This document shows positions 1 through 64,000 of a stretch of DNA of 64,000 nucleotides, in pieces; position 1 is the first letter of the stretch, and each line of letters opens with the position of its first letter. The translations under genes were made by a program, and so were the position numbers. The stretch is taken from NCBI GenBank assembly GCA_965249485.1, contig CBDFMG010000005.1, forward strand, positions 97,337 through 161,336, read 5' to 3'. Origin of the DNA: a bacterium. GTDB lineage: Bacteria; SM23-31. The notes under the pieces are model-generated. The model worked only from the letters and a program-made list of their open reading frames with translations. It searched no databases and was not told the origin of the DNA.

Positions 1-19
1 ATTGTTTTTATTGCCGTTC

Positions 20-439
20 TCAAATCATATATTGATAATCCATTTTTAATTCAGAATTTGTTTCTCGCTCACCTGTGGATTTTTCAACTTCCATTCCTGC
101 TTCAGCTAACATTGGAATTTTTACTTTAAAATTAAATTTGGTTTTGGTACTGTCTTCATTTTCAATTGAACTACTAGATTGAATTGTAATCTCTAATTTT
201 TTAAGAATGGTTTTGTAAATGTCATGTAAAGTTATTGTTGGAGAACATTGAACAATAATTTTATTCTCCTGTTTTATGTGAGCATTTAGAAGGGTAGTTT
301 TTCCTTGTTTAGATGAACCATAGACTACAAGTTCCCTTTTTTGGTCAAATGCTTTCTTAAAACAATCATCTATTTCTTGCCTTGATACATACGTTGACAA
401 ATTATCATTAATTACCCCAAAAACTTTTTCTAATCTCAC
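20..439 (-). CDS. Small P-loop NTPase, possibly a truncated archaeal ATPase fragment
   Basis: Walker A motif GSSKQGKTTLL in a 139-aa ORF. No other domain is recognisable. Confidence 0.3.
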   Translation of the reverse strand: MRLEKVFGVINDNLSTYVSRQEIDDCFKKAFDQKRELVVYGSSKQGKTTLLNAHIKQENKIIVQCSPTITLHDIYKTILKKLEITIQSSSSIENEDSTKTKFNFKVKIPMLAEAGMEVEKSTGERETNSELKMDYQYMI

Positions 440-917
440 ATGGGCTGTTCATAAAAATTGTATTTAAATTAATCATTACTAGTATTCGTAACTTTGAAGA
501 ATTCGATCTAATTTTCAGGTCTCGATAACCCGACAGAACCAATAATAGCAAGTTTTATTTATGAAATAACACAACCAGAACCATCTTTCAAAGAGAGTGG
601 CTTAACCTATAGTAACAGCTACCTCTTCTGAGAGGAAGAAAAATGACAGATTTTAATCCTGAAAATTACAAAAGAATTACCACGATAGGTCAGATAAGAG
701 AACTTTCCGAAGATGATTTTGTATACCGTACAAGGGGGGGAAAAGAACCAATACTTCACTCTACAAGGTGCGCTTCTGTACTGTATCATGCAAAAAAATC
801 AGACGAGAAAAACCATTCCGCAGAGGAATCTAATGGAATGCCACTGGACCACTATTACCACATACCAAAAGATAGGCTGTCTGAATTTGCGATTCACAAA
901 AAATGTTATTGCATCTC

Positions 918-968
918 GTGAACTGCCACCGTACAAGTACGGTGGCCTTCTCGCCGTGTGATGATAAG
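918..968 (+). repeat. Type-1 dispersed hairpin repeat (~50 bp), copy 1 of 8
   Basis: Consensus GTGAACTGCCACCGTACAAGTACGGTGGCCTTCTCGCCGTGTGATTATAA. It contains the 9-bp-arm palindrome CCACCGTAC-WW-GTACGGTGG. Other copies are at about 31966-32016(+), 32962-33012(-), 34966-35008(+, partial), 43074-43108(+, partial), 44478-44529(+), 49022-49070(-) and 50293-50342(-). Confidence 0.8.
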
Positions 969-1029
969 CGTCACAAAATTTAATGGCAAAACGGCATACA
1001 GGATCAATAAGCATGCAGCAGAGGGGTTC

Positions 1030-1185
1030 TGCTAAATTCTGGTGATCAGATCATCAGAATTTAACAGTAGGGTTTGAAGAGTCATGTTTTTGACTTGGCA
1101 AATCCATACTGTTGCAAAATTTGATTTCAGAGAAGATCATAAATCTGTGTTGAAATGCGTTGATCACCAAAATTTACCAGAACCC
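1030..1185. mobile_element. MITE-like deletion derivative of the IS110-family element
   Basis: About 155 bp. Its right ~120 bp match the right end of the IS copy at 13700-13830. Its left end carries the degenerate palindromic TIR core ttctggtgatcagatcatcag. It has no ORF. Confidence 0.5.
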
Positions 1186-1261
1186 TCCAAAATAGCTTTC
1201 CACTATGAGATCAATGAATGGTGCATTTGGAATTATTGTTGCATTATACTTGAATTGCAAT

Positions 1262-1705
1262 TTACACAAATTCAGGAGTATCTATAACAATCGTTGTTTT
1301 TGGGGATGATATTTTGGCGATATACATTTCGATATTCCCAAATTTATCATACATTTCTTTAACCAAAGCAATTTTATCAATACCATGTTTTTGAAAATGA
1401 CCGTCCACAAATACCACGTATTTACCTACATATTCTGGATTTTGTAAATGGGTTTGTATAAAATCTTCAAATGCCCTTTTGTTTTTTGAATTTTTATTGT
1501 TTGCGATATCTTTTAATGAATTACTTTTCAAGAAATTTACAAAATAGTCCGCATAAGTACAAAAAAAGTTATCTTTAATATCAAACCATGATTGTATACT
1601 CTGTGGATAAAGTTCTGTTTTATTCAGATTCCATTTTTTAATTTCTGGGTTTTTTTGTTTAAACGAGCTTTCTTCTTTTAACTCATGCCAAATATTTTCA
1701 CTCAA
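1262..1705 (-). CDS. Hypothetical protein
   Basis: 147-aa ORF with no motif I recognise. The short overlapping ORF 1698-1895 may be an upstream extension. Confidence 0.35.
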   Translation of the reverse strand: MSENIWHELKEESSFKQKNPEIKKWNLNKTELYPQSIQSWFDIKDNFFCTYADYFVNFLKSNSLKDIANNKNSKNKRAFEDFIQTHLQNPEYVGKYVVFVDGHFQKHGIDKIALVKEMYDKFGNIEMYIAKISSPKTTIVIDTPEFV

Positions 1706-1854
1706 TTATATCATCACCAAATTTATTACGAAGATCTTGTATTTTAAATTTTAATGATTCTGTACCACTATTTGATGTATTAACAAGTTCTTCGACACTC
1801 TTTAAATCTAATTGAAAATTAACTACACCATCATGATCACCATCTGAATCATGA

Positions 1855-3230
1855 GTTTTTAGGAACTGGTAACTTTTAGTGATCGAGATCACCAAAATTT
1901 ATCCATGTGAATCATTTTTATACATTTCTTGCTTTTTCAAACATCAGGGCATTGCTCTCGCTAGAGAAGAATTCCAATCAAAAGATGTGCAGACATGTAT
2001 CCATACGAGACTATTCTCTCAATGCTATCTTCATCCTAGTTAGGATTATTCGCAGTTAACAGGCGAGGCTTGTCCCTCATAAATTTTAACGCGACTTGTA
2101 GCCCTAACTGTAATTTTGTACAAATTCCCTTCTCTCCTTTAGCATCCAATATATGACTCGCAGTATCTTTGATGCAGCAGCCACTGCAGCTTTGGATGTT
2201 CCTCTCTTCTTTTTTATTCTATTGTAAAACTTTGTAATGTCACTGTTCTTGGCATGTATTGCATGAGTGTGAATGCATTCTGTCAGAACCCATCTTAATG
2301 TCATGCTTCCTCTTTTTGTAATACTGCCATGATGTATGGTATCAGCTGAATTTCTGACTGATGGTACGACTCCTGCATATGCACACAGTTTGTGAGAGTC
2401 ATTGAATCTTTCAATGTCCGCAATCTCGGATGCAATGACTAGTGCAGAATAATTGCCAATTCCGGGAATCGAGTTTATCAGAATTGCATCAGGATTGGTC
2501 TTTACGGCAGCGTACACTTTTGAATTAATCTCTGCAATCTGCAAATTTAGATGGTTTATCTGTCGTAGGAATCCGTCTACTCTATAATCTCCTAATGCCC
2601 TGAGTCTTCTACAGTATATTTCAGTAAATGTAACTCCAGGAATTTTGATTCCACCCTGTAACAAAATCCCATGAATGGAATTCTTGATAGCAGTTCTCCA
2701 CTGGATGAGTTTCTTTCTGTATCTTACTAACTGGCGTTGTTGTACTATCTTTTTGTCTGGGACATAGCATTTGGCAATGTATCCACCACGTAGGAGATCT
2801 GCCAATATCCTGGCATCAATCTTGTCTGTCTTTTTCTTAGATGATGCAATTGCTTTTGTCAGATATGGGTTTGACAGTGTTACGTTTTTGTATTTCAATT
2901 GGTCTGTCAAAAATCTATATGTGTCATACCAGATTGATGAGGACTCCATGACGATGTTGGCAGAAATTGGGATATCTACAAAATGTTTCTTGATTGATTG
3001 GTGATTGTTTTCAACTTTGTCATTTTGTAATATGTTTCCGTCATTATCCATTATTGCTACTTGAAGAAACTTCTTGTGCAGGTCAATGCCCACATACATG
3101 GTCTTATTTGATTTGGTCCTAATCTGTTTCTTTGGACTTTTCTTGGATGATGCACTATAAGTTTTGGAACTATTAGATTCATCTGTAACGCTGTCTGATT
3201 TCCTTGCCTTGGTATTCACATATAGTTACC
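1855..3230 (-). mobile_element. IS110-family insertion sequence, copy 1, with its right end missing or diverged
   Basis: The left ~250 bp (1855-2100) are near-identical to 12325-12570 and include the palindrome ttttagtgatcgagatcaccaaaa. It contains the transposase CDS 2104-3219. Downstream sequence after 3220 no longer matches copy 2. Confidence 0.6.
2104..3219 (-). CDS. IS110-family (DEDD) transposase
   Basis: 371 aa. The N-terminus YVGIDLHKKFLQVAIMD is the IS110 RuvC-like start. The C-terminal HHGSITKRGSMTLRWVL segment is typical of IS110/IS1111. About 95% identical to ORF 12570-13685. Confidence 0.75.
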   Translation of the reverse strand: MNTKARKSDSVTDESNSSKTYSASSKKSPKKQIRTKSNKTMYVGIDLHKKFLQVAIMDNDGNILQNDKVENNHQSIKKHFVDIPISANIVMESSSIWYDTYRFLTDQLKYKNVTLSNPYLTKAIASSKKKTDKIDARILADLLRGGYIAKCYVPDKKIVQQRQLVRYRKKLIQWRTAIKNSIHGILLQGGIKIPGVTFTEIYCRRLRALGDYRVDGFLRQINHLNLQIAEINSKVYAAVKTNPDAILINSIPGIGNYSALVIASEIADIERFNDSHKLCAYAGVVPSVRNSADTIHHGSITKRGSMTLRWVLTECIHTHAIHAKNSDITKFYNRIKKKRGTSKAAVAAASKILRVIYWMLKERREFVQNYS

Positions 3231-3660
3231 AGTGTACTTCATTGAATGCATTGCATTGTCCTATGGAGATACACCATCTAATATTGTTGATACCCCATGT
3301 TGTGCAAAATCCAGCAAACTTTGGGGATTTCCGAATATGCTGTAGAGTATTTCATATACAGCACTGCTCAGAATCACTCCTGCTCCGAAATAGACTATGA
3401 ATCTTAACATCTAATATGATATAGGGGATCTGTATTTAAGACACAATTTTTCACGTTTGTTTGGAATTTTCTGTTTTTGCAATATCTTGAGAGAGAAAAG
3501 ATCACAAGAATACCTAGGGTGGTAGATATGTTATCTAATTCATCTTCAGAGACTACTTTGAATTTTTCTTTGACATTATTTTAGATTTAGACAGTTTCGC
3601 ACGTTTAAACATCTTCGTTGAAAGAAAACAATATTGTAGTATCTTGACTGATTGCTTGGA

Positions 3661-4377
3661 TCACTTCGAGGCCCAACCACGCTCGATCAGTTTTATTTTG
3701 GTTTCGGGTTTTACGCATGCAGGAGAGCCATCCTGTCTTTGAATCAATTCAAGATGGTTCTTGCATTTTATCTCATGTAATGATAATCCAGATTCAATTT
3801 GCTTTAGCGGAGCAGGATAAAATATGCTAAACCAATCTAACCCGTCTTTATTTTTGGCACTATAATCAATCAGGCATGGATCATAGGTAATTTTCCACAT
3901 ATTACCATCTCCCCATCCTGACGCTGGCAGTTCCGACACGACATATATGTCAATCATATCAGAGTTGTCTGAATTTGGCAATGTGTGATCAACATATTTT
4001 GCATATGCCGTGCCATTTGGGAATGCAATCAATCTGCGACCCGGAGATTCCACATCATGTGTGAAAAATACGATTGTATCAAATATCCCGGTATTGTTTC
4101 CAGTTTCAGTTACGGGATAGTTTTTTAACCTGTCTTCATTGTCTGTCCAAACCACAATGTCAAACCGTTCCACTTTTTCTGAATCTTGATTCATGTCATA
4201 ATCAATCACTCTCACAGTAGAGGTGTGTATCCTGCCCATATTGCAATGAAGTATCCATTCTATGGAACCTTCATGAAAATCCTCTTTAGTTGTGCTTGGT
4301 TGTTCTGCAAATGATGTTGTTACTGGAATCATCATTGAGAATATAAATATGATTAAAATCAAAATCCTGTTTTTCAT
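3661..4377 (-). CDS. Secreted hypothetical protein
   Basis: N-terminal signal peptide MKNRILILIIFIFSMMIPVTTSFA, 238 aa. Confidence 0.5.
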   Translation of the reverse strand: MKNRILILIIFIFSMMIPVTTSFAEQPSTTKEDFHEGSIEWILHCNMGRIHTSTVRVIDYDMNQDSEKVERFDIVVWTDNEDRLKNYPVTETGNNTGIFDTIVFFTHDVESPGRRLIAFPNGTAYAKYVDHTLPNSDNSDMIDIYVVSELPASGWGDGNMWKITYDPCLIDYSAKNKDGLDWFSIFYPAPLKQIESGLSLHEIKCKNHLELIQRQDGSPACVKPETKIKLIERGWASK

Positions 4378-4490
4378 CTTCTAGTCACTCCAATCATTCT
4401 CCTCCTTGCTCTAGAGTGACATTATTTATATTTTCTACAGGATTCAAATCTAATTGATATCATTTAGTATTAATAAAAAAAGAAGTGAGG

Positions 4491-5066
4491 TTAAAGATTT
4501 AGTTTGTCTTCAATATTTTCCCAAGGGATGAATACTGAATTATCAGTGCTGGAATGAAATCCTGTATGGGTTCCAAAGAATGTGGTCTTTGCTAGATTGG
4601 TATATGGTCCACCACTATCACCGTCATCTGAGATATCAGTTGTCAACTCAACTACGTCAAACCCAATACCGCCCTCATAACTTGTTGCAGAATTATTATT
4701 TACAATTCCGGCTTTTGTACCGCTTGTAGATCCAGACATAAGAACTAGCGTGTTATCTGCAGCTCTATCTGTGAAAGTCGTTATGGTGGTATAGTAATTG
4801 GCTGAGTACCATACCTTTTTTTCCTGATAGGAGTCACCGCTGTTTTTATCTATAAACGCACAGTCACATCCTACTTCCCATACCAATTGTGTAGCTTTTC
4901 CTATTTCAGGATCAGATGGAGTTGGTTGATCAACATGGTTCTGGTGCATTCTGGTGATCAGATCATCATTTTGCACCATAACCCAGGATCTTAGAAGGCT
5001 AAAGTCTTGGATGTACAAGAAGCAGACAGAGCATCTCAAGCCGCATCTGATGAACAGAAAGAGCAC
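4491..5066 (-). CDS. Hypothetical protein whose true start is probably internal
   Basis: The ORF's 5' end overlaps an IS-end-like palindrome at 4944-4975 (ttctggtgatcagatcatcattttgcacc), so the annotated N-terminus is doubtful. Confidence 0.3.
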   Translation of the reverse strand: MLFLFIRCGLRCSVCFLYIQDFSLLRSWVMVQNDDLITRMHQNHVDQPTPSDPEIGKATQLVWEVGCDCAFIDKNSGDSYQEKKVWYSANYYTTITTFTDRAADNTLVLMSGSTSGTKAGIVNNNSATSYEGGIGFDVVELTTDISDDGDSGGPYTNLAKTTFFGTHTGFHSSTDNSVFIPWENIEDKLNL

Positions 5067-5165
5067 CGACAGAAAGCGGCAGAACGAGAAGCTGTTTTAG
5101 ATTTTAGAATCTAACCAGAAATGAGAGTTAGTTATGTCCATGTTTCAGTTACACACGAAGAAACA

Positions 5166-6128
5166 CTATTGAAAATAACAAGAAACATCACCCGGTTTGC
5201 AATTGGCATCATACTTAACAACATCCAGCATAAAATCTAACACGTAGATTTCATCATTATACTGTATAATGTTTTGTGATAACAATACATCAGGTTTAGA
5301 ATATTTTTGTTCAAATAATCTGTCCAGATGACTCTGATATTCCAGATGTTCTGGAGTTGATATCGGAACGTCTTTGCTTTCAAGAAGCGCCTCTTTTAGC
5401 TTTGGCATTTTTTCCAAGTCCTCATCATGTAACGTCACAAATCCAGACAGATCAAAAAAAGTCTTGTTTCTGTACGATGTGGGATCAAATGATTCTATAG
5501 AAATCTGCGTATAGTCCCATTCCTCTGTAAACAAGTCAATGTCGATATGGTACTCTTGTCCATTGTAAATGATTGCCCGAGTAGATTCCCCCTCTCTGCC
5601 GGTCTTTTCAAAAGCTTTTTCCATCAAAATGCGTTTTAATTCATTCTTTTCTGTGGCATTTATTGCTGAGAATCCTTGAATTTTATTCAGGTTACTTTTG
5701 CCGATGTTGTCTATTGCTTGCAGTAATGCAGGAAATCTTTGGATTTCATCAGGACTTAACTGTACTGCTGGTCTGTACAATTCAATAAAGTCCATTTCAC
5801 TACGTCCTAGAAAAGAAGATTTCTCATATGGTAATGCCTCATTGACAAGAATCACAGCATCATTTTTTCTTTGGTTATCAAATAGTGTTGGCGCTTCTTT
5901 TTGCTCGTATCCTCCTGATGAAGTTCCTTTTGGAGTTACTGATTCACCAGTAAGATATCCTCTTTGGATAAGTTTTTCAACAGAATCCTCAAATACTGAA
6001 ACTACTTGACCTCTCAAATTGTACATTTTAATTTCAATCTTATCTGACGTACTATTGTCTGCAAAAGCAAAACCTGTCACCAAAAATAATGCTGCCAATA
6101 CAGAAATCATAATGCTGTTTATTTTCAT
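5166..6128 (-). CDS. Secreted hypothetical protein
   Basis: Signal peptide MKINSIMISVLAALFLVTGFAFA, 320 aa. Confidence 0.5.
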   Translation of the reverse strand: MKINSIMISVLAALFLVTGFAFADNSTSDKIEIKMYNLRGQVVSVFEDSVEKLIQRGYLTGESVTPKGTSSGGYEQKEAPTLFDNQRKNDAVILVNEALPYEKSSFLGRSEMDFIELYRPAVQLSPDEIQRFPALLQAIDNIGKSNLNKIQGFSAINATEKNELKRILMEKAFEKTGREGESTRAIIYNGQEYHIDIDLFTEEWDYTQISIESFDPTSYRNKTFFDLSGFVTLHDEDLEKMPKLKEALLESKDVPISTPEHLEYQSHLDRLFEQKYSKPDVLLSQNIIQYNDEIYVLDFMLDVVKYDANCKPGDVSCYFQ

Positions 6129-6182
6129 AATATTATGGAAAAATTTGATTTATTTAAAGATGAATAAAAAAAGAAAAAAGGG

Positions 6183-6413
6183 TTACAGACCTTCAGCGTC
6201 TGCGTAATCATTTATTGTGTCAATGCTCTCTTGAATGAATTCGGCAGTAAAATTATCTTCGTCAATAGACACACCACCAGCCATGATAGTATAATCACCA
6301 AGTAGTAGATCATTGTTGTGTCTTGCATCCATCAAGTGTCCTATCTCATGTGCTACAAGGATCTTTTGCTCATATGATGTACCATCATAAGTATTGTTGG
6401 AGTTATTGTCCAA
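6183..6413 (-). pseudogene. Metzincin-type zinc metalloprotease fragment
   Basis: A 76-aa ORF carries HEIGHLMDARH, i.e. HExxHxxxxxH. It is too short for a complete protease. Confidence 0.4.
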
Positions 6414-6570
6414 ACATGTATAATAATTCAGCAGAATTCCTTTTAAGGATTTAATCAGAATTTGAATGATAAAACAAACTGCACGTAGATGTCAATTAGG
6501 CAACTTTACAGGAACAAAAACTGTGAAAAATTCCTAAGAATCAATCCATTCTAAATTTTTTAGAATGTTT

Positions 6571-7587
6571 TTACCGCGTTCTGTAAGAAATAGTCGTAGT
6601 GCATTGATAATCTTCCGTGTTTTGATTCACAATGAATACCGATCCTTCATCACATAGTATGTTAGCCCATGTAACCTTTTTTGATTTAGACTGTTGTTGA
6701 TGATTTTGATTAATCACATCGACCAGCGAGAATCCTTCTCCTCCTGAGCTGCTGATGCTTTCTTCTGAGCTGCTTCCGCCGCCGTTTAGCACACTGCTGA
6801 TGCTTTCTTCTGAGCTTTCGCTATTGTTATCATCATTACCACTGTTGAATATGTCGGCCAGCGAGAATCCTTCTGAGCTGCCACTGCTGATGCTTTCTTC
6901 TGAGCTTCCGCCATTGTTATCATCATTACCACTGTTGAATATGTCAGCCAGCGAGAATCCTTCTGAGCTGCTTCCGCTATTGTTATCACTGTTGAATATG
7001 TCAGCCAATCCGTCACCAAAGTTGCTGACGCTGTTTAGCACACCGGCCAGCGAGAATCCTTCTGAGCTGCTTCCGCTATTGTTATCACTGTTGAATATGT
7101 CAGCCAATCCGTCACCAAAGTTGCTGACGCTGTTTAGCACACCGGCCAGCGAGAATCCTTCTGAGCTACTGCTTCCAGACTGTAAAGAGAAGCTTGACAA
7201 TTGTTTGGATCCTGTTACAAAGAACGTCTCAGTTACAGACAGGCCGCTGTCTGTCCGCACGGTGGCCTTGTATTTGCCGTTCATGCTGTAGTCATCTGCC
7301 AGATGTCCTACCTGAGATCCCCAGGTTCCCTCTGTCCACTGCCTTATCATGACTTCCTTGTTTTTGATTATGCTGCCAGAGGGATCAGTAATCACCAAAT
7401 AGTAATATCCGTCCTGCGGGTTGTAGTTTGATACCCACACATTCATGCGCAGCAGATCATCCTTGCTCACATCAATGGTGTTTCCAAGTGGAAAAGAAAT
7501 GGTAATTCCAGTCTGGCCATATGCTACTGTCGCAGGCATACAAAATATCATCGTCGTCACTATGATTGCCATAATGTACATCATCAT
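6571..7587 (-). CDS. Secreted Ser/Gly/Asn-rich protein with internal tandem repeats
   Basis: N-terminal hydrophobic signal. The unit SSEGFSLAGVLNSVSNFGDGLADIFNSDNNSG and variants repeat at least four times, reflected in ~100-bp DNA repeats over 6750-7200. Confidence 0.5.
   Translation of the reverse strand: MMMYIMAIIVTTMIFCMPATVAYGQTGITISFPLGNTIDVSKDDLLRMNVWVSNYNPQDGYYYLVITDPSGSIIKNKEVMIRQWTEGTWGSQVGHLADDYSMNGKYKATVRTDSGLSVTETFFVTGSKQLSSFSLQSGSSSSEGFSLAGVLNSVSNFGDGLADIFNSDNNSGSSSEGFSLAGVLNSVSNFGDGLADIFNSDNNSGSSSEGFSLADIFNSGNDDNNGGSSEESISSGSSEGFSLADIFNSGNDDNNSESSEESISSVLNGGGSSSEESISSSGGEGFSLVDVINQNHQQQSKSKKVTWANILCDEGSVFIVNQNTEDYQCTTTISYRTR
6760..7200. repeat. Intragenic tandem repeats of roughly 100-120 bp, about 4 units
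   Basis: The DNA motif cagcgagaatccttctgagctgcttccgc... recurs directly and gives the protein-level repeats in ORF 6571-7587. Confidence 0.55.
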
Positions 7588-8560
7588 ATAACAAAAGATG
7601 GATGTTTTTCTATTAAGGCAAAAGTTTTTCTATTAAGACCAAAAAGCTATTGCAAACTCCACCCATGACAGGAAATGATCAGATTAATTTTTTAGAAAAA
7701 CTTTCAAAATGACCCCCCCCTTTATGCTATTTTTTGAAACTAAACTAATGGAAGGTGTGTTTGCAAGAAATGAATAAAAAAAACTGGAAGTTCCATATAG
7801 ATAGGTCTCATAATATTGAATATCTTTTCTAGTATTTTACTCCTGCATTTTCCTGCATGTTCTATTTCAGTAAACACATAGAATTACTCAAAATAACATA
7901 GAATACACTAAATTTAATTTTAAATCCATGACGCGCCCCTGATTGAAATTGAATTTCAAATTTTTAAATTTAATTTTTAAATTTTACAAGACTGCCCTCT
8001 CTGAGGGAAGCGGGGTATGGGTTGAGGTGGAGGAAGAAGAAAGATATAGTGTCTGACTAGTAGACAAATCAGAGCATGACTGAAATCATCTATGTCTTGC
8101 TGGCACTTGTCGGCGTGTTTTTGTTTGGAACCATATGGTACAGAAGAAAATTCAAGCAAAAAGAGGCCGAATCAGATTATTTCACCTACCACTACATCCA
8201 GATCAGGCAAGGCAGAAAAGATACCGGCATGGAAGATGCAATACGGCAGAACCACACAAAATACGAGAAGAGAATACGTGCATGGGAGAAACCAGTCTTT
8301 GGCAATAATGGTTCCTCAAAGGAATCTCAAGACAATTAATAATAATAAATATGAAACCAGATAGTCCCAAATGTACTCTGGTTAACAGTATGACAAATCC
8401 TACAATTTCAAACATAATTCCTGATGTTTAACCCAAAAGCAGCATCAAAAATCAATGAATTATGCGTAACAGCCTGATATTTTATCAAGTGCTTCTTTAT
8501 TGATTTTTTAATTTGTTCATTCTGAAACGGATATTAATCTAGGAAATCTCGTCATAAATT

Positions 8561-8722
8561 ATGATCATAAAGACAGAAGTTACATGTGAAAAATGTAAAA
8601 GAGAGATCAGGGGGCTTTTAACACTAAACAAGAAAAATCAAATTATTGATTCTGATGGATTTATGATATTTGAAAATGGTGCCGTTTGCGATACTTGTCT
8701 TAATGATTTACCTGATAATTAA
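8561..8722 (+). CDS. Small zinc-ribbon protein; weak call
   Basis: Reads MIIKTEVTCEKCKREI...GAVCDTCLNDLPDN, with two CxxC pairs. It is too short to appear in the ORF track. Confidence 0.25.
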   Translation: MIIKTEVTCEKCKREIRGLLTLNKKNQIIDSDGFMIFENGAVCDTCLNDLPDN

Positions 8723-8969
8723 TTATATTAGATCTATTTCGGCACCTGATAGTAAACGGATGTGGTGCATTCTGGTCATCATTTTGCACCAGAACCTTCT
8801 CATCAACCGACAGGTAACACCGACAAAAACAACCTAAGAGGTAACAGCACCATCTATCAGGTTAAACAGGTGGAAGTGAATCAACTATTTTTATTAATTC
8901 TTTATCAGTTTTAGATTTTAAAGAGGACATAATTTATTTAATAATTTATAGTAAAAAAAGAAAAAAAGG

Positions 8970-9581
8970 TTAGTTGGCTTCATTAAATGCGATATCTAAT
9001 GATTTGCCTTCTTTATTTTTGTCATTGTATGCTTTATCATCGACAACTGTGTATTTTCCAAATTTTCCTAATTCTACAAAGTAGATTCCATCATCTTCAA
9101 AAATAGGACCATTTTTATCATGACCTACATGAAGAATTACTTTCTCTCCGATCTCAAATTGTGGTTCAAAGTCTGAAAGATAGAATTCACCACCTTCATA
9201 GACACCATTTAGGTAAACAGTAAACTGAGAACCTTTCTTTAATTTGATACCTTCAGTTTTATCCTTGAATTTTTTCTCAAGTTCGATTGTTACTGGAACA
9301 AATCCTAATTGATTTTCAGATTCATCAGTCCACTCAATAGGATCACCTACAGATAGAACTTTACCTAAAACAGTTAGTACCACAGTTTTTTTAGTTTCTG
9401 CAATATCCTCAGTAGCTACAGTAAAACCTGATGGAACAACTGTAAGATTTGGATTTGCCTTTGTAATATCGGATTGTACGTAAACATAGCCATCTTCGGA
9501 CACATTTAGTAATGCTACTGCACCAAGAGATATTGCAACAATTGCAAAAATACTAGTTATAGTTAATTTCTGTTTGTTCAT
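8970..9581 (-). CDS. Secreted hypothetical protein
   Basis: Signal/TM segment LTITSIFAIVAISLGAVALL, 203 aa. Confidence 0.45.
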   Translation of the reverse strand: MNKQKLTITSIFAIVAISLGAVALLNVSEDGYVYVQSDITKANPNLTVVPSGFTVATEDIAETKKTVVLTVLGKVLSVGDPIEWTDESENQLGFVPVTIELEKKFKDKTEGIKLKKGSQFTVYLNGVYEGGEFYLSDFEPQFEIGEKVILHVGHDKNGPIFEDDGIYFVELGKFGKYTVVDDKAYNDKNKEGKSLDIAFNEAN

Positions 9582-9590
9582 TTCTTTCTC

Positions 9591-10232
9591 CTAAGTGTAG
9601 TAGGCATTTATGTCTGCGATGTCTTCAGTTTGTAGCTGGTTAAAATCAGCGTGACATCCTGATTCCATTGCAGTATGTCCACTCCAAGCACCCCAATGCC
9701 ATGAATGATGAGCTAGGCCTGCTAGGTGTCCCATTTCATGAGTTAGAATATAGTCTGGATTTACTTCACCATTGCTTAGATTGCAACCAATATTAGGATT
9801 ATAGTCGAGATTATCGTTTGTATTAAGCCAAATTACTTTGTAGAGGCCACCACCACCAGTATAAGGAAGGGTTTGACCCATAAAATTTGTACTTGAATAA
9901 TACTGTGCATCAATTCTACTATTGTATCCTTGATTGTTAGAACCAACTTCAGTTAAATCAAAATCAGTTTGATCTACTGTATTTCTTGGTACTTCAGCAA
10001 TCAATCTTAATGCAACACTGTTACCTTCTGAACCATCATAAGTAACATCATCTAATGCATCATCATCATACCATATGGTTTCAGAATCTGAAACACCAAA
10101 TGGATACAATGTTAGGATACTACCATTATTGTCGTGTGCATAAGCTGGTGTTGCCATAACAAATGTTAATGCAACAGCTAGTAAACTTATCGAAGTTGTC
10201 GTGATTATTTTTGTATTTTTTATGTCGTTCAT
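9591..10232 (-). CDS. Secreted zinc metalloprotease, metzincin-like
   Basis: Signal peptide followed by the HEMGHLAGLAHH zinc-binding motif (HExxHxxGxxH). Confidence 0.6.
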   Translation of the reverse strand: MNDIKNTKIITTTSISLLAVALTFVMATPAYAHDNNGSILTLYPFGVSDSETIWYDDDALDDVTYDGSEGNSVALRLIAEVPRNTVDQTDFDLTEVGSNNQGYNSRIDAQYYSSTNFMGQTLPYTGGGGLYKVIWLNTNDNLDYNPNIGCNLSNGEVNPDYILTHEMGHLAGLAHHSWHWGAWSGHTAMESGCHADFNQLQTEDIADINAYYT

Positions 10233-10766
10233 GTTATTACTAAGTATGATTTTATCCTACTATATAATCTCTATTACTTTATCCTACTTTATATCTTCAT
10301 AAAATTGTAAAGTAGATTCAACATACATATAGAATGTTATTGATATGATTAAAACAAAATCAATTTATTGATAATTATTTTTTGGTCTTGTTTTTTGTAG
10401 AATTAATACAGTAATCCATTCCATGAGATCTGCTCGAAAATATTCTCTGGTTTATCTGAGAGTCCAACCATTTTAGAAGGTCAGGCGATACTGTAACACT
10501 AATTTTCTGCTTGCCCACAAATACATAATATACTTTATCTTATAAAACAATTCTGCCAAAATTGGAAATGATATGTCTGTACAGGCTTAGATGGTTAGTT
10601 CAATACGGTATTGTACAAAATCGTCAACCGACAATCAACACCGAGAAGATCCACCTAAGACGCCACAGCACCGTTTCGTGGGTGATCGGAGTTTATTCCA
10701 ACTCTCCTATAATCCATAAACACCTACGAGATTATTATTTTTGAAATTTTAAAAATTATGGATTTT

Positions 10767-11129
10767 TTAATTATTTTTAATTTTCTTAAGAAATTTAATA
10801 GATGAATGCACCTCCTCATATTTTTCCATTTTTTTGAAAAACTTTTTCATATCCAAAAATACATCGTATGCTTCTTTATGCTTAACATTGCATATATGCT
10901 CACGAAATAAAACACATTTGTCATGTAAATGCACATCAAAAAATTCAGGATATTGTAATCTTAATTCATCAAGAAGACCCATTTGTTGATCAACATAATC
11001 TTGTATTAGTTCTTGATCAGTCTTGTTTGTTTCTGCTTGTGCATAATTCATTCCACTAAATGGAAGAATCATTACAGCAATCAAAGAAGCAAACAAAATT
11101 GTTTTTGTTGTTTTTGTTATATTTTTCAT
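10767..11129 (-). CDS. Small secreted protein
   Basis: Signal peptide ILFASLIAVMILPFSGMNYAQA, 120 aa. Confidence 0.4.
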   Translation of the reverse strand: MKNITKTTKTILFASLIAVMILPFSGMNYAQAETNKTDQELIQDYVDQQMGLLDELRLQYPEFFDVHLHDKCVLFREHICNVKHKEAYDVFLDMKKFFKKMEKYEEVHSSIKFLKKIKNN

Positions 11130-11238
11130 GTTATTGTATTCAACAAATATTCAGAAGTATTAAAAGTAGGTGATGCTTTGTTTCCTAACTGTAAAAATCA
11201 TTAACATCCTTTAATTGAACAATCAATTTTTGATTATT

Positions 11239-12075
11239 CTATTGCATTGCAATCATCTTGTTGTACAGACAAACTTTCATTTTCAACTCATGAATCATGT
11301 TCTCTCTTTTGTGCGATGTTACGTGTTCACCAAACATTCTCTTGAATGCAGAAAACACTGATTCAACAATCCATCTATCTCCATAGCTTACGCTATTCCT
11401 CCATAATTCATAATTGAATAATTGAGCCAGAACAGCTTTTCGTCTAGGATAACAATCAGTTGTAATTGATGAGTTCTTTCTTGTTTTGATTCCAGGAATT
11501 ATACTTTCATGATACAAATATGAAAAACAATCCTTGGTGTCATATGCACCATCAGCTAGTGTCTTGATTATATTTCCAAACTCTTTTGATTGTTCAACTA
11601 GTGATACAAAATGTTTTGAATCATGTGACTTGTCATCTGTAACCTCCAGACCCGTAATCTGCTTTGATTTTACATCTACTGCCACATGAATCTTGAGGAA
11701 ACCACGTCTTTTCTGCCATTTCTGTCTCATCCATTCGCCTCTGTCTGCAACCTTGATTCCAGAACTGTCAATTGCAATAACAATATCTTTTCCAAGTTTT
11801 GGGTTGCACTTGATGTCAAGCTTGTTTACTCTTTTCCAGATTGCAGAATACGTTGGTGTTTTTACTTTAGATTGCAGATGAGATTTTATCAAACCTTCAG
11901 TTTGTCTGAATGGCAGATGCAAATAGAGATGACAGTATCCTAGTGCCTCCATGAATGATTCAGGATAAACAAATTGATGTCCTTCTTTTTTGTGGTTCAT
12001 CTTCTTGAGTTCTGTGTTCCATGATTCTATAGCATCAAAAGACAAGGATGTGGTGTATTTTGGTGATCTGATCAC
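11239..12075 (-). CDS. IS5-family DDE transposase, N-terminally truncated
   Basis: DDE region with ...IAIDSSG... and LADGAYDTKD (DxGYxS signature). The region SFDAIESWNTELKKMNHKKEG is shared with the fragment at 42835-43098. The ORF start runs into the palindrome ggtgatctgatcac at ~12055-12090. Confidence 0.55.
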   Translation of the reverse strand: MIRSPKYTTSLSFDAIESWNTELKKMNHKKEGHQFVYPESFMEALGYCHLYLHLPFRQTEGLIKSHLQSKVKTPTYSAIWKRVNKLDIKCNPKLGKDIVIAIDSSGIKVADRGEWMRQKWQKRRGFLKIHVAVDVKSKQITGLEVTDDKSHDSKHFVSLVEQSKEFGNIIKTLADGAYDTKDCFSYLYHESIIPGIKTRKNSSITTDCYPRRKAVLAQLFNYELWRNSVSYGDRWIVESVFSAFKRMFGEHVTSHKRENMIHELKMKVCLYNKMIAMQ

Positions 12076-12324
12076 TATTTTGCACCAGAACCTTGCATGC
12101 TTTGATCAAATTGTGTTAATTGCGCAAGAGGTCTAGTATCTGACTCGTAAAAATTAGAGTGCAGCAAACCGGCCTTTGCAAATGAATCAAATAATTCTTT
12201 ATCCTTATCTCTTTGCGCCAACTCCTTGACATATTCTCCCAATCCTTTATGACTTTTGATGGATTTGTTCTCTCTTGCTGCAGCAGTCTTGATTACACAT
12301 AACATCGCACCCCACATCATCTCA

Positions 12325-13830
12325 CTTGGGTTCTGGTAACTTTTGGTGATCCGATCACCAAAATTTATCCATGTGAATCATTTTTATACATTTCTTGCTT
12401 TTTCAAACATCAGGGCATTGCTCTCGCTAGAGAAGAATTCCAATCAAAAGATGTGCAGACATGTATCCATACGAGACTATTCTCTCAATGCTATCTTCAT
12501 CCTAGTTAGGATTATTCGCAGTTAACAGGCGAGGCTTGTCCCTCATAAATTTTAACGCGACTTGTAGCCCTAACTATAATTTTGTACAAATTCTCTCCTT
12601 TCTTTTAACATCCAATAAATCACTCGCAAAATCTTTGATGCAGCAGCCACTGCAGCTTTGGATGTTCCTCTCTTCTTTTTTATTCTATTGTAAAACTTTG
12701 TAATGTCACTGTTCTTGGCATGTATTGCATGAGTGTGAATGCATTCTGTCAGAACCCATCTTAATGTCATGCTTCCTCTTTTTGTAATACTGCCATGATG
12801 TATGGTATCAGCTGAATTTCTGACTGATGGTACGACTCCTGCATATGCACACAGTTTGTGAGAGTCATTGAATCTTTCAATGTCCGCAATCTCGGATGCA
12901 ATGACTAGTGCAGAATAATTGCCAATTCCGGGAATCGAGTTTATCAGAATTGCATCAGGATTGGTCTTTACGGCAGCGTACACTTTTGAATTAATCTCTG
13001 CAATCTGCAAATTTAGATGGTTTATCTGTCGTAGGAATCCGTCTACTCTATAATCTCCTAATGCCCTGAGTCTTCTACAGTATATTTCAGTAAATGTAAC
13101 TCCAGGAATTTTGATTCCACCCTGTAACAAAATCCCATGAATGGAATTCTTGATAGCAGTTCTCCACTGGATGAGTTTCTTTCTGTATCTTACTAACTGG
13201 CGTTGTTGTACTATCTTTTTGTCTGGGACATAGCATTTGGCAATGTATCCACCACGTAGGAGATCTGCCAATATCCTGGCATCAATCTTGTCTGTCTTTT
13301 TCTTAGATGATGCAATTGCTTTTGTCAGATATGGGTTTGACAGTGTCACATTTTTATATTTTAATTCATCTGTCAGAAATCTATATGTGTCATACCAGAC
13401 TGATGAGGATTCCATGACAATATTGGCATGAAGTGGTATGTCTGTAAAATGTTTCTTGATCGATTGGTGAGTGTTCTCAACTTTGTTGTTTTGTAATACT
13501 TTGCCTTCATTATTCATTATTGCTACTTGAAGGAATTTCTTGTGCAGGTCAATGCCCACATACATGGTCTTCTTTGATTTATTCCTAATCTGTTTCTTTG
13601 GGCTTTTCTTGGAATACGATGAACTTTGAATCTTAGAATTAGATTCATTTCTTATGCTATCTGAATTCCTTCTCTCTATATTCACATATAGTTAACAACA
13701 ATATTTGAAGAGTCATGTTTTTGACTTGGCAAATCCATACTGTTGCAAAATTTGATTTCAGAGAAGATCATAAATCTGTGTTGAAATGCGTTGATCACCA
13801 AAATTTACCAGAACCCTTTAATGATAATTT
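12325..13830 (-). mobile_element. IS110-family insertion sequence, copy 2, apparently complete at about 1.5 kb
   Basis: Left end GGTTCTGGTAACTTTTGGTGATCCGATCACCAAAA. Right end GTTGATCACCAAAATTTACCAGAACCC, an inverted match of about 23 bp. Internal transposase CDS 12570-13685. Confidence 0.65.
12570..13685 (-). CDS. IS110-family (DEDD) transposase
   Basis: 371 aa, about 95% identical to ORF 2104-3219, with the same IS110 N- and C-terminal signatures. Confidence 0.75.
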   Translation of the reverse strand: MNIERRNSDSIRNESNSKIQSSSYSKKSPKKQIRNKSKKTMYVGIDLHKKFLQVAIMNNEGKVLQNNKVENTHQSIKKHFTDIPLHANIVMESSSVWYDTYRFLTDELKYKNVTLSNPYLTKAIASSKKKTDKIDARILADLLRGGYIAKCYVPDKKIVQQRQLVRYRKKLIQWRTAIKNSIHGILLQGGIKIPGVTFTEIYCRRLRALGDYRVDGFLRQINHLNLQIAEINSKVYAAVKTNPDAILINSIPGIGNYSALVIASEIADIERFNDSHKLCAYAGVVPSVRNSADTIHHGSITKRGSMTLRWVLTECIHTHAIHAKNSDITKFYNRIKKKRGTSKAAVAAASKILRVIYWMLKERREFVQNYS

Positions 13831-14537
13831 TAGTTTAAAGATGGATGGCTAGGATCGTAGAATTTTTCTAGCAGATTGCACAAAGAAGGATTTATTTTAT
13901 CTAAATTATCCCCAATAATCTCGTTTATGATGGCATCTGCAACATACGAATAATGCACTTGAGGATTGTTAAGTGATGAAAAAGCAAGTCTAGAAAGTTG
14001 TGATTCTGAAAAATCATCATATTTTTTTAATTGTACAGAAATTGTTTCAGATTCAGTGTAAGAACCGGAATTTTCCAATTCTGAAATTAGTTTATCTAAA
14101 TCAGAGGAATTCTTAGATGCAGATTTCATTTTAGAAAGTTTTGCAATTTCTTCTATTATGGAATCTTCAAAGGGAAAGGAACAGATTATTGCCTGTTTAG
14201 TAGCTACAAATCCATAGGGTCTTGTGCCGTCTATACATATTGGCAATACTGTTTTCTTGCAATTAATGGCTATGCCTGTTTCTTGATCCGTGTGTTTTGA
14301 AGTGTGGTAGTTTTTGGTAAGTAGCATAATGAATATTTTTGAACTTTGAATCTCTTCATATAACTTGGGCACCCAATCAGAACCACCATCAATATCTTCA
14401 TGAGCAAGAAAAACAGACAATCCGTGTTTTGATAATTTTGATTTTAGTTCAGAAGCAATTTTTTTGTCTTTATCGGAATGACTGAGAAAGATTTTGATAT
14501 TAGATATGTTTTTGCACCCATGTAATTTACGAGTCAA
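13830..14537 (-). CDS. TIR-domain protein
   Basis: N-terminal ~130 aa are a TIR fold: KIFLSHSDKDKKIASELKSKLSKHGLSVFLAHEDIDGG...YEEIQSSKIFIMLLTKNY. About 100 C-terminal residues are of unknown function. Confidence 0.55.
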   Translation of the reverse strand: MTRKLHGCKNISNIKIFLSHSDKDKKIASELKSKLSKHGLSVFLAHEDIDGGSDWVPKLYEEIQSSKIFIMLLTKNYHTSKHTDQETGIAINCKKTVLPICIDGTRPYGFVATKQAIICSFPFEDSIIEEIAKLSKMKSASKNSSDLDKLISELENSGSYTESETISVQLKKYDDFSESQLSRLAFSSLNNPQVHYSYVADAIINEIIGDNLDKINPSLCNLLEKFYDPSHPSLN

Positions 14538-14927
14538 ATGATAATAATTAAATGATCATTAGTTGTTTAAATGTAAATCTACAAGTGTTGTTTGTTGAAG
14601 GTAACCAAAAAAGAATCTATTTTCTTTGCAATGTTGATTGGAATTATCAATGTTTGTATGTCTGTTGCATTTTACTATTTGTGGGTGAATTATCAGAATC
14701 AAATTATTTTTGATCTAAATTTTTTCCATACTTGCATCATTATTACGTATAGCAGTATTAATCTCATGTGTGTATTAATGTGGAATCAACAAAAAAAGGT
14801 GAAACTAAAATGAATTCGATTTAATTGCAGTCTCTGACACCCCACAAGCGGGAATGTCAAAGATGATGATAGCCGCAGAACCCACGACGCTTTAGCGAGT
14901 GGAGTATGTCTGAGAATCCTTCTCTGT

Positions 14928-17846
14928 CTACAGGACACCGCGCTCTTCTAACTCTGCACTTATCTTTGCATGATCCTTGCTCATTATATCGTCTGAAAGC
15001 ATTGCAAGCAGTTTGGTGTCAGTCATCTCGCTAAAGTCAATGTCACTGTCTATGACTGGTCTTTCTGTCTTCTGCATTTCTGATCCGTCGTCAGCAGTTT
15101 TCTCTATCTTTGCGTCTACATCATCATCACCTGCTTCTGGTACTGCGTCATCACCTTCCTCTTTTTTCACGTCATGGTTTTTCTGCATCTTTGCGTCTGC
15201 GCCTCCTATAAGATCCTCGTCTTTCATTGTAGGATCCATCCTCTCGTCATAGACCACCAGAATTCCCTGTTTTTTCGTAAAATGTCTGTCGCCGCTTCCG
15301 TCAACTGAACCCCTCTTGTATTGCACCTCCATCGTCTCCCTTCGCACTGCCTTTTTCATTATCATGTTTGTGATTGCGTTGTGTACCTTGTTTTTTGAGA
15401 CGTTTATGCCGAGTTTTTTGATTATTTCTTCGTCATCTATCTTGTGCCCTGCACCCTTTTGTATGATCTCAAAAATACTGTACTCCAGATCATTCATGTA
15501 GGGCCCACTCTTCCCACGAACTGTGTTTGTCTGAGCTTCGCCTTCTGCCTCCATCTCTGCTCTGGTCTTTACAATGCATGGTTCCGGATCAGTCCCAGTA
15601 GCGGTAAATGACTCCTCAATGTTTTTGGATTTTGCAGTCTTGTTTGCAGATTCCAGCTGGGCAATATCCGTACTTGTTCTTACTGGTTTCTTTGTGTTTT
15701 TTTCCTCCTCTGTCATCTTCAGCACAGAGTCTATGCCGCGCACCTTCACCTTGGACAATATCTCGTTGTATGTGTCTGGCATCTTTTGCTTTCCCTGTAT
15801 CACACTGACGTGGTTAATGACGTCCATGTACATCCCCTTTGGATTCGGATGTTTTTTGTAGATTGCAGCCTCCAGCTTTTTCCTGTGATTCTCCCCAAAG
15901 CAGACAAACCACACCATGTAGCCTGCCTCAAAATTTTTAGTGTAGTTCTGCACTGCCTGCTTTATGTGCTTTGTGGGGCCTGTCTCCACCTCTATTGCAA
16001 GCTTGTTGTTGTCATTCCAGTGGAATGGATCATACGTCTCAAGCCCATCCTTGTCCTTTAGCACCTTTGGCTCTATTACCAAAAGATCTGCCGCGTTCTC
16101 CGAGCTGTCACCCAGGTCAGGTATGCAGTACCTGTGCTGCTTCATGTTCAGATCCATGAGACCAAACATGATTGCCAAGTGCACCTCGCCCCCAGCTCTC
16201 CTTCCAGCGGCAGACTGCGAAAGATACGTGCTGTACGTCTTTGAGCTGACAACATATCGCTTCATTGTCTCATTCTCGTCCCCGTCATCGGTGCCAGGAT
16301 ACATTATCTTGATGTACCTTTTTCTCACAAGACTGTCAAGTGCAACTGATATCGGCTTTTCCTTCAGACTGGGAAAGATAATCTGGACTCTTGTAAATAT
16401 CTCATTGCGGTACCAGTCTCTCTGATCAAAATGCATCAGGTGAATTATGGAACACTCCAGAGGGTTGAACAGAAGCTTGCCAAGGTTCTGCGTAGGCGCA
16501 TACTTTTCTATGGATACGTCCTTTCCCCATCTCTTTAGCGATTCCCTTGCAACGTCCTTCCACTCCGATACTCTTCTTCCAGGAAGCGGGACAGGCCTTG
16601 CACGGAATGTGGCACTTGCGCCGACCCCTGACTCGTCAGTGGACATGACAAACGTGTGGTTTGGAAGCCTCTGCATCTGGTCTGCTGTCACAGATATCTG
16701 GCTATTCAAAAGGCTTGCAGTGTTAAAATCGCATTTTCCAGTCATTACGGTCTTGCATGTTCCGGGTATCTCGTCGGCAAAGGTCTTGTCATATGCATTG
16801 CATGTCTGCGTTGCCAGCGTGACCTTTATGCCGAACTTTCTTAGTGCCCTAAGCATCTCAGACATTGTCATGTTTGAGAACATGTGAGCCTCATCAACGT
16901 ACACGTAAAAAGGGTTCTTTCTTATCTCGGAAAGATCCTCGTCCAGGATGTCCATTCTTCGCTTTGCCTCAACATGCAGCATGTTCAGAAATATCGAGCC
17001 AAGAAACTTTGCAATGTCATCGCTTGCACCAGTAGACAGGTCAACTACGAGGATCTTTTTCTCGCTGATTACCTCACTGATATCAATGCTGGACTCCGTG
17101 CAGTCAAACATTGCAGCGACAGTAGGCGTCGCAAGAATCTTGTCTATCTTGTTGTATGCTGAGCTTCCGGCATCCTTTGAGTACTGCTTGTGAAATATCT
17201 CCCGCCAGAAGTGCTTGACGCCCGGCGATGCGACATTTTCAAGTATCTCTTCTCTTGATGACTCGTCAGTAATCATAGATGAGATAAACCCAAGGGAGTT
17301 GTATCCCTTTGACTCGACTAGCGCGTTTGCGGCATTTCGCAGTACGGTCTCAAGTCTTGGACCCCATGAGCCCATGTACAAATTGTACAATGTATTGACA
17401 AATGTCATCACCACCACATACCTCTCGTTCTCACTTTTCACCTCAAGCGGGTTTACCTGTACTGTCTTTCCAAACCTGTAAAGCGTTGCCGGATTCACGT
17501 AGATGACGTCCTTCCATCTCTCCTTTGGTATCATGGACATGATGTCCCTTGCAAGCTCGCCGTGCGGATCAATTATCATGACCCCCTGCTTTCTCATTAT
17601 GTTCTGGTATGCAAGCAGTTTGAGAATTGATGATTTTCCGCATCCCGGAAAACCAAATATTGCCATATGTCCCCGCTCAGTCGAGGTGATTCCAAATGCC
17701 CTGTTTCCCCCAACAACAACGGCATCAGGATCATCATGTTTGAATCCGACAAAGTCAATGTTTGACTTTTCCCATGATGACTCTTTTGACGGCTCTGTTG
17801 CCTCTATCTCTTTCTTTTTTTTCCAGAACATTTTATCAGCCGCCAC
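14928..17846 (-). CDS. Large P-loop ATPase of the HerA/FtsK/VirD4 superfamily, coupling-protein-like, with a C-terminal winged helix and acidic tail
   Basis: Walker A FGFPGCGKSS. It is followed about 25 aa later by IIDPHGE, compare DPKGE in VirD4 and DphGEY in HerA. Walker B VYVDEAH. 972 aa, no TM segment. Overlaps the upstream membrane-protein gene by 11 nt. Confidence 0.55.
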   Translation of the reverse strand: MAADKMFWKKKKEIEATEPSKESSWEKSNIDFVGFKHDDPDAVVVGGNRAFGITSTERGHMAIFGFPGCGKSSILKLLAYQNIMRKQGVMIIDPHGELARDIMSMIPKERWKDVIYVNPATLYRFGKTVQVNPLEVKSENERYVVVMTFVNTLYNLYMGSWGPRLETVLRNAANALVESKGYNSLGFISSMITDESSREEILENVASPGVKHFWREIFHKQYSKDAGSSAYNKIDKILATPTVAAMFDCTESSIDISEVISEKKILVVDLSTGASDDIAKFLGSIFLNMLHVEAKRRMDILDEDLSEIRKNPFYVYVDEAHMFSNMTMSEMLRALRKFGIKVTLATQTCNAYDKTFADEIPGTCKTVMTGKCDFNTASLLNSQISVTADQMQRLPNHTFVMSTDESGVGASATFRARPVPLPGRRVSEWKDVARESLKRWGKDVSIEKYAPTQNLGKLLFNPLECSIIHLMHFDQRDWYRNEIFTRVQIIFPSLKEKPISVALDSLVRKRYIKIMYPGTDDGDENETMKRYVVSSKTYSTYLSQSAAGRRAGGEVHLAIMFGLMDLNMKQHRYCIPDLGDSSENAADLLVIEPKVLKDKDGLETYDPFHWNDNNKLAIEVETGPTKHIKQAVQNYTKNFEAGYMVWFVCFGENHRKKLEAAIYKKHPNPKGMYMDVINHVSVIQGKQKMPDTYNEILSKVKVRGIDSVLKMTEEEKNTKKPVRTSTDIAQLESANKTAKSKNIEESFTATGTDPEPCIVKTRAEMEAEGEAQTNTVRGKSGPYMNDLEYSIFEIIQKGAGHKIDDEEIIKKLGINVSKNKVHNAITNMIMKKAVRRETMEVQYKRGSVDGSGDRHFTKKQGILVVYDERMDPTMKDEDLIGGADAKMQKNHDVKKEEGDDAVPEAGDDDVDAKIEKTADDGSEMQKTERPVIDSDIDFSEMTDTKLLAMLSDDIMSKDHAKISAELEERGVL

Positions 17847-19710
17847 CTCCCCCGAGATTGAACATCTTGATTACTATTGGTATTGCATACATTGCAATCA
17901 TCGTGTTCACTGATACAATGATTACCGGAGCCGTATCCTTTACGGTGTATGAGACAATCTTTGCGGCTACAAATCCTGTGGGAATTACTGCAAGTGCAGC
18001 CATCACCTCTATACCGTCGATATATCTCTCGTCAATTGCCCCCATTGACGAGAGAAACGGAATGTTTACGTCGCTGGGTATATCCGGTCCGCCTGCAAAC
18101 ATGGATATCATCATGTGTGATATTCCAAGCATCAGAAAAGGGCTGGCATATACTATCATGCTCATTGAGCGCAGTCCCTTGCTTACGCGCTCCTTTGTCT
18201 CATGTACGGATATGACAAACTCTGTAATCGTGTTAAAGTTCTCAGTGGAGCCCCCGCCGCTCCTGTACGTCTTTGCAAGAAGAAACATGATGAACTTTAC
18301 GTGGATTGACTCAAAGGCCATCTTTGAAACTGCGATATCAAATGTCTCACCCTTCTTGATTTTGGCAGCAATACTGTCGATAATTCTGTTGAACTGCTTC
18401 TTGTACGAGTGGTTTTTTGCCTGCCTCTGTATTATCTGTCCGATGTTTTCACCGGTCTTTGACATATCTGTGACGTCCCGCATGAACTCTGGAAGCATCG
18501 AGTCTATCACCCTTATCTCTGTGAGCTTGTTTCTTACCATCATAGTATTGACTACAGCCCCGATTAGAAATCCGCTGACAATAGTCGTTGCAAGATCAAC
18601 TCCTGCAAAATATACAATGACTGCTACCATGATTCCCGCAATAGGGCTGATTGGCGTTATCTTTATCTGGTTTCCGGTAATCGGCTGGTTGGTGTTGAGT
18701 ATTATTACCATAAGCAGCGCAATGAATGGCGACATGACTGTTCCTAAAAGAAGCATGGTGCCTGTCGTCTCAGATGTCCCAATCATTCCCGATGCCATGA
18801 TCATCAATGGCATGATAATTGAGACCATCAGTACTGCTGAGAATATCTCTTGTGCGCTCTTTTCATACCTATCCCAGGAGTCCCTGTACAGATGGAAAAA
18901 CTGCTTTGCCTTCTCTGAGGTGTAGCTTGGAACATCGCCAATGCTTGCAATCTTTGCAAGGTATCCGGAGATGAAGTTCCTGAACACCTCTGAGGGGTGC
19001 GATTCAGCATACACACTAAGTGACTCGTTTTGTGTAACGCCGATCATGTCAACGCGCTTTACTATCTCCCCTGCATCCTGCGCAATTGCATTAAACACCC
19101 TTACGCCACGAATGTCCTTAAATGAGTGATACAGCCCCCGCCCTATTGTCTGCATGATATTGACATAGCACAAAAAGTACGCCATCTCTTCCTCTATTCT
19201 TGACTTGCGTTCTACTATGGTCAGTCTTAGCTGAATGTATGGAGACATATAGATAATTGCAGGTACGGCACAAACTACCAGAAATATCTCGCTTGCAGTA
19301 ATTCCAAGATAAATTCCAATGACAGTTGTGGGGACAAACACTGTAACTGCAATGCGTGTCATGGTTGTTGCCATTTTTTCTGCGTCATAGTTTTTACCTG
19401 TCTTTGGAATCTGCGCCAGTATCTGACGCTCGTTGAACACCCGAAGACGTACCAAGTATTTCAGCTTTGATTCCAGAAACACAAATATCTTTTCAAGCGA
19501 TGTCTGCTTGTACTTGTAAATCCATATTGTCCCGTCTGATGATCTTGCAGACAGTTTTGGCTTTCTAAAAAGTGGTGAGAAGAGGGACACTATGCAACAG
19601 GCAACAAGAAACCCTGACAGCATCACATAATCAAAGCCGCCGTCAGAAAACAGCACGACACACCACAGCAGACTGAAAAAGAATCCAGATACGACAAGAT
19701 GGGTCTTCAT
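17836..19710 (-). CDS. Polytopic membrane protein, TadC/FlaJ/GspF-like (two repeated cytoplasmic-domain plus TM modules)
   Basis: 624 aa with at least 8 predicted TM helices. Internal duplication of a soluble domain followed by TM triplets is the GspF architecture. Translationally coupled to the ATPase gene. Confidence 0.4.
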   Translation of the reverse strand: MKTHLVVSGFFFSLLWCVVLFSDGGFDYVMLSGFLVACCIVSLFSPLFRKPKLSARSSDGTIWIYKYKQTSLEKIFVFLESKLKYLVRLRVFNERQILAQIPKTGKNYDAEKMATTMTRIAVTVFVPTTVIGIYLGITASEIFLVVCAVPAIIYMSPYIQLRLTIVERKSRIEEEMAYFLCYVNIMQTIGRGLYHSFKDIRGVRVFNAIAQDAGEIVKRVDMIGVTQNESLSVYAESHPSEVFRNFISGYLAKIASIGDVPSYTSEKAKQFFHLYRDSWDRYEKSAQEIFSAVLMVSIIMPLMIMASGMIGTSETTGTMLLLGTVMSPFIALLMVIILNTNQPITGNQIKITPISPIAGIMVAVIVYFAGVDLATTIVSGFLIGAVVNTMMVRNKLTEIRVIDSMLPEFMRDVTDMSKTGENIGQIIQRQAKNHSYKKQFNRIIDSIAAKIKKGETFDIAVSKMAFESIHVKFIMFLLAKTYRSGGGSTENFNTITEFVISVHETKERVSKGLRSMSMIVYASPFLMLGISHMMISMFAGGPDIPSDVNIPFLSSMGAIDERYIDGIEVMAALAVIPTGFVAAKIVSYTVKDTAPVIIVSVNTMIAMYAIPIVIKMFNLGGGGG

Positions 19711-21734
19711 AGAACCTCACCGATTAGCACTGCCATGTTTACCGGAACTATCAGTGATGCCAGCACCATGTTTTTGAACAGCGGACTTGCCCTCTCCATG
19801 TCTGCAATGTGTGGCGCTGCGACATAGTATGCAGCATGCACTGTATCAAAGAACGGCGACCATCCAGAACCGATCATGTCTGCCCTGTATTCCCGCAGTA
19901 CCTGCACCTGATGTGCCAAGGACGTGCCATATACTGCAAGTGCTATTGGACAGTCATTTTCTACCGTCTCTTTTACTGCATCATCATCTGCCTTTTCCTG
20001 TACGTCATCATCTGCTGCCTTTGCCAGATCAATCTCGCAGCCATCTACCATGTCTGCAAACTCGCTTGTAAGGCAGCCTACGCTGTCAGGTCTTGAAAGT
20101 CCACTCTGTATGAGTTGCTGGTTTAGCGATATGCCAGAGCCGGTGCAGTACACGACAGAATAATACTGCCTGGTAAGTGCATCTGAGGATATCCTGGAAT
20201 CAAGGCCCAGCGTCGTGTCCCTGTCCACCACTGCAACAGAGCCGACCGGGCATATCTGACTGACTGACTCGGCAGTGGCATTGACTGGTATTGCAATAGA
20301 CGTGGTGACTCTCTTCTGACCAATCCTCAAAGTATCGCCGTCTATGATCTCTGCGATATGGTCTGCAAAACATCCTGCTTCATGGCCGTGGTCTGTAATG
20401 TTTTGAATGTTGATCCCCCTGCATTTTATTGACTTGTGCTCTGATATCATAAACGGAGTCCGTCCCTCGGCATTTTCCGTACGGATCACAATCTCGTATT
20501 TTCCGGACTTCCATGTAGGCTGTGTTATCACGTCAAACCTGCCAGTGCCGTCAGACTCGATTTTACTCTTTTGTCCATCGATGCGGTTTCCGTCAGGATC
20601 ATAAACTGATATTGATAAAGACTCTCGCGTCGTCGTCTTGCCAGGATGTGCAAACTCTGCACTGATTATCTCTCCGGCATTTGTGTGGCGGTACTTTGCA
20701 AGGTCAAGGATTATCTTCACCGGTTTTTTTATCTCTTCCTCTGCAAAATCTAAAATGGAGTCGGCACTCTCGGGAACTGCGATTCCGCTTGATGATATGC
20801 GTATCGTGCCTTCCATCCAGGGATGATACAGACAGGAGTAAAGCACTGTTCCCGGCTCTGCAAACTTTATTATCCTCGAGTGTCCTGACTTTAGGATATT
20901 TGTCTCAAAAAAGTTAACAGTCTTCTGCAGCTTGTCATCTATTGGCTTTTGCTCTTCTCGTCCATACCCGAGCGCAATTGAGTGGATGTTGTGTATCTGA
21001 TCAGAGTCGTTGTACCATTCCACTGTCTGTCCAGCATCAATGCTTACCTTCGGTCTGTCGTAGCATGCCTGCTTGCCGGTCTTTGAGCAGCCGTCTATCT
21101 CGACTGGGTTGATTGTAACTGTGGCGTCTCCGCGTTCAAGTCCTGCCAGCTTTGTGTAAAAGACGGTACTTCCAATGTTATACTTTGCGGTGTCATACTT
21201 TTTGTGTCCGGTACTGTCATACCCCAAGTCTGCCGTAATAGAATATGTCGCAGACACAGTATGCCTGCCTTCTGTATCCCTTGAGCCGATAACTGGATGC
21301 CATACGGAAAAAACACTTTCGTTTCCTGACATGACAGTGTGTGTCTGCTGGCTTTTGTCAGGTGCCGTGATTACAATTGTAACTGCTGACTTTTTGGTGC
21401 CGTCGGCAAGTGTGCCATATATGAGAATGTTTGTCTGTACATTTTTTTCCATGTGCATGATCTCATCTGGTGCGACAATTGTCGGACTGCCAGTCGACTC
21501 CAGATTTGCGTACCTGCATTCATGGATTGACTGGCATGATGCATATGCCGGTATGATCATCATACAACAACAACAGCAAAGCAAAACGGCAGTCATTATT
21601 ACAGGGCTCATTTTTTCACCATTGATGCTATTCCCTTTGGAAGCTTTTTTGGAATCTTGACTGATCTTGATTTTTCCTTTAGTGTAGAAACATAGTCCCT
21701 CAGATTCATAATGACGTCGGGGGATTTTTTCCAC
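19707..21734 (-). CDS. Secreted multidomain protein with a cupredoxin (type-1 copper) domain and an SNase-like domain
   Basis: Internal signal peptide MSPVIMTAVLLCCCCCMMIIPAYA. Cupredoxin ligands are HNIHS ... YSCLYHPWMEG (Cys-x2-His-x2-Met). Downstream AEIIDGDTLRIG matches the thermonuclease V/IDGDT motif. Overlaps the next gene by 4 nt. Confidence 0.5.
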   Translation of the reverse strand: MEKIPRRHYESEGLCFYTKGKIKISQDSKKASKGNSINGEKMSPVIMTAVLLCCCCCMMIIPAYASCQSIHECRYANLESTGSPTIVAPDEIMHMEKNVQTNILIYGTLADGTKKSAVTIVITAPDKSQQTHTVMSGNESVFSVWHPVIGSRDTEGRHTVSATYSITADLGYDSTGHKKYDTAKYNIGSTVFYTKLAGLERGDATVTINPVEIDGCSKTGKQACYDRPKVSIDAGQTVEWYNDSDQIHNIHSIALGYGREEQKPIDDKLQKTVNFFETNILKSGHSRIIKFAEPGTVLYSCLYHPWMEGTIRISSSGIAVPESADSILDFAEEEIKKPVKIILDLAKYRHTNAGEIISAEFAHPGKTTTRESLSISVYDPDGNRIDGQKSKIESDGTGRFDVITQPTWKSGKYEIVIRTENAEGRTPFMISEHKSIKCRGINIQNITDHGHEAGCFADHIAEIIDGDTLRIGQKRVTTSIAIPVNATAESVSQICPVGSVAVVDRDTTLGLDSRISSDALTRQYYSVVYCTGSGISLNQQLIQSGLSRPDSVGCLTSEFADMVDGCEIDLAKAADDDVQEKADDDAVKETVENDCPIALAVYGTSLAHQVQVLREYRADMIGSGWSPFFDTVHAAYYVAAPHIADMERASPLFKNMVLASLIVPVNMAVLIGEVL

Positions 21735-24661
21735 ACAAGCACAAACGGCACAATGACTGATGATGCGATTAGCAGAATCAGAACAGTGTATGTCTTCTCA
21801 TAGACTACGGTGCCAGTTACTGACTCGTCGGCCACAAATAATACTGACTGCCCATCTGCTGATACCTTGGCATCCTCTGGAAGTCCTATCCACTCTTCTG
21901 GCACGTGCCATATCAGTCCGTACAGTTCAGTTGCAATGGGCGCATGCAGTACAACGACATCGCCGTACCTGTGATGGCCATTCCCTGAGATGTCTGCAAA
22001 CACATCATTTGAGTCCAAAAATGCGCCAAAGTCAATCTCTATCACCCTCTGATATGCTCCTGTTATCGTAGAGTCCTGCGTTATCCTTAGCGTGAACTTT
22101 TCTGCATGGTTTATCTCCTCGCCGTTAAGGCTTAGCTTCTGCAATTCATATTGCCTGTCAGTGCCGACATTAAGATCTGCATCGATGCTTATCTCAAAGA
22201 CCCCGGGATGTATGGTATAGTACAGCCCATTTTTCACGTTTATCTTTTCCGCTGTTGCCGATGACTCCAGATCAAACGATGCTGCAACTGAAACGCCGTC
22301 ATCTGCAATTGCATTAAACACGACATCGACTAGCTCCTCTACTGTAAAGTTTACATTTTCCGTGTATTTCTTCCAGCCGTCCTTCTCCACATTTACGGTA
22401 ACTGAATACTGGCCAGGTGCCGTAGGCGTTGCGACGTAGTTGTCTGACGCATCAACCTCAAAGTCAAGTCCGGATATGGACACATCAGGGTTTTGTAGCG
22501 CGCCAGTAAAGATGTCCAGTATTATCTCTGATCCAAGCTTTAGAACATTGGGTGTTGGTGATATTACCTGAACTTCGGACTCTGCGTCATTTGCAAATGA
22601 CTTGATCACAGCTGATCCGAGATACCTGTTGTCAGAAATTATGTTCAGATTTGTAGTGCCTTCATTTTCTACAACAAACCGCACATGGTCGTCTTTAACA
22701 TTTGCAGTGATTTGCTCAGAAGAGATGTTCAGGCTGTCAAGATCAGTAATCAGTGCAATCGGAATTCCGTTGGAATCTACTGCATGAATCGCAACAGGAA
22801 ACTCTTTGAACACATTTACTCTTGACGGTGTCCATATCTCTATCCCTGTCTTTACACCTGACGTGTCAAGGCTGGTGGTCTCAGAGTTGATCCCTGGAAT
22901 CTGGACAAATATTTTTGCGCCCTCCTTGAGATACGTACCTGTAATGATGTTGGTTCCGCCAACCCAGTAGTCGTTTATCCCAATGTCTGCAAGCGAGTTG
23001 CCGGCTTGAATCACGTTTGTCTTTTCAGTGTCTACTATCCCCCCAACATCCGTGATGTGTCCTGACTTGTCCACAATTGACATGTACGCAATATCGCCAT
23101 GAGTCCCCAAAGGTATGGGAATCGGCGTTACCTGCAGTATGTGCTTGAAGCCATATGCAGTATCGGAGTTGAACTGTATCTCCGCGCTTTCAGCATTGCT
23201 GTTTTGCACGGATATGGCATGCTCCCCTTTTGTGTTGATGTCAATGGGTATGTCCATTGCAGAGAATGTAAAATGTGTGCTGTCCTCATCAGATAAAATT
23301 GTGTCAAATTTTATCTCTGTTGGATATTTCAGTCCGTCATCGCCGGATACTGACACTACTGTGTCAAGTGATGTGATTGGGTTTAGATTCCCGTCATAGC
23401 GCTCAACGAATGCATGCGTGTCATTTAGTATGTGATACAATCCAACTGTTGCCCATGCCGTGTCTGCTGGCGTAGTTGGGTGCACCCACAGCTTTAGAAC
23501 ATCTATCTTTGGTCTTTCGCTGAGCTGGACTGGCGGCATTACCAGAATCTCCTCTGAATGGCTGCCATACCCTGGAACTGAAACCGTGATTACTACTGCG
23601 TCATTGTAATCTTCTGAGGCGTCTTCTATGTAAAAATGGGAACGCAGTGTTCCGCGTGACATGTATGTGTGATACAGCTCATCATCATTCTCGTTTGTCC
23701 TGAATGATACCTTGTCAGGATCAGAGCTTGAAAGATAGACGTCTAGAACCTCGTCGGGGATGTAGATAGAGTCGTCCTGCTCAAGCCATACGTAATAGTA
23801 TCCTATGGAATTAGCAAGTGCGATGTCTGGTGCGATTCCGAGACGCACCTTTGGACTGTTAGTATCATATAAGATTTCAAGCGAGTCTGATTCAAGCCCG
23901 TCTGATGTCGCATAGATTGTTCCGTCCCCACCAACACGCACTACGGCATTGGCGCTGTACTGACCCTCCAGAACACGGAGTGTCACTGTATCAGTCAGTG
24001 TGCCGCCATTGCTGAACTGCACGGCAGGCGAGGAGGAGCTTATTGTTATCTCCGTCTCTTGCTTTGCGATGATTGGTATCTGGTGGTTGTCAACCAGAAA
24101 CACCTTGACTGGCACGTCGTCTGTAGATACAGTAATGGAGTCATCAGATATCGGCGCTGATATCATCAGCGCAGTAGGATGTAATGCAACCGAATAAACA
24201 GTAGAACTGTCCTGTGCCACTGCATCGTTGGTTATGGCATGGACTGTGACTGTGCCGTCCTGCGGTGATTGCGGTGTAAGTTCAAAAATGACATGGTTGC
24301 TTCCGGTAGGAATTGCTACTGTACTTGGAATCTCAAGAAGGTTTGAATCAGTTGCAAGGGATACTGTTATGTCGTGACGTTTTGGCTCCAGTATTAGCAG
24401 TACCCCCTCATATGAAATGTCTGCAATCATTTTTTTTGGTATGTGCACTGAAAAATCCGCAACTATCTCGTCAGGTGATTCGGCAGCCGAGTCGGCGGCA
24501 GAGTCCGGACTAAGCTCTTCATCTGATACGTCGTCCACTGCTGCTGCGATGTCAGGATCTACCTGAGCAGATACAGGAACGGCTGCTACTGCAAACAATG
24601 CAATGCACGCAGTGAGATATGCCAGATGGGTTTTCAAGGACTGCCGCCACCTGTAGCGCAT
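21608..24661 (-). CDS. Large cell-surface protein with signal peptide, Ig-like repeats and a C-terminal TM anchor
   Basis: 1017 aa. Signal LTACIALFAVAAVPVSAQ. C-terminal LILLIASSVIVPFVLVWKK anchor followed by basic residues. Confidence 0.5.
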   Translation of the reverse strand: MRYRWRQSLKTHLAYLTACIALFAVAAVPVSAQVDPDIAAAVDDVSDEELSPDSAADSAAESPDEIVADFSVHIPKKMIADISYEGVLLILEPKRHDITVSLATDSNLLEIPSTVAIPTGSNHVIFELTPQSPQDGTVTVHAITNDAVAQDSSTVYSVALHPTALMISAPISDDSITVSTDDVPVKVFLVDNHQIPIIAKQETEITISSSSPAVQFSNGGTLTDTVTLRVLEGQYSANAVVRVGGDGTIYATSDGLESDSLEILYDTNSPKVRLGIAPDIALANSIGYYYVWLEQDDSIYIPDEVLDVYLSSSDPDKVSFRTNENDDELYHTYMSRGTLRSHFYIEDASEDYNDAVVITVSVPGYGSHSEEILVMPPVQLSERPKIDVLKLWVHPTTPADTAWATVGLYHILNDTHAFVERYDGNLNPITSLDTVVSVSGDDGLKYPTEIKFDTILSDEDSTHFTFSAMDIPIDINTKGEHAISVQNSNAESAEIQFNSDTAYGFKHILQVTPIPIPLGTHGDIAYMSIVDKSGHITDVGGIVDTEKTNVIQAGNSLADIGINDYWVGGTNIITGTYLKEGAKIFVQIPGINSETTSLDTSGVKTGIEIWTPSRVNVFKEFPVAIHAVDSNGIPIALITDLDSLNISSEQITANVKDDHVRFVVENEGTTNLNIISDNRYLGSAVIKSFANDAESEVQVISPTPNVLKLGSEIILDIFTGALQNPDVSISGLDFEVDASDNYVATPTAPGQYSVTVNVEKDGWKKYTENVNFTVEELVDVVFNAIADDGVSVAASFDLESSATAEKINVKNGLYYTIHPGVFEISIDADLNVGTDRQYELQKLSLNGEEINHAEKFTLRITQDSTITGAYQRVIEIDFGAFLDSNDVFADISGNGHHRYGDVVVLHAPIATELYGLIWHVPEEWIGLPEDAKVSADGQSVLFVADESVTGTVVYEKTYTVLILLIASSVIVPFVLVWKKSPDVIMNLRDYVSTLKEKSRSVKIPKKLPKGIASMVKK

Positions 24662-25023
24662 TTTTGTTTGAGGGCGTCTATTGTGGATTCCAAAGTGTCT
24701 GCAAAATCATCGTTGCTGCCATGTACGATATCCCCATCCTGGGACTCTGTGAATATTCTCCCATCATCACACTTTATCATCAGGCCTGAAACGGCAGACG
24801 CGTCGCCCCATGTATTGTTCATGATGAGATTCATAGTGGAGTCACTTCCAGTGTGATTAAAGACTAACTTTACTGCAATGTCCTCTTTTACCCTCTCGTT
24901 TTGAATCATGTTGGATTCCTCCTTTTGCTGGCTTATCACGCTCTGACTGTTGTTATATGTGACAAACATTCCAATAATGGTTATAGCTATTACTACAATG
25001 CCAATCGCAACAATGATTCCCAT
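24634..25023 (-). CDS. Small N-terminally membrane-anchored protein, possibly pilin-like
   Basis: N-terminal hydrophobic segment MGIIVAIGIVVIAITIIGMF followed by a polar domain. 129 aa. Coupled within the operon. Confidence 0.35.
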   Translation of the reverse strand: MGIIVAIGIVVIAITIIGMFVTYNNSQSVISQQKEESNMIQNERVKEDIAVKLVFNHTGSDSTMNLIMNNTWGDASAVSGLMIKCDDGRIFTESQDGDIVHGSNDDFADTLESTIDALKQKCATGGGSP

Positions 25024-25053
25024 AAAACCAAATCCTCCCTTACGATAAAAGCC

Positions 25054-25884
25054 TCAATCAATCTCCCCGTCTGGCAGTCCGGCAGATTTTGATGAGATTT
25101 TTCCAAACTCAAAGTTGATCTTTGCAATGTCGTCTTTTTCTGGCATTACCAGAATTCCCATCATCTCAACATCAGACAGCACAATGCTCTTTGATGCTCC
25201 AAACATTGGAAACGAGAGGTTTCCTGTGTGTATTTTGGCAATGTGCTTTGGTTTCAGATTTTTTGACTTGAAGGCCCTGGTTGGGAAGACACCCTCTATT
25301 GCGTCAATGTCATCCTTTTTTCCTCCTCCTGCAAACATCTTGCACAGAAACAGGCTTCCTGACTGTATCTTTTGCTGGGCAATTTTGATCTTGTTTTGAC
25401 CCACTGCAGTTGCCTTTCCGGAACCTGATGAAAAGAACCTGAACATGCTGTCTGGAGACTGTCCACGTCCAAGCATTCTGATGTACTCATTTATCGGTTG
25501 TGCAGAATCAAGACGCCTTACATACAGTGCCAAAAAGGAGTTCCCTGACACTTCAGCGTTAAACATATCGTAGATTGATGTACGCTCCATCTCCTTTGGG
25601 GTTATTGGTATTGCGCAGTGGCGCCTCATTGAGTATTTTCGGTACATGGAATAATTCTCAAAGTCAAAGTCAGGACACAGTACTGCCTCCACTCCGTCCA
25701 TTCCGTCCAGTGTCACCCTGTGCTGCTCACTGACACGGATAAAGATCCGTACCTTGAGATTGTCTCTGCATACAACCAAAAGAAACCTCTCAAAGTGCGA
25801 TAGCATCTGTCTCATGTTTGTCTCCCCTGCCTCTTTGTCATCTATTCTGTACGGCCTTATCTCATACCATCTGTTTTTGATCAT
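25054..25884 (-). CDS. Cytoplasmic hypothetical protein
   Basis: 276 aa with no TM segment and no motif I recognise. The gap to the upstream gene is 2 nt. Confidence 0.4.
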   Translation of the reverse strand: MIKNRWYEIRPYRIDDKEAGETNMRQMLSHFERFLLVVCRDNLKVRIFIRVSEQHRVTLDGMDGVEAVLCPDFDFENYSMYRKYSMRRHCAIPITPKEMERTSIYDMFNAEVSGNSFLALYVRRLDSAQPINEYIRMLGRGQSPDSMFRFFSSGSGKATAVGQNKIKIAQQKIQSGSLFLCKMFAGGGKKDDIDAIEGVFPTRAFKSKNLKPKHIAKIHTGNLSFPMFGASKSIVLSDVEMMGILVMPEKDDIAKINFEFGKISSKSAGLPDGEID

Positions 25885-25885
25885 T

Positions 25886-28078
25886 CTAGCACCCGTGTCT
25901 TACCGCCCAGTCATGAGACCCAAACTCACTTGAATTGCAAAATGAAGTTATCACGTATCCGATTCCAGACTCCAAAAGATACTCGTTAAGATTCACGCCA
26001 TTGCAGTGAATCACGCCGATTATTCTTTCATAGCTTCCCTGTGTCTGAAAATCATCCTCGTCTACAATAACCTCAGAGCCTACAGGACAAATGCCTGCAA
26101 CCAGATCCTTGGCATAAGGTCCTGCACTCTCAGACAGCTCAGGAGCTGACGCAAGTGCAAATCTGATATTCTGTCCGCCTGTTATCTTTATGGTATCACC
26201 GTCAATTATCCTCACCGCATGAGTCTCGATGCACCTTGCGTTTCCAATGCATGATGGCGCGGACTGAATGTTGTCGTTTTCAGGTGGTGGTACTGCGTCT
26301 GGCTGCAGACTGCCACCAAGCGGTGACACAATCTCCAATGTCTCTGAATATGCAAATACTGGAATTGTAAGAGTTCTATAATCAGACCTGGCATTATCTT
26401 CGGTGTGTTCTGTTTCTTTGCCGTCAAGATATACTACAAATGTAGTATCCTCTCCATTCTCACCATCACGCGCATCCAAAACATCTCTTGGAATTCTTAC
26501 AACCAGGTCAGCGTCAACTGCGTTCTCAGACTGGTCAAAAAACAGCACCACAGAATCGTCGTACTTGAATGTCTCATGAATTATCCTACCTTGAATATCA
26601 AAGGATATCTGCTGGGCTTGCACATCATCTTCATCACCGCCGCCCGCATCGGAAGAAGAAGAAGTACCTGCCGTATTTTCTTTTCCTGTCTTCACTGCTG
26701 AGAGACTGTCAAAGTCAAATGACGTGGTCGCAGTTGCAGTGCCGTGATTTATTGTGGCTGACATCTTGCCGATAATATCCCAACTGCTTGTGTTTACCTC
26801 TATATGGTATGTGCCGTCCTCGTCAATTGACACTGGAATTGATGAGAAAGGCATGCCTTCAATCTCTGTCTGAATTATAGCTGAAAATGAGTTTACAGAT
26901 GTTCTGGATGCAATCCCATCAAAGCTGATTGTCTCGCCCCTTGTGTAAAAGTCCTTCTCAGTTGATATGGAAAGTATCTCTGTGCTTGAGGCGGGGTTTG
27001 ACGGATCCAGTTTTCTGTCAAGCCATTCCAAGAACTGCTCATACAGCTTGTCTGAATCAATGTCAAGTCCTGGAATTATGGAGCCTGCATTATCTGCATC
27101 GTTTTGTATTTGCGGAATATCCTCCTGCAGTTCCGGTGCGGTGGCTGGTTCTTTTGGGATTTTGTCTGGTGCTGCAGGATCTGTCTCTGGAATGTCTGGC
27201 ACTGCCTGCTCTATCTTGCTTGTGTGAATCAGCTTGAACCAGAACTTATTGTCAACGTATGTGTCCCTTAGTATGATGGTGTCAGTTAACACCTTGCCCT
27301 CAAGTGGAAAAGCAATGCCATCTGCAATGCTTACCTCTACAATCGGCCTGTCTGATAGATACTTTACAGTATGAACTCCATTGTCATAAAACAGATTCTC
27401 GTACTGGTACTGCGGATGCTTTGAGGTCACAATCACTACAAAGTCTTTGTCGTGGCTTACCCATTCCTCACCCACACGGATTATGGGGGGAATCTTATAC
27501 ACGTTTCCACTGCCGACAGATATCTTTCCGCCTATGAGCATTATTGTGTCGTATATCGAATCAGCATATCTGTTACCGGCAGGATGCGTTGTCTTTAACT
27601 CAAATCGGTCACTGGAAAGAAATGTGTAATGCTGTATGTTTGCAGGATCCGCATTTTTGGCATACCTGATGTTCATCGAGTCCACATCAAAGTCGCCTGT
27701 CGCCTTTTGGTTTGTCCCAAGATATCCATACTCGTCAGGTGTTAGATATCCCAGAACCTCCTGAATCCTTGCATTGACTATCCAGTATGATCCAAAGTCA
27801 TCTGCGGTCTTTCCGGCAAACTCCAATGTCGCCTCATAGCACACTGCATTGGGTTTTGTAACGCATATAAGATAACCGTACACATCGCCTTCTTCCAGTC
27901 CTTCCCCAAGACTCCATCTCGCATCATGCGCAATTATGTCTTCGGCCAGTCCGCCATATGCAGACAGCAGTGATGACAGTGGCAGCAATAGCGCTATCAA
28001 CATCATCAGCGATATACTCAGTGATGCCCGTCGTGATAGTGATGGCAGTTGTGGCATTAGCATTGACGGAAAACTCAT
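25886..28078 (-). CDS. Secreted large protein with a C-terminal staphylococcal-nuclease (thermonuclease) domain
   Basis: Signal LLPLSSLLSAYG. The C-terminus RIIDGDTIKITGGQNIRFALASAPE...YERIIGVIHCNGVNLNEYLLESGIGYV matches the SNase fold with its catalytic R/D/E region. Overlaps the upstream gene by 4 nt. Confidence 0.6.
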   Translation of the reverse strand: MSFPSMLMPQLPSLSRRASLSISLMMLIALLLPLSSLLSAYGGLAEDIIAHDARWSLGEGLEEGDVYGYLICVTKPNAVCYEATLEFAGKTADDFGSYWIVNARIQEVLGYLTPDEYGYLGTNQKATGDFDVDSMNIRYAKNADPANIQHYTFLSSDRFELKTTHPAGNRYADSIYDTIMLIGGKISVGSGNVYKIPPIIRVGEEWVSHDKDFVVIVTSKHPQYQYENLFYDNGVHTVKYLSDRPIVEVSIADGIAFPLEGKVLTDTIILRDTYVDNKFWFKLIHTSKIEQAVPDIPETDPAAPDKIPKEPATAPELQEDIPQIQNDADNAGSIIPGLDIDSDKLYEQFLEWLDRKLDPSNPASSTEILSISTEKDFYTRGETISFDGIASRTSVNSFSAIIQTEIEGMPFSSIPVSIDEDGTYHIEVNTSSWDIIGKMSATINHGTATATTSFDFDSLSAVKTGKENTAGTSSSSDAGGGDEDDVQAQQISFDIQGRIIHETFKYDDSVVLFFDQSENAVDADLVVRIPRDVLDARDGENGEDTTFVVYLDGKETEHTEDNARSDYRTLTIPVFAYSETLEIVSPLGGSLQPDAVPPPENDNIQSAPSCIGNARCIETHAVRIIDGDTIKITGGQNIRFALASAPELSESAGPYAKDLVAGICPVGSEVIVDEDDFQTQGSYERIIGVIHCNGVNLNEYLLESGIGYVITSFCNSSEFGSHDWAVRHGC

Positions 28079-28773
28079 TGAATCACCTTGAAAACAATCT
28101 CTCTTTTAGTTAATACAGGACCTGTGGTGCCATCTGGAAGTACCTCACACACTGCAACTGTCTTGCTTCCGGCACATTCGTCAGGATCAAGGATTGCAGT
28201 CACCAGTCCTGCCGATGAAGATATTGTAGTTGTTACTGGCGTATCGTCAAGTAAGATTCTCACCTTTTGTTTTATGACAAGCCCCGTTCTGGTTTTTAAC
28301 TTAATATCTATTGTCACTGGAGAGTTTGGTTCGACATTTACAGTCATTGGCTCTATTACATCTGGCTTGCTTGCAATGATCTTCTGCCCTGTTGCCTTTC
28401 CAAGCATCTTTGATGACTTGCCAAATACCTTTGACTTTGTCTTTGTCTTTTTTGGATCTTTTTTGCCGTACAGTCCAACCGTTCCCTTGAGGTATGCATA
28501 CAGTCGTCCCTCATACGATATTACGGGAGGGCGAATCATTGCAAATAATATTACTATTATGAACGCGGCTGCGCCATACGAGATATTGCCTGTTGCCTGC
28601 ATTGTGCCAAACAAAAGTGGCAGCCCGACACCAAACATGATGATTGACTGGTGACCGTTGATGAATCCGATAACCGGAAGTGTGATGATGGCCTGTGACA
28701 GTGATGTTGATTTCCAAAACCAAAACATCTTAAATTCTGTGTAACTCAATGTATGGAAATAATCCATTTGCAT
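28075..28773 (-). CDS. Membrane protein with an N-terminal 3-TM block and a C-terminal beta-rich domain
   Basis: Hydrophobic segments in the first 100 aa, then a Lys-rich linker and a soluble domain. First gene of the coupled minus-strand run. Confidence 0.4.
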   Translation of the reverse strand: MQMDYFHTLSYTEFKMFWFWKSTSLSQAIITLPVIGFINGHQSIIMFGVGLPLLFGTMQATGNISYGAAAFIIVILFAMIRPPVISYEGRLYAYLKGTVGLYGKKDPKKTKTKSKVFGKSSKMLGKATGQKIIASKPDVIEPMTVNVEPNSPVTIDIKLKTRTGLVIKQKVRILLDDTPVTTTISSSAGLVTAILDPDECAGSKTVAVCEVLPDGTTGPVLTKREIVFKVIQ

Positions 28774-28822
28774 TTAAGCACTGTTGGCGGGAGATCCTAT
28801 GCCGTTCACGGGTGGGTGGCAC

Positions 28823-29059
28823 TCAATTGTATGGGATTTTGCTTAGAATTTCAGGTACGAGCAGTATCGGCAGCAAGTGAATTGGCACCCACACTGCAAG
28901 TGGCAGCCATATTGATGTGATCAGGTGCTTTTTTGCCTTTGCCCTGTTGGTCTTTTTATGAATCGCATAGCATACAAGACCTGAGACAAACCAGAAAAAT
29001 ATGTGTCCAAAATACCACCACTTTGAGATCGTCTTTTCAGTGTCTTTTGTTTCCGTCAT
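28823..29059 (-). CDS. Small membrane protein
   Basis: 78 aa with two hydrophobic helices. Confidence 0.3.
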   Translation of the reverse strand: MTETKDTEKTISKWWYFGHIFFWFVSGLVCYAIHKKTNRAKAKKHLITSIWLPLAVWVPIHLLPILLVPEILSKIPYN

Positions 29060-29480
29060 TTTTCCTTATCATTGATATGATCTCTTTTGCGTCTTCTTTT
29101 GGTATTGCATTTATTATGCCGATTCTGTTTATGCCAAGCGATGTTGCCATTCCGGGTGCCGTGATTTCTATGCTGGATGTGAACCTTCCCTGCACAAGGT
29201 TTGTCGTTGTGATTTTTTTGTACGGATAATACTCTACATGCTCGCGCCACCCAAAGAGCATCGGGTTTCTGATTATGATTTTTCTGTCTGTGGAAAATAT
29301 TATGTTTGGTGTGATCGGGGAACCGCCAGGAAAGAACCTGTGTTGCCGTGCAACTATTCGGATATGCTCACCTTCATCTAGCATGTGTACAATTTTGCGA
29401 ATCTCCTCTATTTGTTTGGGGTCTTCGATGTGTGTGTATTTGCCGATGTTGTATTCTTTTTGAGGACGGCGTTTGAACAT
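29037..29480 (-). CDS. Hypothetical protein, possibly a bacterial-PH-like fold
   Basis: 147-aa soluble ORF. The assignment is weak. Confidence 0.3.
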   Translation of the reverse strand: MFKRRPQKEYNIGKYTHIEDPKQIEEIRKIVHMLDEGEHIRIVARQHRFFPGGSPITPNIIFSTDRKIIIRNPMLFGWREHVEYYPYKKITTTNLVQGRFTSSIEITAPGMATSLGINRIGIINAIPKEDAKEIISMIRKNDGNKRH

Positions 29481-29595
29481 CAGAATATCCTGCTTCCAAT
29501 TCTGCTTGATTTTTCAAAGCACCTGTCTTGCAGACAGATGATTACGTTTTCTAGCATATCTGCAAAAAGGAAGACTGTATTTAAGGGGAATTCCT

Positions 29596-29601
29596 GTTAA
29601 A
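29596..29601 (+). promoter_or_regulatory. TATA box (ttaaat) about 25 nt upstream of the chimeric ORF start
   Basis: The promoter region is a duplicate of the TBP promoter and is spaced as in archaeal leaderless promoters. Confidence 0.35.
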
Positions 29602-29615
29602 TTGTAATCGTATTT

Positions 29616-30629
29616 TTGTATTTGATGAAAGTCGAACTGCAGATTGAAAACGTGGTGACAAAGACAGAGTGCTGCAAGACTTTTGATGTTGACGCGCTGG
29701 TAAAGTACAATGGGGCGTTTCGTGACATAGGTTTTCCTCCTGCAAAGTTTCGCTTCATGCGTCCCAAAAAACAAGTTACAGTCAACGTGTACAAGACAGG
29801 AAAGATAATCTGTCTTGGTGCAAAGTCAATAGAGAGGGCAATAGAGTACACAGAACGCATCATGAAAAAGCTTGACATTACGGACTCGTCAGAGATCACA
29901 GTAACGCGTGTAATGATGTCCGGACACTTTGTTGAAAAGGTGAACGTCTATAATGCAATACCTCTGATTGAAAAGGCAAGCAGATTCATAGGAATTGACT
30001 GCAACACAACAGGTCATGCTGCAGTAGTTGCCATACCTCATACAGGCAAAATACACAAGCTTGGAAAATCAGCCATTCATACGCATTCAAAATACAAGGC
30101 AGTTAGAAAGAAACTGCAAAGACAAGGAAAATTCTCACTGCTTAAAAAAATAAAAAACAAGGAATCAAGAATTGTAAAAAACATCAATCACCACGTTTCA
30201 AAAAAGATTGTCTCAAAGAATCAGGGAATCGTTTTGGAAAACATCAAGGGAATCAGAAAACTCTACAGAAAGGGAAACGGTCAAGGAAAAAAATATCGTG
30301 GAAGAATGAACTCCTGGAGCTACTACGAGCTACAGCGACAGATAGAGTATAAAGCTAAATGGGCTGGACTTCCAGTCCGATATGTAAGGGCAGTAGGAAC
30401 ATCATCAAAATGTGCGGTATGTGGAGTCAAGCTAATCTCCGAAGAGCACAGAAAGATGTGGTGTCCTAGTTGCAGAAATGTAGTTGATAGGGATATCAAC
30501 GCAGCCAAAAATATCTTGGCTAGAGGGATGAGGTTCGTCCCCGACGGGTCACAAGTTGAAGCGGTGAAGCAGTCAAAAGATGCAGAGCAGATTGTGGTCA
30601 GTAAGTCTCCAATGATTCTCTACAATTGA
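29616..30629 (+). CDS. Chimeric ORF joining TBP N-terminal repeat 1 (~122 aa) to the C-terminal two-thirds of an IS605-family TnpB (RuvC-I to RuvC-III plus zinc finger)
   Basis: Residues 1-122 are identical to the TBP gene at 31398-31943. They are followed by FIGIDCNTTGHAAVV (RuvC-I GID), a zinc finger CAVCG...CPSCRN, and RuvC-III VVDRDINAAKNI. The N-terminal WED/REC part of TnpB is absent. The start is TTG in the ORF track, and an in-frame ATG follows 3 codons later. Confidence 0.55.
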   Translation: MYLMKVELQIENVVTKTECCKTFDVDALVKYNGAFRDIGFPPAKFRFMRPKKQVTVNVYKTGKIICLGAKSIERAIEYTERIMKKLDITDSSEITVTRVMMSGHFVEKVNVYNAIPLIEKASRFIGIDCNTTGHAAVVAIPHTGKIHKLGKSAIHTHSKYKAVRKKLQRQGKFSLLKKIKNKESRIVKNINHHVSKKIVSKNQGIVLENIKGIRKLYRKGNGQGKKYRGRMNSWSYYELQRQIEYKAKWAGLPVRYVRAVGTSSKCAVCGVKLISEEHRKMWCPSCRNVVDRDINAAKNILARGMRFVPDGSQVEAVKQSKDAEQIVVSKSPMILYN

Positions 30630-30671
30630 AGGATCTGACGAAGACTTTACAGAACCAAAAATAGATGTCAA

Positions 30672-31304
30672 CTACCCTGGCCTGACACGTACAGTGTATG
30701 CATCGGAGATTAGAGTGTCCTCACCAGATTCAAACTGAAGCTTCAGGGTTAACCTGTCAGAGATGTTTACTACCTTGCTGATGTCTGGACTGGTTGTTTC
30801 TGTAACTTCAATTTTGAACGCATTGGTTCTGCCGCCTTCAAGTACAGACTCTGTCACTGTACCTACCGCATCACCAACAGAGAATCCTTTGAAAGTTCCA
30901 ATCCCTAAAGCAGCAGTACAACCGGTGAAAGTGGCAGCGCATCGGTTGGATGAAGCAGTGCCGTCTGTCAAAGTCAGAATTCCGGTATCGGCATCCTGTA
31001 TGATTCTCAAATCAGACACACTGATACTGTCAATGTAGATCTCAGAAACGGTTATCTGGCCGATGTTCTTGATTGCTCCGGTAATGCTTAGCGTGTCCCC
31101 GTCAAGCAGTGCGCTGAGTGTGGTAACTGTAATTCCACTGTTTGACAGGAATGGATCTGCCTGCTCCTGGAAAATAAAGTATAATCCGCTACCGGCAGCA
31201 GCAGTGACTCCCAATGTGATAATCGTTCCAAATATTGCAGACAGTGCAGCTTTCTTTGTTCGTGCTAGATGTCGTTTTCGTTGTTTATCATTCTCAATAT
31301 TCAT
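30672..31304 (-). CDS. Secreted or membrane-anchored hypothetical protein
   Basis: N-terminal basic stretch followed by the hydrophobic segment LSAIFGTIITLGVTAAAGSGLYFIF. 210 aa. Confidence 0.4.
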   Translation of the reverse strand: MNIENDKQRKRHLARTKKAALSAIFGTIITLGVTAAAGSGLYFIFQEQADPFLSNSGITVTTLSALLDGDTLSITGAIKNIGQITVSEIYIDSISVSDLRIIQDADTGILTLTDGTASSNRCAATFTGCTAALGIGTFKGFSVGDAVGTVTESVLEGGRTNAFKIEVTETTSPDISKVVNISDRLTLKLQFESGEDTLISDAYTVRVRPG

Positions 31305-31397
31305 TGATTTGAAATATTTAGAACTATTTAAGCACCGTGAGCGGGAAATTCCAACCCTAAACGGTGTGGGCTTTCTCGCCCTGATACTGTAAAAAAT

Positions 31398-31943
31398 TCA
31401 TGAGTTTGCACGAAGAATTATGCCATACAGCTCGTCAACTGCACTGCGAATCGCCTCCTCATCAGGTCCGCTACAACTTATCTTTATTGGCTCGACTGTA
31501 GCAAATATGTGCGTTGAGGTATTTCTTCCAGTAATGACTATTGCCTGAAACGCCTCGGTGTCAACTACCACATTATATCTTGCCTTTTCAATCAGAGGTA
31601 TTGCGTTATAGACGTTCACCTTTTCAACAAAGTGTCCGGACATCATTACACGCGTTACTGTGATCTCTGACGAGTCCGTAATGTCAAGCTTTTTCATGAT
31701 GCGTTCTGTGTACTCTATTGCCCTCTCTATTGACTTTGCACCAAGACAGATTATCTTTCCTGTCTTGTACACGTTGACTGTAACTTGTTTTTTGGGACGC
31801 ATGAAGCGAAACTTTGCAGGAGGAAAACCTATGTCACGAAACGCCCCATTGTACTTTACCAGCGCGTCAACATCAAAAGTCTTGCAGCACTCTGTCTTTG
31901 TCACCACGTTTTCAATCTGCAGTTCGACTTTCATCAAATACAA
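31398..31943 (-). CDS. tbp: TATA-box-binding protein (TBP), about 180 aa with two repeats
   Basis: Repeat 1 reads ...QIENVVTKTECCKTFDVDALVKY...PKKQVTVNVYKTGKIICLGAKSIERAIEYTERIMKKL, the TBP pattern N-VV-x-L-D-L ... T-x-LIF-SGK-xVCTGAKS. A shorter second repeat is present. The size is archaeal. The true start is probably the ATG 3 codons inside the TTG-start ORF. Confidence 0.7.
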   Translation of the reverse strand: MYLMKVELQIENVVTKTECCKTFDVDALVKYNGAFRDIGFPPAKFRFMRPKKQVTVNVYKTGKIICLGAKSIERAIEYTERIMKKLDITDSSEITVTRVMMSGHFVEKVNVYNAIPLIEKARYNVVVDTEAFQAIVITGRNTSTHIFATVEPIKISCSGPDEEAIRSAVDELYGIILRANS

Positions 31944-31956
31944 AAATACGATTACA

Positions 31957-31962
31957 ATTTAA
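31957..31962 (-). promoter_or_regulatory. TATA box of tbp (ttaaat on the coding strand)
   Basis: Located about -28 from the ATG. A type-1 hairpin repeat (31966-32016) sits immediately upstream. Confidence 0.4.
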
Positions 31963-32046
31963 CGCTAACTGCCACCGTACAAGTACGGCGGTCTTCTCGC
32001 CGTGTGATTATAATTTCCCCTTAAATACAGTCTTCCTTTTTGTAGA

Positions 32047-32413
32047 TATGCTAGAAAAACGCAAAGAAGAATCAGATAGTATTGGAAAATACCAGGGCAT
32101 ACTTACCAGTGTAGTAATTGCTGCAATGATCATGTGGATTGCACCGATAATGATTCCGTATCTAGTCGGCCTTGAAGGCGAAGACGTAGACGGAAACCAG
32201 CTGTCTGGTGAAGATCTGTTGTTTGCGCCACCTTCAGATTCAGAGCTTCCCGAGGAGATATCTGACAGGATAAGCGGGCTGTTTGGAATCCTGATGTGGT
32301 TTGCAAGAATCGTTCTGATCTTTGGTGTCATAATTGCAGTAATCATACTGCGTATAAGACAAACAGAACCCCAGAACATGCCGATCGCTTTAAACGAAAA
32401 GTGCCTGTGTTGA
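32047..32413 (+). CDS. Small two-helix membrane protein, VirB2/TrbC-pilin-like in topology
   Basis: About 120 aa starting MLEKRKEE... Two hydrophobic helices are separated by an acidic loop. The gene lies just upstream of a VirB3-like and a VirB4-like gene. Confidence 0.35.
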
Positions 32414-32820
32414 ATAGCATATACCATTTTTTTATCATCGGGTTCACAGCATCGTTCATACTGTTTGCAAGTGTCATTTTTTCTGATCAGATAAAGCCCT
32501 ACGAGGGCGCAATGATTGCAGCAGGCATTGTGGCGTACAGCGTGTCATTTTATCTTGATGTAAAATCCACTTGGAGGTTTGGCAGAAGGCGCGTGGCCAC
32601 TATGGAGTCCTCACCGGTTTTTCGAATTATGATAAAAAGGTACGGGTTTGCATCAGCAGTACTCGTCCAGATTGCGACAGAGGCAGGTCTTGCATTTGTC
32701 ATTGTTCCATACTTTGTAGGATACAGTCTTGATGTGATGATATCTTCTGTATCGCTGTTTCTGTTTGGTGTGATGCACATTGTCGGGTTTAGCTCCAACC
32801 GCGTCCTGATAAAAAAATGA
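32400..32820 (+). CDS. Small polytopic membrane protein in a VirB3-like position
   Basis: Start uncertain (GTG/TTG near 32400). Three to four TM helices. Lies between the VirB2-like and VirB4-like genes. Confidence 0.3.
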
Positions 32821-32857
32821 GGTTCTGTTGGGTATCCACAGAAGACACAACAGGACC

Positions 32858-32942
32858 ATATGTTGACCTTTGTGCAAATTTGCACAGAGGTTCTGTCAAC
32901 TGAGACTCGGCATTTGAGTCCGCCAAAGGCGCAGCAGAACTT
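32858..32942 (+). repeat. Type-2 dispersed repeat (~85 bp), copy a of 4, all in the same orientation
   Basis: Consensus CCTTTGTGCAAATTTGCACAGAGGTTCTGTCAACTGAGACTCGGCATTTGAGTCCGCCAAAGGCGCAGCAGAA. It contains the perfect 16-bp palindrome TGTGCAAATTTGCACA. Other copies are at about 39238-39300, 41176-41215 (partial) and 44541-44625. Confidence 0.8.
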
Positions 32943-33030
32943 CCGATGACAGAACTTAGTTTATCATCACACGGCGAGAAGACCGCCGTACAAGTACGGT
33001 GGCAGTTCACAGAACAGCTGACCCTTTTAA

Positions 33031-34956
33031 GTGAACTGGCAATCTCAAGTCGTGTTAGGTATTACAAAGAAAAAGTCAAAAAAGCCTGCAACGCCAAAGC
33101 CAAAGAAAAAAAATGACGTCTCATATGGAATAAGCCCCACAAACTATCTTATCCTATCACCGGACGAAAAGACGCAGGTGCTGCGTTCGTTCATCAACGT
33201 CATACGTTCCATTGAAAAAAAATTACAGATTACAATTGTAAACCAGACAATCCACACAACCTTTGCCGGAAAGGATTATGACTATGTTGAAAAGATGGCG
33301 TACTTTACGTCAAGGCAGGATCTCGGCGTTGCGCTGCTTGGTACGGGGTTCAAGTCGACAAGGCAGGACGAGCCGATTGCATTCAAAGTTGCAAAGGAGA
33401 AAAGATCACATCTTGAGATGGTTGATGGGACATTCTGGAGGACGTATGTCATTTATGATTTCTCAAGAAAAATAGAGCCGGCATGGGTCAACCAGCTCTC
33501 TGCAATATGCGATATGACAAATGTGAGCATATCCCCTATGAAGGTAAGCTCTGCAAAGCGCATGCTCGTAACGCATGCAAACACCCTGGAATCCACAACA
33601 GGAAAGAGACAGCACCAGGAGGCGGCAGATGCAAGGGAGGTTGTAGACATGCTGGTAAAGAACCAGACGTCAGTTTACGAGTGTGGGATCACGGCAGTAG
33701 TCACTGCCACTAGCAGAAAGGAGCTAAAGTCAAGATGCAGGGAGTTTGAGAGAAACGCAAAGATGAGACAGATAAAGTTTCTTGCCGTAAACAGCAAGCA
33801 GAAAGACACCCTTGATGGCTGGGGGCACAAGTTCCTCTTTGAGGAGATGTCATGCTCTGTGTTTTATCCGTTCGAATCCTCAGACATGATAGAGGCAGAC
33901 GGTGCAGGTGGCGTGTACATTGGCACAAACGAGCTTACCGGCACCCCTGTAATCTATGACTACCTGAACAGGACAAACTACAACATGACGATTCTGGGAT
34001 CATCGGGGTTCGGAAAGTCAGTTGCAGCAAAGACATACATTGATAATTTTTATGCCATGATTGCAGAAAAGTACGGACCAGACCAAAAGATAATGTCGTA
34101 CATCCTGGACCTGCACGGGGAATATGTGGAGCTTGCAGGCTATCTGAAAATGGACGTGATGGACCTGATGGGACGTGGAGAGATGGGCCTTGATCCGTTT
34201 ACGCTTCTGGAGTCAAGTGACATGGCAGTTGACTTGATTACAGATGTGGCAAACATGCCACCAGAACTCAAATCACTTACGCTTTCAATGGCAGGCGGTG
34301 TGAGGTCAATCTCAGAGATGGTACGCAGACTTGAAAACGACTCCACTGACAATGCCGAGGACTGCCGAAAGGCGTCAACTTACCTGCTGCAGTTCGTAAA
34401 GGGCGGTCTTGCAAAGATGTTTGGCGGTGAGATGAAGATCAAAGACCGAACAATAATTGCAATGAGAAAGGCAACAGAATCCGACATCAACTCAATGCTG
34501 ATTGCACTGACCATGCAAAAGATATGGATGGACATAATAAGCGCGCCAAGACACGTGTCAAAGCTGCTAGTTATTGAGGAGGCGTGGTTCGTACTGCGCC
34601 TGCCCTCAACTGCTGCAATACTTTCAAACATTGCACGTTCTGGAAGAAAAGAAAACCTGCATCTCATAGTGATGACTCATGACATTGATGATTTTCTACA
34701 AAACGAGTACGGCGCGGCTATCCTCAAAAACTCTGCTACCGTGTTTCTGCTGGGACTAAAGGCATCAACTGCAAAGACACTCCAGGAGGTGCTTGACCTG
34801 TCTGACAATGAAAGAGACGAAATAACATACCTTGACAAGGGACAGGCAATAATGCGTGCAGACAGAAACCGAGTGAAGCTAAAGGTAAAGCCCACTCCAG
34901 AGCAGCTAAAGATATTCAATACGGCAGCATCAGGCTTTGTGCCCACGGGTGACTGA
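33031..34956 (+). CDS. VirB4/TrbE/CedB-like conjugation/secretion ATPase
   Basis: Walker A ILGSSGFGKS. DLHGEY follows about 30 aa later. Walker B LLVIEEAWFVL is the VirB4-family DEAW-type motif. Followed by ARSGRKENLHLIVMTHD. 641 aa. Confidence 0.65.
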   Translation: MNWQSQVVLGITKKKSKKPATPKPKKKNDVSYGISPTNYLILSPDEKTQVLRSFINVIRSIEKKLQITIVNQTIHTTFAGKDYDYVEKMAYFTSRQDLGVALLGTGFKSTRQDEPIAFKVAKEKRSHLEMVDGTFWRTYVIYDFSRKIEPAWVNQLSAICDMTNVSISPMKVSSAKRMLVTHANTLESTTGKRQHQEAADAREVVDMLVKNQTSVYECGITAVVTATSRKELKSRCREFERNAKMRQIKFLAVNSKQKDTLDGWGHKFLFEEMSCSVFYPFESSDMIEADGAGGVYIGTNELTGTPVIYDYLNRTNYNMTILGSSGFGKSVAAKTYIDNFYAMIAEKYGPDQKIMSYILDLHGEYVELAGYLKMDVMDLMGRGEMGLDPFTLLESSDMAVDLITDVANMPPELKSLTLSMAGGVRSISEMVRRLENDSTDNAEDCRKASTYLLQFVKGGLAKMFGGEMKIKDRTIIAMRKATESDINSMLIALTMQKIWMDIISAPRHVSKLLVIEEAWFVLRLPSTAAILSNIARSGRKENLHLIVMTHDIDDFLQNEYGAAILKNSATVFLLGLKASTAKTLQEVLDLSDNERDEITYLDKGQAIMRADRNRVKLKVKPTPEQLKIFNTAASGFVPTGD

Positions 34957-35133
34957 GGAAGAGGGTTCCGTACTTGTACGGTGGCCTTCTCGCCGTGTGA
35001 TTATAATTTACAAAAAATTGTACGGATTTCATCAAAAACAGACAAAAATGACACCGATATTCGCATTTCAAGTGACCCCAAATTTTTTGACTTTTCTGAA
35101 AAATGGGCAAAAATTTTGGCACTAGGCGTGGCT

Positions 35134-35177
35134 TTTTACACTTAGCTACATAAATTTATGTAGCTAAGTGTAAAAAC
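35134..35177. repeat. Perfect 44-bp palindrome
   Basis: TTTTTACACTTAGCTACATAAAT|TTATGTAGCTAAGTGTAAAAA is exactly self-complementary. It is intergenic, between the VirB4-like gene and the tRNA. Confidence 0.8.
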
Positions 35178-35370
35178 GAATTTCGCTATTAAAAACTTGG
35201 AAAAACAGAGAAATTTGTCTCCAAAATAGTAAAAGCATTCCAGTATAAATAAGTTTGGTTCTGGGTAATCTGGGCTCTGTCAAGTTAGCGGGTGTTAGCT
35301 AGAAATTTTATCCGTGTCAAGTGTCGGGTGTTTTAGTTCTTAAAATCAACCCTGTATGATGACATAATAC

Positions 35371-35457
35371 GCAGAGAGTGGGATTCGAACCCACGGTTCG
35401 GTAAAGAACTGATGCTCAAGAGACAACCACTCTAGACCTTACTAAGCAATCTCTGCA
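35371..35457 (-). tRNA. tRNA gene of ~87 nt with no encoded CCA; long variable arm or intron; anticodon not resolved
   Basis: Reverse complement reads GCAGAGA...GTGGGTTCGAATCCCAC TCTCTGC. That gives a perfect 7-bp acceptor stem and a canonical T-arm (GTGGG-TTCGAAT-CCCAC). A GTTC/GAAC extra stem fits a class-II variable arm. I could not fold the D and anticodon arms by eye. Confidence 0.6.
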
Positions 35458-35812
35458 TAAGTCCCAAAAATCATAATGCAATATAAAATACAATGTCCTA
35501 GTGGGATTCTTTACCTTTTTGCCTTCCCAACTAGAACGTTACTGTCTAATCGTGATTTGCAAGGGCACGACACACAAGACAGAATACCAAGAATCGAGGC
35601 ATTTTATATTCAAAAAATTCACATATAACTTTACCGTGCTGGAAATTACTGTAACATACTGTACGGTTCTGTAAAGTCTTCGTTTGTCATGAACCTGAAA
35701 CTATCAAAGACATCTCTTAGCTCGTCTTTTTTGTCGTGGAACTGCCAGACGCACTTTACTTGTTTCTCTAGTTGTTGTTGCTGCTCTTGTTTTTCTAGAT
35801 TCTTGAGGTGGC

Positions 35813-36031
35813 TCATTTGTTTTCAGTCTCTTTGATCCATTTTTTAGTCGCTTCGCGGATGTTGCGTTTTTTTGTGTCCACTTTCAACGGGATATAGATT
35901 CCATTGTCTGTGACGACGAGATCCAAAGAGTCTCCACGTTTAATGTTGTAGTTGTCCCGGATTACTCTTGGCAACAACAGAGCATGGGAATTTCCAACTT
36001 TCAGGACACTACTAGACAAAATAAGTGGCAT
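35813..36031 (-). CDS. AbrB/MazE/SpoVT-family swapped-hairpin DNA-binding protein
   Basis: LKVGNSHALLLPRVIRDNYNIKRGDSLDLVVTDNGIYI matches the AbrB/MazE pattern. The stop overlaps the ATG of a downstream 57-aa ORF (ATGA). Confidence 0.5.
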   Translation of the reverse strand: MPLILSSSVLKVGNSHALLLPRVIRDNYNIKRGDSLDLVVTDNGIYIPLKVDTKKRNIREATKKWIKETENK

Positions 36032-36120
36032 GTTGTTATTGTGTTTTATGTGTACTTAAGTATTACTACTGTTACTATCTTTGTAAAAATATTTATATAC
36101 CACGCTGACTATACTATAGC

Positions 36121-37320
36121 ATGATAAGAATCAGAAAAGACGAGTACATTCGAAGGAGATACGACGCCAAAATAAAGGGGTATGGTGACGGCACGTTGTT
36201 TCTTACAAACAAGCGACTTTGCTTCGAGTCCTCAAAGCACGGCGTATGCTTTAATCTGGAGCTGGCTCACATCTGGGATTGGCTGGCAAAAAAGAAAAAG
36301 ATCCGCATAAGATGGCAAGAGCTATATCCGGGTCAGTCTCAAATTCCATTTGATTCAGAGATTTTTTCAGTTGACATTGAACTCATAAAGAAAAACGGCT
36401 ACAGGGCAGATCCAGAAGAGGTTCACTTTGCATTGTTTTACGCTTACACTGACGAGATGAAGTACGGCTATGATGGTCTTGGTTGGCATGTTAATGAGAA
36501 AAGAGAGTTGCATCACAGATACGATTTGACGCCACAAAAGTACAAAACAAGTGGAATGCGAGAAGTCATGGAAGTTAAGCAATGGCAAGTAGACATCTTA
36601 GAGGAGCAGGAACTGCTAAAGGCGGCAGGCATTGATGAAAAACAAAGATATGAACTGCTCGGAGATTTTGTGGCGTATGGAGATGAATGGGTAGAGTTCT
36701 TCAAGAAAAACACTGGCAAGACACAGCTCGAGCAAGACATCTTCATCAGAGTAGTGAATAGAAAAGCTTGGCAAAAAGATGGTATTTTTGATAAGGTCTA
36801 TGGATTGAAAACAAAAGAGCAAATAGAAAAAAGACTGAAAAACAGATCTGAAAGCACATCTCACGACGAAAACACAATTAAGCATTTAAAACAAGACATC
36901 GCAAAGTATGAAAAGGAAAACAACACCGAGAAACTCACCGAGGTCTTTCCACCAAGCCACGCAAAGCCTGGCGAGCAACCTGTAAGATATATGAACGTCT
37001 TTGGTGCTGATGATTGTCAAGTCCATTCCAGCAACCCAAGACAACACATTCCAAATCTAGGTGGAACTCGACATGACATGGTAAAAAATTTGACACGCAG
37101 ATTGCCTGTATGGAAGCGACTGGAGGAAATATTGACTCCAATGAGATTCGAGTTTCATTCTCAATATGAGGAAGTGAGATTTGCAGTAACTATGAAGCTC
37201 TTAGAAAAAATTGAGAAGGGCGAGGATATTTCAAACTATGTGCCAAAAGTAGAATTGCCAGAATCAAAGACAATTTGGGCTGAAAAACACATTACAGAAT
37301 ACATTCAAAAAGCATCATAA
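36121..37320 (+). CDS. Hypothetical protein
   Basis: 399-aa soluble ORF with no motif I recognise. Embedded in the T4SS-like region. Confidence 0.4.
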   Translation: MIRIRKDEYIRRRYDAKIKGYGDGTLFLTNKRLCFESSKHGVCFNLELAHIWDWLAKKKKIRIRWQELYPGQSQIPFDSEIFSVDIELIKKNGYRADPEEVHFALFYAYTDEMKYGYDGLGWHVNEKRELHHRYDLTPQKYKTSGMREVMEVKQWQVDILEEQELLKAAGIDEKQRYELLGDFVAYGDEWVEFFKKNTGKTQLEQDIFIRVVNRKAWQKDGIFDKVYGLKTKEQIEKRLKNRSESTSHDENTIKHLKQDIAKYEKENNTEKLTEVFPPSHAKPGEQPVRYMNVFGADDCQVHSSNPRQHIPNLGGTRHDMVKNLTRRLPVWKRLEEILTPMRFEFHSQYEEVRFAVTMKLLEKIEKGEDISNYVPKVELPESKTIWAEKHITEYIQKAS

Positions 37321-37338
37321 CAAAAAAAGGGAAATCAT

Positions 37339-39372
37339 TTAATCAAGTGCGTCGACGTTTTTGGTATTTGCCTTGATTTGATTTCGCAGGTCTTTTTCAT
37401 CGATATGGCGTCTTTCTGACATCTCTGCGACGGCTCTTTGGCTTGCGACGTTTGGGTCAATACTGCGATCAGCAGACGTTATTGAAGATACTATCGAATC
37501 CATGTCTGCTTGTGTCGGATTATTTTGTTCCATCGCGGTATTAATCTTGCCCTTCCATTCTGCGATTTTTTCAGCTTGGGCTGGAGTTGTGTGTCCCTCG
37601 TTTTTTCTTTGTAATGTATTAATTGACTCATTCACAGCTTCAATGTTTTCATCTTTCGTCTTTGTATGATCATATTTCATTGGATTTCCATTTCCGTCTG
37701 TAATTCCAGACTGACCCATTTGTCCAACAAATCCAGGTGTCTGGTTTGCAGTGGGATCAGATGTAAACATCTCGTCAATTGCACCGTGCTGCTGCGCCTT
37801 GTCTGCGAACTGCGGACCTCCTCCACCTCCGCCACTTTGTGCAGCAGACTGCATGCCGTGGCCTACTGCTGCAGGATTCAGACCGCCACCCAAACCGGGA
37901 ACCATGCCGACACTGCCGTGAGACTGAAGGAGTCCGCCTCCAAAACCTCCCAGGCCACCCTTGAGCATGGCAAGGCCTCCGCTTCCCTTGTTTTTCATGG
38001 CGCCGCTCACACCGCCTGTGGCTGCCATGCCCGTAACCATTGCTGCTGACTGGACTGCAGAGGACACTGTCTGTGTCGCCATCTGCGTTGCAGACTTTAG
38101 TAAGGGAACCATCAGGACAGGCAGTGTGACTGCAAAGAACACGACACCGATTGCGGTAATCCACGTATGCACGTGATCAAAGCCGCCGCCTGTCTGCGGA
38201 GTCTGCAAAATTGCGCCGGCACCAACCACCAGGATCACAGAAGACATCAGCGGTATCAGCATCAGGGCGGGTATTGCGTCAATGAACTTGTTTGCAATCT
38301 CGTCGCCCTTTGGAATTAGCGACAGCATCAAAAAGAGTGGAAGTCCTGCAACAACCATCGCAGTCAGCATGTCAGTCATTATGCCGATGATCAAGGCCAT
38401 TATGAATATCTGAAGTCCGACAAGTGCCTTTGTCAGGCCGAGGAAAATGTTTGTAAAGGCGCCCTCTGTGCCCTTCTGGATAGAGTCCCCCAAATCACCC
38501 ATCCAGTTGCTTGCAGAGTCGATGTTGAGGCCCGTGCTGTTTTTCAAATCGGGAACATGCGTTGAGCGGAGCATCTGGCCAAAGACATACCTTACCTTAA
38601 AGTCGGGCTTGCAGATCTCCTCGTACCTGTGGCCGTGCAAGTCAACTATGTTGCTGTCAGTCTTCTGGCGGTCTGGAATGAACGGCGAGTCGTGATACTT
38701 TGACACCGCGAGAGACGGCGAATCATAATACTCGGCAGGGCACGGGTTCTGCTCGTCAAAGGAGTACAGTGGGTTTAGAATCCACCTGGATACGTCCTCG
38801 ATTACGAGCGTTGTTCCGTCCCAGAATGGGGGAAACACAAGAATCACAAGCAGAAACAGCACTCCCTTTGAGAGTATCTTGTTTGACGTGCCGGCCCTCA
38901 CAATTCCTGTCTCAGTTGATTCCAGCACTCGTGCGATTCCGGCGTAGATGAAAGCAATGACCATGGCACCAACTGCAATGTATCGCATCTGCACGTACGT
39001 GTCAAACATCTCGTTTCCGCCCTCACCTGTATCAGTTACCTCGTATCCGAATCCCGGCGTGACAAGTACGAGGTCAAGGTAGGTGCTCTCTATGATCCCT
39101 CCAAAGCTGATGACAACGCCGACTAGGGCAAATATCATGACAATCACGCCGCCAATCATTATCATTGATCCAAACGCCGGGCTTTTTGCTTGCATCACAC
39201 CAAAATTGCCGTTACAATATAAGGCCAATTTTGTCCTCGGTTCTGTCAACTGGCACTCAACATTCGAGTCCGCCAAAGGCGCAGCAGAACCAGAACCCCA
39301 ATGGAGTACAAAAAATGAGGGATGCCAAACCCGCCTTGATCGATAACTTTTTAATTTCCAAAAATAATACAA
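37339..39372 (-). CDS. VirB6/TrbL-like polytopic membrane protein with a Gly-rich region
   Basis: Multiple TM helices. A long Gly/Ala/Gln-rich segment resembles TrbL tails. Paralogous to ORF 43100-44428 (shared ...MTDMLTAMV...LPLFL..LSLIP and NP.YS.D...PCP... blocks). Confidence 0.45.
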   Translation of the reverse strand: MYYFWKLKSYRSRRVWHPSFFVLHWGSGSAAPLADSNVECQLTEPRTKLALYCNGNFGVMQAKSPAFGSMIMIGGVIVMIFALVGVVISFGGIIESTYLDLVLVTPGFGYEVTDTGEGGNEMFDTYVQMRYIAVGAMVIAFIYAGIARVLESTETGIVRAGTSNKILSKGVLFLLVILVFPPFWDGTTLVIEDVSRWILNPLYSFDEQNPCPAEYYDSPSLAVSKYHDSPFIPDRQKTDSNIVDLHGHRYEEICKPDFKVRYVFGQMLRSTHVPDLKNSTGLNIDSASNWMGDLGDSIQKGTEGAFTNIFLGLTKALVGLQIFIMALIIGIMTDMLTAMVVAGLPLFLMLSLIPKGDEIANKFIDAIPALMLIPLMSSVILVVGAGAILQTPQTGGGFDHVHTWITAIGVVFFAVTLPVLMVPLLKSATQMATQTVSSAVQSAAMVTGMAATGGVSGAMKNKGSGGLAMLKGGLGGFGGGLLQSHGSVGMVPGLGGGLNPAAVGHGMQSAAQSGGGGGGPQFADKAQQHGAIDEMFTSDPTANQTPGFVGQMGQSGITDGNGNPMKYDHTKTKDENIEAVNESINTLQRKNEGHTTPAQAEKIAEWKGKINTAMEQNNPTQADMDSIVSSITSADRSIDPNVASQRAVAEMSERRHIDEKDLRNQIKANTKNVDALD

Positions 39373-40401
39373 TATTGCCTGACAAGCAATATATGAGAAT
39401 TACAAAAATCAGGGCAAGAAAGCCCACACCGTTCAGGGTTGGGATGAATCGCCCAAAGACTTCAAGTATCAGAAAAACATTATGATATCATTGAACAAAT
39501 CAAAAAATATTGGATTTGAGATCAACACGAGAATCAGTAACACAGATGATTCAGTTCTCATTGGCTCGAATATTAATCAAAATCTAAAAAATGCGAATAT
39601 AAAAAAAATCAATGCATTACTCTACATTGTTGAATCATGAACCTCTAATTGAAAGATATGTGGATGTTAGTAAATTAGCTGGAGAAACTCACAAATTAAT
39701 TGCATTACAAATAGTTGCCACAGAGAAAACATATTCGTCAGAAGAAGGAGATGATTTCAAATTGACACTGACAAAACGTGGTATGATCATACTTAAAAAT
39801 TTACAAAATATGGTGATGATATGAAATGGTTGCATAGACGTAATAACAAAGCATCGAGGACTAGTCTTGAATGAAATAGATGTGATGAAAAAAGCGTTAG
39901 CTGATTCAGATGATGCAGTAAAATTAAAAAACATGAATGAAGAGTTAATGCAACATCTTTCAGGCTCTGTTTACTGGCTAATCAAATATTCTGAAAAATA
40001 CAACATTACATTACCCAAAAAGGAAGAATTGATACGAATGGTTGAAAAGGCAGATCTTATGATTAATCAAATGACTCAAAGAGCCGATCCGACGATTTTT
40101 GACAAAGAGAATTTCCGACGTAGACTTGACAGAACCCGAAAAATGGATCAAGGAGACTGAAAACAAATGAGCCACATCAAGCAACAACAAGTCAAAAAAA
40201 TAATTTCTACGAGTCCATATTAACAACAAGGTTATTATTCTACCAGATGTTCACATGTAAATTATGTCAAAAAAAATAAAACAAATTATAGAAAAAATTG
40301 AACGTGAAAGTTACCAAAACCAGACAGTAGTTCACCGAGCAAATAATTATGATGATGAATTGGATCCTGATTGTTTAAGATTGAGTTCACATTCATAAAA
40401 A

Positions 40402-40557
40402 ATGCCAAATTTTAGTGACATTCAGAAAGAAATTGAACACGAAGATATTCCCACCAAGTATATTATGACAGGTGAAGAAAAAAAGAAGTTGAAAAAATCA
40501 GTAGAAAAGAGCCTAAAACAAAACAAGCTAGTCTATGAAATGCTTCATGACCTTTAA
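40402..40557 (+). CDS. Putative Phd-like antitoxin
   Basis: 51-aa ORF MPNFSDIQKEIEHEDIPTKY... ending about 20 nt inside the Doc-family gene. Too short for the ORF track. Confidence 0.3.
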   Translation: MPNFSDIQKEIEHEDIPTKYIMTGEEKKKLKKSVEKSLKQNKLVYEMLHDL

Positions 40558-41176
40558 TGTCATAACATCTGATGAAATTATTTTCATTCATGAAATAATT
40601 GAAAAGAACTTTGGGTTGCCTAAAGGGCATATCAAAGTTGGCGACTTGGAAACATTACTTGAAAAAAGCAATGGCGTACCATTTTCAGAAAACCGTTATG
40701 ATTTGTTCATGCAAGCGTCAATTATTTTTGAAGGAATAGCAAGACTGCATATTTTTACAGACGGAAACAAAAGAACTGCATTAGAAGCAACAAGACAGTT
40801 TCTAAGTCAGAACAACCACGTTTTTATCATTCCACTAAGTGGAACCAATTTCATATACAATGTGGCAAGGAATGAAACCCATGATACTGACGGGTTAGTA
40901 TCTGACATTTCTGTATGGGTAAAAACGCATTCAGCAAAAATAAGTGAACGGTATAAAATTGCAGGTTTGCTGTTTTTACATCTTCTGCTGCCTTTGAAAC
41001 TGGTTAATTTTTTCTCAAAGATAAAACTAAATCGAATCAGCAGGTGGATACTATACAGATATTTAGAAAACGAGGATCCAAAAATAACAGAGCTCATGTT
41101 TTCAATCTATGAAAAACAGCTCGGTCTTTTTCAACCATCAGCAAAAGGGCATGAAAAACAAGACAAGACACCTTAG
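40535..41176 (+). CDS. Doc/Fic-family toxin
   Basis: HIFTDGNKRTALEA matches the Doc motif HxFx(D/N)GNKR. Confidence 0.6.
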   Translation: MKCFMTFNVITSDEIIFIHEIIEKNFGLPKGHIKVGDLETLLEKSNGVPFSENRYDLFMQASIIFEGIARLHIFTDGNKRTALEATRQFLSQNNHVFIIPLSGTNFIYNVARNETHDTDGLVSDISVWVKTHSAKISERYKIAGLLFLHLLLPLKLVNFFSKIKLNRISRWILYRYLENEDPKITELMFSIYEKQLGLFQPSAKGHEKQDKTP

Positions 41177-41377
41177 TGCAAATTTGCACAAAGGCTCTGT
41201 CAATCGATTCTCATCATTTGAACTTCAACTACACAATAGGCGTTTCCTGATATGACCATCCTCGTTCCTCTATGATTTCCTGTCATCCGTATTAATCCTT
41301 CACTGTTCTTTTTTCTGAACTGACATGCAGTACGTTCACCTTGTATTGCATCATTTGTGCGATAATGAATTGGCATG

Positions 41378-41683
41378 TCATTCTAACTTTTCAGTAATTT
41401 GTTCACTTTCTTTTAATTCAGACATTACATCCATCACCATTTTTAGATCTAAATCATATTCATTAGCTATGTCACTTGGATAAAATGCCTGACCAGTACT
41501 GATTTCTTTTAATACAATCTTCTTTACACTTTCTCTATCCAAGTCAAAATTATCCTCATCTTTGCTTGCTTGTGTTTCATCCAATCCATGAATCCTGACC
41601 ATATCCCACAATGTTTTATTCTCCGTTAACAGTCTTTCCATTAACTCACACAATTCACTAGTCAGATATGTCAAACTGTTCAC
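41378..41683 (-). CDS. Small acidic hypothetical protein
   Basis: 101-aa ORF with no motif. Confidence 0.3.
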   Translation of the reverse strand: MNSLTYLTSELCELMERLLTENKTLWDMVRIHGLDETQASKDEDNFDLDRESVKKIVLKEISTGQAFYPSDIANEYDLDLKMVMDVMSELKESEQITEKLE

Positions 41684-41875
41684 GTCGCCATATTCATTTT
41701 TCTGGAATTCATCTTCTCTGCTATGTCTGAATCTATTTTGCCTTTAACTTTCTTTGGAATTTGACATTCAATTGACATCAACTCCAAATCACTAAATACA
41801 CTTTCTAAAACCTCACTTACGAACAATCATCATCCGATGGTATAATTATGGCATTAGCCCAAAAATTATTAGAAA

Positions 41876-42736
41876 TTGTCACGTTATAAAAACCCAAGAA
41901 TTAATGTGAATATGAGTTCCGCCAAAGGAGTTATGATTGGCATTGTCGTACTAATTATTATTGGAGTTGCAGTAGCTTCTGCAGTACAAATCGTAGATGC
42001 GGGGCATAGAGGTGTTTTACTGCATTGGAATGCAGTTGATGTAACTGCCCAACCTTTAGAAGAAGGGCTTCACTTTGTAATGCCATTTGCAGATTCTGTT
42101 GTCAATATGGAAGTTAGAACACTAAAGTTTGTAAAATCAACATCTTCAGCATCTAAAGACCTTCAGACAGTTTCTACTGAAATTACAGTAAACTACCATC
42201 CATCTCCTGATTCAGTTAACTTCCTCTACAAAGAAGTTGGTCTTGACTATGAGAACAGAATTATCACGCCAACTGTAGAAGAAGTTGTAAAACAAGTTAC
42301 TGCAAACTATAACGCTGAGGAATTAATCACAAAAAGACCACAAGTAAAATCTGACATTGAAGCACAGATTAACAGTCGTTTGGTTGGCTTTAACGTTATT
42401 ACAGAAATAGTATCAATTACTGACTTTCAATTCTCAGCACTATTTGCACGAGCAATTGAAGATAAAGTAGAGGCAGAACAAAAGGCACTAAAGGCAGAAA
42501 ATGACCTTAGAAGAATCGAGGTAGAGGCAAGACAACATGCGGCAGAGGCAGAAGGTATTGCTGCAGCAAACATTGCAGAAGCAAACGGTGAAGCCGAAGC
42601 AATTAGAATTATTAACGAAGCCCTATCATCCAACCCTAACTATTTGGAATGGCTAAAAACACAAGCATGGGATGGAAGATTACCATTGGTAGTTGGTGAA
42701 GGCGGAACACCATTTATTGCAATCCCAACTGAATAA
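41876..42736 (+). CDS. SPFH/band-7 (prohibitin/stomatin-like) membrane protein
   Basis: N-terminal TM segment, SPFH core (GHRGVLLHW...MPFADSVVNMEVR...), and a C-terminal Ala/Glu-rich coiled coil (EAEQKALKAENDLRRIEVEARQHAAEAEG). Confidence 0.65.
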   Translation: MSRYKNPRINVNMSSAKGVMIGIVVLIIIGVAVASAVQIVDAGHRGVLLHWNAVDVTAQPLEEGLHFVMPFADSVVNMEVRTLKFVKSTSSASKDLQTVSTEITVNYHPSPDSVNFLYKEVGLDYENRIITPTVEEVVKQVTANYNAEELITKRPQVKSDIEAQINSRLVGFNVITEIVSITDFQFSALFARAIEDKVEAEQKALKAENDLRRIEVEARQHAAEAEGIAAANIAEANGEAEAIRIINEALSSNPNYLEWLKTQAWDGRLPLVVGEGGTPFIAIPTE

Positions 42737-42834
42737 TTCCTGTCTAATTCTTTTTCTCAGCATCTGATTTGTCTCTTACAGTGCTGTGTTTCTCAACGTG
42801 ACTAGTTTGCCCAACTAATTCTACCAAACAAGCT

Positions 42835-43098
42835 TTGGATCAGAACATTTTGTATTATTTTATGAATAGGAATTGGAAAAAATACAACACATCACTAGTT
42901 AGACGTGGGGAAATCATGCTCTCCTTTGATGCCGTGGAACAGTGGGGTACAGAACTCAAGGAGATGAACCACAAAAAGGAAGGACGTCAGTATATCTATC
43001 CTGAATCCTTCATGGAGGCACTAGGGGAAGTGACGCTTGTGGAGAGTGCAAAGCATTCAATGAAACAGGAAGAGGCCACCGTACTTGTACGGTGGTAG
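42835..43098 (+). pseudogene. N-terminal fragment of an IS5-family transposase, truncated by a type-1 hairpin repeat
   Basis: ...SFDAVEQWGTELKEMNHKKEGRQYIYPESFMEALG matches the N-terminal region of ORF 11239-12075. The reading frame runs into the repeat (ccaccgtacttgtacggtgg) and stops. Confidence 0.5.
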
Positions 43099-43099
43099 T

Positions 43100-44428
43100 T
43101 CACTCTTCACCTTTACCACCAGCAGCACCGCCGTCTTTCTCAGGACTGGACATAGCGCTACCCTCGTGCGCCGTTATTCCGCCTTTGATGCCACCAGACA
43201 CGCTGCCCTTGAACCCACCTTTTGCGTAACCCTGTATTGCGCCCTTTCCTGCCATGGCAGTGATGAATAACGCCGTAGTTACTGCCGATGTCATCACCTG
43301 CATTGTAGATCCTACAACTGATGAGAGCAGTGGCACCATTAGCATCGGAATGGATACTGCAAAAAATACCACGCCAAGCGATGCAATCCAGACATATATC
43401 AGAGTGGTGTCAAAGCCTGCAATTATCTCACCTGTGTTTGCAGTGCCTGCCGATGCGATAAAGCTCGCACCGACACTGATTACAATTGCAGAGACCAGCG
43501 GTATGAGGTACAGTCCCGGCAGTGCCTGCAGGAACTTTGCGACGATTTTGTCAAAGCGCGGAATCAGCGACAGTGCCAGGAACAGCGGCAGTGACACAAT
43601 CACCATCGCAGTCAGCATGTCAGTCATCATGCTGATTATCATGGACAGCAGTGAAACGTTGATCACTATTATTGCCTGTGCAAACCCGAAAAACGTGTCT
43701 GCCAGCACGTTTGTAAACGCGCCGGATATCTGATTGGTGATCCATTCCAGCGTGTTTGCGCCCTCGGGCAGTTCATATGATGCGGTGCCTGCCATCTGCT
43801 GTATGACATAGTGGACCTTAAAGTCAGGCCTGCACACTATCTCTGCCTTTTTGATGTCGGTTCCAAAAAAGTCATACGCCGTTCCGTCCTTGTCATACTT
43901 TGAGTCGTTGTATTCGCGGATTATTTTTTGATCAGACCAGTCATCAGGACACGGCGAGTCGGGGTCGTATGAATAGTTCGGGTTTAGCACCCATACTGCT
44001 GCAATCTCCATTCCGTCAGCTACTGCATCCCATATGAATGGAAACAGCGCAATCAGAAATATGATCATGACACATCTTGAGATTAGCTTTCCTCCCAGCC
44101 CCTTTTGTACGGTTGAGACTTCGGACTGCTCAAAAAATTTCAGCAGTACTGCAACTACGACGACCACTGCAATCAGGATCAGTGCCAGAAATCGCATCTG
44201 CGTGAATGTCTCAAATATGTAGTTTCCATGCTCTGTGCCGTCATTTTGTATGGAATACTCAAAGACCGGCAGTGTGATCAGCTGAAGCGTGTACGCGCTG
44301 TCCATCATGTCGCCTATGTCGTTTGCAATATTGGAAAAGGTAATCTGTATGAGTATTATGGCAAGTATGGTTACTGCAGCGTCTATCAGCTCTGTGATGA
44401 TTGCCGGGTGTTGTTTTTTCAACAACAC
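43100..44428 (-). CDS. VirB6/TrbL-like polytopic membrane protein, paralog of 37339-39372
   Basis: 442 aa with multiple TM helices. Shares conserved blocks with 37339-39372. Lys/Gly-rich tail. Confidence 0.45.
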   Translation of the reverse strand: MLLKKQHPAIITELIDAAVTILAIILIQITFSNIANDIGDMMDSAYTLQLITLPVFEYSIQNDGTEHGNYIFETFTQMRFLALILIAVVVVVAVLLKFFEQSEVSTVQKGLGGKLISRCVMIIFLIALFPFIWDAVADGMEIAAVWVLNPNYSYDPDSPCPDDWSDQKIIREYNDSKYDKDGTAYDFFGTDIKKAEIVCRPDFKVHYVIQQMAGTASYELPEGANTLEWITNQISGAFTNVLADTFFGFAQAIIVINVSLLSMIISMMTDMLTAMVIVSLPLFLALSLIPRFDKIVAKFLQALPGLYLIPLVSAIVISVGASFIASAGTANTGEIIAGFDTTLIYVWIASLGVVFFAVSIPMLMVPLLSSVVGSTMQVMTSAVTTALFITAMAGKGAIQGYAKGGFKGSVSGGIKGGITAHEGSAMSSPEKDGGAAGGKGEE

Positions 44429-44658
44429 CCAAGGCAGTATTCATTATAAGGAGCGTGGATTTCTCAAAGAGGATTCCGTGAACTGCCGCCGTACAAGTAC
44501 GGCGGCCTTCTCGCCGTGTGATTATAAATTGTCATCCTGCATGTTGGCCTTTGTGCAAATTTGCACAGAGGTTCTGTCAACTGAGACTCGGCATTTGAGT
44601 CCGCCAAAGGCGCAGCAGAATCCAGGGGCCTTATAAACAACTACACATCTGATGGGTA

Positions 44659-46155
44659 TTGTTTGGATGGAAGAAATCAGAAAAAGAAGAGTCCGTAAAG
44701 TACAAGCTATCGCACATGGATGTTGACGTTACAGGGCTTGACATAGTGGAGGAATACAAGGTAGGCAAGGTAAAAGTCTACATCACGTCAGACTCAAGAT
44801 ACCTGGTAAAAGAGCCGCCTATAGGCGACTCTGCAGTGAATTTGTACAATACCATCATCGACAAAATTAACATGGGAGTCGAGCTAACAGACGCGGATAA
44901 GGACCCCAAAGTTCTTGCCGACAAGCTGGAAAAGGCATTTTGGGATACTGCAAAGAGACTTGAAAGGTATGACGAGGCGACACGGATGTTTCCTGACCTG
45001 ACGTACTACATTCACCGCGAGATGCTAGGTTATGGGATTATTGATCCGCTGATGAAGGATCCTGCAATCGAGGATATCCTGTGCTCTGCATACGACAGAA
45101 ACGTCCGCGTGATACACAAAAGATATTCCGGCATTCACCACAGCCTTGAGACAAACATTGCATTTGAGAGCGTCACTGAGATGGAGAGGTTCATCCAGAA
45201 GGTGTATAGTAAGACAGGTACGGAGCCCACAGAATCAAGACCGATGTCTGTCACACACATGGCAGACGGCTCCAGAATCTCTGCCACCTTTGGAAAACAG
45301 GTGACACAGCCTGGCCCGATAATTGCGATACGAAAGTTTCCAACAGAGCCGTTTACGATAACCGACATGCTAAAGACAGGGCACCTGTCATCTCAGATGG
45401 CAGCATACATCTGGACTATGCTTGATGCAAAGGCAGTGGGGCTGGTAATCGGTGTCACAGGATCCGGCAAGACTACCCTGCTTTCTGCGTTTGTATCGAT
45501 GATGAACCCGGGGTGGAGGATACTCACAATTGAGGATACGCTGGAACTGCAGATACCGCATGAGGACTGGGTTAGGGCAAACACCAGAAAAAGCTACGGA
45601 ATGCTTTCAGAGAAATTCGACATACCCATCAGAAGCCTGATTGACATGTCACTTACACAGAGGCCGGACTACGAGATTGTCGGCGAAATCAGACTGGATG
45701 ACATGGATGCGCTGTTTCAGAGTGTCGGCACCGGACACGGCGGGTTGACAAGCTTTCACGCATCAACCCCAGGGGGCGCACTGACTCGAATGAGGGGAAA
45801 CAAGATCAGCGAAGGCGAGCTTGCACTGCTGTGGTTTACGGTGCACTCTGCCAGCATAACAAGGGACGGAGTCGACACAAGAAAGGTGACAGATATCTCA
45901 GAGATAGTGCCAGACGAGATGACCGGCACAGTTGCAGTTAATAACATATTCAAGTATGATATTTTTAAGGACAAGTTTGTGCAGAACCAGTCACTTGAGG
46001 AATCATACAGATACCAGGAGGCCTTGCAGATATGCGGAATCCTAGATCCAAAAGAAGACATGAAAAAAAGAATAGCCCTCCTTGAGCAGTGTGTCAGCAA
46101 GGACGTCTCTGACGTGCACAAGGTCTTTGAGATTCTTAGAAGATATTACGAATGA
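44659..46155 (+). CDS. VirB11/FlaI/GspE-family secretion ATPase
   Basis: Walker A GVTGSGKTTLL. Asp box ILTIEDTLEL. His-box-like RPDYEIVGEIR. 498 aa. Confidence 0.7.
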   Translation: MFGWKKSEKEESVKYKLSHMDVDVTGLDIVEEYKVGKVKVYITSDSRYLVKEPPIGDSAVNLYNTIIDKINMGVELTDADKDPKVLADKLEKAFWDTAKRLERYDEATRMFPDLTYYIHREMLGYGIIDPLMKDPAIEDILCSAYDRNVRVIHKRYSGIHHSLETNIAFESVTEMERFIQKVYSKTGTEPTESRPMSVTHMADGSRISATFGKQVTQPGPIIAIRKFPTEPFTITDMLKTGHLSSQMAAYIWTMLDAKAVGLVIGVTGSGKTTLLSAFVSMMNPGWRILTIEDTLELQIPHEDWVRANTRKSYGMLSEKFDIPIRSLIDMSLTQRPDYEIVGEIRLDDMDALFQSVGTGHGGLTSFHASTPGGALTRMRGNKISEGELALLWFTVHSASITRDGVDTRKVTDISEIVPDEMTGTVAVNNIFKYDIFKDKFVQNQSLEESYRYQEALQICGILDPKEDMKKRIALLEQCVSKDVSDVHKVFEILRRYYE

Positions 46156-46159
46156 CGGC

Positions 46160-47641
46160 CTACATTCCTGTCTGAATGTATGTTGATTTGATAGTCACTT
46201 CTGCATCAACATTGCCAACAGTATCCAATAATACGTAGCCAGGAAGTGAGTGGCTGTCAATGAATCCCATAACATTATTGATCACGTAAAACTCTACAAT
46301 GTCCCCGGATTCTACAGGAACTGATGCGTGCCCTTCGTAACGAAGATCATCATATATGTATTCTATAGATCGTGCGGATACAATTATTGATCCTAAATCT
46401 TCAATGGACGTTATTGGTATGGAAGTTGGACTGTCATTATACCCAAGCGGTACTGACTTTACCAAATCACCGTTCACATAGACGTCCATAGTATTTGTCA
46501 GTGGATCTACTGGTGGTGGCGGTGGCGGTGGGATTGATCTGTCTTTGTAATAGTACGTATTGCTAAGTTTCATGGTTCCTGTAACCTCTGAATTAAACAA
46601 TGCGTTCATTGTGCCATCTGTACTGGCAATGGCATATGCAGATGCAACGACAGTGACACTTCCTTCCCTTACCTCATACGGATAAAATTCATTTTTAGTA
46701 GAAGTCTTGTCTTCAATCAAAAACAGCTCACGCTGACCCAGATTGTTGCCGTATTCAATTTGCACTTTCTGGGTGCCGTTGAGTATCATGTGTATCACTT
46801 TATGGTTTGCCACAAACGGCACATATACTGATTCCCCTAACTCATACTCCCCTGACAGATATGGAAGTGGAAGCGTTTCATCAAGGGACACATCACTCAC
46901 AGAAACGTCACCTGAAAACGGCACCTTAACGTATGCTATTGCACTGTACATTGAGTTGCTAATTCCAGGATCTGCTACAAACTGACGGTTATGGATGTCA
47001 TATACAGTAGGTGTGTTTGTATTAGTCATCGTCACTACCTCTGAGTCTATGTACAGCGTCAGTTTTACATCATCAACTACTGGCATTTCTGAATCTAAAA
47101 TATTCCATGGAACCTGGCTCGAAGTGATCTCAATTACTCCATCTTCTGTACCAATGCCGTCAACTACCTTCTTCCCATTAATTTCAAGAGAGTATGGCAT
47201 ATTCTCAGGGACGTTTGATATGTGCAAAAGATCAGTCTGTCCTGGTTTGATGTAATTTACACGTACGCCGATGTCACTGTTTTCAAGATCCGCTACAAAA
47301 TACGTTTTATCACTGCTTGGAAGGTTCCATGTCCTTTCAGGTGTCGTAGATTTTGTTTTTACAGGAAGTGAGTCATATATCGTATTATGATGGATGACTG
47401 TGTTTCTCGCCAAGAGGCTCCAGGCATATATCATATTAGGATTATTGCTGAGGACTAATTCTCTTGCAATCCTGCTGTCGCTCAGATTCATATAGTCTAT
47501 TTCTTGTATTTCAAGATAGCCGTTATTATTGAATACCGGCGTAAAAAATGTATTTATAGTGGCATGGTCATACTGGTGAGTAAATGTAAATGAACTCACT
47601 ACATTGTTTGCAGTTCCTCTTCCTGAGATACTTTTGGTCAT
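46160..47641 (-). CDS. Large hypothetical protein, probably extracellular
   Basis: 493 aa, Ser/Thr/Asn-rich with a PPPPPPP tract. Start uncertain. Confidence 0.35.
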   Translation of the reverse strand: MTKSISGRGTANNVVSSFTFTHQYDHATINTFFTPVFNNNGYLEIQEIDYMNLSDSRIARELVLSNNPNMIYAWSLLARNTVIHHNTIYDSLPVKTKSTTPERTWNLPSSDKTYFVADLENSDIGVRVNYIKPGQTDLLHISNVPENMPYSLEINGKKVVDGIGTEDGVIEITSSQVPWNILDSEMPVVDDVKLTLYIDSEVVTMTNTNTPTVYDIHNRQFVADPGISNSMYSAIAYVKVPFSGDVSVSDVSLDETLPLPYLSGEYELGESVYVPFVANHKVIHMILNGTQKVQIEYGNNLGQRELFLIEDKTSTKNEFYPYEVREGSVTVVASAYAIASTDGTMNALFNSEVTGTMKLSNTYYYKDRSIPPPPPPPVDPLTNTMDVYVNGDLVKSVPLGYNDSPTSIPITSIEDLGSIIVSARSIEYIYDDLRYEGHASVPVESGDIVEFYVINNVMGFIDSHSLPGYVLLDTVGNVDAEVTIKSTYIQTGM

Positions 47642-47877
47642 AATTGATTACTCCAAATTGTTCCGAATCAAGAACTGATCCTGTAAATATATTCATAGAG
47701 GTGAAAAAAGGATCACAATAACAACGATCAATTTCAAATCCAAATCCTAAATAATCCAAATCCACCGAATCCGAATAGTCAAGAGTTGTGAGGTCATATG
47801 GCGAATCTACAAGTCTGATTCTGTCATTTTCTGATACACTGTTAGAAAACACATGAAATACCATTGGGCTTGTCGTA

Positions 47878-48465
47878 TCAGTCAAGCCACTGCGAGGTAT
47901 TCCGATAAACACGCGTCCCAGTGCCATCAAGATTCAATATATGTGAATCTGAATCAATTGAGTGGCTCGTGCTGGCTCCCATGTGTCTTATCTGATAAGA
48001 TGAACTGTCATATGCGTAGCCGTCTTCGGTAGTATAGTCAAACTCTGTGGTTAGCCTGTCAAGGTCAGGCAAACCGCCCTTGGATTCAAACTCATAGTCT
48101 GCGTAAAGGCTGGGAATGTCAATCTCTTTTGTCGCAGCACCGTCAAATACGTATGCAATTTTCCTGACATTGTTGTCAACATCCAAGTATGGCCGAAAAC
48201 CATCAACCTCAAATCCAGACGGCTTGTGTAATATGACATTACCGTTTACATCCAAGTCAATGATTCTTGATTGATCAGTAATTGCAGATGATATGCTTTC
48301 AAGGGCTTTTTCAGCCACATCCCCGTTCTCATCATTACTTACATGAACCTCCTCTACTGGAAACATGTTGCCAAGCTCAGTGACAATAAAGATGTCCTCT
48401 GCAAAGGCAGGGGATATCAGAATTACAGGCAACGCTAATGCTAGCAGGCCGTACAAAGTCCTCAT
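47878..48465 (-). CDS. Secreted hypothetical protein
   Basis: Signal peptide MRTLYGLLALALPVILISPAFA. Confidence 0.45.
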   Translation of the reverse strand: MRTLYGLLALALPVILISPAFAEDIFIVTELGNMFPVEEVHVSNDENGDVAEKALESISSAITDQSRIIDLDVNGNVILHKPSGFEVDGFRPYLDVDNNVRKIAYVFDGAATKEIDIPSLYADYEFESKGGLPDLDRLTTEFDYTTEDGYAYDSSSYQIRHMGASTSHSIDSDSHILNLDGTGTRVYRNTSQWLD

Positions 48466-49143
48466 ACAATCAAATCATCAACATGTATTAGCAACCAAAT
48501 ATTGCTGCACACGTGCAGGTTCATCATCCAGAATGCGAAGCACCATTCCGTATCTGTTGGAGTTTTTCTCATATACGATAGTGATTCTCTCCCTGCCAAA
48601 AACGGTACAGGACAGTACAGAATCAGCATTTAGCAACACTGTCTCCATTCCGGAAATCTCTACTTTGATGATGCCATTCTCATCAATGTCAAGCATCCCT
48701 TTTTTTCCATATAATGAAACCGAAAAAGATTCCATACCAGAGATTGACAGATATTATTTAACGCTGTGAGCGGGGGTTCTGTCAAGTTCTAGTCACCTGA
48801 AGTGTGGATCTTCTCCGTGTTAAGAGTCGTCACCTAATCTGAGATATCATTGCAAAACTATCATTTGAAATTAAGGTGCCTGGCACCCCCCTGTCCAAAG
48901 TGTTCAAACCATGCGACAAAAGGAAGACTAAACTTCCAGTGGTGTGTCAGGCATGTTTGTATTGTAATACGCATATAATACGGTTATGCTGCATCATCGT
49001 CAGAAATATCTCTTAATTTTGTAATACCACGGCGAGAAGGCCACCGTACTTGTACGGCGGCAGTTCACTACATCTTCCTCAGACATGTTTTTCTCATTCA
49101 TAATCCGTGCGACATGCCCTGATACCTGTAAGATTCAACCGTC

Positions 49144-49353
49144 TCAATTTCTTCTTTCTTGTCTGGGTTTTTTTAATTTCATCGGCTCTCTATCTTTCGC
49201 TAATTCATTGTAAATATCCACTCTTCGAGGCCTGTTCCAGTATGCAGATTTGCATTTAGGACACAAGGCTGGTTCTTCTCTTATTTTTAATCTTGGTACC
49301 CAAGCATGACCGCATCTGTCACATTGAAAAGCTGGTAATGTTGTTTTTCCCAC
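49144..49353 (-). CDS. Small zinc-ribbon protein
   Basis: CDRCGHAW...CPKCKSAYW, two CxxC pairs, 69 aa. Confidence 0.4.
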   Translation of the reverse strand: MGKTTLPAFQCDRCGHAWVPRLKIREEPALCPKCKSAYWNRPRRVDIYNELAKDREPMKLKKPRQERRN

Positions 49354-49554
49354 GTCTTGTAATTACTTTACACTGTAATAAGTGTTGGTTTACTTAATAG
49401 AGTAACCTTTAACTATTACATTGCCCATATTACTATCATGCAAACTGACAAGATTCGGGCAATGAGAAAATATATGGTGACGTTTTGCACTGAAGATGTC
49501 GACTGCCGTCTGACTGAGACGTTAAACCAGACCACCACAGGAGGCTGGTAACCC

Positions 49555-50232
49555 ATGTTTGGGAGGAAGAAAAAAAACGTGGGCTTGCCACCAATTCCAG
49601 ACGAACTAAACTATTACAAACAACCCCCAAAAAGATCGTACGAGCTACGGCCAATCACGGTTGTTGATACGAGTTCCTTGTTTTCATGCTTTAACAGCAG
49701 TGAAAAGCAGTCAGACCAGATAGCAGAACACATGGAACTTTTGCATCCTGATGAGGTACACATTCCTGATGTGGTGGTGGAAGAGTTTGACAGCATTTAC
49801 AAAAATGGCGACAGAAGGTTTGCAGCAGACGGGCAAAGGCGCAGCCTGTTTGCAAAGTTTGTAGAAGAGCCCCCAAAGCTCAACGGAGGAGTGCCACGAG
49901 ATCTTGCAGAGCTGGAAGGCAAGGTAGAGGCAATGTACAATGAAATTTACCGTACACAGCTTCCACGTGTCGAGGGATGGGCAAACAGAAAGCAAAAAAA
50001 GCCAGCAGATATTATGGATTTGCAGATAAACAAAAACGACTGGCGAATACTTGCAGAGGCATCATACATTGCAGGCAAGCACAAGAATGGCGTAAAGATC
50101 ATGACCCTTGATATTGACTTTGTACTTTTTGCACCCGAAATATACGAGGTACTTGATGTCAGGATTGAAGACTGTAATATGTTCGGACAGATGAATCCGA
50201 CGACAGCATCACTTGAAGGAAAGCACCACTAG
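49555..50232 (+). CDS. Hypothetical protein, possibly PIN-like
   Basis: RPITVVDTSSL near the N-terminus and acidic residues later. The assignment is weak. Confidence 0.3.
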   Translation: MFGRKKKNVGLPPIPDELNYYKQPPKRSYELRPITVVDTSSLFSCFNSSEKQSDQIAEHMELLHPDEVHIPDVVVEEFDSIYKNGDRRFAADGQRRSLFAKFVEEPPKLNGGVPRDLAELEGKVEAMYNEIYRTQLPRVEGWANRKQKKPADIMDLQINKNDWRILAEASYIAGKHKNGVKIMTLDIDFVLFAPEIYEVLDVRIEDCNMFGQMNPTTASLEGKHH

Positions 50233-50381
50233 ACTAATAGAGTGAATATTTTAATTTCCATGAATCAGGAAGCCAACGACTTTATCATTTTTTATAATCA
50301 CACGGCGAGAAGGCCACCGTACTTGTACGGTGGTGGTTCACTGTATCGTTTTTTTAAATTTAAAGTCATGATAAAATGGTT

Positions 50382-50813
50382 TTAGGTGTGATTTTGATAG
50401 AATTTCCCACTCAATATTTGACTTACCATGAAACCTAAAAATCTACGGTATTTGATTTTGAATCCCTTTGCATGTCCTTTCGTTTTGTGGTGCGCCAGTT
50501 CATGACACATCAACTCGACTAATGCGAAATTACCGTACAGCATAGCTCTCTTTGACTGATTGTTGATTTTTGTTCCGAGGCATTTTTTTTCTGCCAATAC
50601 TTTTTGTCGTACTATCACTCTATGTGGTTTTGAATGCGTATAATGTGCATACCAACCACCAATAGATTTTCTTTTTATTTTTCTGCTATTCTGTTTTGAA
50701 AATGGAATTATCGTATCGTCTTTAATCTTCATGACTTCGTTTGGAAAATTTTCTTTTAGAACATTTGCAGTCTTAAAACAAATTTCCAATCCATCAGTTA
50801 TTTTCTGTTTCAC
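50382..50813 (-). CDS. DUF45/YgjP-like metal-dependent hydrolase
   Basis: HELAHH (HExxH) in the context ...NFALVELMCHELAHHKTKGHAKGF. Confidence 0.45.
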   Translation of the reverse strand: MKQKITDGLEICFKTANVLKENFPNEVMKIKDDTIIPFSKQNSRKIKRKSIGGWYAHYTHSKPHRVIVRQKVLAEKKCLGTKINNQSKRAMLYGNFALVELMCHELAHHKTKGHAKGFKIKYRRFLGFMVSQILSGKFYQNHT

Positions 50814-51155
50814 AATTCCATTACGTCATTAATTCATAAAAAGTTTTGAAAAAGTCATCTTGTTTTTGCATTACATGTTGATTGAAAACCCCACGTTTTT
50901 TTTTAAAATACAGTGTCGCAAAAAATTCTTCAAAATTAAAATTCAAAATTTGTTCGTAAAAAATATGCTAAAGATTCTTTTCAACATTAAAGAAATTCTA
51001 GATGCAGAAAGCACAGTTTTCGTTTTGGGAATAGATATGAAAAAAATTGAACGCGCATGGGATATTAGACACAAAGGATGCGTACCAGCTGTTTTAGAAG
51101 GAAGGGATCACACCGATAAATTGTTTCAACTTAAAATTCAACTGCCAAAAAAAAG

Positions 51156-51731
51156 TTGAAACAATTATCAGAATTTTTAGATTCACATGTAAAATTACGT
51201 ACCAGACAACAGAAATTAGCAGCAGGCGGAACTAGGAACAATCCTAGGAAGATCAAACACACTCTAAACACAATATATTTTGCTCCTAAAAACATATCCT
51301 CTGAAGAGAGGTTTAATGATGGAGTTTTTGATCATATAGTTGCTTCCTCTGTTTTGTATACTTGCTACAAAGACATTATGGAGATAGTTAAAGAAAATCC
51401 ATATAGCCTATATGATGCAGTTTTTGCATGTCATACTGCGCAATTTTTTGGTAAATTTCAAGTTGGGTATCCTGACGTTAAAGAGAATTTTCAACATGGC
51501 GGGTATGGCAAGGATATGAACATATGGAATACCATGCTAACTAAAGATGCTATGACATCTCACTGTCTACAGATTCTTGAAATTGTGTATAATGACCGTC
51601 ATGCTTTTGATTTTCTAAATTTGTTTGCTGAATACTGGGAGTTGACAGAAAATTATCGTAAACCAGACGATTATAATATGTACGTGGAAATGTTGCGTGG
51701 AGTTTTATCACGAATGCCATTTTTGAATTAA
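51156..51731 (+). CDS. Hypothetical protein
   Basis: 191-aa ORF with no motif. The upstream ORF 50860-51159 overlaps it by 4 nt. Confidence 0.35.
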   Translation: MKQLSEFLDSHVKLRTRQQKLAAGGTRNNPRKIKHTLNTIYFAPKNISSEERFNDGVFDHIVASSVLYTCYKDIMEIVKENPYSLYDAVFACHTAQFFGKFQVGYPDVKENFQHGGYGKDMNIWNTMLTKDAMTSHCLQILEIVYNDRHAFDFLNLFAEYWELTENYRKPDDYNMYVEMLRGVLSRMPFLN

Positions 51732-51820
51732 ATCACGAAAATAGATTCAAATCAATGCCTATGCATTATGATGATGAAGTAATCTCAAAACAGATCATTT
51801 AGTGAATAATTGATTGAGCA

Positions 51821-51988
51821 GGTTCTGGTAAATTCTGATGATCAGATCACCAGAAGTTAGCAGCAGGGTTTACAGCACCGCCCTTTGAGTTTGTTCTCAT
51901 ATGAAATTCTCACAAAGTTGCAAAATCTCAACTCAGAGAAGATCCTAAAACTATGTCTGGGGTGTTGATCACCAAAATCTACCAAAGC
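51821..51988. mobile_element. MITE of ~168 bp, copy A
   Basis: Near-identical to 55599-55766 and inverted at 62216-62362. Its ends are GGTTCTGGTAAATTCTGATGATCAGATCACC / GGTGTTGATCACCAAAATCTACCAAAGCC. No ORF. Confidence 0.7.
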
Positions 51989-52129
51989 CACCCTCTGTTG
52001 CAATTAAAAAACCTGCAGGTCTTCTTCCTTCAAGTTTATTGAATATTCTTTTTTCCCTATCATACTGCCAATAATGAATTGGAGCCTCGTATGGTTTATT
52101 GATGATAAGTGTTGGAATTGTAGACATCA

Positions 52130-54745
52130 TTAAATCTTAATTATTTTAAGTGATTCAATTCCACGAATGTCAATTATTTTAACAGCTACTTGTTTACTTG
52201 AACCTACTGAAAATGGCAATGATTTTGTTCCGCTATAATATTTAATTAACTCTTCATCAATTTCTGATTTCAAAGTCTTTGTCAATTTTGTCCAATTATC
52301 AATTGATCCAGAAGAATCAGGAAAGAATACTTGTTGTGGATAAAGACTTCTTTCATCATAGTCGGTGTCAAGCATCCACATTGCTATCTTAGATGTATCT
52401 CCGGATTCTATTTCACCAGTTTTTGTATTATAGTAATCAAATCCTTTAACTTCAACTATGTATTTTTCATCTTTTTGTTTTTTTAATTCTACATCTGGTT
52501 GTCCCATAAGCCAAAATGATTCATTACTTGCTCTTTTTTTCTTAAGATCTGAGGTAAGTAAATCTGCATTAACTTGAACCTTTAACACTTGAACACCAGG
52601 CCATTGCAGCTCATCAATATCTTTTGCAGCCTCTGGATCAAATTGTAATGAAGCAAAAATAATTAGTTTTGGTGTTGGAACTAACTTTTGTGCTTCTGAT
52701 ATGGCTAATGTAACTTGTTTTTGTTCTAAAAGAGAGTATTCTGTCCCAAAAGAAATTGCAGTTAGTTTTGGTTTAACTTCTTTTGTTTCACCAATCGCAT
52801 GAATCCATCGAGATGCTGGATGTGATTCTACTCTAGAAAATTCTATTTTTTGATTACCTTTTCCTCTAACACCTGTAATCAGTAGTTCATCTCTCCAATC
52901 TTGTTGGGTTTTATTTTCTGGAGTACGAGCAATTGAAGTATCAATCTCTGAACTTTCATTATATGATGCATCAAGTGATTTTACAATAGGTGAAGGAACT
53001 GCTTCTACAGTAAATGGACCAGAAATTCTAATCTTAGTTTTATCAATTAAAGGCTGATCCATAAGAATCTCTGTTTGTGGGATTTCATTATTTGCAATTG
53101 AGCTAGTTGTAATATGTGGAACCTCTTTACATTCAAAACCGCTTGTAATTCCTTCTTCTGGATGTTTTAATTTGTAATAATCAAACCTTGAAGTCATTAA
53201 TCTTTGTCTTGCCAGTGTAGTAGCAATTCTTGATGTATCACATGTTATCCATCTTCTTCCCCATTGTTCCGAAACATATGCTGCTGTTCCTGAACCACAT
53301 GTAGGATCAAATACAATATCTCCAGGATCAGTTGCTAAAAGAATACAATTTTGAATTATTTTTGGGTTAGTTTCAACAACATATCTGGCCCCTGTCACTC
53401 CTCCAAATCCTATCCATAAATTATCAATTTCAGTTACTGGATAATCAGAAAAATATCTTTTAAATCTAAGAGTGGAACCACTATCTAATATTCTATTTTT
53501 TTTAATACAATTTTCAAGACCTTCTTTAGGTGTACCCCACCATCGATTACCAGAATTAAATTTTTTTCCTTCGAACTCAATTTCAAATTTACTACCTGGT
53601 CCACCTTTCAATAAATCTGCTGAAGTAAATAATTTTGAATCTTTTGGAATCAAAGACAAATCTTTCTTTTCTTGACCGGTTAATTTTCGATAAGAACCAT
53701 CAATTAATTCAATACAGTCAAATCCAGCCCTGATAGGTTCCTTTTCTTCAAATAATGAATTAAATTTTAATTTTTTAATATCTTTTGCAAACCATAAAAT
53801 ATAATCCAATTTTGTTGAAAGTTTGTTTGTTGGTTGCAGACCTTTTGATGTTTTACTAAAAACAATCATATTCACAAAATTTTTTGAGAAAAATATTTCT
53901 TCCATTAATTCCCTGACATAATGTAAATTATCATCAGAAATTTGTACAAAACAACTTCCGCTTTCTTTTAGAAGTTTTTTGGCTAACAATAATCTACTTC
54001 GTAAATAACTCAAATAGGAATGAATTTCAAACTCCCATGTATCTCTAAATGCCTTTATCATTCCAGGCTCTTCTGTCAGATCTTCATCTTTATCCTGTCC
54101 AGCAGTAGTTTTTTTGTTCACAAAAGGTTGAAAGTTTGAACGGTATTTGACACCATAAGGAGGATCAATGTAGATCATTTGCACTTCACCTTCCATATCT
54201 CTCTCTTTTTCCAAAAGAGAATTCATAACAAGAAGAGAGTCACCTGTAATAAGTCGATTAGACCATCCTTGATCGTGTTTATAAAATTCAATTGCTTCTC
54301 TTAATGGAAGGTTATTTTCAGATTGTTCAAAGAAGGGGAATAATGTTTGTTGTTGAACACCTTGGTCTTTCAAAACTTTACTAATGATTGTCATAGGATC
54401 AATTCTTTCATGCCTATGAAGTGATACTGTATCAACTTCAAAATCAGAATTTTCAGATTTACCGTACCATTCAAGACTAGGATCAAGATGAGGATCACAT
54501 GAGTATTTTTTTGGAGGCATGTCTTTATCAGATTCTGGAGTCACTAGACCTACTGGTGGATTGTTTGCTCTTTTTTGTTTTTCGTGAATATATTGTTTAA
54601 TTGCAATTTTTTTCTTTTTAGATTCTCTAATTGGAGCAAGTTTTGATTTTTTTCTAGATTTTTTTGTAATTTTCTTTTTGGTTTTTGTTGTGGAATCTGC
54701 ATCTTTTAATCCCAAACTCGATAATAGTTTCTTTGATTTAGCCAC
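52130..54745 (-). CDS. DNA methyltransferase, beta-class (N6-adenine or N4-cytosine), Type III Mod-like, with Lys-rich N-terminus and long C-terminal extension
   Basis: Motif IV IYIDPPYG lies about 270 aa before motif I FDPTCGSGTAAY. That order defines the beta class. 871 aa. No adjacent restriction subunit is recognisable. Confidence 0.6.
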   Translation of the reverse strand: MAKSKKLLSSLGLKDADSTTKTKKKITKKSRKKSKLAPIRESKKKKIAIKQYIHEKQKRANNPPVGLVTPESDKDMPPKKYSCDPHLDPSLEWYGKSENSDFEVDTVSLHRHERIDPMTIISKVLKDQGVQQQTLFPFFEQSENNLPLREAIEFYKHDQGWSNRLITGDSLLVMNSLLEKERDMEGEVQMIYIDPPYGVKYRSNFQPFVNKKTTAGQDKDEDLTEEPGMIKAFRDTWEFEIHSYLSYLRSRLLLAKKLLKESGSCFVQISDDNLHYVRELMEEIFFSKNFVNMIVFSKTSKGLQPTNKLSTKLDYILWFAKDIKKLKFNSLFEEKEPIRAGFDCIELIDGSYRKLTGQEKKDLSLIPKDSKLFTSADLLKGGPGSKFEIEFEGKKFNSGNRWWGTPKEGLENCIKKNRILDSGSTLRFKRYFSDYPVTEIDNLWIGFGGVTGARYVVETNPKIIQNCILLATDPGDIVFDPTCGSGTAAYVSEQWGRRWITCDTSRIATTLARQRLMTSRFDYYKLKHPEEGITSGFECKEVPHITTSSIANNEIPQTEILMDQPLIDKTKIRISGPFTVEAVPSPIVKSLDASYNESSEIDTSIARTPENKTQQDWRDELLITGVRGKGNQKIEFSRVESHPASRWIHAIGETKEVKPKLTAISFGTEYSLLEQKQVTLAISEAQKLVPTPKLIIFASLQFDPEAAKDIDELQWPGVQVLKVQVNADLLTSDLKKKRASNESFWLMGQPDVELKKQKDEKYIVEVKGFDYYNTKTGEIESGDTSKIAMWMLDTDYDERSLYPQQVFFPDSSGSIDNWTKLTKTLKSEIDEELIKYYSGTKSLPFSVGSSKQVAVKIIDIRGIESLKIIKI

Positions 54746-54800
54746 AGATCTGAGATCAAATATTGACTTTTAACTAGATTGTTTTTTCTCATCTTCATAA

Positions 54801-55538
54801 TTAGAGATTTGGAACCTCAATCTTGTTTGTTCTCAAATAAGATAATAGATCATTGAACTTTTCTTCCAACTGGGAATTCTTTTCAGAAATCTTCTTGATG
54901 TTCTTCTCTACAGTTTCAAAATCAGAAATTGTAAGATGTGGTTCAACTGCCAAGTACATCTCTCTTTTCTTTTCATCGTTCAACTGATAGTAAGTATTCA
55001 TGTAGAACTGATGGCCAATCAGTGCTTCTGCAAAATCCCTGCCTGAGACATTGCCTACTGTAGTCCTGAAGAATTTTCTTAACGCATGAAAGTGGATTAC
55101 TTTGATTCCGTTAGGATTGGTCCTGTTCAGATCAGGAATCTTTTCGATATAGTATTTCAGTTGCTTCATCAGCAAGGCTTCTGCTGACAGATGGGTAGGC
55201 TGTTTCTGATGTCTGTCTGGATTGCGTTTGCCAAGTGGATCCTGGCCAAATATTACCACATCATCAAGGTGAGAATTGTCTTGCTTTTCATTCCACTGTA
55301 ATAACATGGAAAGATAATCTTTGAGTGCTTTTGTTGCCTCTGCTGTAATGAATGTCTCTCTTGCCTGCCTTGTCTTTGTGATTTGTGCTGGAAGCCTGAT
55401 TGTAGTAGGAGTTGTTGTAAAGTCAATGTCTGATAATTGTAACTGGACGAATTCTCCTATTCTCATTCCGCTTGATGATAACACAAGTACTACAGTCTGG
55501 ACTCTTTGTGGCACGTTTCTCAGCACTCTGAGAATCAT
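54801..55538 (-). pseudogene. Tyrosine recombinase (phage-integrase family) catalytic domain; the N-terminal core-binding domain is missing, interrupted by a MITE
   Basis: ...MRIGEFVQLQLSDIDF (box I R) ... HALRKFFRTTV...LIGHQ...NTYY (HxxR and Tyr). The open frame continues upstream into MITE 55599-55766 with no start codon. Confidence 0.5.
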
Positions 55539-55598
55539 TTCCTTGGTTAGTGCGACTTCAGGTTCACGAATGTTCTTTGGTATTTTGATAATATGCTT

Positions 55599-55766
55599 GG
55601 TTCTGGTAAATTTTGGTGATCAGATCACCAGAAGTTAGCAGCAGGGTTTACAGCACCGCCCTTTGAGTTTGTTTTCATATGAAATTCTCACAAAGTTGCA
55701 AAATCTCAACTCAGAGAAGATCCTAAAACTATGTCTGGGGTGTTGATCACCAAAATCTACCAAAGC
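55599..55766. mobile_element. MITE of ~168 bp, copy B
   Basis: See 51821-51988. Inserted between the integrase remnant and the eno fragment. Confidence 0.7.
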
Positions 55767-55770
55767 CTTC

Positions 55771-55909
55771 ACAAATATCCCACATAGGAATTGCAACAAA
55801 GTCAAAAATGCTCAAAGTTGGTATAGTTGGAGGAGAAAGAATAGCAAAACTAAATGAACTATTACGCCTGTCAGAGCATGATTTAATACGCGGTATGGCA
55901 GAGATTTAA
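55771..55909 (+). pseudogene. eno: Enolase 3'-terminal fragment
   Basis: Reads ...KVGIVGGERIAKLNELLRLSEHDLIRGMAEI*, the conserved enolase C-terminal tail. It starts abruptly at the MITE boundary. Confidence 0.4.
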
Positions 55910-55916
55910 AATTGTT

Positions 55917-56540
55917 ATGAGTCGACAAGCAGAAGCAACAGACATCAAAAAGAAGATCCTGGCTACTGGGATTAGAGTAGGAACACAAGTAAAGACAAAA
56001 TTCATGAAACCATTCATTACAAAAGCCAGTCCTGAAGGACTTTACATGCTTGATCTAGACATAACATTAGAGAAAATCAAAACCGCAGCCAAATTTATCA
56101 ACAGATTAGGAACAGACAAACTCATCGTATGTTCAGGTAGACAATATGCAGAAACACCAATTGAAAAATTCTGCGAAATGTTAGACTCTAAGAAACTTGT
56201 TGGAAGATTCATGCCAGGAACTTTGACAAATCCTTCATTACCATATTACATCGAACCAAAATTAGTCTTAATTTCAGATCCACAAGTTGATGAGCAAGCA
56301 ATTACAGAGGCAACAAATGCAGGAATTCCGGTCATAGGAATTGCAAATACAGATAATATTACATCAAAACTAGATGTGATTATTCCAGCAAATAATAGAG
56401 GAAGAAAAGCTCTAGCAACAGTTTATTGGTTATTGGTACGTCAAATTCTCATTGAAAGAGGAGAACTAAAAGAAGATGAACCAATGAAATATGAAATCGA
56501 TGATTTTGAAACAAAGATTACAGAAGAGGAAATCGAATAA
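55917..56540 (+). CDS. rps2: 30S ribosomal protein S2 (uS2)
   Basis: 207 aa with archaeal S2 sequence (...MKPFI...LYMLDLDITLEKI...GIPVIGIANTDN...). Lies in the conserved eno-rps2-mvk position. Confidence 0.7.
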   Translation: MSRQAEATDIKKKILATGIRVGTQVKTKFMKPFITKASPEGLYMLDLDITLEKIKTAAKFINRLGTDKLIVCSGRQYAETPIEKFCEMLDSKKLVGRFMPGTLTNPSLPYYIEPKLVLISDPQVDEQAITEATNAGIPVIGIANTDNITSKLDVIIPANNRGRKALATVYWLLVRQILIERGELKEDEPMKYEIDDFETKITEEEIE

Positions 56541-56566
56541 ATCAATAAAAATTTTAAAGTGTTTAC

Positions 56567-56827
56567 TTGAAATCTAAAGCTTCTGCACCAGGAAAAGTTA
56601 TTCTTTTTGGAGAACATTTTGTAGTATATGGAGTAAAAGCAATTCTTTGCACAATCAACAAGAGAGTTTCCGCCAACTTTCCAGTGTATCAAAGCTATAC
56701 AATTTCGGCGGGGCTCTGTAATAGAGTTTTAGAAATCCCAATCATTATTTTTTCTTTTTTTGTCAATGTAATGACACCCAACTCTTTTATCAGAAATGGT
56801 ATAACCATCAAAGTAGAAATTGGCTAA
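56567..56827 (+). pseudogene. mvk: Mevalonate kinase 5' fragment
   Basis: The N-terminus SAPGKVILFGEHFVVYG is the mevalonate-kinase signature. Homology ends after about 40 aa. An IS-end-like motif follows at ~56905. Confidence 0.5.
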
Positions 56828-57892
56828 AAGACATCAGCCACCAATTAATTACAGGCCAAAGGAGGTTCCCATAAAGCAGATCAAAATATGGAAGGATGCT
56901 CAGGCGGTTCTGGTAAATCTTCTGGCGTTTTCACATTTTTTGTTCGTAAAAAATATGCTAAAGATTCTTTTCTTCTGCATCAGTGAATATCTGCTCTGCA
57001 TAGAGTGATAATGATTGCAGTGTGTCGTGCGACAGTATGATCAGCAGATAGTTTGTGATGTGGTCTTTCAGGCGATTTTCTTTTCGCACTCCTTGTGTGA
57101 GGGCGACAACAAACGCAATTGCGTTTTTGTGGATGTTTTCTGCGTATGTCCTGATGTCTGCGTTTTCCCTCTCGCACATGTCTGCAATCTGATTCTCCAG
57201 TGACTCTATGATGTCAAGTTTTGCTTTATTAAATTTTTTGTAAATTTCATCTCTTGGCTTTTCTTCTAGATTCTCAGAAATTTCTGAGAAGAGTTTCAGT
57301 GTCTTGCTTAACAGTGCGTTCATCTCTTCTGTGAATACCTGGTCACGGATTATGCTGTGATGCATGATTATTGATTTGTTTTTTGATACTTGAATGTTTT
57401 ATGATTGGTTTTCCATGATAACAGAATATTTTGTCATTTGGATCCTTTCTTCCCTGAGTCATAGTTATTCCTAATTTTTCAAGATAATCATCATCCAACT
57501 TTAGAGCCTCTTTAATTTCATAATATCATGACTTGTCAGATTAATGTGGTTTGTGTTAATTTTAGGCTCAAGTCTAAAAAATCTGATTTTGTATTGCCTG
57601 GAGGAAACAAACTTGCAAAAATGATTCAAAATGATGGTTTTTTGGTGGTTGGAGTAAAATCAACCGATCTGATACACCGAGAAAAATCCACCAAAGATGA
57701 ACCACTATGTCCCAGTGGATATCGTGTTAGGTGACATGGAATATTTAGAGGAACTTGTAAAGGAAAAGAAAATTGTAGCCAGGAAAGTTAGTCGATGGGA
57801 CGTTTACAGAATTAAGAGAAAATAATCAAAATTTAACAAAATATTGACAGTTAAGGATCAGTTTTTATTATTTTTGTATCCCAGAACAAGAA

Positions 57893-59641
57893 TTGCTAAA
57901 AGAAGAGATTTCTAGTCCAACTGAGGAATTTATTGAGTCCATAAAGCAAAGCATAGCAGAACGGATAGATCCAAATGCCTCTACAGTAGAAATCGGAAAA
58001 GAGTTTCTAAAATGGGTTGTAACTAAATTGTTTGATGCGTCTGAAGACGATTTTGACCAACATTACACTGATGGTAAAAACGACCACGGAATAGACTTCT
58101 GGATACCAGATCCAAGTGACGAAGGCGAGGGCGGAGTGATTCAACTCTTCCAAATAAAATACGGTACATCACACAAACCAGAGTCCATTTACAAATTTAG
58201 AGATGATGTAGAAGAATTCTTCAAGATGAATCCAAACGATGTAGAAAGAGACGAACTGAAAGATGTTCTAAGAGAAAAGATGGAGAAAAAACTAGAGCCA
58301 GAGTTAATTTACGTAACCAACAACGACATAGACAACCTAGAGAAATTCAAGGGAATAACGGCAAAGGTATACGGCTTAAAACAAATTGAAGAAAAGTTAT
58401 GGGACAATTTATTCGGTAAACCAAAAGGTCAGGTTGCAAAGTTAAAGTTAGAAAAATGCATGACTTTCGATCATTCCGTAATGGGGGTGGTATCGCTTCA
58501 AGAACTAAGCAGATTTGTTAGAAATAACAAATCGTACATTTTTGAATCAAACATTAGAAAGTTTCTTGGGTCAAAGAAAACTAAGGTCAACAAACTGTTA
58601 CAAAAAACAATAAACAAAAACCCAGAAGATGTTTACAAGTACAATAACGGCATTACTCTTGTTGCTACTAAATTCAAAGACTTGGAAAACTTTGAGATAG
58701 AATTACATGAACCCCAGATAGTAAACGGAGCACAGACGGCGAACACTATCGCAACAGAACTTCAGTTTTATGATAATCGAATTGGAAGCGTACCGATAAT
58801 AATATTTCAAGAGGAAACTAAAGAGGTCAAAGACAAAATAACAAGATTTAGAAATTCTCAAAATGCAGTAAAAGGCAAGGACCTAATCTCTCTTGAAGCG
58901 ACACATAAAAACCTACACAGTCAGTTAAACAACATCGGTTATTATTACGAGTATCAAGCAGGAGGATGGCTTAGTCTACCAGACAAAGAAAAGAAGAAGT
59001 TTACAGGACATGAGACATACAACAAATACATTCTAGGAGAAAAAAAGAAACTTGACGTAAAAATAGACGCAAAAGATGCAATTCAAAGCATGGTGGCGGG
59101 AATTACACAGGAACCAACAAAACCCTACGGCAGTATTGCTAGGTATATGCCATCAGGAGCAAATTACGCCGATGTGTTCAACAGTGACCTAAAAGAAGAT
59201 TGGAGACTCTTTCTTTATCCATATCTTGTCAAGTGCTACTGCGTAAACAACTTCAAGTATGGTAAACAAGACCCAGATTTACCGGAACTGAAATACGCAA
59301 GACTGCTCTTCGTAACTGCATATTTTAGAATACTCAGCCAGTTCATTATCACGAAAGACGTTGACAAGATCAGAAAAGACCCAACAATATTGGAGCCATA
59401 CTTCAAAGATTTTGAGACAAATGAAAGACTCTTAAAATTCACCCATGAGATGATTAAACACTATGTTGCGACAGCACGACAATTCATGGAAGATCACAAA
59501 GAAAAGGTTACAACTTTGCATAACTTCTTTGCTAGATATGCATGGGATGAGTCACTTCAAAAGAATTTCATACATCACGTCATCGTCTACAAAGATGACC
59601 TAAAGAAAATTAAAGAAAGTTTCAAGAAAGAAAATAATTGA
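57893..59641 (+). CDS. AIPR-like / PD-(D/E)xK-like putative abortive-infection protein
   Basis: 582 aa. The N-terminus DGKNDHGIDFWIP...VIQLFQIKYG fits a D...(E/Q)xK nuclease-like core. The size and its position next to a methyltransferase and integrase resemble AIPR-family proteins. No search was run. Confidence 0.35.
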   Translation: MLKEEISSPTEEFIESIKQSIAERIDPNASTVEIGKEFLKWVVTKLFDASEDDFDQHYTDGKNDHGIDFWIPDPSDEGEGGVIQLFQIKYGTSHKPESIYKFRDDVEEFFKMNPNDVERDELKDVLREKMEKKLEPELIYVTNNDIDNLEKFKGITAKVYGLKQIEEKLWDNLFGKPKGQVAKLKLEKCMTFDHSVMGVVSLQELSRFVRNNKSYIFESNIRKFLGSKKTKVNKLLQKTINKNPEDVYKYNNGITLVATKFKDLENFEIELHEPQIVNGAQTANTIATELQFYDNRIGSVPIIIFQEETKEVKDKITRFRNSQNAVKGKDLISLEATHKNLHSQLNNIGYYYEYQAGGWLSLPDKEKKKFTGHETYNKYILGEKKKLDVKIDAKDAIQSMVAGITQEPTKPYGSIARYMPSGANYADVFNSDLKEDWRLFLYPYLVKCYCVNNFKYGKQDPDLPELKYARLLFVTAYFRILSQFIITKDVDKIRKDPTILEPYFKDFETNERLLKFTHEMIKHYVATARQFMEDHKEKVTTLHNFFARYAWDESLQKNFIHHVIVYKDDLKKIKESFKKENN

Positions 59642-60095
59642 GACTTGGGCATAATGATTTACAAAAATAATCTCAACGACACAGCATTCTCTTTACAATT
59701 CTTGGACTCTCACTTGTTTGCTCATGTTGCAAAAAACAAAACATACTAAGATCCTTAGCTTTTTTGATTGCAATAATTTGAGGAATGTAAGCAGATAAAA
59801 CAAATGAATGAAGAACGCAGTAAAGATTCGCAACTGCAAATTCAAGCTCGAGGTAGATTTTCTTTTCTAGTAGCCTTTACAAAATAAACCGAATTTAAAG
59901 ACACTAAATCTAACTGTGATTCTGAAAGCTTTTCTTTAATAATTGCTGAAGAAATTATTGCGTCTGAAATTTTTACACTGTTCAATCTTCGGGTGTTTTC
60001 ATATTTTTTATGCCTAAAAAATAGCAAATGTCCCTGAAGTTGAACAGCGTAAATGAAACAAAGAGATTTAAACTACAATACATCGCTATTATAAC

Positions 60096-61025
60096 ATGTC
60101 ACAGACTGTTGTTCCTATGAAGCCATTACATATATCATCAAAGGGTAGTATTGTCATTGGCAGTGTAGTAGATACTATAATTATGTCGCAAATATCCCTT
60201 AAGCCATTTGAAGTACCTGCACCAGTTAAAATAATTGATGGTAAACTACATGTCAATGAGAACGTATTAGAAAAAGATAGGATATATTCAGTAATGCACA
60301 ATAAACAAGAGTATTTTATTCGAAGACAAAAAGATGCTACTGAGATTTTTCAACTGAATGACTAATGTTTGGATCCATAAAGGCTTTTCTTGGACTAGGT
60401 TATTCAAAGAAAAAAATAGTTAATGTGATTAGGGTAGAAAGTGATGAATTTGAAATCTGTAAACCCAAATTAGTCAATACTCGAAAATATTTGTTCGGAG
60501 AAAAAAATCGATTAGTTCATTACAAGGACGATGAATATTTCACAGTGGATTTATAAGAATATGATTGAAGAAAGAGTTGACTTTACTACAGTAAGAGAAG
60601 ATTTTAGTGAATATGAAGTTGAAAATGGGGAAGTATTGAGAGTAAAAGCTGTCGTCACGGAAATAATCAATAAGACCGATGGCGACAAGGAAACAGGCGG
60701 TGATATTAGGTTTAGTACCATATCTAAAATATCTGCATCGGATCCAATTGATACAACTGATTTAGAATTAGAATCTGACCCCAACAAAGTAACTGAAAAA
60801 GATGAAGTAAAAGAATTGAAATTTAAAACTATAAAGGAAATTGTAAATATATACGAAACTGCAAACTCGTTAATTTTGGTAATTCCGTGTGTGACGAAAA
60901 TTGTTTTAACTAATAAAAAAGATCCGAACAATTTACCCCGTCTAAGATATTTACTAGTCACAGATGTTGCCGTTACAAGTAAAAAACCACTGCCAGTACA
61001 ACCCCTAAGTTTTAATTCCATATAG
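60096..61025 (+). CDS. Three overlapping small ORFs (89, 63 and 164 aa) forming a putative operon of unknown function
   Basis: Stop/start overlaps at 60365 and 60531-60556. No motifs. Confidence 0.3.
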
Positions 61026-61465
61026 AACGTAAAGAGAAAACTGATCACAAGAAAGAAAAGGATCTAACTTTACAGTGAGAGAAATTCAGAGAAAATCCCT
61101 AAGACTAAACAGTGTACTCAATCCTCTGATTTTCATCCATATTTCAGGTCTCTATAATGCAACAGAACCTTTATTTTTACACTGTTCAATCTTGGAGACA
61201 TTTGCTATTTTTTAGGAGCAAAAAATGTGAAAACACCCGAAGATTCAACAGTGTAGAAATTTTTACACTGTTACGTCTTAAGGGGCTTTCACCATTTTCA
61301 AACGACTGTTACATTCGAGGGCTGAGGTGTTACGTTAGGGGGCTACAGGTTTACTCCCAATATTGTAGACCAGTATTAGATGAGAATTTATCTAATTTGG
61401 AAATATGAACAACTTTGATCCCAGCGTAGTTAAAGTATTAAATAATACAAATCATAACATCATAT

Positions 61466-61609
61466 ATGAGCAAACGTGTTACAGTCATGATTGACGATGA
61501 CCTGGACAAAAAACTTAGGCATCTTCAAGCAAAAATGATTCATCAGAAACAATCAACATATAGTTATTCCAGAGCATTGAATGAAACCCTTCGTAAAGCT
61601 TTGAAATAA
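61466..61609 (+). CDS. Ribbon-helix-helix (CopG/Arc-like) small DNA-binding protein
   Basis: MSKRVTVMIDDDLDKKLRHLQAKM...SYSRALNETLRKALK shows a beta-strand followed by two-helix RHH pattern. Too short for the ORF track. Confidence 0.4.
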   Translation: MSKRVTVMIDDDLDKKLRHLQAKMIHQKQSTYSYSRALNETLRKALK

Positions 61610-62215
61610 TTATCCAGTCTTCTGAAATTAAATTTTGGAATGGAATGAAATTAAATTTTAAATAGCAAATTAGTGCAAGGCACGGGATCAGAAGAATAAA
61701 GAATAAAAATATAAACTACGATTATATCATTACAGAAATTGACTCCTGATTATCATTTAATGGCAACTGATCTCCTAAATGCAGGAATGGGTGATGAAGG
61801 TCGATTAAGATTCATCATTGATTGTATTGCTGAAAACAAACCGCTTTACAAAACAGATATGATGTTCTTAGAAACCATGAGCAACCAACTAGAGCAAAAA
61901 ATAAAGACACTCAAAGGAGATGACAAAAAGCAAAAAGAAACACATCCAAAGACATCGGTTTCTGAAGAACAACTTGGTGGAATAATAGATAAAAACGATC
62001 CAAAAAATACAGAAAAAATTATTCCTATAAGAAAAAAGAGATCCCTTTTTGCAAGAATCTTCTTTAGATAGGCTCTTTCAAAAGATCATTAGATCGCCAA
62101 CAATAAATCGATCGTACCATTACTAGTTGCAGAGTAAAAGACCTCCCCTGATCATACTCCCTCAAGACATGATCTTCCTATTGTTTTGGTCTTTTACTTT
62201 ATAATCACACGGTGT

Positions 62216-62362
62216 ATTCTGGTAAATTTTGGTGATCAACACACCCAGACATAGTTTTAGGATCTTCTCTGAATTAGAATTTTGCAACTTTGTGAGAATT
62301 TCATATGAGAACAAAGTCAAAGGGCGGTGCTGTAAACCCTGCTGTTAAATTCTGGTGATCCG
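62216..62362. mobile_element. MITE copy C, inverted and slightly shorter, abutting an IS5-family element
   Basis: Reverse complement of the 51821-51988 family. Its left flank (62197-62212 tttataatcacacggtg) is a partial type-1 repeat. Confidence 0.6.
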
Positions 62363-63438
62363 ATCGGGGTTGTCGCCAAATTCAACCAAATGATCTAATT
62401 TTGTAATTTTTCACGCATATTGATCAGGGAGGTATGGGTTCCCCAATGACTAACCATAAGAGACGTGATCAGTACTGGAAGTACTATCACGATGCCCACA
62501 CCCGAGAACTGGATTTTCTCACATCCCATATAGTTTCTTTGATTGTGGAGAATCCGTGTCCTGCACATGCCAAAAGGTCTGGCGCGGGACGCAAACCGGT
62601 ACACGACAAAAACAAGCTTGCATTTCTCTGCATACTCATGGTGTGCCTTGACTTTACATCCAGGGACATGGAGAATCTTGCAGCTCTGCTGAGGATGCCG
62701 TGGAACGAACCCCTGCCGGATCACAGCACCATTGCCAAGTTCATGCAGAAGATTCCGACTGCATGGCTTGAGGGCATCATTGCCTGCACGGCAGAATCAT
62801 GTCTTGCAGGGTTTGATGCCTCCTCCAAACTCAAGCTTGCATCAGACAGCACCGGCGTTGCTACTGGCAGATATTACATGGTGCAAAAAAACGTCAAAAA
62901 CAGGCACAAATCAGAGGTAAAACGTCAAAAGTATATCAAATGGCACGTGACTGCAGTACTGGGCCTGCAGGTCATACTCTCCTGCCGCATTACGGCCAGC
63001 AATGTGGCAGACACCACGGTTCTTGCATCCCTGATAGAGAAGATCAAAAAGACAGGCATTGCATTTTCTGGCAGCAGATTCAACGCAGACAAGGGATATG
63101 ATTCTGATGAGAACTTTAGGCTTGTCTTTGATGTCGGCATGACTCCAAACATAAAGCAGAGGAACAACGCCATAAGCAGCTCAAAACCATTTCGTAAAAG
63201 GGCGGCAGGACTGTTTGATGCAGATATCTACAAAAAACGTGGCATGATAGAGGGGATATTTGGAGCCGAGGAGACAGAGGGTCACCGGTTGCTGTGCAGG
63301 TTCAGAAAAAAGTCCACAAGAAGGCGGTTCGGACTGTGCAAGGCAATAGGATGGAACCTTGAGGTGTTAAACCGTCTAGAGTGTGCCGCAAGGCAGAATA
63401 TAGTGGTGGTGGCAGCTTGATGTGAATTTGGCGACAAC
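62363..63438 (+). mobile_element. IS5-family insertion sequence with 18-bp perfect TIRs, inserted into a MITE/palindrome
   Basis: TIR GGGGTTGTCGCCAAATTC / GAATTTGGCGACAACCCC. Flanked on both sides by GATCCGATC, a candidate target-site duplication. Encodes transposase 62434-63420. Confidence 0.65.
62434..63420 (+). CDS. IS5-family DDE transposase
   Basis: 328 aa. ...LASDSTGV... and NADKGYDSDEN (DxGYxS signature) with a downstream E. Confidence 0.65.
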   Translation: MGSPMTNHKRRDQYWKYYHDAHTRELDFLTSHIVSLIVENPCPAHAKRSGAGRKPVHDKNKLAFLCILMVCLDFTSRDMENLAALLRMPWNEPLPDHSTIAKFMQKIPTAWLEGIIACTAESCLAGFDASSKLKLASDSTGVATGRYYMVQKNVKNRHKSEVKRQKYIKWHVTAVLGLQVILSCRITASNVADTTVLASLIEKIKKTGIAFSGSRFNADKGYDSDENFRLVFDVGMTPNIKQRNNAISSSKPFRKRAAGLFDADIYKKRGMIEGIFGAEETEGHRLLCRFRKKSTRRRFGLCKAIGWNLEVLNRLECAARQNIVVVAA

Positions 63439-63504
63439 CCCGATCCGATCATCAGAATTTAACAGAACCCAGCATCAGTTGTAGAGAGCCTGCACCGCAA
63501 TAAA

Positions 63505-63975
63505 ATGAACACAAAAGATATGACTGCAGCCTGCGTGTTTTTGAGTGAATCCATAGGAAAGTCAAAGGCTGCTCGCTCTCTTGGAATATCTTCACAAACT
63601 CTAAAAAAATATCTTGGGTTTGCAGCAGTTCCAGAGAAGCTACGACAGTTTGTTCCAAAGGAGTTGTCACGTGATGATTGTACCAAATTATATCAAATAA
63701 TTTCAAATGTATCAAAGGCAGTCAAAGTTGCAGTGAAGTTAATTCCGCTGGACCAGAAACTCAGAAAAGAGTATCTTAGAGTATTGTCTCGTAGTCCAAA
63801 GTCATCACATCTAAAATTACTAAAAAAGGCAAAAAGTGGAATGCTCCAACGGAAAGTTATTATTCTATTGAATAAAGGAAATGCTAGAAAATTGAAGAGT
63901 TTAGCTGCAAGAAAAGATATTGAGGTAACTGAGATGGCAGTTAAGATTGTGTCTGATTATTTGAAGAGAAGGTAG
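63505..63975 (+). CDS. Hypothetical protein with a possible HTH
   Basis: KSKAARSLGISSQTLKKYL resembles a helix-turn-helix. 156 aa, Lys-rich C-terminus. Confidence 0.3.
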   Translation: MNTKDMTAACVFLSESIGKSKAARSLGISSQTLKKYLGFAAVPEKLRQFVPKELSRDDCTKLYQIISNVSKAVKVAVKLIPLDQKLRKEYLRVLSRSPKSSHLKLLKKAKSGMLQRKVIILLNKGNARKLKSLAARKDIEVTEMAVKIVSDYLKRR

Positions 63976-64000
63976 AATTTAGGCACAGAATATATGATTT

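Follow-up and report, generated by a model that had tools for sequence, protein, structure and literature searches.

In archaeal conjugative elements no relaxase can be recognised, and the way in which they prepare their DNA for transfer is treated as an open question in the accessible portions of two accounts of these systems (PMC9905601, PMC6563490). The locus described here, part of the 64,000-nucleotide stretch of DNA that we analysed (the window), raises the question of what a protein combining a copper domain with a nuclease-like domain does inside a putative DNA-transfer operon. A sequence-only reading had described its product as a cupredoxin and a nuclease on a single secreted protein. 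Both folds and the predicted export held up; the nuclease did not, as the catalytic residues Arg35 and Glu43 are missing. The reading that we favour, with roughly even confidence, is that the protein binds copper and serves as a non-catalytic scaffold or binding subunit in the mating apparatus of an integrative conjugative element (ICE) from a Nitrosopumilaceae-type ammonia-oxidising archaeon.

The open reading frame first noted at 19707-21734 does exist on the minus strand, with 675 aa when counted from the GTG at 21734. The start given with it is probably wrong. The true start is likely the ATG at 21611, yielding 634 aa, because this ATG overlaps, as ATGA, the stop codon of the 1017-aa ORF before it, is preceded by GGTGA at a distance of about 7 nt, and opens a typical signal peptide (MSPVIMTAVLLCCCCCMMIIPAYA, then SC) that matches those of the homologues (Table 1). 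The homologue N-termini end in A-x-[AG] followed by SC, with an invariant Ala in the signal peptide region and an invariant Ser-Cys directly after the cleavage site, and the fusion protein aligns with its homologues over the full length at 26-38% identity. ORFs on the opposite strand within the gene were taken as spurious, since it is the minus-strand frame whose homologues match along the full length and keep the same gene neighbours. The signal peptide and the five invariant cysteines of the SNase-like domain point to export, and we infer a Sec-exported protein tethered to the membrane at its C-terminus. A lipoprotein identity was rejected, as there is no lipobox and a Ser stands between the cleavage site and the Cys.

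Table 1 Predicted features of the fusion gene, its product and the neighbouring genes, in window coordinates.
Feature	Residues	Position	Strand	Remarks
VirD4/TraD/HerA-type coupling ATPase, 972 aa		14928..17846	-	Pfam and NCBIfam
TadC/UpsF-like type IV pilus platform protein, 624 aa		17836..19710	-	always directly downstream of fusion gene
Fusion-protein gene, 634 aa		19707..21611	-	stop codon 19707-19709; supported by ORF, ATGA overlaps and full-length homologues
Divergent CFI-box-CTERM domain	554-634	19710..19952	-	helical, hydrophobic tail; putative membrane anchor or sorting signal
Acidic low-complexity linker	526-553	19953..20036	-	net charge -9; pLDDT <50
Cysteine-rich SNase-fold domain lacking catalytic Arg35 and Glu43	397-525	20037..20423	-	
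Second, MG2-like beta-sandwich	296-392	20436..20726	-	
Type-1 cupredoxin	165-275	20787..21119	-	
Putative Cu ligand Met266	266	20814-20816	-	
Putative Cu ligand His263	263	20823-20825	-	
Putative Cu ligand Cys260	260	20832-20834	-	
Putative Cu ligand His207	207	20991-20993	-	
First Ig/MG-like beta-sandwich	40-160	21132..21494	-	
Signal peptide	1-24	21540..21611	-	predicted cleavage AYA/SC, from sequence only
Exported protein with C-terminal TM segment, 1017 aa		21608..24661	-	always directly upstream of fusion gene
Exported neighbour, 730 aa		25886..28078	-	C-terminal 125 residues (25889-26263) form the paralogous SNase domain

The fusion protein consists of domains that fold independently, strung one after another. 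Matches to Pfam, NCBIfam and PDB sequences, together with an AlphaFold2 model built from 11 sequences, give the order signal peptide, Ig/MG-like sandwich, type-1 cupredoxin, MG-like sandwich, SNase fold, acidic linker, and divergent CFI-box anchor. The model has a mean pLDDT of 74.6, with the domains at about 80-90, and its pTM of 0.40 indicates that they are flexibly linked; a model from just four sequences (mean pLDDT 44.9) was too poor for use. A match to PF01835 (MG2, alpha-2-macroglobulin) reached 27.3 bits, under the gathering score of 32.8, and no other alpha-2-macroglobulin family profile or the corresponding architecture was found in the fusion protein. Kinship with alpha-2-macroglobulin was rejected, the MG sandwiches sharing a fold resemblance only. 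By its profile scores, the C-terminus is a divergent member of the CFI-box family: the window protein scores 32.6 bits against NF041770, below the cutoff of 40, two homologues exceed it (P0007, 44.7 bits; P0008, 46.1 bits), eight others score 26-39 bits, and P0006 gives no match to this profile. This region was modelled as three helices with a pLDDT of about 60.

The plastocyanin-like copper site that had been proposed is borne out. The motif HNIH...YSCLYHPWMEG lies inside a match to Pfam Copper-bind (PF00127; residues 223-313 of the 675-aa ORF; E 1.3e-7; 32.4 bits, where the gathering score is 21.2), and the domain has the Greek-key beta-sandwich of a cupredoxin. His207, Cys260, His263, and Met266 align one-to-one with His53, Cys92, His95, and Met98 of amicyanin (our own count) and belong to just 33 columns that are invariant among 11 sequences at 26-38% identity. 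As aligned, the His-Cys-His-Met site lacks no ligand, does not vary within the family, and is evidently under selection; the ligands and the fold suggest that the domain binds copper. Judged by equivalog scores, it is a relative of amicyanin (TIGR02657, 34.5 against a cutoff of 110.2) and plastocyanin (TIGR02656, 17.8 against 87.85) but no orthologue of either. Amicyanin and plastocyanin are small free electron carriers, whereas here the cupredoxin is an internal domain of an anchored 634-aa conjugation-operon protein, and it differs from amicyanin by an insertion of roughly 14 residues. Its closest solved relatives are the Nitrosopumilus maritimus 'purple cupredoxin' Nmar_1307 (5fc9) and the C-terminal cupredoxin of the N. 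maritimus multicopper oxidase/NirK (9cck). The domain would have been drawn from the many blue-copper proteins that the host keeps in its pseudo-periplasm.

The IIDGDT segment at 20331-20348, 162 residues past the Cys ligand, is no chance motif as far as profile comparisons can tell, and the domain has the OB-type fold of SNase. Run against 1.84 billion representatives, a profile of this region recovered 282 proteins at E<=1e-3, and 10/10 sampled short profile matches scored above threshold for Pfam SNase (PF00565). BLASTP aligned the region to the SNase domain of the 730-aa neighbour (E 5e-13), and hhalign supported the homology at 99.8%, with a 13-residue deletion over the Asp40-Thr41-Pro42-Glu43 loop. 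Pfam gave no direct PF00565 match to the window domain even at E<=10, and SNase was found from the window protein neither by NCBIfam nor by PDB sequences nor by a three-sequence profile against the PDB; it took the neighbour's domain and the large profile search to establish the link.

It is at the catalytic residues, whose absence the sequence-only reading had itself named as grounds for refutation, that the proposed nuclease fails. The Arg35 position holds Arg in 1/15 family members compared with 132/136 other SNase-like matches, and the Glu43 position holds Glu in none of the 15 compared with 128/136. In the alignments, then, the fold is homologous to that of active nucleases yet lacks Arg35 and the Asp40-Glu43 loop, and a naive annotation of the fusion gene as a nuclease is corrected. 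Asp21 is kept in 13/15 members, an Arg (D-S-R) lies two positions before Arg87 in 11/15, in an uncertain alignment register, and a V-D-x-D acidic motif is invariant or nearly so; these remnants may leave room for some activity, whether residual or altered, or for a Ca2+ site. The deleted loop, the lost Arg35 and Glu43, the five invariant cysteines, and a pI of 4.6-4.7 rather than 9.6 set the domain apart from staphylococcal nuclease (PF00565) and from the non-catalytic SN-like domains of Tudor-SN/SND1. Depending on the boundaries chosen, its net charge is -7 to -9, and this acidity, along with the loss of most canonical nucleotide-pocket residues, weakens the idea that it binds DNA. However, the entire archaeal SNase clade, intact members included, is equally acidic (median -10), so net charge does not discriminate DNA binders.

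The setting in a DNA-transfer operon is upheld by the neighbouring genes. The fusion gene is joined by ATGA overlaps to the genes on either side, and the conserved block reads 730-aa intact-SNase protein, 276 aa, 129 aa, 1017 aa, fusion gene, TadC/UpsF-like, VirD4/TraD-like. The order 1017-aa, fusion, TadC-like, followed by VirD4-like, is kept in 7/7 further loci at 29-99% identity, with the 1017-aa gene syntenic in L001, L003, L004, L005, L037, and L038 and the TadC-like gene in all loci. The platform protein matches PF00482 (T2SSF, E 5.2e-12) and, below cutoff, NCBIfam UpsF (E 5.3e-67). The ATPase, whose gene is also syntenic, matches DUF87, AAA_10, and TrwB_AAD_bind above thresholds, TraG-D_C below the gathering score, and NCBIfam TraD and CedD in part. 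The 1017-aa protein has no Pfam or NCBIfam match. What the sequence-only reading overlooked is the 730-aa neighbour, whose paralogous domain appears catalytically intact: phmmer matches this domain to a PDB thermonuclease (E 1.5e-7), and Asp21, Arg35, Glu43, and Arg87 are present, with Asp40 replaced by Ser. This partner co-occurs with a fusion homologue in 4/7 further loci (L001, L004, L005, and L037) and is absent within 10 kb in L003.

By gene content and composition, the block sits in a GC-rich ICE of the Nitrosopumilaceae type (GC 0.42-0.47, against 0.32-0.38 in the flanks). The element encodes VirD4-like, VirB4-like, TrbL/VirB6-like, T2SSE ATPase, TadC-like, and integrase proteins, and pilin-like N-termini, judged by eye only, occur at 30672-31304 and 24634-25023. 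This is the thaumarchaeal ICE gene set of VirB4/VirD4-like ATPases, VirB6, TadC, secretion ATPase, pilins, and integrase, and the available parts of PMC6563490 likewise describe VirB4-, VirD4-, VirB6-, and TadC-like proteins, a FlaI/PilB-type ATPase, pilin-like proteins, and an integrase in GC-distinct islands. They give those ICEs TFIIB-ParB where the window element has TBP-domain ORFs. Plastocyanin-family and thermonuclease-family genes are listed there separately, as cargo (Krupovic et al. 2019), and neither a cupredoxin-SNase fusion nor such a conserved conjugation-module gene appears in those text and supplement passages. An UpsF-like platform adjoining a HerA/VirD4/CedD-like ATPase also recalls the Ups pili and Ced/Ted systems of Crenarchaeota, which, as far as the passages of PMC9905601 at hand go, represent relaxase-less archaeal DNA transfer, with no mention of a cupredoxin or SNase component of Ups, Ced, or Ted. 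Unlike true UpsF and CedD, the window proteins match below the equivalog cutoffs (UpsF, 226.7 against 400; CedD, 27.5 against 600).

Homologues with the same fusion, which had been suggested as a search, do exist and make up at least 11 clusters when grouped at 50% identity. Three high-GC relatives (P0007, P0008, and P0058) have no cupredoxin at all, which indicates that copper is inessential to the family's core role; the P0008 gene does not adjoin a TadC-like gene. The order cupredoxin then SNase recurs in two other architectures (P0071 and P0091), there with the nuclease residues intact. Searching with the family alignment returned only 2 proteins, and searching with the cupredoxin domain alone returned none. 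No description of a cupredoxin-SNase fusion was found in literature on CFI-box, Nitrosopumilus thermonuclease, or cupredoxin plus SNase. The domain architecture is new, and its parts are known.

In Gram-positive competence, the nuclease EndA works with the DNA receptor ComEA, and pCF10 conjugation uses the surface adhesin PrgB. The resemblance to the fusion protein would be one of function only, among anchored extracytoplasmic DNA-transfer proteins, with no relationship of sequence or fold claimed: EndA/ComEA offers a nuclease with a non-catalytic DNA-binding partner, and PrgB offers Ig-like stalks with a C-terminal sorting signal. In the scaffold reading that we favour, the fusion protein would be an extracytoplasmic part of a mating apparatus made of a type IV pilus and a type IV secretion-like system. 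Its SNase-derived module would no longer cut nucleic acid and would instead bind DNA or the active paralogue, within a stalk-like scaffold spanning from the membrane to the S-layer, and any nuclease chemistry of the operon would fall to the 730-aa neighbour. The copper centre could carry electrons or simply stabilise or regulate the protein. The block would offer two candidates for the DNA-processing question: an SNase protein that is exported and looks active, and its conserved dead-SNase partner, which also seems to bear a strictly maintained blue-copper centre.

One could also imagine the two SNase proteins as a single extracytoplasmic DNA-processing module. In relaxase-less conjugation or DNA import, cutting or resecting DNA at the cell surface would be the task of the active paralogue, the dead one would hold or pass on the strand by an EndA/ComEA-like logic, and the invariant type-1 copper centre would make this step respond to the redox or copper status of the ammonia-oxidiser pseudo-periplasm. 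We consider this rather improbable; if true, the recurrence in P0071 and P0091 would reflect a real functional coupling. The protein might instead be a mating-pair adhesin that uses the cupredoxin and SNase folds as robust extracellular beta-modules for contact with cells or matrix as cells aggregate, with neither DNA binding nor electron transfer. The Ig/MG beads-on-a-string, which Foldseek matches best to a large adhesion protein's extending region, would fit, as would the C-terminal sorting or anchor domain, the lost nucleotide pocket, the relatives without cupredoxin, and the adjoining UpsF-like platform, Ups pili being described as mediating aggregation in Sulfolobales in the passages seen of PMC9905601. 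Four invariant Cu ligands at such low identity are unexpected of a purely structural module, however, and the intact paralogue in the block suggests a nucleic-acid link; we regard an adhesin as possible, if unlikely.

A bifunctional secreted enzyme, pairing redox copper with a nuclease active through non-canonical residues or copper-assisted chemistry, could draw on the retained Asp21, Arg, and V-D-x-D and on the intact cupredoxin-SNase pairs of P0071 and P0091. The family-wide loss of Arg35, Glu43, and the catalytic loop and the missing Pfam SNase match argue against it, and type-1 copper sites carry electrons, have a saturated coordination sphere, and are no DNA-cleaving centres; we consider such an enzyme very unlikely. 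We place last, as barely probable, a cargo gene for an auxiliary electron carrier that aids the host's ammonia oxidation and has nothing to do with DNA transfer, even though plastocyanin-family cargo genes occur in thaumarchaeal integrated elements (PMC6563490, in the supplement portion available) and the nearest relatives of solved structure are found among the copper proteins of N. maritimus. Cargo genes usually vary in position, whereas this one is held in strict synteny, with ATGA overlaps, between the 1017-aa and TadC-like genes in the window and the seven other loci. In the scaffold reading, a cupredoxin of ammonia-oxidising archaea would have become part of the machinery of a mobile element and not of the respiratory chain.

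The sequence-only reading placed a cupredoxin and a thermonuclease-like segment in one secreted protein. Its copper motif is present and the set of four ligands complete: His207 in H-N-I-H and Cys260, His263 and Met266 in Y-S-C-L-Y-H-P-W-M (residues numbered from the Met at ATG 21611) align with amicyanin His53, Cys92, His95 and Met98, with identical C-x2-H-x2-M spacing. All four are among only 33 columns that stay invariant when 11 family members, 26-38% identical to the fusion protein, are aligned. Pfam Copper-bind (PF00127) matches at 32.4 bits (gathering score 21.2, E 1.3e-7), and in phmmer searches of PDB sequences amicyanins match at E 3.8e-7. The best PDB match is the C-terminal cupredoxin of the Nitrosopumilus maritimus multicopper oxidase/NirK (9cck), in which YICTLHPWMKGTISV is almost identical to YSCLYHPWMEGTIRI of the fusion protein. 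However, the scores against the amicyanin equivalog (34.5 vs a cutoff of 110.2 bits) and plastocyanin (17.8 vs 87.85 bits) fall far short, and by sequence the domain is a relative of these proteins, not an orthologue. It probably binds copper, with electron transfer, stability or sensing as candidate roles.

The maximal ORF, counted from GTG, codes for 675 aa. The ATG at 21611, a few bases 3' of a GGTGA, overlaps the stop of the 1017-aa ORF as ATGA and gives a 634-aa protein with a predicted classical signal peptide (MSPVIMTAVLLCCCCCMMIIPAYA/SC); homologues have similar N-termini, closing in A-x-[AG]/SC. The stop codon shares a second ATGA overlap with the ATG of the next gene. Directly past the cleavage site, residues 25-32 form an S-C-x-S-[IV]-[HE]-[EDV]-C motif found in 9 of 11 homologues (P0009 and P0010 lack it), perhaps a disulfide loop or an additional metal site; the segment is modelled with low confidence.

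The I-I-D-G-D-T segment is likewise where it was reported (residues 422-427, 162 residues past the Cys ligand). Direct searches for SNase (Pfam, NCBIfam, PDB sequences and a three-sequence profile against PDB) gave no match; homology was traced through the exported 730-aa neighbour, whose SNase domain matches the region at E 5e-13 with 35% identity. The three-sequence profile matched 282 proteins at E<=1e-3 among 1.84 billion representative proteins, and 10 of 10 sampled matches were Pfam SNase above threshold; when the family's domain was aligned by hhalign with the rest of the matches, a set anchored on S. aureus nuclease, the probability was 99.8% (E 6.7e-29). Together these results establish the SNase fold and homology as real. 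Catalytic residues are another matter. Asp21 occurs in 131/136 non-family hits and 13/15 family members, whereas Arg35 (132/136) survives in 1/15 and Glu43 (128/136) in 0/15, and in place of Arg87 (130/136) 11/15 members have an Arg two positions earlier. By hhalign, a 13-residue deletion falls where the Asp40-Thr41-Pro42-Glu43 loop sits, and the canonical nucleotide pocket is largely gone from a domain that is acidic, like the whole clade. To judge from these alignments, the catalytic set is lost and the nuclease site decayed. Absence of the catalytic Arg and Glu was the finding that the sequence-only reading had named as fatal to its nuclease, and that claim is not supported; the pairing that it called odd is real and conserved, but the SNase half appears to be a pseudo-enzyme. 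Five invariant cysteines in the domain are compatible with an extracytoplasmic location.

The 730-aa neighbour aligns with staphylococcal thermonuclease at IDGDT, Arg35, P-E43 and Y-x-R87, and it and its orthologues retain Asp21, Arg35, Glu43 and Arg87; at position 40 they have Ser instead of Asp, a substitution shared by 53/136 non-family hits. There is a weak match to nuclease EcnA, and the N-terminal 600 residues have no family match. Its SNase domain is a paralogue of the dead domain and the operon's nuclease candidate. The other upstream ORFs (1017, 129, 276 and 232 aa) have no match in Pfam or NCBIfam.

Full-length homologues of the fusion protein were found on three Nitrosopumilaceae/Nitrosopumilus MAG chromosomes and on metagenome contigs. 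The order 1017-aa gene, fusion gene, TadC-like gene, VirD4-like gene is conserved at seven loci (L001-L005, L037 and L038); the intact-SNase partner was seen in L001, L004, L005 and L037 and not found within 10 kb in L003. The high-GC relatives P0007, P0008 and P0058 have Ig, MG, SNase-like and CFI-box parts without a cupredoxin, and the P0008 gene adjoins no TadC-like gene. Two other proteins share the domain order: P0071 (355 aa, L034 3752-4819), with a full Cu site (CFVHPWM) followed by an SNase with all catalytic residues, and P0091 (457 aa, L035 8001-9374), whose domains are Ig, cupredoxin with axial Val, SNase and TM anchor and whose gene has mobile-element-like surroundings (Fic, transposases). 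Cupredoxin-then-SNase thus occurs in at least three architectures, a recurrence that may be no more than chance, given how abundant cupredoxins are in these archaea.

The stretch holding the gene has a GC content of 0.42-0.47 vs 0.32-0.38 in the flanks and contains the conjugation-type genes listed in the table, a set described for integrative-conjugative elements (ICEs) of Thaumarchaeota in PMC6563490. With ATGA overlaps on both sides and a syntenic pilus/T4SS-like block, the proposed placement in a DNA-transfer operon holds.

The domain composition, conserved Cu ligands, decayed nuclease site, ATGA overlaps and synteny in the conjugative-element block are observed. We give an even chance to a composite reading in which the protein would be tethered to the membrane and serve the mating apparatus, within its extracytoplasmic part, as a scaffold or binding subunit: its SNase-derived module would hold either DNA or the active paralogue instead of cutting, the 730-aa neighbour would supply the nuclease candidate, and the cupredoxin would carry copper. 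In the rest of the protein, two beta-sandwiches (residues 40-160 and 296-392; Pfam MG2 sub-threshold) are similar to adhesin repeats and to the MG domains found in alpha-2-macroglobulin and complement; an acidic linker (net charge -9) follows the SNase-like domain, and the chain ends in a helical domain that bears a hydrophobic tail and matches NCBIfam CFI-box-CTERM at 32.6 bits (cutoff 40, passed by P0007 at 44.7 and P0008 at 46.1). A pTM of 0.40 with confident single domains suggests, in the model, beads on a string.

A pure adhesin, to which the adhesin-like sandwiches would be suited and in which the invariant copper ligands would be unexpected, is possible but rather unlikely. An active bifunctional enzyme is highly improbable given the loss of Arg35 and Glu43. 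About equally improbable is metabolic cargo, as the fusion gene lies in the conserved transfer block. In the supplement of PMC6563490, genes of the plastocyanin family and of the thermonuclease family are separate entries on thaumarchaeal elements. In the literature searched, we found no description of a cupredoxin-SNase fusion, nor of two paired SNase proteins conserved within a conjugation module; what is new is the combination, all domains and the element type being known. The most useful outcome is that the two SNase proteins are now candidates, open to experiment, for handling DNA in archaeal conjugation, which PMC9905601 describes as relaxase-less.

Features of the window (positions in nucleotides)
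Feature	Position	Strand	Remarks
Fusion gene	19707-21611	-	634 aa; maximal ORF 19707-21734
S-C-x-S motif	21516-21539	-
1017-aa ORF	21608-24661	-
730-aa neighbour	25886-28078	-	SNase domain 25889-26263, last 125 residues; thermonuclease E 1.5e-7
TadC/UpsF-like pilus platform	17836-19710	-	624 aa, downstream; T2SSF E 5.2e-12; UpsF E 5.3e-67, sub-cutoff
VirD4/TraD/HerA-type ATPase	14928-17846	-	972 aa, downstream
VirB4/TraG-P-loop ATPase	33031-34956
TrbL/VirB6-like membrane protein	37339-39372		weak match
T2SSE ATPase	44659-46155
Integrase	54801-55538		adjoins host ribosomal protein S2 gene
DNA methylase	52130-54745
169-nt direct repeats	51821-51989, 55599-55767		98% identical
tRNA-Lys (CTT)	35369-35457	-	mid GC-rich island
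337-aa ORF	29616-30629	+	N-terminal TBP domain E 1.8e-10; Cas12f1/TnpB-like TNB zinc ribbon E 1.9e-20
Second TBP-domain ORF	31398-31943	-
Left edge of GC-rich island	11239-14537	-	IS5-family transposase 11239-12075; IS110-family transposase 12570-13685; TIR-domain protein 13830-14537 (Thoeris/retron-like matches)
371-aa ORF	2104-3219		possible second IS110-like copy; 300-nt repeat, 97% identity (region 1887-3219)
AIPR abortive-infection protein	57893-59641	+	outside island
Fic/DOC protein	40535-41176	+	inside island
PIN-domain protein	49555-50232	+	inside island
338-aa ORF	6571-7587	-	no family match; tandem 90-99-nt repeats 6710-7170
CCACCGTACAAGTACGGTGG-core repeat	917-967, 31963-32013, 34956-35006, 44477-44527
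CCACCGTACAAGTACGGTGG-core repeat, reverse orientation	32959-33016, 43052-43109, 49017-49074, 50290-50347
GGTTCTGGTAAATTCTGGTGATCAGATCACCAGAA... repeat	1025-1075, 4937-4987, 12329-12379, 51821-51871, 55599-55649, 62215-62265

The 169-nt repeats flank the methylase and integrase, adjacent to rpS2, and could represent either the att sites of a nested small element or the end of the ICE. The tRNA-Lys gene could be element-borne or mark the junction of two tandem elements. The AIPR, Fic/DOC and PIN-domain genes belong to toxin or defence classes. Thaumarchaeal ICEs are described with TFIIB, not the TBP seen here, in PMC6563490. Repeats of about 50 nt with a palindromic core, CCACCGTACAAGTACGGTGG then CTTCTCGCCGTGTGAT, lie between element genes, with one copy outside the element, and could be terminator or regulatory hairpins or a MITE-like element. 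The palindromic GGTTCTGGTAAATTCTGGTGATCAGATCACCAGAA... repeats, also about 50 nt, look like MITE or IS ends.

Follow-up and report, generated by a model that had tools for sequence, protein, structure and literature searches.

A TBP-tnpB chimera on a Nitrosopumilus conjugative element is very probably a young rearrangement scar

The window analysed here, a stretch of 64,000 nucleotides, contains an open reading frame of 334 codons in which the first part of a TBP gene continues into the nuclease part of an IS200/IS605-type tnpB. This frame is very probably a young chimeric pseudogene, the scar of illegitimate recombination that took at least two steps on a Nitrosopumilus integrative conjugative element. 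A sequence-only reading of the same DNA had proposed two interpretations: a scar or pseudogene, or a domesticated nuclease retargeted by a DNA-binding domain. The first is favoured by the microhomologies at the junctions, by a nuclease half that is a mosaic of two tnpB lineages, and by the broken copies in two sibling elements; the second finds no support, as we found neither an intact orthologue outside these near-identical elements nor, among the TBP relatives detected in 1.84 billion representative proteins, any other fusion of the kind.

Results

The host element

The fused gene sits on an integrative conjugative element of an ammonia-oxidising Nitrosopumilus archaeon. The surrounding island has a GC content of about 45%, versus about 34% in the host, and its genes include VirB4-like and VirD4/TraG-like ATPases, TadC-like and FlaI/PilT-like proteins, and many insertion sequences (IS); a TrbL/VirB6-like protein is encoded in sibling elements. 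Further TnpB and IS fragments are abundant across the element. In its VirB4-like and VirD4-like genes, its GC shift and its many IS, the island resembles the published thaumarchaeal integrative conjugative elements; it differs from them in having a TBP paralogue, whereas the published ones are reported to have TFIIB homologues, with TBP unmentioned (Krupovic et al. 2019, PMC6563490).

Anatomy of the chimeric reading frame

The chimeric frame, delimited from the list of open reading frames, Pfam, structure matches and alignment, extends from 29625 to 30629 on the forward strand. It encodes, in this order, repeat 1 of a TBP with strand S1' and helix H1' of repeat 2, the RuvC-I region of a first tnpB lineage (tnpB-A), and the RuvC-II, zinc finger and RuvC-III of a second one (tnpB-B). 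The exact sequence of its product exists in a public protein collection. The sequence-only reading had given 337 residues for this frame, counted from a TTG at 29616, and 180 for the complete TBP gene nearby. Both frames are real, but the start has to be moved: the real start is the ATG at 29625, which gives 334 and 178 residues. In two sibling contigs, the fusion copy has CTG in place of the TTG.

Pfam recognizes a TBP domain at residues 8-86 and the Cas12f1-like TNB domain (PF07282) at residues 236-300, with E=1.9e-20. The RuvC triad D128/E208/D293 (numbered from the TTG), whose inactivation had been named as grounds for refutation, is intact: in an alignment of 16 sequences its residues occupy columns that are invariant or nearly so, and the assignment agrees with alignments to TnpB-like chains of the PDB. 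The four cysteines of the zinc finger, C266/C269/C283/C286, are also kept, in the arrangement CxxC...CxxC. As had been claimed, the zinc finger and RuvC-III are retained, with the cysteines and D293 aligned and PF07282 matched, and the WED and REC domains are missing, residues 1-121 being TBP sequence. Native tnpB N-termini are found elsewhere, for lineage A in the ORF at 2036-2638 of contig L004, and for lineage B in P0002/P0025. The left end of the IS is missing as well: the duplicated TBP promoter occupies the region upstream of the frame.

An AlphaFold model of the fusion matches Cas12f/TnpB structures in its RuvC/TNB half, with a pLDDT of 80-92 for residues 120-300; in the TBP part the pLDDT is 21-50, unrelated TnpB N-termini dominate the alignment, and only the RuvC/TNB half of the model is informative.

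When compared with IS200/IS605 TnpB proteins (ISDra2 TnpB, Cas12f), the fusion aligns through its C-terminal 215 residues with RuvC and TNB (PF07282; PDB 9nzp, 8h1j, 8dzj), and keeps the D-E-D residues, the four cysteines and the IS right end at 30656. Unlike them, it is without the WED/REC half and the left end, and its nuclease module comes from two lineages. Judging from its sequence, the fusion as it stands cannot be a mobile or RNA-guided unit.

The TBP part matches archaeal TBPs in the same partial manner. Repeat 1 corresponds to Pfam TBP and to solved archaeal TBPs (Sulfolobus 1mp9, Pyrococcus 1pcz), and residues 1-121 are shared without change by the element's own TBP paralogue. Unlike these proteins, the fusion does not have two tandem repeats: the break precedes S2' of repeat 2, and since only repeat 1 with S1' and H1' is present, the ten-stranded saddle cannot form.

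An inverted copy of the TBP promoter

Segments 29596-29980 and 31579-31963 are inverted copies of 385 nt, separated by a spacer of 1598 nt. A direct count finds matches at 384 of the 385 bases (the 100% given by the repeat finder is a rounding of this value), so that the near-identical inverted copies of the TBP promoter and N-terminal coding sequence, reported earlier, are borne out. The lone difference is at 29954, T on the fusion side and C on the side of the full TBP. Homology resumes upstream, between 29547-29590 and 32015-32058 (44 nt with one mismatch). The interruption arises because the side of the full TBP has about 51 nt (31964-32014), and the fusion side about 5 nt, in the same place. 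The source of this extra sequence is one copy of a 47-nt hairpin repeat, at 31967-32013 on the forward strand, of which the window has about 8 copies. No other inverted pair longer than 47 nt was found in the 8-kb neighbourhood, and the 385-nt pair is therefore far beyond chance.

With its upstream part, the left arm, a partial inverted copy of the TBP gene, covers 29547-29980 on the forward strand. It includes 44 nt from upstream, the core promoter, whose TTAAATT box stands about 25 nt ahead of the ATG, and the first 118 codons, counted from the ATG. The right arm, 31579-32058 on the reverse strand, lies within the complete TBP gene. Some variable sites of the arms, such as 29897, are common to the two arms of an element, and not to orthologous arms.

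The complete gene, at 31398-31934 on the reverse strand, encodes a TBP paralogue of 178 residues with two repeats, the second divergent. Pfam TBP matches at 8-86, and the alignment of the family profile with Sulfolobus TBP 1mp9 spans both repeats (positions 4-178, E=1.5e-25); a single-sequence AlphaFold model has a pLDDT of 35 and is unusable. Full-length relatives at 31-39% identity fall into about 15 clusters, close matches number only 3 among 5.8 billion proteins, and the locus was found in none of the GTDB species genomes, JGI metagenomes or IMG/VR. On these comparisons, the paralogue is a divergent, rare TBP carried by a mobile element, and not the general TBP of the host. Downstream of it and co-directional with it, in the loop between the arms, is a gene for a 210-residue protein without Pfam match (30672-31304, reverse strand), conserved in sibling contig L003.

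Two junctions

Junction 1, from TBP to tnpB-A, lies within 29971-29981 on the forward strand, and was located by comparing three sequences, those of the fusion, of the full TBP and of a native tnpB-A (L004 2381-2461). The break is between 29980 and 29981, adjoining a 9-nt microhomology, AAAAGGCAA. The switch had been placed right after TBP residue 122: it is indeed in frame, but the TBP sequence ends at base 29980, and the shared residues are 1-121 in TTG numbering. Codon 122 is split by the junction, and reads S in the fusion and R in the TBP.

The tnpB-A segment, 29981-30197 on the forward strand, contains the RuvC-I strand and the helices that follow. It was delimited by comparison with L004 2412-2619, which is 99% identical to window positions 29971-30178 and is preceded, in its own ORF, by a native TnpB N-terminus. 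TnpB is thus entered a few residues before the RuvC-I aspartate, much as the sequence-only reading had it; what does not hold is the continuation into a single TnpB. The alignment that this reading had suggested for defining the breakpoints reveals, besides junction 1, a second junction, from tnpB-A to tnpB-B, at 30198-30211 on the forward strand. These 14 nt, TCAAAAAAGATTGT, are identical in both parents, and encode a SKKIV motif common to both lineages.

The tnpB-B segment, 30212-30656 on the forward strand, carries RuvC-II, the zinc finger, RuvC-III, the stop codon at 30627-30629, and 27 nt to the right end of the IS. It was recognized by comparison with contigs L002 and L003, whose full tnpB-B copies are 91-97% identical to window positions 30189-30656. 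The right end, ...ACAGAACC at 30656, is conserved in six loci, L002, L003, L006, L008 and L009 among them, whose flanks are unrelated. The tnpB-A and tnpB-B lineages are only about 35% identical to each other. The alignments show, as a new result, that the TnpB-derived part is a hybrid of two unrelated tnpB lineages. Both junctions look illegitimate, at identities of 9 nt and 14 nt.

A candidate omega-RNA scaffold probably overlaps 30522-30656. In tnpB-B, third-codon-position identity is 0.80-1.00 over 30522-30596, versus 0.38-0.65 upstream. The RNAalifold covariation term for the 3' region of six tnpB-B loci is -0.08, or almost none; the single-sequence fold of 30500-30656 is no stabler than shuffled sequence (z=-0.5); and a scan of the window with Rfam matched no omega-RNA family, returning tRNA alone.

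Sibling elements

The comparators are three sibling contigs of a single metagenome, and each is at least 97% identical to the window. The first, L001, with 99.5% identity over 5.7 kb, shares junction 1, but its tnpB-A runs on past the site of junction 2, and this resolves the order of events. Its product ends at 255 residues within a tandem-repeat insertion, and has neither the zinc finger nor RuvC-III. The second, L003, is 98% identical over 5 kb and has the architecture in full. Its fusion has a 1-nt deletion at 30144, which falls in an A-run of a contig with 2.9x coverage and may be a sequencing error, a 55-nt deletion (30581-30635) that takes the stop codon, and a 12-nt deletion (30657-30668). 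A 399-residue gene is inverted in L003 relative to the window; no inverted repeats were found flanking it.

Position 29954 is T in the three fusion copies (window, L001, L003), and the matching position is C in the three full-length TBP copies (window, L003, L004). Since this split is consistent across copies, and since L003 repeats the architecture, the duplication of the arm is ancestral and the assembly sound.

Fusion copies number only three: that of the window is intact, that of L001 truncated, and that of L003 frameshifted and deleted. For a domesticated gene, one would look for an intact orthologue in diverged lineages under purifying selection; here all copies are at least 97% identical, two of them are broken, and no intact orthologue was found outside this near-identical set. 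The search of other genomes for the same fusion, which had been recommended, found it in the sibling elements only. No TnpB domain is present in the longer TBP relatives detected in 1.84 billion representative proteins, and a blastn comparison of 29540-32060 with the PLSDB plasmids gave no match. Finally, the tnpB-B part of the fusion has 3 nonsynonymous and 1 synonymous changes, against 1 and 5 in the full-length tnpB-B lineage: these small numbers, at a divergence too low for a real selection test, hint at relaxed selection on the fusion.

Discussion

A probable history in at least two steps

These comparisons establish the mosaic, its two junctions, the order of the steps and the decay of the sibling copies, and they suggest the following history. 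In a first step, a stretch of about 434 bp from the TBP-paralogue gene of the element itself, with promoter and codons 1-118, would have been copied in inverted orientation and joined, beside the 9-nt microhomology, to a resident IS200/IS605-type tnpB-A, a few codons before the RuvC-I aspartate; the join would have replaced the WED/REC half of tnpB-A. In a second step, another IS, carrying tnpB-B, would have sat with its right end at 30656, and a deletion or template switch inside the 14-nt identity would have joined tnpB-A to tnpB-B at homologous, in-frame positions. The molecular route may have been template switching during replication, or break repair.

Another origin for junction 2, an inversion between tnpB-A and an inverted tnpB-B, was considered and rejected, because L003 keeps an intact tnpB-B at the reciprocal site that such an inversion predicts, and the window is without a 3' fragment of tnpB-A. 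At 35665-35845 (reverse strand), the window has an internally deleted remnant of a tnpB-B IS, with about 19 nt of right end joined to about 166 nt of 5' end, where L003 has the full copy.

The chimeric frame is probably transcribed, since it inherited a working promoter. Its product is most likely inactive and not under selection, because the TBP fold is incomplete and the RuvC/zinc-finger module is without the WED and REC domains that bind RNA and DNA. Several points stand against a scar. The window copy is an uninterrupted frame of 334 codons with a duplicated promoter, an intact triad and an intact zinc finger; its RuvC/TNB half is modelled with confidence and matches Cas12f/TnpB structures; junction 1 is in frame, for which a random join has one chance in three; the 1-nt deletion of L003 may be a sequencing error; the comparators have diverged too little for a real selection test; and RNase HIII is a natural precedent for a TBP domain ahead of an RNase-H-like nuclease (PMC3597702). 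Intact D-E-D residues and zinc finger are to be expected of fragments that were recently copied. Of the two refutations foreseen by the sequence-only reading, an assembly artefact and a dead triad, neither applies, and neither discriminates between a scar and a domesticated nuclease.

Alternative explanations

There is the possibility, which we consider very unlikely, of a functional and newly exapted protein serving the element through exclusion or host takeover. Its TBP half-saddle would bind DNA, or titrate TFB/TBP partners, and would recruit a guide-independent RuvC nuclease to promoter-like DNA rich in AT; or it would act as a dominant-negative TBP. The intact frame with its duplicated promoter, triad and zinc finger, the confidently modelled RuvC/TNB module, and a junction 1 common to three elements would all fit, and monopartite TBP domains exist and may be functional. 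However, neither sibling copy is whole, one being truncated and the other disrupted, the nuclease half combines two lineages that are only about 35% identical, the TBP piece breaks within repeat 2 and not at a domain border, no other TBP-TnpB fusion was detected in our searches, and the substitutions of the fusion lineage are mostly nonsynonymous. We also know of no means by which a TnpB without WED and REC could hold RNA or DNA.

RuvC belongs to the RNase-H-like fold class. A further point in favour of an exapted protein is that RNase HIII pairs an N-terminal TBP domain with an RNase-H-fold catalytic domain (PMC3597702), an order of folds similar to that of the fusion, with its single TBP-type domain followed by an RNase-H-like nuclease. 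The parts are not homologous, however. RNase HIII is also ancient and conserved, while the fusion arose recently, has its break inside a TBP repeat, and is decaying in the siblings.

A narrower version of this idea, in which the intact allele of the window is an expressed newborn protein, used by the element against competitors or the host, its single TBP domain delivering a guide-independent RuvC nuclease to DNA or poisoning TBP/TFB complexes, seems to us very unlikely. If true, the window would show a TnpB exaptation at its very beginning, one in which RNA guidance is given up, with an architecture that echoes RNase HIII.

The fusion can also be set beside TldRs, the TnpB-like nuclease-dead repressors, which keep the guide-RNA-binding half, have an inactivated or truncated RuvC, and form conserved clades with guide RNAs (Wiegand et al., PMC10705468). 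Like the fusion, TldRs derive from TnpB, stand outside a functional transposon, and have some link to transcription factors. The fusion, however, is the reverse of a TldR: the nuclease residues are kept and the guide-binding half is lost, and it is not conserved.

That repeats were collapsed or mis-joined during assembly, which would make artefacts of the inverted repeat and the chimeric junctions, is barely credible. The window does come from a metagenomic contig, of 161 kb, and near-identical arms fit a mis-join across a repeat. However, separate contigs diverged by 0.5-2% share the junctions, L001 (at 40x coverage) having junction 1 and L003 both arms, both junctions and the gene order, and the copy-specific base at 29954 is consistent between contigs.

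A programmed switch for phase variation, with the 385-nt arms as ends of an invertible segment flipping the 1.6-kb loop, is equally hard to credit and was rejected: long near-identical inverted repeats permit inversion through homologous recombination, and the within-element sharing at 29897 hints at exchange between arms, but promoter and N-terminal codons are the same in the two arms, so that an inversion would recreate the same two genes and alter neither product, no invertase gene is adjacent, the window and L003 are in the same orientation, and the base at 29954 stayed with its own 3' partner in every element.

Implications

As a side result, we describe a thaumarchaeal conjugative element with its own divergent TBP paralogue, where earlier surveys reported TFIIB homologues. 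The scar itself is a cautionary case: a promoter, a DNA-binding fragment and an intact nuclease site together mimic a TnpB exaptation, and it is the comparison with siblings that shows a decaying patchwork. It is also a base-resolution record of how new reading frames form on archaeal conjugative elements through the shuffling of IS fragments and resident genes, and such shuffling is the raw material for occasional real exaptations.

The inverted arms and their reading frames

The ORF that joins the N-terminal part of a TBP to the RuvC and zinc-finger part of a TnpB is very probably a young chimeric pseudogene with no selected function, born of two microhomology-mediated steps in a heavily rearranged conjugative element. 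Of the two alternatives offered by the sequence-only reading, the first, a rearrangement scar and pseudogene, is the most likely, and the structure it described so well is genuine.

A repeat search yields an inverted repeat with arms of 385 nt at 29596-29980 (in the fusion) and 31579-31963 (in the complete TBP), a spacer of 1598 nt, and a second inverted pair at 29547-29590 and 32015-32058 (44 nt, 98%). By direct count the arms match at 384 of 385 bases. At the sole mismatch, 29954, the three fusion copies all have T and the three full-length TBP copies all have C: the duplication is thus ancestral to the group. Upstream, a short stretch is all that distinguishes the two sides: about 51 nt (31964-32014) on the full-TBP side and about 5 nt on the fusion side. 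The fusion probably still has promoter activity.

ORF calling recovers both frames that had been read from the sequence, 29616-30629 (+), of 337 aa counted from TTG, and 31398-31943 (-), of 181 aa. Pfam places TBP at residues 8-86 of each, and a Cas12f1-like TNB at 236-300 of the first. Two sibling contigs have CTG in their fusion copies in place of the TTG at 29616, so the true start is the ATG at 29625, giving a fusion of 334 aa and a TBP of 178 aa, products likewise recorded by a public gene caller.

The extra 51 nt are a single copy of a hairpin repeat of about 47 nt, GTGAACTGCCRCCGTACAAGTACGGYGGYCTTCTCGCCGTGTGATKATAA, with about eight copies in the window (921-967, 31967-32013, 44481-44527 and, on the minus strand, 32961-33007, 34968-35009, 43079-43100, 49028-49065, 50292-50333) and others in the sibling contig L001 (6441-6496, 15537-15586). 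The copies seem intergenic relative to the listed ORFs, are present in both the GC-rich island and its low-GC flank, and have compensatory variants in the stem, CCACC..GGTGG versus CCGCC..GGCGG; the sequence is a candidate miniature mobile element or terminator-like repeat. Two inverted copies flank a segment of 947 nt (32014-32960) that is missing from the sibling contig L004.

Two tnpB parents, two junctions

The TnpB part of the fusion comes from two genes. P0001 (255 aa), its top database match, passes from TBP to TnpB at exactly the same junction and is essentially identical through 'HHVSKKIV', diverging afterwards; beyond this motif, the fusion is 83-97% similar to ordinary Nitrosopumilus-type TnpB (P0002-P0004). 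Its history was resolved from four contigs of ENA sample ERZ26167216, L001 to L004. The first parent, tnpB-A, is seen in L004, where a 200-aa ORF has a native TnpB N-terminus and then matches window 29971-30178 at 99% identity. The second, tnpB-B, is found full-length in L002 and L003, respectively 91% and 97% identical to window 30189-30656. The two lineages share only about 35% protein identity across the RuvC region.

Junction 1, between TBP and tnpB-A, is at 29980/29981, adjoining a 9-nt microhomology, AAAAGGCAA, common to both. Junction 2 falls within a stretch common to A and B, TCAAAAAAGATTGT (30198-30211), that codes for the SKKIV motif of both, so the two genes are joined colinearly and the frame is kept automatically. 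The B segment extends past the stop codon to 30656, where the conserved terminus ...ACAGAACC ends; beyond that point the flanks of six independent loci differ, so an inserted element brought in the B piece as its right end, which deletion or template switching then joined to A. An inversion as the origin of junction 2 is rejected, given an intact tnpB-B in L003 at the would-be reciprocal site, and the absence of the tnpB-A 3' piece from the window also counts against it.

In L001 (40x coverage, 99.5% identity to the window across 5.7 kb), junction 1 is present and tnpB-A runs beyond junction 2 up to 'EYKAR', then enters a tandem-repeat ORF; junction 1 is thus the older. The resulting product has 255 aa and neither zinc finger nor RuvC-III. 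The ORF that cuts it off (L001 5857-6414), whose 185 aa consist of SRPEVKEKMREY-like tandem repeats, is missing from the window.

A TBP paralogue on a conjugative element

The 178-aa protein is a rare, divergent TBP paralogue. Among 5.8 billion proteins only 3 close relatives were found, and GTDB species genomes, JGI metagenomes and IMG/VR yielded none. When 1.84 billion representatives were searched exhaustively with HMMER, full-length relatives with 31-39% identity formed about 15 clusters, after which came canonical TBPs. The family profile, whose alignment included one canonical-looking TBP that may raise the score, spans both repeats of Sulfolobus TBP 1mp9 in a single alignment (positions 4-178, E=1.5e-25). 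The protein thus has the whole TBP fold, with two repeats of which the second is divergent. The fusion keeps repeat 1 and, from repeat 2, only the initial strand and helix, breaking just ahead of strand S2'.

The fusion lies within an island of about 45% GC (about 16-50 kb of the window) in surroundings of about 32-38%. The island carries several insertion sequences and genes for a VirB4-like ATPase (33031-34956), a VirD4/TraG-like ATPase (14928-17846), a TadC-like protein (17836-19710) and a FlaI/PilT-like ATPase (44659-46155), a set that agrees with thaumarchaeal integrative-conjugative elements (Krupovic et al. 2019, PMC6563490). All of those published elements are reported to carry TFIIB homologues, with TBP unmentioned, whereas this one encodes its own TBP paralogue (31398-31934, minus strand); the next gene, in the same direction, codes for a 210-aa protein without a Pfam match. 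Ribosomal protein S2, encoded in the flank (55917-56540), clusters at 90% identity with S2 proteins of Nitrosopumilus, hence a Nitrosopumilus-like archaeon as host.

At the left edge of the island are an IS5-like DDE transposase (11239-12075), an IS110 transposase (12570-13685) and a TIR-domain protein (13830-14537), with a Fic-domain protein (40535-41176) and a PIN-domain protein (49555-50232) further right; these are possible defence or toxin cargo. Inside the island, an 89-nt tRNA-Lys(CTT) gene, 35369-35457 (-), across which the L003 counterpart aligns, separates the VirB4-like gene from a tnpB-B insertion sequence with an internal deletion, 35665-35845 (-), in which about 19 nt of right end are fused to about 166 nt of 5' end; L003 has a complete 399-aa tnpB-B gene at this site. 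A 1.2-kb gene, 36121-37320 (+), codes for a 399-aa protein whose N-terminus is GRAM/PH-like; L003 has it in the opposite orientation (9391-10599, minus strand) between conserved flanks, at only 87% identity, and no inverted repeats were found flanking it.

Nuclease or pseudogene

The second alternative was a domesticated nuclease. In its favour, the window allele is intact: substitutions inactivating the RuvC triad had been envisaged, and D128, E208 and D293 are all retained, as are C266, C269, C283 and C286. AlphaFold gives residues 120-300 a pLDDT of 80-92, and the model resembles Cas12f/TnpB RuvC-TNB structures; RNase HIII offers an architectural precedent (PMC3597702). However, intact residues and a confident fold are what is expected of fragments recently copied from active elements, and are no proof of function.

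The fusion also lacks the WED/REC half, with which TnpB grips its omega RNA as well as the target duplex. Because the insertion-sequence DNA stops only 27 nt beyond the stop codon, an omega-RNA scaffold, if there is one, has to extend into the coding sequence at its 3' end. Identity at third codon positions with five other tnpB-B loci rises from 0.38-0.65 just upstream to 0.80-1.00 over 30522-30596, a pattern consistent with an overlapping RNA there. Covariation and folding energy give no support for an omega RNA at the tnpB-B 3' region, Rfam has no match for one, and no full-length TnpB was detected in the window.

Against domestication stand the truncated copy of L001 and the disrupted one of L003 (2.9x coverage, 98% identity across 5 kb), which has a 1-nt deletion within an A-run (30144) and a 55-nt deletion (30581-30635) that takes out the stop codon; a further 12 nt are deleted immediately beyond the insertion-sequence end. 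None of the longer TBP relatives from the HMMER search carries a TnpB domain. Substitutions in the B segment number 3 nonsynonymous and 1 synonymous in the fusion lineage, versus 1 and 5 in the full-length tnpB-B lineage, a contrast that is suggestive only. Exaptation of the intact allele as a functional protein is thus very unlikely. An assembly artefact at the junction, a concern of the sequence-only reading, is excluded, since L003 reproduces both arms, both junctions and the gene order of the window.

Follow-up and report, generated by a model that had tools for sequence, protein, structure and literature searches.

Thaumarchaeal integrative conjugative elements (ICEs), such as NCAV2-E1/E2, NitEve-E6, NitGar-E3, NitVie-E3 and NitNCS1-E3 (Abby 2018, PMC5797428; Krupovic 2019, PMC6563490), encode VirB4, VirD4, VirB6, TadC, FlaI and pilins and have no relaxase (PMC6563490). 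One of them, NCAV2-E2, is an earlier case of an integrase-less "immobilized conjugative element" (PMC5797428). The only Nitrosopumilus "ICE" in the census, NitAR2-E3, carries pilus genes and neither VirB4 nor VirD4 (PMC6563490). In a second kind of system, Ups pili act jointly with the Ced translocon (PMC11868833). MOBC relaxases, which are related to restriction endonucleases and are exemplified by TraX of pAD1, set a precedent for the processing of conjugation DNA by a PD-(D/E)xK-type enzyme of the non-HUH kind (PMC6499999).

The window analysed here (the whole 64,000-nucleotide stretch) contains a gene system spanning 14928 to ~48735. We consider it probable that the window holds a horizontally acquired, rearranged and probably immobilised copy of a conjugation-like cluster conserved in Nitrosopumilaceae (~14.9-48.7 kb). 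Our verdict on its kind is that it belongs with the thaumarchaeal conjugative elements as an integrase-less variant without att sites or TFIIB/ParB genes. A sequence-only reading had placed a type IV secretion system (T4SS)-like gene set at 32047-46155. The genes there do belong together, and all of the ORFs it named are exact or within one base, but its span covers about half of a system that starts at 14928.

Like the thaumarchaeal ICEs, the cluster has a VirB4 and VirD4-like pair, VirB6-like proteins, a TadC-like platform, a FlaI-type ATPase and pilins, together with large surface proteins, toxin-antitoxin (TA) and methylase cargo, anomalous GC and no relaxase. It differs from them in having no att repeats, intact integrase or replication module. 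The TFIIB-ParB pair present in all ICEs of PMC6563490 is absent here, and a conserved TBP paralogue is found instead. Whereas the published ICEs show little conserved order between elements, the lineage of the window keeps a long gene order across genera; this lineage, including the region at 627-673 kb of Cenarchaeum symbiosum, is outside the published census.

The candidate translocon genes and a conserved partner gene are as follows.

32048-32413, plus strand: "VirB2-like" two-helix membrane protein, 121 aa, 2 TM helices
32401-32820, plus strand: four-TM membrane protein ("VirB3-like"), 139 aa, ~4 TM helices
33031-34956, plus strand: VirB4-family ATPase, Pfam AAA_10 6.5e-12 and P-loop_TraG 3.9e-11
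36121-37320, plus strand: GRAM/PH-like protein, 399 aa, Pfam GRAM 1.7e-5
37339-39372, minus strand: VirB6/TrbL-like polytopic protein, long type, 677 aa, ~6 TM helices
43100-44428, minus strand: VirB6-like polytopic protein, short type, 442 aa

Both Pfam scores of the VirB4 protein exceed the curated cut-offs, and its motifs are GSSGFGKS (Walker A) and VIEEAW (Walker B). The family profile matches VirB4 (4ag5) in the PDB at 3.5e-24. VirB4-type NCBIfam models score 1e-33 to 4e-14 and CedB 4.5e-6, the latter at 25.6 bits against a cut-off of 700. The 58 homologues are thaumarchaeal almost throughout. Because the protein carries AAA_10, the VirB4-type identity proposed earlier stands.

The "canonical VirB2-B3-B4 order" of the sequence-only reading needs correction. 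The "VirB2-like" protein has no family match, and the name derives solely from its two-helix topology. Its gene, whose previously given start at 32047 was one base off frame, encodes a conserved N-terminus (MLEKRKEES) and has homologues in 12 related genomes (E 1e-4 to 1e-28), in 9 of which it lies directly upstream of the counterpart of 32401-32820. The product of the latter has invariant D, T, E, E, H and N residues and neither a VirB3 nor any other family signal, so the name VirB3 is likewise unsupported. Collinearity with VirB4 is lineage-specific, being confined to the window and L001, a metagenome contig 99% identical to it. In other genomes the B2-B3 operon is sited elsewhere, often convergent with VirB4, and VirB4 has the FlaI-type ATPase gene as its conserved, divergently transcribed neighbour, an arrangement found in 15 related loci. 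An 80-nt segment upstream of VirB4 (32860-32939, plus strand) contains the palindrome GTGCAAATTTGCAC; a second, 99% identical copy of the segment lies upstream of the FlaI-type ATPase gene (44541-44620).

The two VirB6-like proteins are paralogues, as had been suggested (34% identity, E 2e-79). The VirB6 assignment is sub-threshold in current Pfam (long type, TrbL 0.0026, below the cut-off), and 98%-identical orthologues of the long type carry a precomputed TrbL_3 match. The long type is orthologous to a 680-aa protein of C. symbiosum, and short-type homologues are present in L004, L006 and L025. Since the pair is also present in C. symbiosum, it is old and is no evidence of ongoing duplication. 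The GRAM/PH-like gene is a conserved partner of the long paralogue; it is inverted in L001 and duplicated in L024, and in C. symbiosum it adjoins VirB6, with two copies there flanking an IS66.

A further ATPase had been overlooked in the sequence-only reading.

14928-17846, minus strand: coupling-protein-like (VirD4/TrwB-type) ATPase, 972 aa, no TM helix

It co-occurs with VirB4, in genomes and on contigs alike, and has a conserved C-terminal winged-helix domain and a second winged-helix domain. Residues ~554-676 form a conserved PD-(D/E)xK-like alpha/beta domain, as judged from motifs and predicted secondary structure, with no match in Pfam, PDB-sequence or structure searches. This ATPase is the strongest argument for DNA transfer by the cluster. 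Its winged-helix and PD-(D/E)xK-like module could replace a relaxase; no sequence similarity to the MOBC enzymes was detected, and the candidate domain, of predicted fold, is here fused to the coupling ATPase.

The remaining operon genes and the candidate pilus genes are listed next.

17836-19710, minus strand: UpsF/TadC/FlaJ-like type IV pilus platform, ~8-9 TM helices
19707-24661, minus strand: two large surface proteins, 675 aa (cupredoxin, MG2 domains) and 1017 aa
24634-28773, minus strand: conserved operon genes for proteins of 129, 276, 730 and 232 aa
29037-29480, minus strand: bacterial-PH-domain protein of the pilin operon, Pfam bPH_3 1.3e-8
30672-31304, minus strand: pilin-like protein, 210 aa, charged N-terminus followed by a hydrophobic helix, class-III-signal-like
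31398-31943, minus strand: divergent TBP paralogue, Pfam TBP 1.8e-11
44659-46155, plus strand: FlaI/GspE-type type-IV-filament assembly ATPase, Pfam T2SSE 4.5e-28
46160-47641 and 47878-48465, minus strand: secreted protein, apparently broken into two or more ORFs
48478-48735, minus strand: 85-aa protein, adjoining the FlaI-type ATPase in L004 and L009

The ATPase at 44659-46155, formerly called VirB11-like, belongs instead to the archaeal FlaI/GspE/BasE clade: it matches FlaI at 3e-75, BasE at 5e-67 and VirB11 at 2e-23 in NCBIfam, and afGspE at 6e-61, FlaI at 2e-52 and VirB11 at 1.5e-8 in the PDB. The platform protein (Pfam T2SSF 5.2e-12; NCBIfam UpsF 5.3e-67, BasF 1.9e-32) had also been overlooked; its gene lies directly upstream of that for the coupling ATPase, as in C. 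symbiosum and OY759726.1. The FlaI-type ATPase pairs with the UpsF-like platform, and the cluster therefore combines a T4SS-like translocon with a type IV pilus. Both surface proteins have a signal-like segment at the N-terminus and a TM segment at the C-terminus, and L025 and L026 encode similar-sized proteins at the same operon positions. The products of 24634-28773 have no Pfam or NCBIfam family; they comprise a 129-aa protein with a pilin-like N-terminal TM, a soluble 276-aa, a secreted 730-aa and a 232-aa membrane protein. Two of these, the soluble and the membrane protein, show conservation across 7-8 related loci. Pilin-like proteins are without family support; that of 210 aa is conserved in 10 related loci, and in L002, L005 and L006 the bPH_3 gene comes after that for the pilin. 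A prepilin peptidase was not found among the genes of the window. The long minus-strand operon opens with the gene for the TBP paralogue, which scores ~1e-11 against NCBIfam TBP models (far under the equivalog cut-offs) and has homologues in L002, L005, L006, L008, L015, L021 and L022.

We propose that the cluster encodes two coupled machines. The pilus, built from the FlaI-type ATPase, the UpsF-like platform, the pilin-like proteins and the large surface proteins, would bring about cell-cell contact, as Ups pili do in Sulfolobales. The translocon would comprise the VirB4 ATPase, the two VirB6-like channel proteins and the two small membrane proteins, and would be fed, presumably with DNA, by the soluble TrwB/VirD4-like ATPase, whose winged-helix and PD-(D/E)xK-like module is a candidate for recognising and cutting the substrate. 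The long operon is probably transcribed under the control of the TBP paralogue.

An adhesion, surface-filament or protein-secretion system serving symbiosis or biofilms, with co-opted VirB4-type ATPases and no DNA transfer, would also account for a full pilus assembly gene set, for several large proteins, secreted or anchored, that show cupredoxin, MG2 and Ig-like signals, and for conservation within the cluster being highest in the FlaI-type ATPase gene (56-69% identity in most loci). Sponge symbionts are the source of several loci (C. symbiosum, and MAGs with labels such as APA, PfA and TS); for the other loci, host association is presumed from record names. We regard this explanation as improbable: the coupling ATPase is TrwB-like in architecture with two domains of a DNA-binding type, no effector-like cargo was recognised, and VirB4, VirB6 and a coupling ATPase together are the defining signature of archaeal conjugative elements (PMC6563490).

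With bacterial VirB/VirD4 systems the cluster shares an AAA_10 VirB4, a TrwB-like coupling ATPase fold and a TrbL/VirB6-like polytopic protein. It differs in that its T2SSE protein is FlaI-type with no VirB11-clade ATPase, its coupling ATPase has extra C-terminal domains and no N-terminal TM anchor, and no VirB2, B3, B5, B7-B10 or HUH relaxase is recognisable. With crenarchaeal Ups and Ced/Ted (PMC9905601, PMC11868833) it shares an UpsF-like platform, a FlaI/UpsE-type ATPase, a VirB4-like ATPase, VirB6-like channel paralogues (reminiscent of CedA and CedE), a small two-helix membrane protein and the lack of a relaxase. In contrast to Ced/Ted, its ATPase is a true VirB4, neither CedB nor CedD, it has a TrwB-type coupling ATPase, its genes are clustered rather than dispersed, it appears foreign to its host in the window, and no sequence similarity to CedA1 or TedC was detected.

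The same ~15 genes, in largely the same order, occur in ~20 Nitrosopumilaceae loci from several genera of ammonia-oxidising archaea, marine or associated with sponges; the VirB4 and coupling-ATPase loci are contiguous in C. symbiosum and OY759726.1. Because these loci share the genes, their co-location is not due to chance. Low-GC inserts, remnants of IS elements and TnpB, MITEs and TA genes separate the T4SS blocks and make the island a mosaic, as expected of unrelated mobile-element debris without a common function. We give that reading almost no credence, since ~15-gene synteny in ~20 independent loci already contradicts it. The T4SS blocks have 45-46% GC and the flanks 32-36%, so the GC-rich island noted earlier is real, and a horizontally acquired T4SS-like DNA-transfer set is supported by the AAA_10 domain, the synteny and the GC content.

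As the sequence-only reading had put it, the two live explanations are a decaying ICE and a chromosomal system of the Ced/Ted type. The latter, an Ups and Ced/Ted analogue kept by Nitrosopumilaceae hosts for intercellular DNA import or export, deserves consideration although we think it unlikely. Cluster content and order are conserved over genomes of 36-69% GC, and the C. symbiosum cluster, at 56-59%, lies near its host average, which we take to be ~58%. Integrase, att, replication and relaxase genes are absent here and within +/-10 kb in most related loci, the presence of VirB4 and VirB6 alongside an UpsF-like pilus resembles the pairing of Ups with Ced, and the C. symbiosum region is missing from the published iMGE census (PMC6563490). 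Against domestication, the window cluster is ~10 GC points above its flanks amid IS, TA and defence genes, OZ220738.1 holds two different copies, and deletion and truncation variants coexist within one metagenome. In addition, the cultured Nitrosopumilus genomes surveyed have no VirB4-type clusters (PMC6563490), and a VirD4-type coupling ATPase is the hallmark of exporting conjugation and no listed Ced/Ted component.

For the preferred reading, an acquired and probably immobilised conjugative cluster, mobility as an ICE is hypothetical, because no att site, integrase, replication module or oriT was found for it. Genes for a relaxase, replication, TFIIB or ParB are absent from the whole window, as is an intact integrase, in keeping with the earlier remarks that no relaxase was recognisable and that the sole integrase was truncated and distant. 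Rearrangement, also claimed earlier, is evident from the following features; cargo genes and the tRNA are included.

29596-30656, plus strand: scar, an inverted duplicate of the TBP 5' end fused to a TnpB C-terminal remnant (IS200/605-type)
35369-35457, minus strand: tRNA-Lys(CTT), 89 nt, lying between T4SS blocks in an insert of low GC
35813-36031: MazE-like, cargo
40535-41176: Fic/Doc, cargo
41876-42736: SPFH protein, cargo
44466-49077, no strand: segment between inverted 50-nt hairpin elements, inverted repeat I3 (44469-44528 / 49018-49077)
54801-55538: integrase fragment, 245 aa, catalytic domain alone

A perfect 385-nt inverted repeat (29596-29980 / 31579-31963) accompanies the scar, whose ORF combines TBP and Cas12f1-like_TNB domains that are separate ORFs in L001. 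Flipping 44466-49077 gives back the gene order of other genomes (L004, L009), and the segment thus appears to be inverted in the window. A single 773-aa protein of L005 aligns to both secreted-protein pieces. Among the scars of mobile elements and the variants in the population, which point to decay, are a TnpB insertion, a deletion of 19 kb, VirB4 alleles that are truncated and the split secreted-protein gene. Repeats near the suggested island borders (~14.9 kb and ~48.5 kb) were considered as attL/attR and rejected, being IS/MITE termini. The tRNA between T4SS genes and the TA and SPFH genes are present as announced; the tRNA-Lys(CTT) has no partial copy elsewhere in the window, is absent from other related loci and is restricted to near-identical contigs.

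The sequence-only reading took the gene at 33031-34956 (+) for a VirB4-type ATPase, and the profile searches bear this out. Its product carries an AAA_10 domain above the curated Pfam cut-off (6.5e-12; 45.6 bits versus 27.5), a P-loop_TraG match (3.9e-11; 42.7 bits versus a cut-off of 25.8) and the Walker A and B motifs GSSGFGKS and VIEEAW. When a profile of 14 members of its family was compared with solved structures, VirB4 (4ag5) matched at 3.5e-24 and HerA at 5e-8; among NCBIfam models, VirB4-type conjugation ATPases were closest (1e-33 to 4e-14) and CedB was distant (4.5e-6). The 58 detectable relatives are nearly all thaumarchaeal, and a look for extrachromosomal forms found no VirB4 relatives in IMG/VR.

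The main blocks of the surrounding island (~14.9-50.3 kb) have a GC content of 45-46%, and the flanking host DNA is AT-rich (32-36% GC). All ORFs named at first reading are present in the window, and the tRNA-Lys(CTT), the Fic/Doc, SPFH and MazE-like genes and the truncated integrase are as originally described. Upstream, a long minus-strand operon running from 31943 down to 14928 extends the system beyond the region first recognized. Its genes are, in order:

Gene 1, 31398-31943, minus strand: TBP paralogue, divergent
Gene 2, minus strand: 210-aa pilin-like protein
Gene 3, minus strand: bacterial-PH-domain protein
Gene 4, minus strand: 232-aa membrane protein
Gene 5, minus strand: 730-aa secreted protein
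Gene 6, minus strand: 276-aa soluble protein
Gene 7, minus strand: 129-aa pilin-like protein
Genes 8-9, minus strand: two large anchored surface proteins, one with cupredoxin and MG2 domains
Gene 10, minus strand: T2SSF platform protein
Gene 11, 14928-17846, minus strand: 972-aa coupling-protein-like ATPase

The platform protein is UpsF-like (NCBIfam UpsF 5.3e-67, BasF 1.9e-32), and the pilin-like proteins were recognized by N-terminal topology only. The gene at 44659-46155 (+), originally labeled VirB11-like, encodes a 498-aa ATPase of the T2SSE superfamily that matches FlaI, BasE and the archaeal GspE best rather than the VirB11 clade, whose ATPases (VirB11/TrbB) are ~330-350 aa long. The bit scores were 253.9 for FlaI, 226.7 for the bindosome ATPase BasE and 82.9 for VirB11. 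Likewise, the E-values for archaeal GspE (2oap; 6e-61), FlaI (2e-52; NCBIfam 3e-75) and BasE (5e-67) were far better than those for VirB11 (1.5e-8 and 2e-23). Together, the FlaI-type ATPase, the UpsF-like platform and the pilin-like proteins define a type IV pilus module. No Peptidase_A24 (prepilin peptidase) match was found among the scanned ORFs, and a host enzyme encoded elsewhere could serve. The first reading had named assignment to a type IV pilus rather than a T4SS as the outcome that would overturn it; this outcome applies to the FlaI-type ATPase alone and not to the whole set, since VirB4, the coupling ATPase and the VirB6-like proteins are still of T4SS type.

The two VirB6-like genes, 37339-39372 (-) and 43100-44428 (-), encode polytopic paralogues with six to seven TM helices that are 34% identical (2e-79). 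Their assignment to VirB6/TrbL is weak: the TrbL model (cut-off 25.9) reached 18 bits in a single member of the eight scanned, the eight yielded nothing further, and PDB sequences gave no match. Precomputed TrbL_3 matches exist on orthologues 98% identical to the window's proteins. The pair had been read as a duplication indicating ongoing rearrangement, but long and short types coexist in Cenarchaeum symbiosum, so a recent duplication is rejected.

Of the two small membrane proteins once labeled VirB2- and VirB3-like, the two-helix protein is well conserved. It has a MLEKRKEES N-terminus, an FxPP...LP.E loop and a W..RIV helix; the loop between its two TM helices is ~25-35 residues long, and that of conjugative pilins is much shorter. 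No solved conjugative pilin resembles it in sequence (tested for VirB2, CedA1 and TedC), and Pfam and PDB-sequence profile searches found nothing. Its AF2 model (pLDDT 57.7) is too uncertain for fold comparison, and Foldseek returned nothing. The second protein has ~4 TM helices and invariant D, T, E, E, H and N residues, and VirB3 is ~100 aa long with one or two TM helices. None of eight family members matched VirB3 at E values up to 5, nor did PDB sequences, and the VirB3 label is unsupported. We speculate that the 4-TM protein partners the two-helix protein or helps it to mature. The VirB2-B3-B4 order noted at first reading is collinear in the window, but two of its three families are unsupported and the order recurs only in L001, a metagenome contig 99% identical to the window.

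The coupling ATPase gave Pfam matches above cut-off to TrwB_AAD_bind, DUF87 and AAA_10 and an NCBIfam match to the TraD coupling protein (4.6e-13), and the whole of TrwBdeltaN70 aligned to its AlphaFold model (pLDDT 77.9; Foldseek E ~1e-11, TM 0.60). As an FtsK/HerA-type NTPase with an all-alpha domain, it belongs to the type IV coupling proteins (VirD4/TrwB/TraD). Most bacterial coupling proteins have an N-terminal TM anchor; unlike bacterial VirD4, the protein here has no TM helix. Conservation of its C-terminal half extends from Nitrosopumilaceae to Nitrososphaera and to further Nitrososphaerota. In the model, residues 554-676 form an alpha-beta-beta-beta-alpha-beta-alpha-beta domain (pLDDT 85-95; predicted helices 554-568 and 628-640, strands 573-576, 588-597, 603-621 and 644-649), and a second winged helix lies at ~786-865. 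Within the domain, H556, D577, G579, W610, E619, E621 and N634 are invariant, and D587 (in "PDLLI"), K626 and K637 nearly so. The core of PD-(D/E)xK nucleases is alpha-beta-beta-beta-alpha-beta with D ... (D/E)xK catalytic residues. The modeled topology and the D ... ExE ... K pattern are compatible with a candidate nuclease of this kind. Pfam assigned no nuclease family to the domain, to 12 family members or to 10 short homologues, a PDB profile search returned nothing, and a whole-protein structure search gave no nuclease match. The C-terminal module has 99 relatives among 1.84 billion representatives, mostly with the same fusion, and is almost confined to its own protein family.

This module bears on how DNA might be processed. 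As the sequence-only reading held, no relaxase is recognizable among the scanned ORFs and the sole integrase is a truncated, 245-aa fragment; no Rep protein was found there either. Two ORFs had been singled out for a relaxase or HUH fold, and neither offered one: 36121-37320 showed only a GRAM/PH-like N-terminus, and 46160-47641 resembles a piece of a secreted protein. We know of no relaxase in any archaeal conjugative element. In bacteria, non-HUH relaxases related to restriction endonucleases are known as the MOBC family (PMC6499999), so by analogy a nuclease fused to the coupling ATPase would be a reasonable candidate for a relaxase substitute. The C-terminal module is a specific candidate to fill this gap in DNA processing.

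A scan of species-representative genomes yielded 20 Nitrosopumilaceae loci, and mapping the window's proteins onto them defined a conserved core. The FlaI-type ATPase, which in 15 loci is transcribed divergently from a position directly upstream of VirB4, is the best-conserved protein of the cluster (56-69% identity in most loci). A two-gene operon encoding the two-helix and then the 4-TM protein belongs to the core and, in several loci, follows VirB4 directly in convergent orientation. Other members are the TBP paralogue, the pilin, PH, 232-aa and 276-aa genes, and the VirB6-like and GRAM-like proteins. There are 271 relatives of the coupling ATPase, which shares its genomes and contigs with VirB4. 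In C. symbiosum A, the VirB4 and coupling-ATPase loci abut (627,193-649,097 and 650,329-672,980), as they do in OY759726.1, and in both the operon tail (~276, ~130, ~1000 and ~600 aa, T2SSF, coupling ATPase) has the window's order, so this is a conserved cluster of ~35-45 kb. The Nitrosopumilaceae chromosome OZ220738.1 carries two different VirB4 loci (L016 and L019), one with an adjacent FlaI-type ATPase and a VirB4 44% identical to the window's, the other without that ATPase and with 37% identity.

The TBP paralogue (31398-31943) also occurs in the C. symbiosum A locus (L002) and in the related loci L005, L006, L008, L015, L021 and L022. Its conservation, where published thaumarchaeal ICEs carry TFIIB homologues instead, suggests cluster-specific transcription initiation. 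Neither TFIIB nor ParB was found among the scanned ORFs of 14.9-50.3 kb or in the precomputed domains of L002, L025 and L026.

The att direct repeats that an integrated element might have left at the island borders did not materialize. Repeats at 13742-13815, 51917-51989 and 55695-55767 were rejected as attL/attR; they are termini of an IS/MITE family, found also at 1159 and 62220, adjoining or near IS transposase genes. Two 169-nt MITE-like copies (51821-51989 and 55599-55767; 98% identical), each ending in terminal inverted repeats of its own and sharing their terminus with the sites at 1159, 13790 and 62220, enclose a DNA methylase and the sole integrase, a catalytic fragment that lies 6 kb outside the GC-rich island and beside the host rpS2 gene. 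A split integrase of the SSV type was rejected: the repeat abutting the fragment has in-frame stop codons, and the N-terminal half is not at the other repeat copy. The tRNA is unsupported as an integration target, with no partial copy in the window and no counterpart in other related loci. This tRNA-Lys(CTT) (35369-35457), in an insert of 37% GC, may contain an intron or be degenerate, given its length of 89 nt and modest Rfam score (47.7 bits). The flanks (1-14537 and 56958-64000) form a mobilome and defense hotspot with two IS110 and two DDE_Tnp_1 transposases, a PIN protein, a TIR-domain protein (13830-14537) and an AIPR abortive-infection protein (57893-59641); a lone gene for ribosomal protein S2 lies at 55917-56540.

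Several rearrangements are peculiar to the window. The pair formed by the FlaI-type ATPase and VirB4 is split, with both genes on the plus strand 9.7 kb apart, and the block at 44.5-49.0 kb (FlaI-type ATPase to an 85-aa gene) has a 50-nt hairpin at either end, the two copies being inverted; flipping this block would restore the gene order of the related loci L004 and L009. Two low-GC inserts, at 35.0-36.1 kb (tRNA, MazE) and 39.4-43.1 kb (Fic, SPFH), divide the T4SS blocks. The start of the TBP gene is present in a 385-nt perfect inverted duplication fused to a TnpB C-terminal remnant, and the gene for a secreted protein, one 773-aa ORF in L005, is broken up. Near-identical contigs from one metagenome vary further. 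An intact TnpB has entered L001 after position 35683, and the GRAM-like gene there is inverted and only 87.6% identical to the window's copy. In L024, 4.7 kb of IS-rich DNA stands in place of the entire left half (13816-32843), and two copies of the GRAM-like gene surround a TnpB. Truncated VirB4 alleles of 512-553 aa also exist, one of them in a Nitrosopumilus MAG where just 1958 nt of the gene are present. TnpB (IS200/605-type, ~400 aa) is intact near the tRNA in the sister contigs (L001 8195-9394, L024 14020-15225) and reduced to its C-terminal remnant in the window (30189-30656); C. symbiosum has an IS66 between two GRAM-like copies.

The hairpin is a GC-rich element (consensus GTGAACTGCCRCCGTACAAGTACGGYGGCCTTCTCGCCGTGTGATTATAA) with 8 copies against 0 expected by chance, centered at 935(+), 31981(+), 32992(-), 34976(+), 43085(-), 44495(+), 49050(-) and 50323(-). 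The copies bracket the B2-B3 operon, VirB4, the short VirB6 gene, the ATPase block and a PIN gene; the element occurs only in the near-identical contigs (L001, L003 and L024) and is absent from distant loci. The copy at 31964-32014 interrupts one arm of a 385+44-nt inverted repeat as a clean insertion of 46 nt, compared with 29591-29595 in the other, which suggests that the element is or was mobile, MITE- or PATE-like. A further repeat, an 80-nt segment (99% identical) upstream of both VirB4 and the FlaI-type ATPase, holds the perfect palindrome GTGCAAATTTGCAC. This palindrome occurs three times (32872-32885, 41176-41189 and 44553-44566), upstream of those two genes and just after the Fic gene, and may be a shared operator; in a shuffle control, 3 of 100 shuffles also had three matches at ≤2 mismatches.

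Described thaumarchaeal ICEs encode VirB4, VirD4, VirB6, VirB3, TadC, FlaI/PilT, prepilin peptidase and pilins but no relaxase; every one of them has a TFIIB homologue, in most cases beside ParB (PMC6563490). The class is also marked by a tyrosine-recombinase integrase and direct repeats (att) on either side, usually at a tRNA. One integrase-less element has been termed an immobilized conjugative element (PMC5797428). The cluster shares with these ICEs the pair of VirB4 and VirD4-like ATPases (33031-34956 and 14928-17846), VirB6-like proteins (sub-threshold), a TadC-type platform, a FlaI-type ATPase and pilin-like proteins (by topology only). Unlike that class, it shows no intact integrase with att sites, and its scanned ORFs lack TFIIB/ParB and a prepilin peptidase; it adds a conserved TBP paralogue and long conserved synteny. 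The original observation of an ICE-like or Ced/Ted-like module is borne out, and its interpretation holds in part. We consider it reasonably probable that the island is a horizontally acquired, rearranged and probably immobilized copy of a conserved, conjugation-like Nitrosopumilaceae cluster, which would pair a type IV pilus with a translocon of VirB4, VirB6 and the coupling ATPase.

As the main alternative, the lineage could be a domesticated host DNA-exchange system, a reading we find possible but doubtful. The Ced system comprises CedA, CedA1, CedA2, CedB and CedD, encoded by dispersed genes, and imports DNA with no coupling protein. The cluster is not a Ced member: it has grouped genes and a coupling ATPase, and the Ced ATPase models scored below cut-off (CedB 25.6 bits versus 700; CedD 27.5 bits versus 600). 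In function, it recalls the way Ups and Ced work together in Sulfolobales, where pili gather cells into aggregates and DNA passes through a T4SS-like translocon (PMC9905601, PMC11868833). A bolder proposal, which we think unlikely, is a conserved integrase-less and relaxase-less DNA-exchange machine in Nitrosopumilaceae, including the sponge symbiont C. symbiosum. It would be built from an Ups-like pilus, VirB4, two VirB6-like proteins and the coupling ATPase, with the TBP paralogue as regulator; the coupling ATPase would itself recognize DNA through its winged helix and cut it with its PD-(D/E)xK-like domain.

Archaeal conjugation is poorly understood, and we know of no experimental work on conjugation in Thaumarchaeota, which are globally important nitrifiers. 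If true, the last proposal would imply relaxase-independent loading of DNA into an archaeal conjugation channel and a route of gene flow among ammonia-oxidizing archaea. The significance would grow substantially with proof of the coupling-ATPase nuclease or of host-level DNA exchange in ammonia-oxidizing archaea. Were the island merely a decaying element, its value would be modest, as one more example of a class already described and a good case of erosion by IS, TnpB and MITE elements. The window points to a well-conserved, syntenic, conjugation-like lineage in marine and sponge-associated Nitrosopumilaceae that an integrase- and att-based census of mobile elements missed. For C. symbiosum, that census lists CenSym-E3 only and does not include the 627-673 kb region. 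The one Nitrosopumilus "ICE" that it records, NitAR2-E3, combines pilus genes with TFIIB, ParB and an integrase and has no VirB4/VirD4 (PMC6563490). At ~639 kb of C. symbiosum A (L002 11967-12530), VirB4 is directly followed by a copy of amoC (ammonia monooxygenase subunit C), recalling the amoC carried by the ICE NitEve-E6.

Follow-up and report, generated by a model that had tools for sequence, protein, structure and literature searches.

The type-2 repeat (T2) of the element described here probably derives from a thaumarchaeal insertion element carrying TnpB, of which it would be a short remnant without genes, and our verdict is that it represents an ordinary miniature transposon derivative. 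The 64,000-nucleotide stretch of DNA analyzed, hereafter the window, is an integrated conjugative element, and its host is an ammonia-oxidizing archaeon of the Nitrosopumilales (Thaumarchaeota). A preliminary description had reported a family of four same-strand T2 copies, which is present, with the refined coordinates listed in Table 1. All four copies (c1-c4) are intergenic; for four copies, a shared strand arises by chance in 1 of 8 cases, which is not significant.

T2 is composed of two modules, a 26-nt hairpin containing a 16-mer palindrome (module A) and a 53-nt module B running from GGTTCTGTCAAC to CAGAACC. Copies c1 and c4 are 99% identical across 80 nt, and the counterpart of c4 in haplotype L046 (9882-9961) is 100% identical to c1. 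The counterpart of c1 in haplotype L001 (4833-4914) carries an internal variant. The palindrome, previously described as perfect, is exact (TGTGCAAATTTGCACA) in c1 and c4, but has one mismatch in c3 and is missing from c2, where its position is occupied by the poorly matching GGCCAATTTTGTCC. Shuffled sequences are expected to give 0.05 matches to the 16-mer. Copy c1 is flanked by an unannotated 174-aa open reading frame on one side and by a VirB4-like gene, starting at 33052 according to the called protein P0001, on the other. Copy c2 is located 44 nt upstream of the ATG (39195) of a divergently oriented TrbL/VirB6-like gene. The palindrome of c3 is overlapped by the TAG stop codon (41174-41176) of a Fic/Doc gene, and a VirB11/FlaI-like gene (44659) begins 37 nt past the end of c4. 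The window also encodes an integrase (54801-55538), 10 kb away and beside its own 169-nt direct repeats.

Table 1 Coordinates of T2 copies, type-1 (T1) repeats and related tnpB remnants in the window.
Feature	Position	Strand	Description
T2 copy c1	32860-32941	+	module A hairpin 32866-32891 (palindrome 32871-32886) and module B 32889-32941
T2 copy c2	39239-39291	+	module B only, with complete GGTTCTG...CAGAACC termini
T2 copy c3	41170-41245	+	module A with 15/16 palindrome (41175-41190); module B from 41193, decayed, without CAGAACC end
T2 copy c4	44541-44622	+	module A 44547-44572 (palindrome 44552-44567) and module B 44570-44622
Module B relative, 37 nt, GGTTCTGTTGGGTATCCACAGAAGACACAACAGGACC	32821-32857	+	directly 5' of c1
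T1 beside c1	32959-33012	-	reverse orientation; hybrid of two T1 copies flanking a 480-nt cassette in L001
T1 beside c4	44477-44527	+	forward orientation
C-terminal tnpB fragment (residues ~185-399), right end ...GACGAAGACTTTACAGAACC	29985-30656	+	terminus 30650-30656; fused behind duplicated start of TBP-domain gene
tnpB element remnant, same lineage	35665-35825	-	right-end terminus (GGTTCTGTAAAGTCTTCG on + strand) joined to first ~50 tnpB codons
Isolated right-end-type terminus CTTGACAGAACC	40125-40136	+	abuts 3' end of MazE/AbrB-like reading frame and second tnpB 5' remnant
Left-end-like GGCTCTGTCAAGTTAGCGGG	35275-35295	+	17/20 match to left inverted repeat of L026 TnpB element
Left-end-like GGTTCTGTCAAGTTCTAGTCACC	48775-48797	+	17/23 match to inverted repeat of L026 TnpB element

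The preliminary description had set its functional readings of T2 against a match to the terminal sequence of a known IS or MITE. Such a match exists: module B is homologous to the 3' end and the right end of a tnpB element, and shares its termini with thaumarchaeal TnpB elements. A profile built from c1, c2 and c4 of the window only had a single non-T2 match in 170 kb of related DNA, at 13381-13434 of L001 (25.5 bits, E=1e-6), and with all T2 copies included the E-value of the tnpB-end match in L001 was 1.8e-9. The matched segment of L001, a variant of the window island, constitutes the last ~52 nt of a tnpB fragment and contains both the TGA stop codon and the right-end terminus CAGAACC. Clean alignment is limited to the last ~36 nt of module B; the left 17 nt are 41-59% identical, and may represent what is left of a left end or, alternatively, contiguous sequence that has diverged. 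The module B relative next to c1 matches a tnpB-right-end variant (L001 12753-12773) at 19/21 of its last 21 nt, and the estimated chance of a 21-mer with at most two mismatches in the window is ~6e-5.

The terminus ACAGAACC is common to thaumarchaeal TnpB elements. In the form GAAGAC-NNN-ACAGAACC, it recurs at the 3' ends of same-lineage tnpB genes in the window and in L001, L032, L026, L028, L029 and L030, with the variants CAGAGCC and CAGTCCC in L043 and L033. The TnpB element of L026, a Thaumarchaeota MAG, is bounded by terminal inverted repeats matching at 23/24 positions (GGTTCTGTCAAGTTAYAGGGACA, starting GGTTCTGTCAAG), with an alignment score of 41 against a null maximum of 30. These are the only statistically clear inverted repeats among the TnpB elements examined, and they match the left edge of module B at 11/12 positions. 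None of the TnpB elements examined contains a counterpart of module A, so that a TnpB origin accounts for only half of the T2 unit.

The T1 repeats had been described as directly fused to T2. Instead, the two are closely juxtaposed, with a spacer of 17 nt at c1, where T2 precedes T1, and of ~11-13 nt at c4, where T1 precedes T2. Since the orientation of T1 is opposite at the two sites, the two 150-bp composites do not represent a single repeated unit. T1 demonstrably consists of the ends of another TnpB element, of the IS605 type, fused together, and the intergenic DNA surrounding T2 is therefore largely transposon debris. The motif CAGAACC/GGTTCTG occurs 37 times, against ~9 expected. The tnpB gene corresponding to the remnant at 35665-35825 is intact in L001 and L032. 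The MazE/AbrB-like reading frame next to the isolated terminus has the shared tail ...KWIKETENK.

Comparison of haplotypes provides evidence of exchange between T2 copies. The internal part of module B in c2 reads GGCACTCAA in the window and GAGACTCGG in L046, and the 3' halves of module B form a gradient across haplotypes from GGCGCAGCAGAACC to the tnpB type GACACAACAGAACC, within identical flanks. Differing internal variants at one locus with unchanged flanks indicate gene conversion. The homology between the window and L001 (98%) ends exactly at the right end of c2, which thus marks a haplotype breakpoint; in L001, this end abuts tnpB codon 188. T2 occupies the same loci in all four sampled haplotypes, with no filled-versus-empty site among them, so its mobility is only inferred. 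No target-site duplication is visible at T2, and the window yielded no transposase that would act on T2 or TnpB ends. The corresponding intergenic regions of more distant island relatives lack T2, and L002 contains no T2 matches. Searches of JGI metagenomes, IMG/VR and GTDB representatives returned chance pattern matches only.

We hypothesize that module B is the terminal piece of the parent element, comprising the last tnpB codons, the stop codon and the right end finishing in ACAGAACC, while its left edge, GGTTCTGTCAAC, equals the inverted-repeat terminus of related elements. The 26-nt hairpin would have been joined to module B, and the combined unit copied into several intergenic positions of the island ahead of the split between the sampled haplotypes. 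This spread may have occurred by transposition in trans, catalyzed by a putative mover enzyme, rather than by duplication and recombination. The copies would now be selfish or neutral dispersed repeats, presumably without a co-opted function, that decay independently, as in the probable loss of module A at c2 and of module B at c3. Gene conversion homogenizes them and also exchanges sequence with tnpB right ends.

It is unlikely, although more plausible than the other alternatives, that the palindrome is an operator for a dimeric DNA-binding protein of the island, such as a MazE/AbrB-like or helix-turn-helix protein, which would control the VirB4-like and VirB11-like ATPase genes together, while the tail derived from the transposon would be a mere passenger. 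Copies c1 and c4 both lie upstream of secretion ATPase genes, just outside TATA-like sequences (33023-33030 and 44628-44637), and a MazE/AbrB-like gene adjoins tnpB remnants of the same lineage. The same 18-mer palindrome is found in ~7 unrelated IMG/VR phage contexts, a recurrence typical of operator-like sequences. Its perfect retention in c1 and c4 and in the corresponding copies of L001 and L046 would likewise be expected of a functional protein-binding site. However, c1 and c4 are just as identical over module B, and the palindrome is thus conserved no more strongly than the remainder of T2. The suggestion that T2 is a promoter or operator cassette gains no support from its position: the distance from the palindrome center to the start codon is not fixed (~174 nt for the VirB4-like gene and ~100 nt for the VirB11-like gene), c2 has no palindrome, and c3, whose palindrome is broken in L046, coincides with the stop codon of the Fic/Doc gene in a gap where two genes converge. 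Moreover, the same ATPase genes are adjacent in L002, L060 and L061, where the entire intergenic region is 48-131 nt long and lacks T2.

The suggested small structured RNA, for instance an orphan guide RNA used in trans like an omega RNA, with the DNA past CAGAACC as the guide, is very improbable. The counterpart of module B in TnpB elements (IS200/IS605, IS607 and archaeal IS1341-type elements with 3'-overlapping transcripts, PMC4615843) is the terminal stretch next to the stop codon, where the guide-RNA scaffold has its 3' end and the transposon its boundary. Gene-less derivatives retaining omega RNAs provide a precedent (PMC10055086), and c1 folds better than its shuffles (z = -3.45), but this fold consists mostly of the palindrome itself. 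T2 has neither an adjacent tnpB gene nor the conserved upstream scaffold, including the strongly conserved core GAAGCNNTGAAGCAGTCAAAAGATGCAGAGCAGATTGTG, with its candidate long-range stem, of all same-lineage tnpB 3' regions. There is no base-pair covariation in T2 (the score was reached by 106/500 shuffles), and substitutions break the hairpins. Rfam contains no match even at E up to 10, and the 16-nt flanks past the individual right ends are not matched anywhere else in the window.

Least probable of all are dedicated att-, dif- or shufflon-like sites at which the island tyrosine recombinase or another recombinase would excise or invert modules: an integrase gene is present, c1 and c4 are direct repeats around an 11.7-kb module, and the end of c2 is also the site of a haplotype breakpoint, but the exchanges are patchy conversion tracts at varying points within module B with no fixed crossover core, the copies differ in module content, the c1-c4 segment is never deleted or circularized among the four haplotypes, and the integrase is distant and adjoins repeats of its own. 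The earlier proposal of recombination sites thus holds for gene conversion among copies and for the breakpoint at c2, but there is no sign of a site-specific system, and the exchange looks like homologous recombination between dispersed repeats.

As a probable derivative of a TnpB element, T2 resembles the palindrome-associated transposable elements (PATEs) and "terminal-only" IS605/IS1341-type derivatives of haloarchaea, in which units of ~50 bp remain after deletion of the core (Dyall-Smith et al. 2011, PMC3119063). Both are too short to encode a protein, are made of the ends of tnpB-carrying elements with near-terminal hairpins, show no target duplication, and cluster with mobile-element debris. 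T1 exactly parallels HqIRS46, a terminal-only unit of 52 bp (PMC3119063). However, the two hairpins of T2 are mutually unrelated and do not occur in the parent tnpB ends, and module B ends in short inverted termini (GGTTCTG/CAGAACC), whereas PATEs are defined as having none. In the parent lineage, L026 shows inverted repeats rather than paired hairpins of the IS200/IS605 type. Like MITEs and the "small mobile repeats" (SMR) of Haloquadratum, T2 is small, non-coding and intergenic, and the terminal inverted repeats of module B agree in their terminal bases with those of larger elements of the same community; as in SMRs, there is no target duplication, and other mobile elements adjoin. In contrast to MITEs and SMRs, the inverted termini of module B are only 7-8 bp long, no inverted repeats enclose the complete A+B unit, and presence/absence polymorphism was not observed. 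Because the interior of T2 is homologous to the 3' end of the parent tnpB, it is a deletion derivative rather than a classical MITE.

The island shares its gene set with the integrative-conjugative elements of Thaumarchaeota (Krupovic et al. 2019, PMC6563490), namely VirB4/TrbE-like, VirD4/TraG-like, VirB6-like and TadC-like genes, a FlaI/PilT-like ATPase, an integrase and a tRNA gene. Transcription-factor genes are present as well, of the TBP-domain type in the window and of the TFIIB type in the published description. Neither the word MITE nor TnpB occurs in that study (PMC6563490). The repeat content of the window is additional detail on a known type of island, not a new kind of island, and the T2 copies probably act as recombination substrates that supply homology for its rearrangements.

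The four copies of the type-2 repeat (T2; c1-c4) claimed in the preliminary description are all recovered by sequence comparison within the window. T2 is built of two modules and ranges in length from 53 to 83 nt. Module A is a 26-nt hairpin, ACCTTTGTGCAAATTTGCACAGAGGT, and module B spans 53 nt, GGTTCTGTCAAC...GACTC-N7-GAGTC-CGCC-AAA-GGCG-CAGCAGAAC(C), with inverted termini of 7-8 nt. Copies c1 and c4 are 99% identical across 80 nt. The embedded 16-mer TGTGCAAATTTGCACA, for which 0.05 matches are expected, had been described as a perfect palindrome; it is exact at c1 and c4, carries one mismatch at c3, and is missing at c2. The two ~150-bp composites, in which T2 was said to be directly joined to the type-1 repeat (T1), hold as adjacent repeats but not as fusions: spacers of 11-17 nt separate T2 from T1, and the orientation of T1 is opposite in the two cases.

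Positions of repeats and insertions, in the window unless a haplotype locus is named
Feature	Position	Description
T2 c1	32860-32941	modules A + B
T2 c2	39239-39291	3' 53 nt only (module B)
T2 c3	41170-41245	5' hairpin + decayed remainder
T2 c4	44541-44622	modules A + B
Module-B relative, 37 nt	32821-32857	directly upstream of c1; begins GGTTCTGT like module B
T1 copies	917-967, ~31963-32014, 32959-33012, 34956-35006, 44477-44527, 49017-49070, 50291-50343	
T1 copy	43021-43104	right end + tnpB 3' remnant
~47-bp palindromic mini-repeats	1025-1075, 4937-4987, 8750-8798, 12046-12092, 51821-51871, 55599-55649, 62215-62265	
IS5-like insertion	L032 2999-4141	ends AACTTTGTTTCC
IS5-like insertion	L046 14443-15454	ends TGCTGTGTTTCC, ~8-bp duplication
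DDE element	62342-63469	...TTTAACAGAACC end at one side only

A profile built from window copies c1, c2 and c4 alone matches the stop codon and right end of tnpB in another haplotype of the island (L001 13381-13434, E=1e-6), and has no second non-T2 match in 170 kb of related loci. Canonical T2 and this right end are ~83% identical over 30 nt, as counted from the alignment, which includes the tnpB stop codon, kept in T2 as CATTTGAGT. The tnpB fragment in L001 terminates ...GATGCTCAACATTTGAGTTCACCGAAGACGCAACAGAACC. The oligonucleotide ACAGAACC ends tnpB elements in the window, in haplotypes L001 and L032, and at the loci L026, L028, L029 and L030; tnpB genes of the lineage share the terminus GAAGAC-NNN-ACAGAACC, and module B terminates in CAGAAC(C). 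The left edge of module B agrees at 11/12 positions with the first 12 nt of the inverted repeat GGTTCTGTCAAGTTAYAGGGACA, copies of which (23/24) flank an element from a Thaumarchaeota MAG (L026 1370-3414) with TnpB as its only gene. The 21-nt end of the 37-nt relative matches a tnpB right-end variant at 19/21 positions. Thus both marks of a TnpB-element derivative, homology to a tnpB end and the same terminal oligonucleotide, are found. From the profile match, the kept stop codon, the common terminus, the L026 left-edge match and the 37-nt relative, module B is identified at the sequence level as a miniature derivative of TnpB-element ends. The first 17 nt of module B may derive from the left end or may be a diverged, contiguous stretch of the right end. 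An intact parent tnpB element is predicted to have a right end reading CTCAACATTTGAGTTCACCGAAGACGCAACAGAACC and a left end starting with GGTTCTGTCAAC, which module A may or may not accompany. As the left end of the parent, module A is rejected: no A-like sequence lies upstream of any tnpB examined, and it has no detectable relatives in any tnpB element or elsewhere in the 170 kb of related loci. GCAAA(A)TTTGC motifs close to a right end in L030 were judged coincidental.

T2 is a miniature transposon-end derivative, of a kind already known. The preliminary description had named a match to an IS or MITE end as a refutation of its readings, and T2 does match an IS end, that of the tnpB element. 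A strict module-B pattern has 0 matches among GTDB representatives and in IMG/VR; a looser pattern has 20 metagenome and 2 viral matches, a chance number, all with unrelated interiors. A 14-kb region has no match among PLSDB plasmids. Two further tnpB loci have unusual contents. The L026 TnpB, 647 aa long, is interrupted in the zinc-finger region by an intein-like insertion of LAGLIDADG type. The L030 element (3204-4540) has exchanged its C-terminal half for a two-gene cargo, by eye DprA-like and phosphoribosyltransferase-like, and keeps the original right end CTTGACAGAACC.

The haplotypes L001, L032 and L046 all come from one ENA assembly, ERZ26167216, and are 93-99% identical to the window. 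At the same locus, they differ in internal module-B variants while the flanks are unchanged, and the 3' halves of module B form a graded series from the T2 type to the tnpB-end type. Because the graded variants lie at one locus within identical flanks, they bear the signature of gene conversion among T2 copies and with tnpB ends. The window and L001 are homologous precisely up to the right-hand terminus of c2, which in L001 borders on tnpB codon 188. The suggestion that T2 copies are recombination sites is borne out insofar as they are recombination substrates.

A MITE is expected to duplicate its target site and to leave filled and empty sites. No direct repeat is found in the flanks of c1, c2 or c4, nor in those of the 37-nt relative, and T2 occupies the same loci in all covering haplotypes (window, L001, L032 and L046). 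Its absence is confined to the distant relatives L002, L060 and L061, where sites cannot be aligned. No presence/absence polymorphism is seen among the four haplotypes; therefore, we infer, rather than observe, that T2 spread by transposition. Like haloarchaeal PATEs (PMC3119063), T2 (53-83 nt) could not accommodate a transposase gene and shows no target duplication. PATEs by definition lack inverted termini and carry near-terminal palindromes resembling those of IS605-type elements (PMC3119063), whereas module B has short inverted termini; the module A hairpin has no relation to the CGCC-AAA-GGCG hairpin, and neither is found in the parent tnpB ends. DDE transposons are rejected as parents of the GGTTCTG termini, since the two IS5-like insertions delimited by filled and empty sites end differently.

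The termini of module B, GGTTCTG(T)/(A)CAGAACC, are inverted over 7-8 bp; the complete A+B unit has no inverted termini. With ~9 occurrences expected, the window contains 37 copies of the terminal heptamer. Several families of ~47-bp palindromic mini-repeats also have GGTTCTG...CAGAACC termini, with no visible target duplication. Module B, its 37-nt relative, the mini-repeats and the L026 element might form one superfamily mobilized by a single, as yet hypothetical enzyme, although we regard this as unlikely. The L026 element codes for TnpB alone, no transposase for such ends was found, and inverted repeats at other TnpB loci (L025, L027-L029, L032, L033 and L043) do not exceed a shuffle null. 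Were the superfamily real, a TnpB/guide-RNA lineage of ammonia-oxidising archaea would have left the hairpin-ended IS200/IS605 framework for inverted-repeat ends, and the perfectly conserved palindrome of T2 could be a putative protein-binding site of that system.

An operator or promoter cassette was also proposed. The palindrome lies at no fixed distance from start codons: its center is separated by ~174 nt from the start of the VirB4-like gene (33052) and by ~100 nt from that of the VirB11-like gene (44659). At c3, it falls on the Fic/Doc stop codon, where the genes are convergent; the L046 copy of c3 has a symmetry-breaking change, and c2 has no palindrome. In IMG/VR, the palindrome occurs in 13 contigs, all in unrelated bacterial-phage contexts that lack module B and are uninformative on the origin of T2; the recurrence of the same 18-mer palindrome in unrelated phage contigs is typical of short operator-like palindromes. 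That the palindrome at c1 and c4 has been co-opted as a protein-binding site is a doubtful candidate explanation.

The reading of T2 as a small structured RNA is not supported. In a small sample of 8 sequences and 16 pairs, one pair is doubly changed, and 106/500 shuffles reach the covariation score. Helix 3 is broken in the L001 copies; the three hairpins of module B show no compensatory change, and substitutions disrupt their pairing. At the gathering threshold of Rfam 15, a tRNA is the only match, and searches of both composite regions with E up to 10 return chance matches only. T2 is not a complete TnpB guide RNA (omega RNA) either: the scaffold block GAAGCNNTGAAGCAGTCAAAAGATGCAGAGCAGATTGTG and a candidate long-range stem are present in 7/7 close tnpB 3' regions aligned and absent from T2. 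When the 16 nt flanking every T2 and T1 right end were inspected for guide-like function, none matched a second site in the window. T2 is not tRNA-like, in agreement with the earlier statement that the repeats are not simple tRNA-derived att sites, as ARAGORN and Rfam detect only a tRNA-Lys(CTT) at 35369-35457 (-). This tRNA lies inside the island with transposon remnants on either side, and probably contains an intron because its 89 nt exceed the 71-position Rfam tRNA model.

T1 stems from a different element. An intact IS605-type tnpB element (L046 4338-5740) bears the 3' two-thirds of T1 at its tnpB-distal end and the 5' part at its tnpB-proximal end. Both ends hold a copy of a hairpin, with compensatory differences (CCACCGTAC..GTACGGTGG versus CCACCCAAC..GTTGGGTGG). 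Because each end carries part of T1 plus the hairpin, T1 is recognized from sequence as the left and right ends of an IS605-type TnpB element fused at this hairpin. It is built like the 52-bp terminal-only PATE of Haloquadratum (PMC3119063), and the ends of the L046 element have the matching hairpins of a PATE parent. The Nitrosopumilus MAG loci L025 and L026 likewise contain T1. So does L063, a further tnpB relative on a 292x contig from the same sample, which has no T2. In L001, a 480-nt cassette lies between two T1 copies where the window has one hybrid T1. An inverted duplication, 100% identical apart from T1, has the repeat in just one arm. The duplication (29547-29980 / 31579-32058) covers the start of a TBP-domain gene, with 385 nt perfect and 44 nt at 98%; T1 (~31964-32014) interrupts one arm only, and the other reads TTCCT there. 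One TBP-domain copy is fused in frame to a TnpB C-terminal fragment (ORF 29616-30629).

The window is an integrated conjugative element of a thaumarchaeon. Its Pfam-assigned genes are VirB4-like, VirD4/TraG-like, TadC-like, TrbL/VirB6-like, FlaI/VirB11-like, TBP-domain and tyrosine integrase genes, followed by ribosomal protein S2; the same set is reported for thaumarchaeal integrative-conjugative elements (PMC6563490). The VirB4-like protein and its Cenarchaeum symbiosum counterpart share 57% identity, and Nitrosopumilus, Nitrosotenuis and Nitrosotalea are the sources of the tnpB relatives. The conjugation module does not include T2 as a conserved component: three islands of more distant relationship (L002, L060 and L061/L062) have neighboring VirB4-like and VirB11-like genes in divergent orientation, separated by 48-131 nt, and no T2 was detected in L002. 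In the window, the VirB4-like (33031-34956) and VirB11/FlaI-like (44659-46155) genes are encoded on one strand with 9.7 kb between them, and T1/T2 lies ahead of both. The T1 copies beside c1 and c4 are mutually inverted and bracket an 11.5-kb segment, inversion of which would restore the adjacency seen in the relatives. Since inverted T1 copies bracket the segment between the two genes, a T1-mediated 11.5-kb inversion probably parted them.

A 399-aa ORF without described function (36091-37308) has the opposite orientation in L001 (9406-10629) from that in the window, L032 and L046; the L001 copy is only 87% identical, against 98-99% in the flanks. A small ORF directly precedes tnpB of the T2-parent lineage in three haplotypes (window 35813-36031 (-), L032 5801-5977, L046 265-441). 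The window copy matches the MazE/AbrB-type antitoxin family in Pfam, an unusual tnpB partner; only its last ~10 codons recur, at ~40137-40160, upstream of a tnpB 5' remnant, within a 97-aa ORF without a Pfam match. The tyrosine integrase and a DNA methylase gene, just ahead of ribosomal protein S2 (55917-56540), lie between direct repeats of 169 nt (98%; 51821-51989 and 55599-55767), which are candidate attachment sites or a candidate island border. Defence- or toxin-type genes within and near the island encode a TIR-domain protein (13830-14537 (-)), an AIPR abortive-infection protein (57893-59641 (+)), and a Fic/Doc protein (40535-41176 (+)), for which an exact-sequence look-up returned no record. 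The ORF at 6571-7587 (-) contains 42-99-nt tandem repeats (6710-7170) and encodes a repetitive product without a Pfam match.

The observation of the repeats is thus confirmed and their interpretation stands in part, with a concrete transposon origin replacing the candidate regulatory RNA or operator. The intergenic DNA of the island consists largely of the ends of two TnpB elements, one lineage giving T2 and the IS605-type element T1. Island haplotypes differ at these repeats by gene conversion, gain or loss of a cassette between T1 copies, the c2 breakpoint and the probable 11.5-kb inversion. Annotators gain the end sequences of thaumarchaeal TnpB elements, which are required for guide-RNA prediction. 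For archaeal conjugative elements, the results suggest that module shuffling is driven by miniature transposon remnants.
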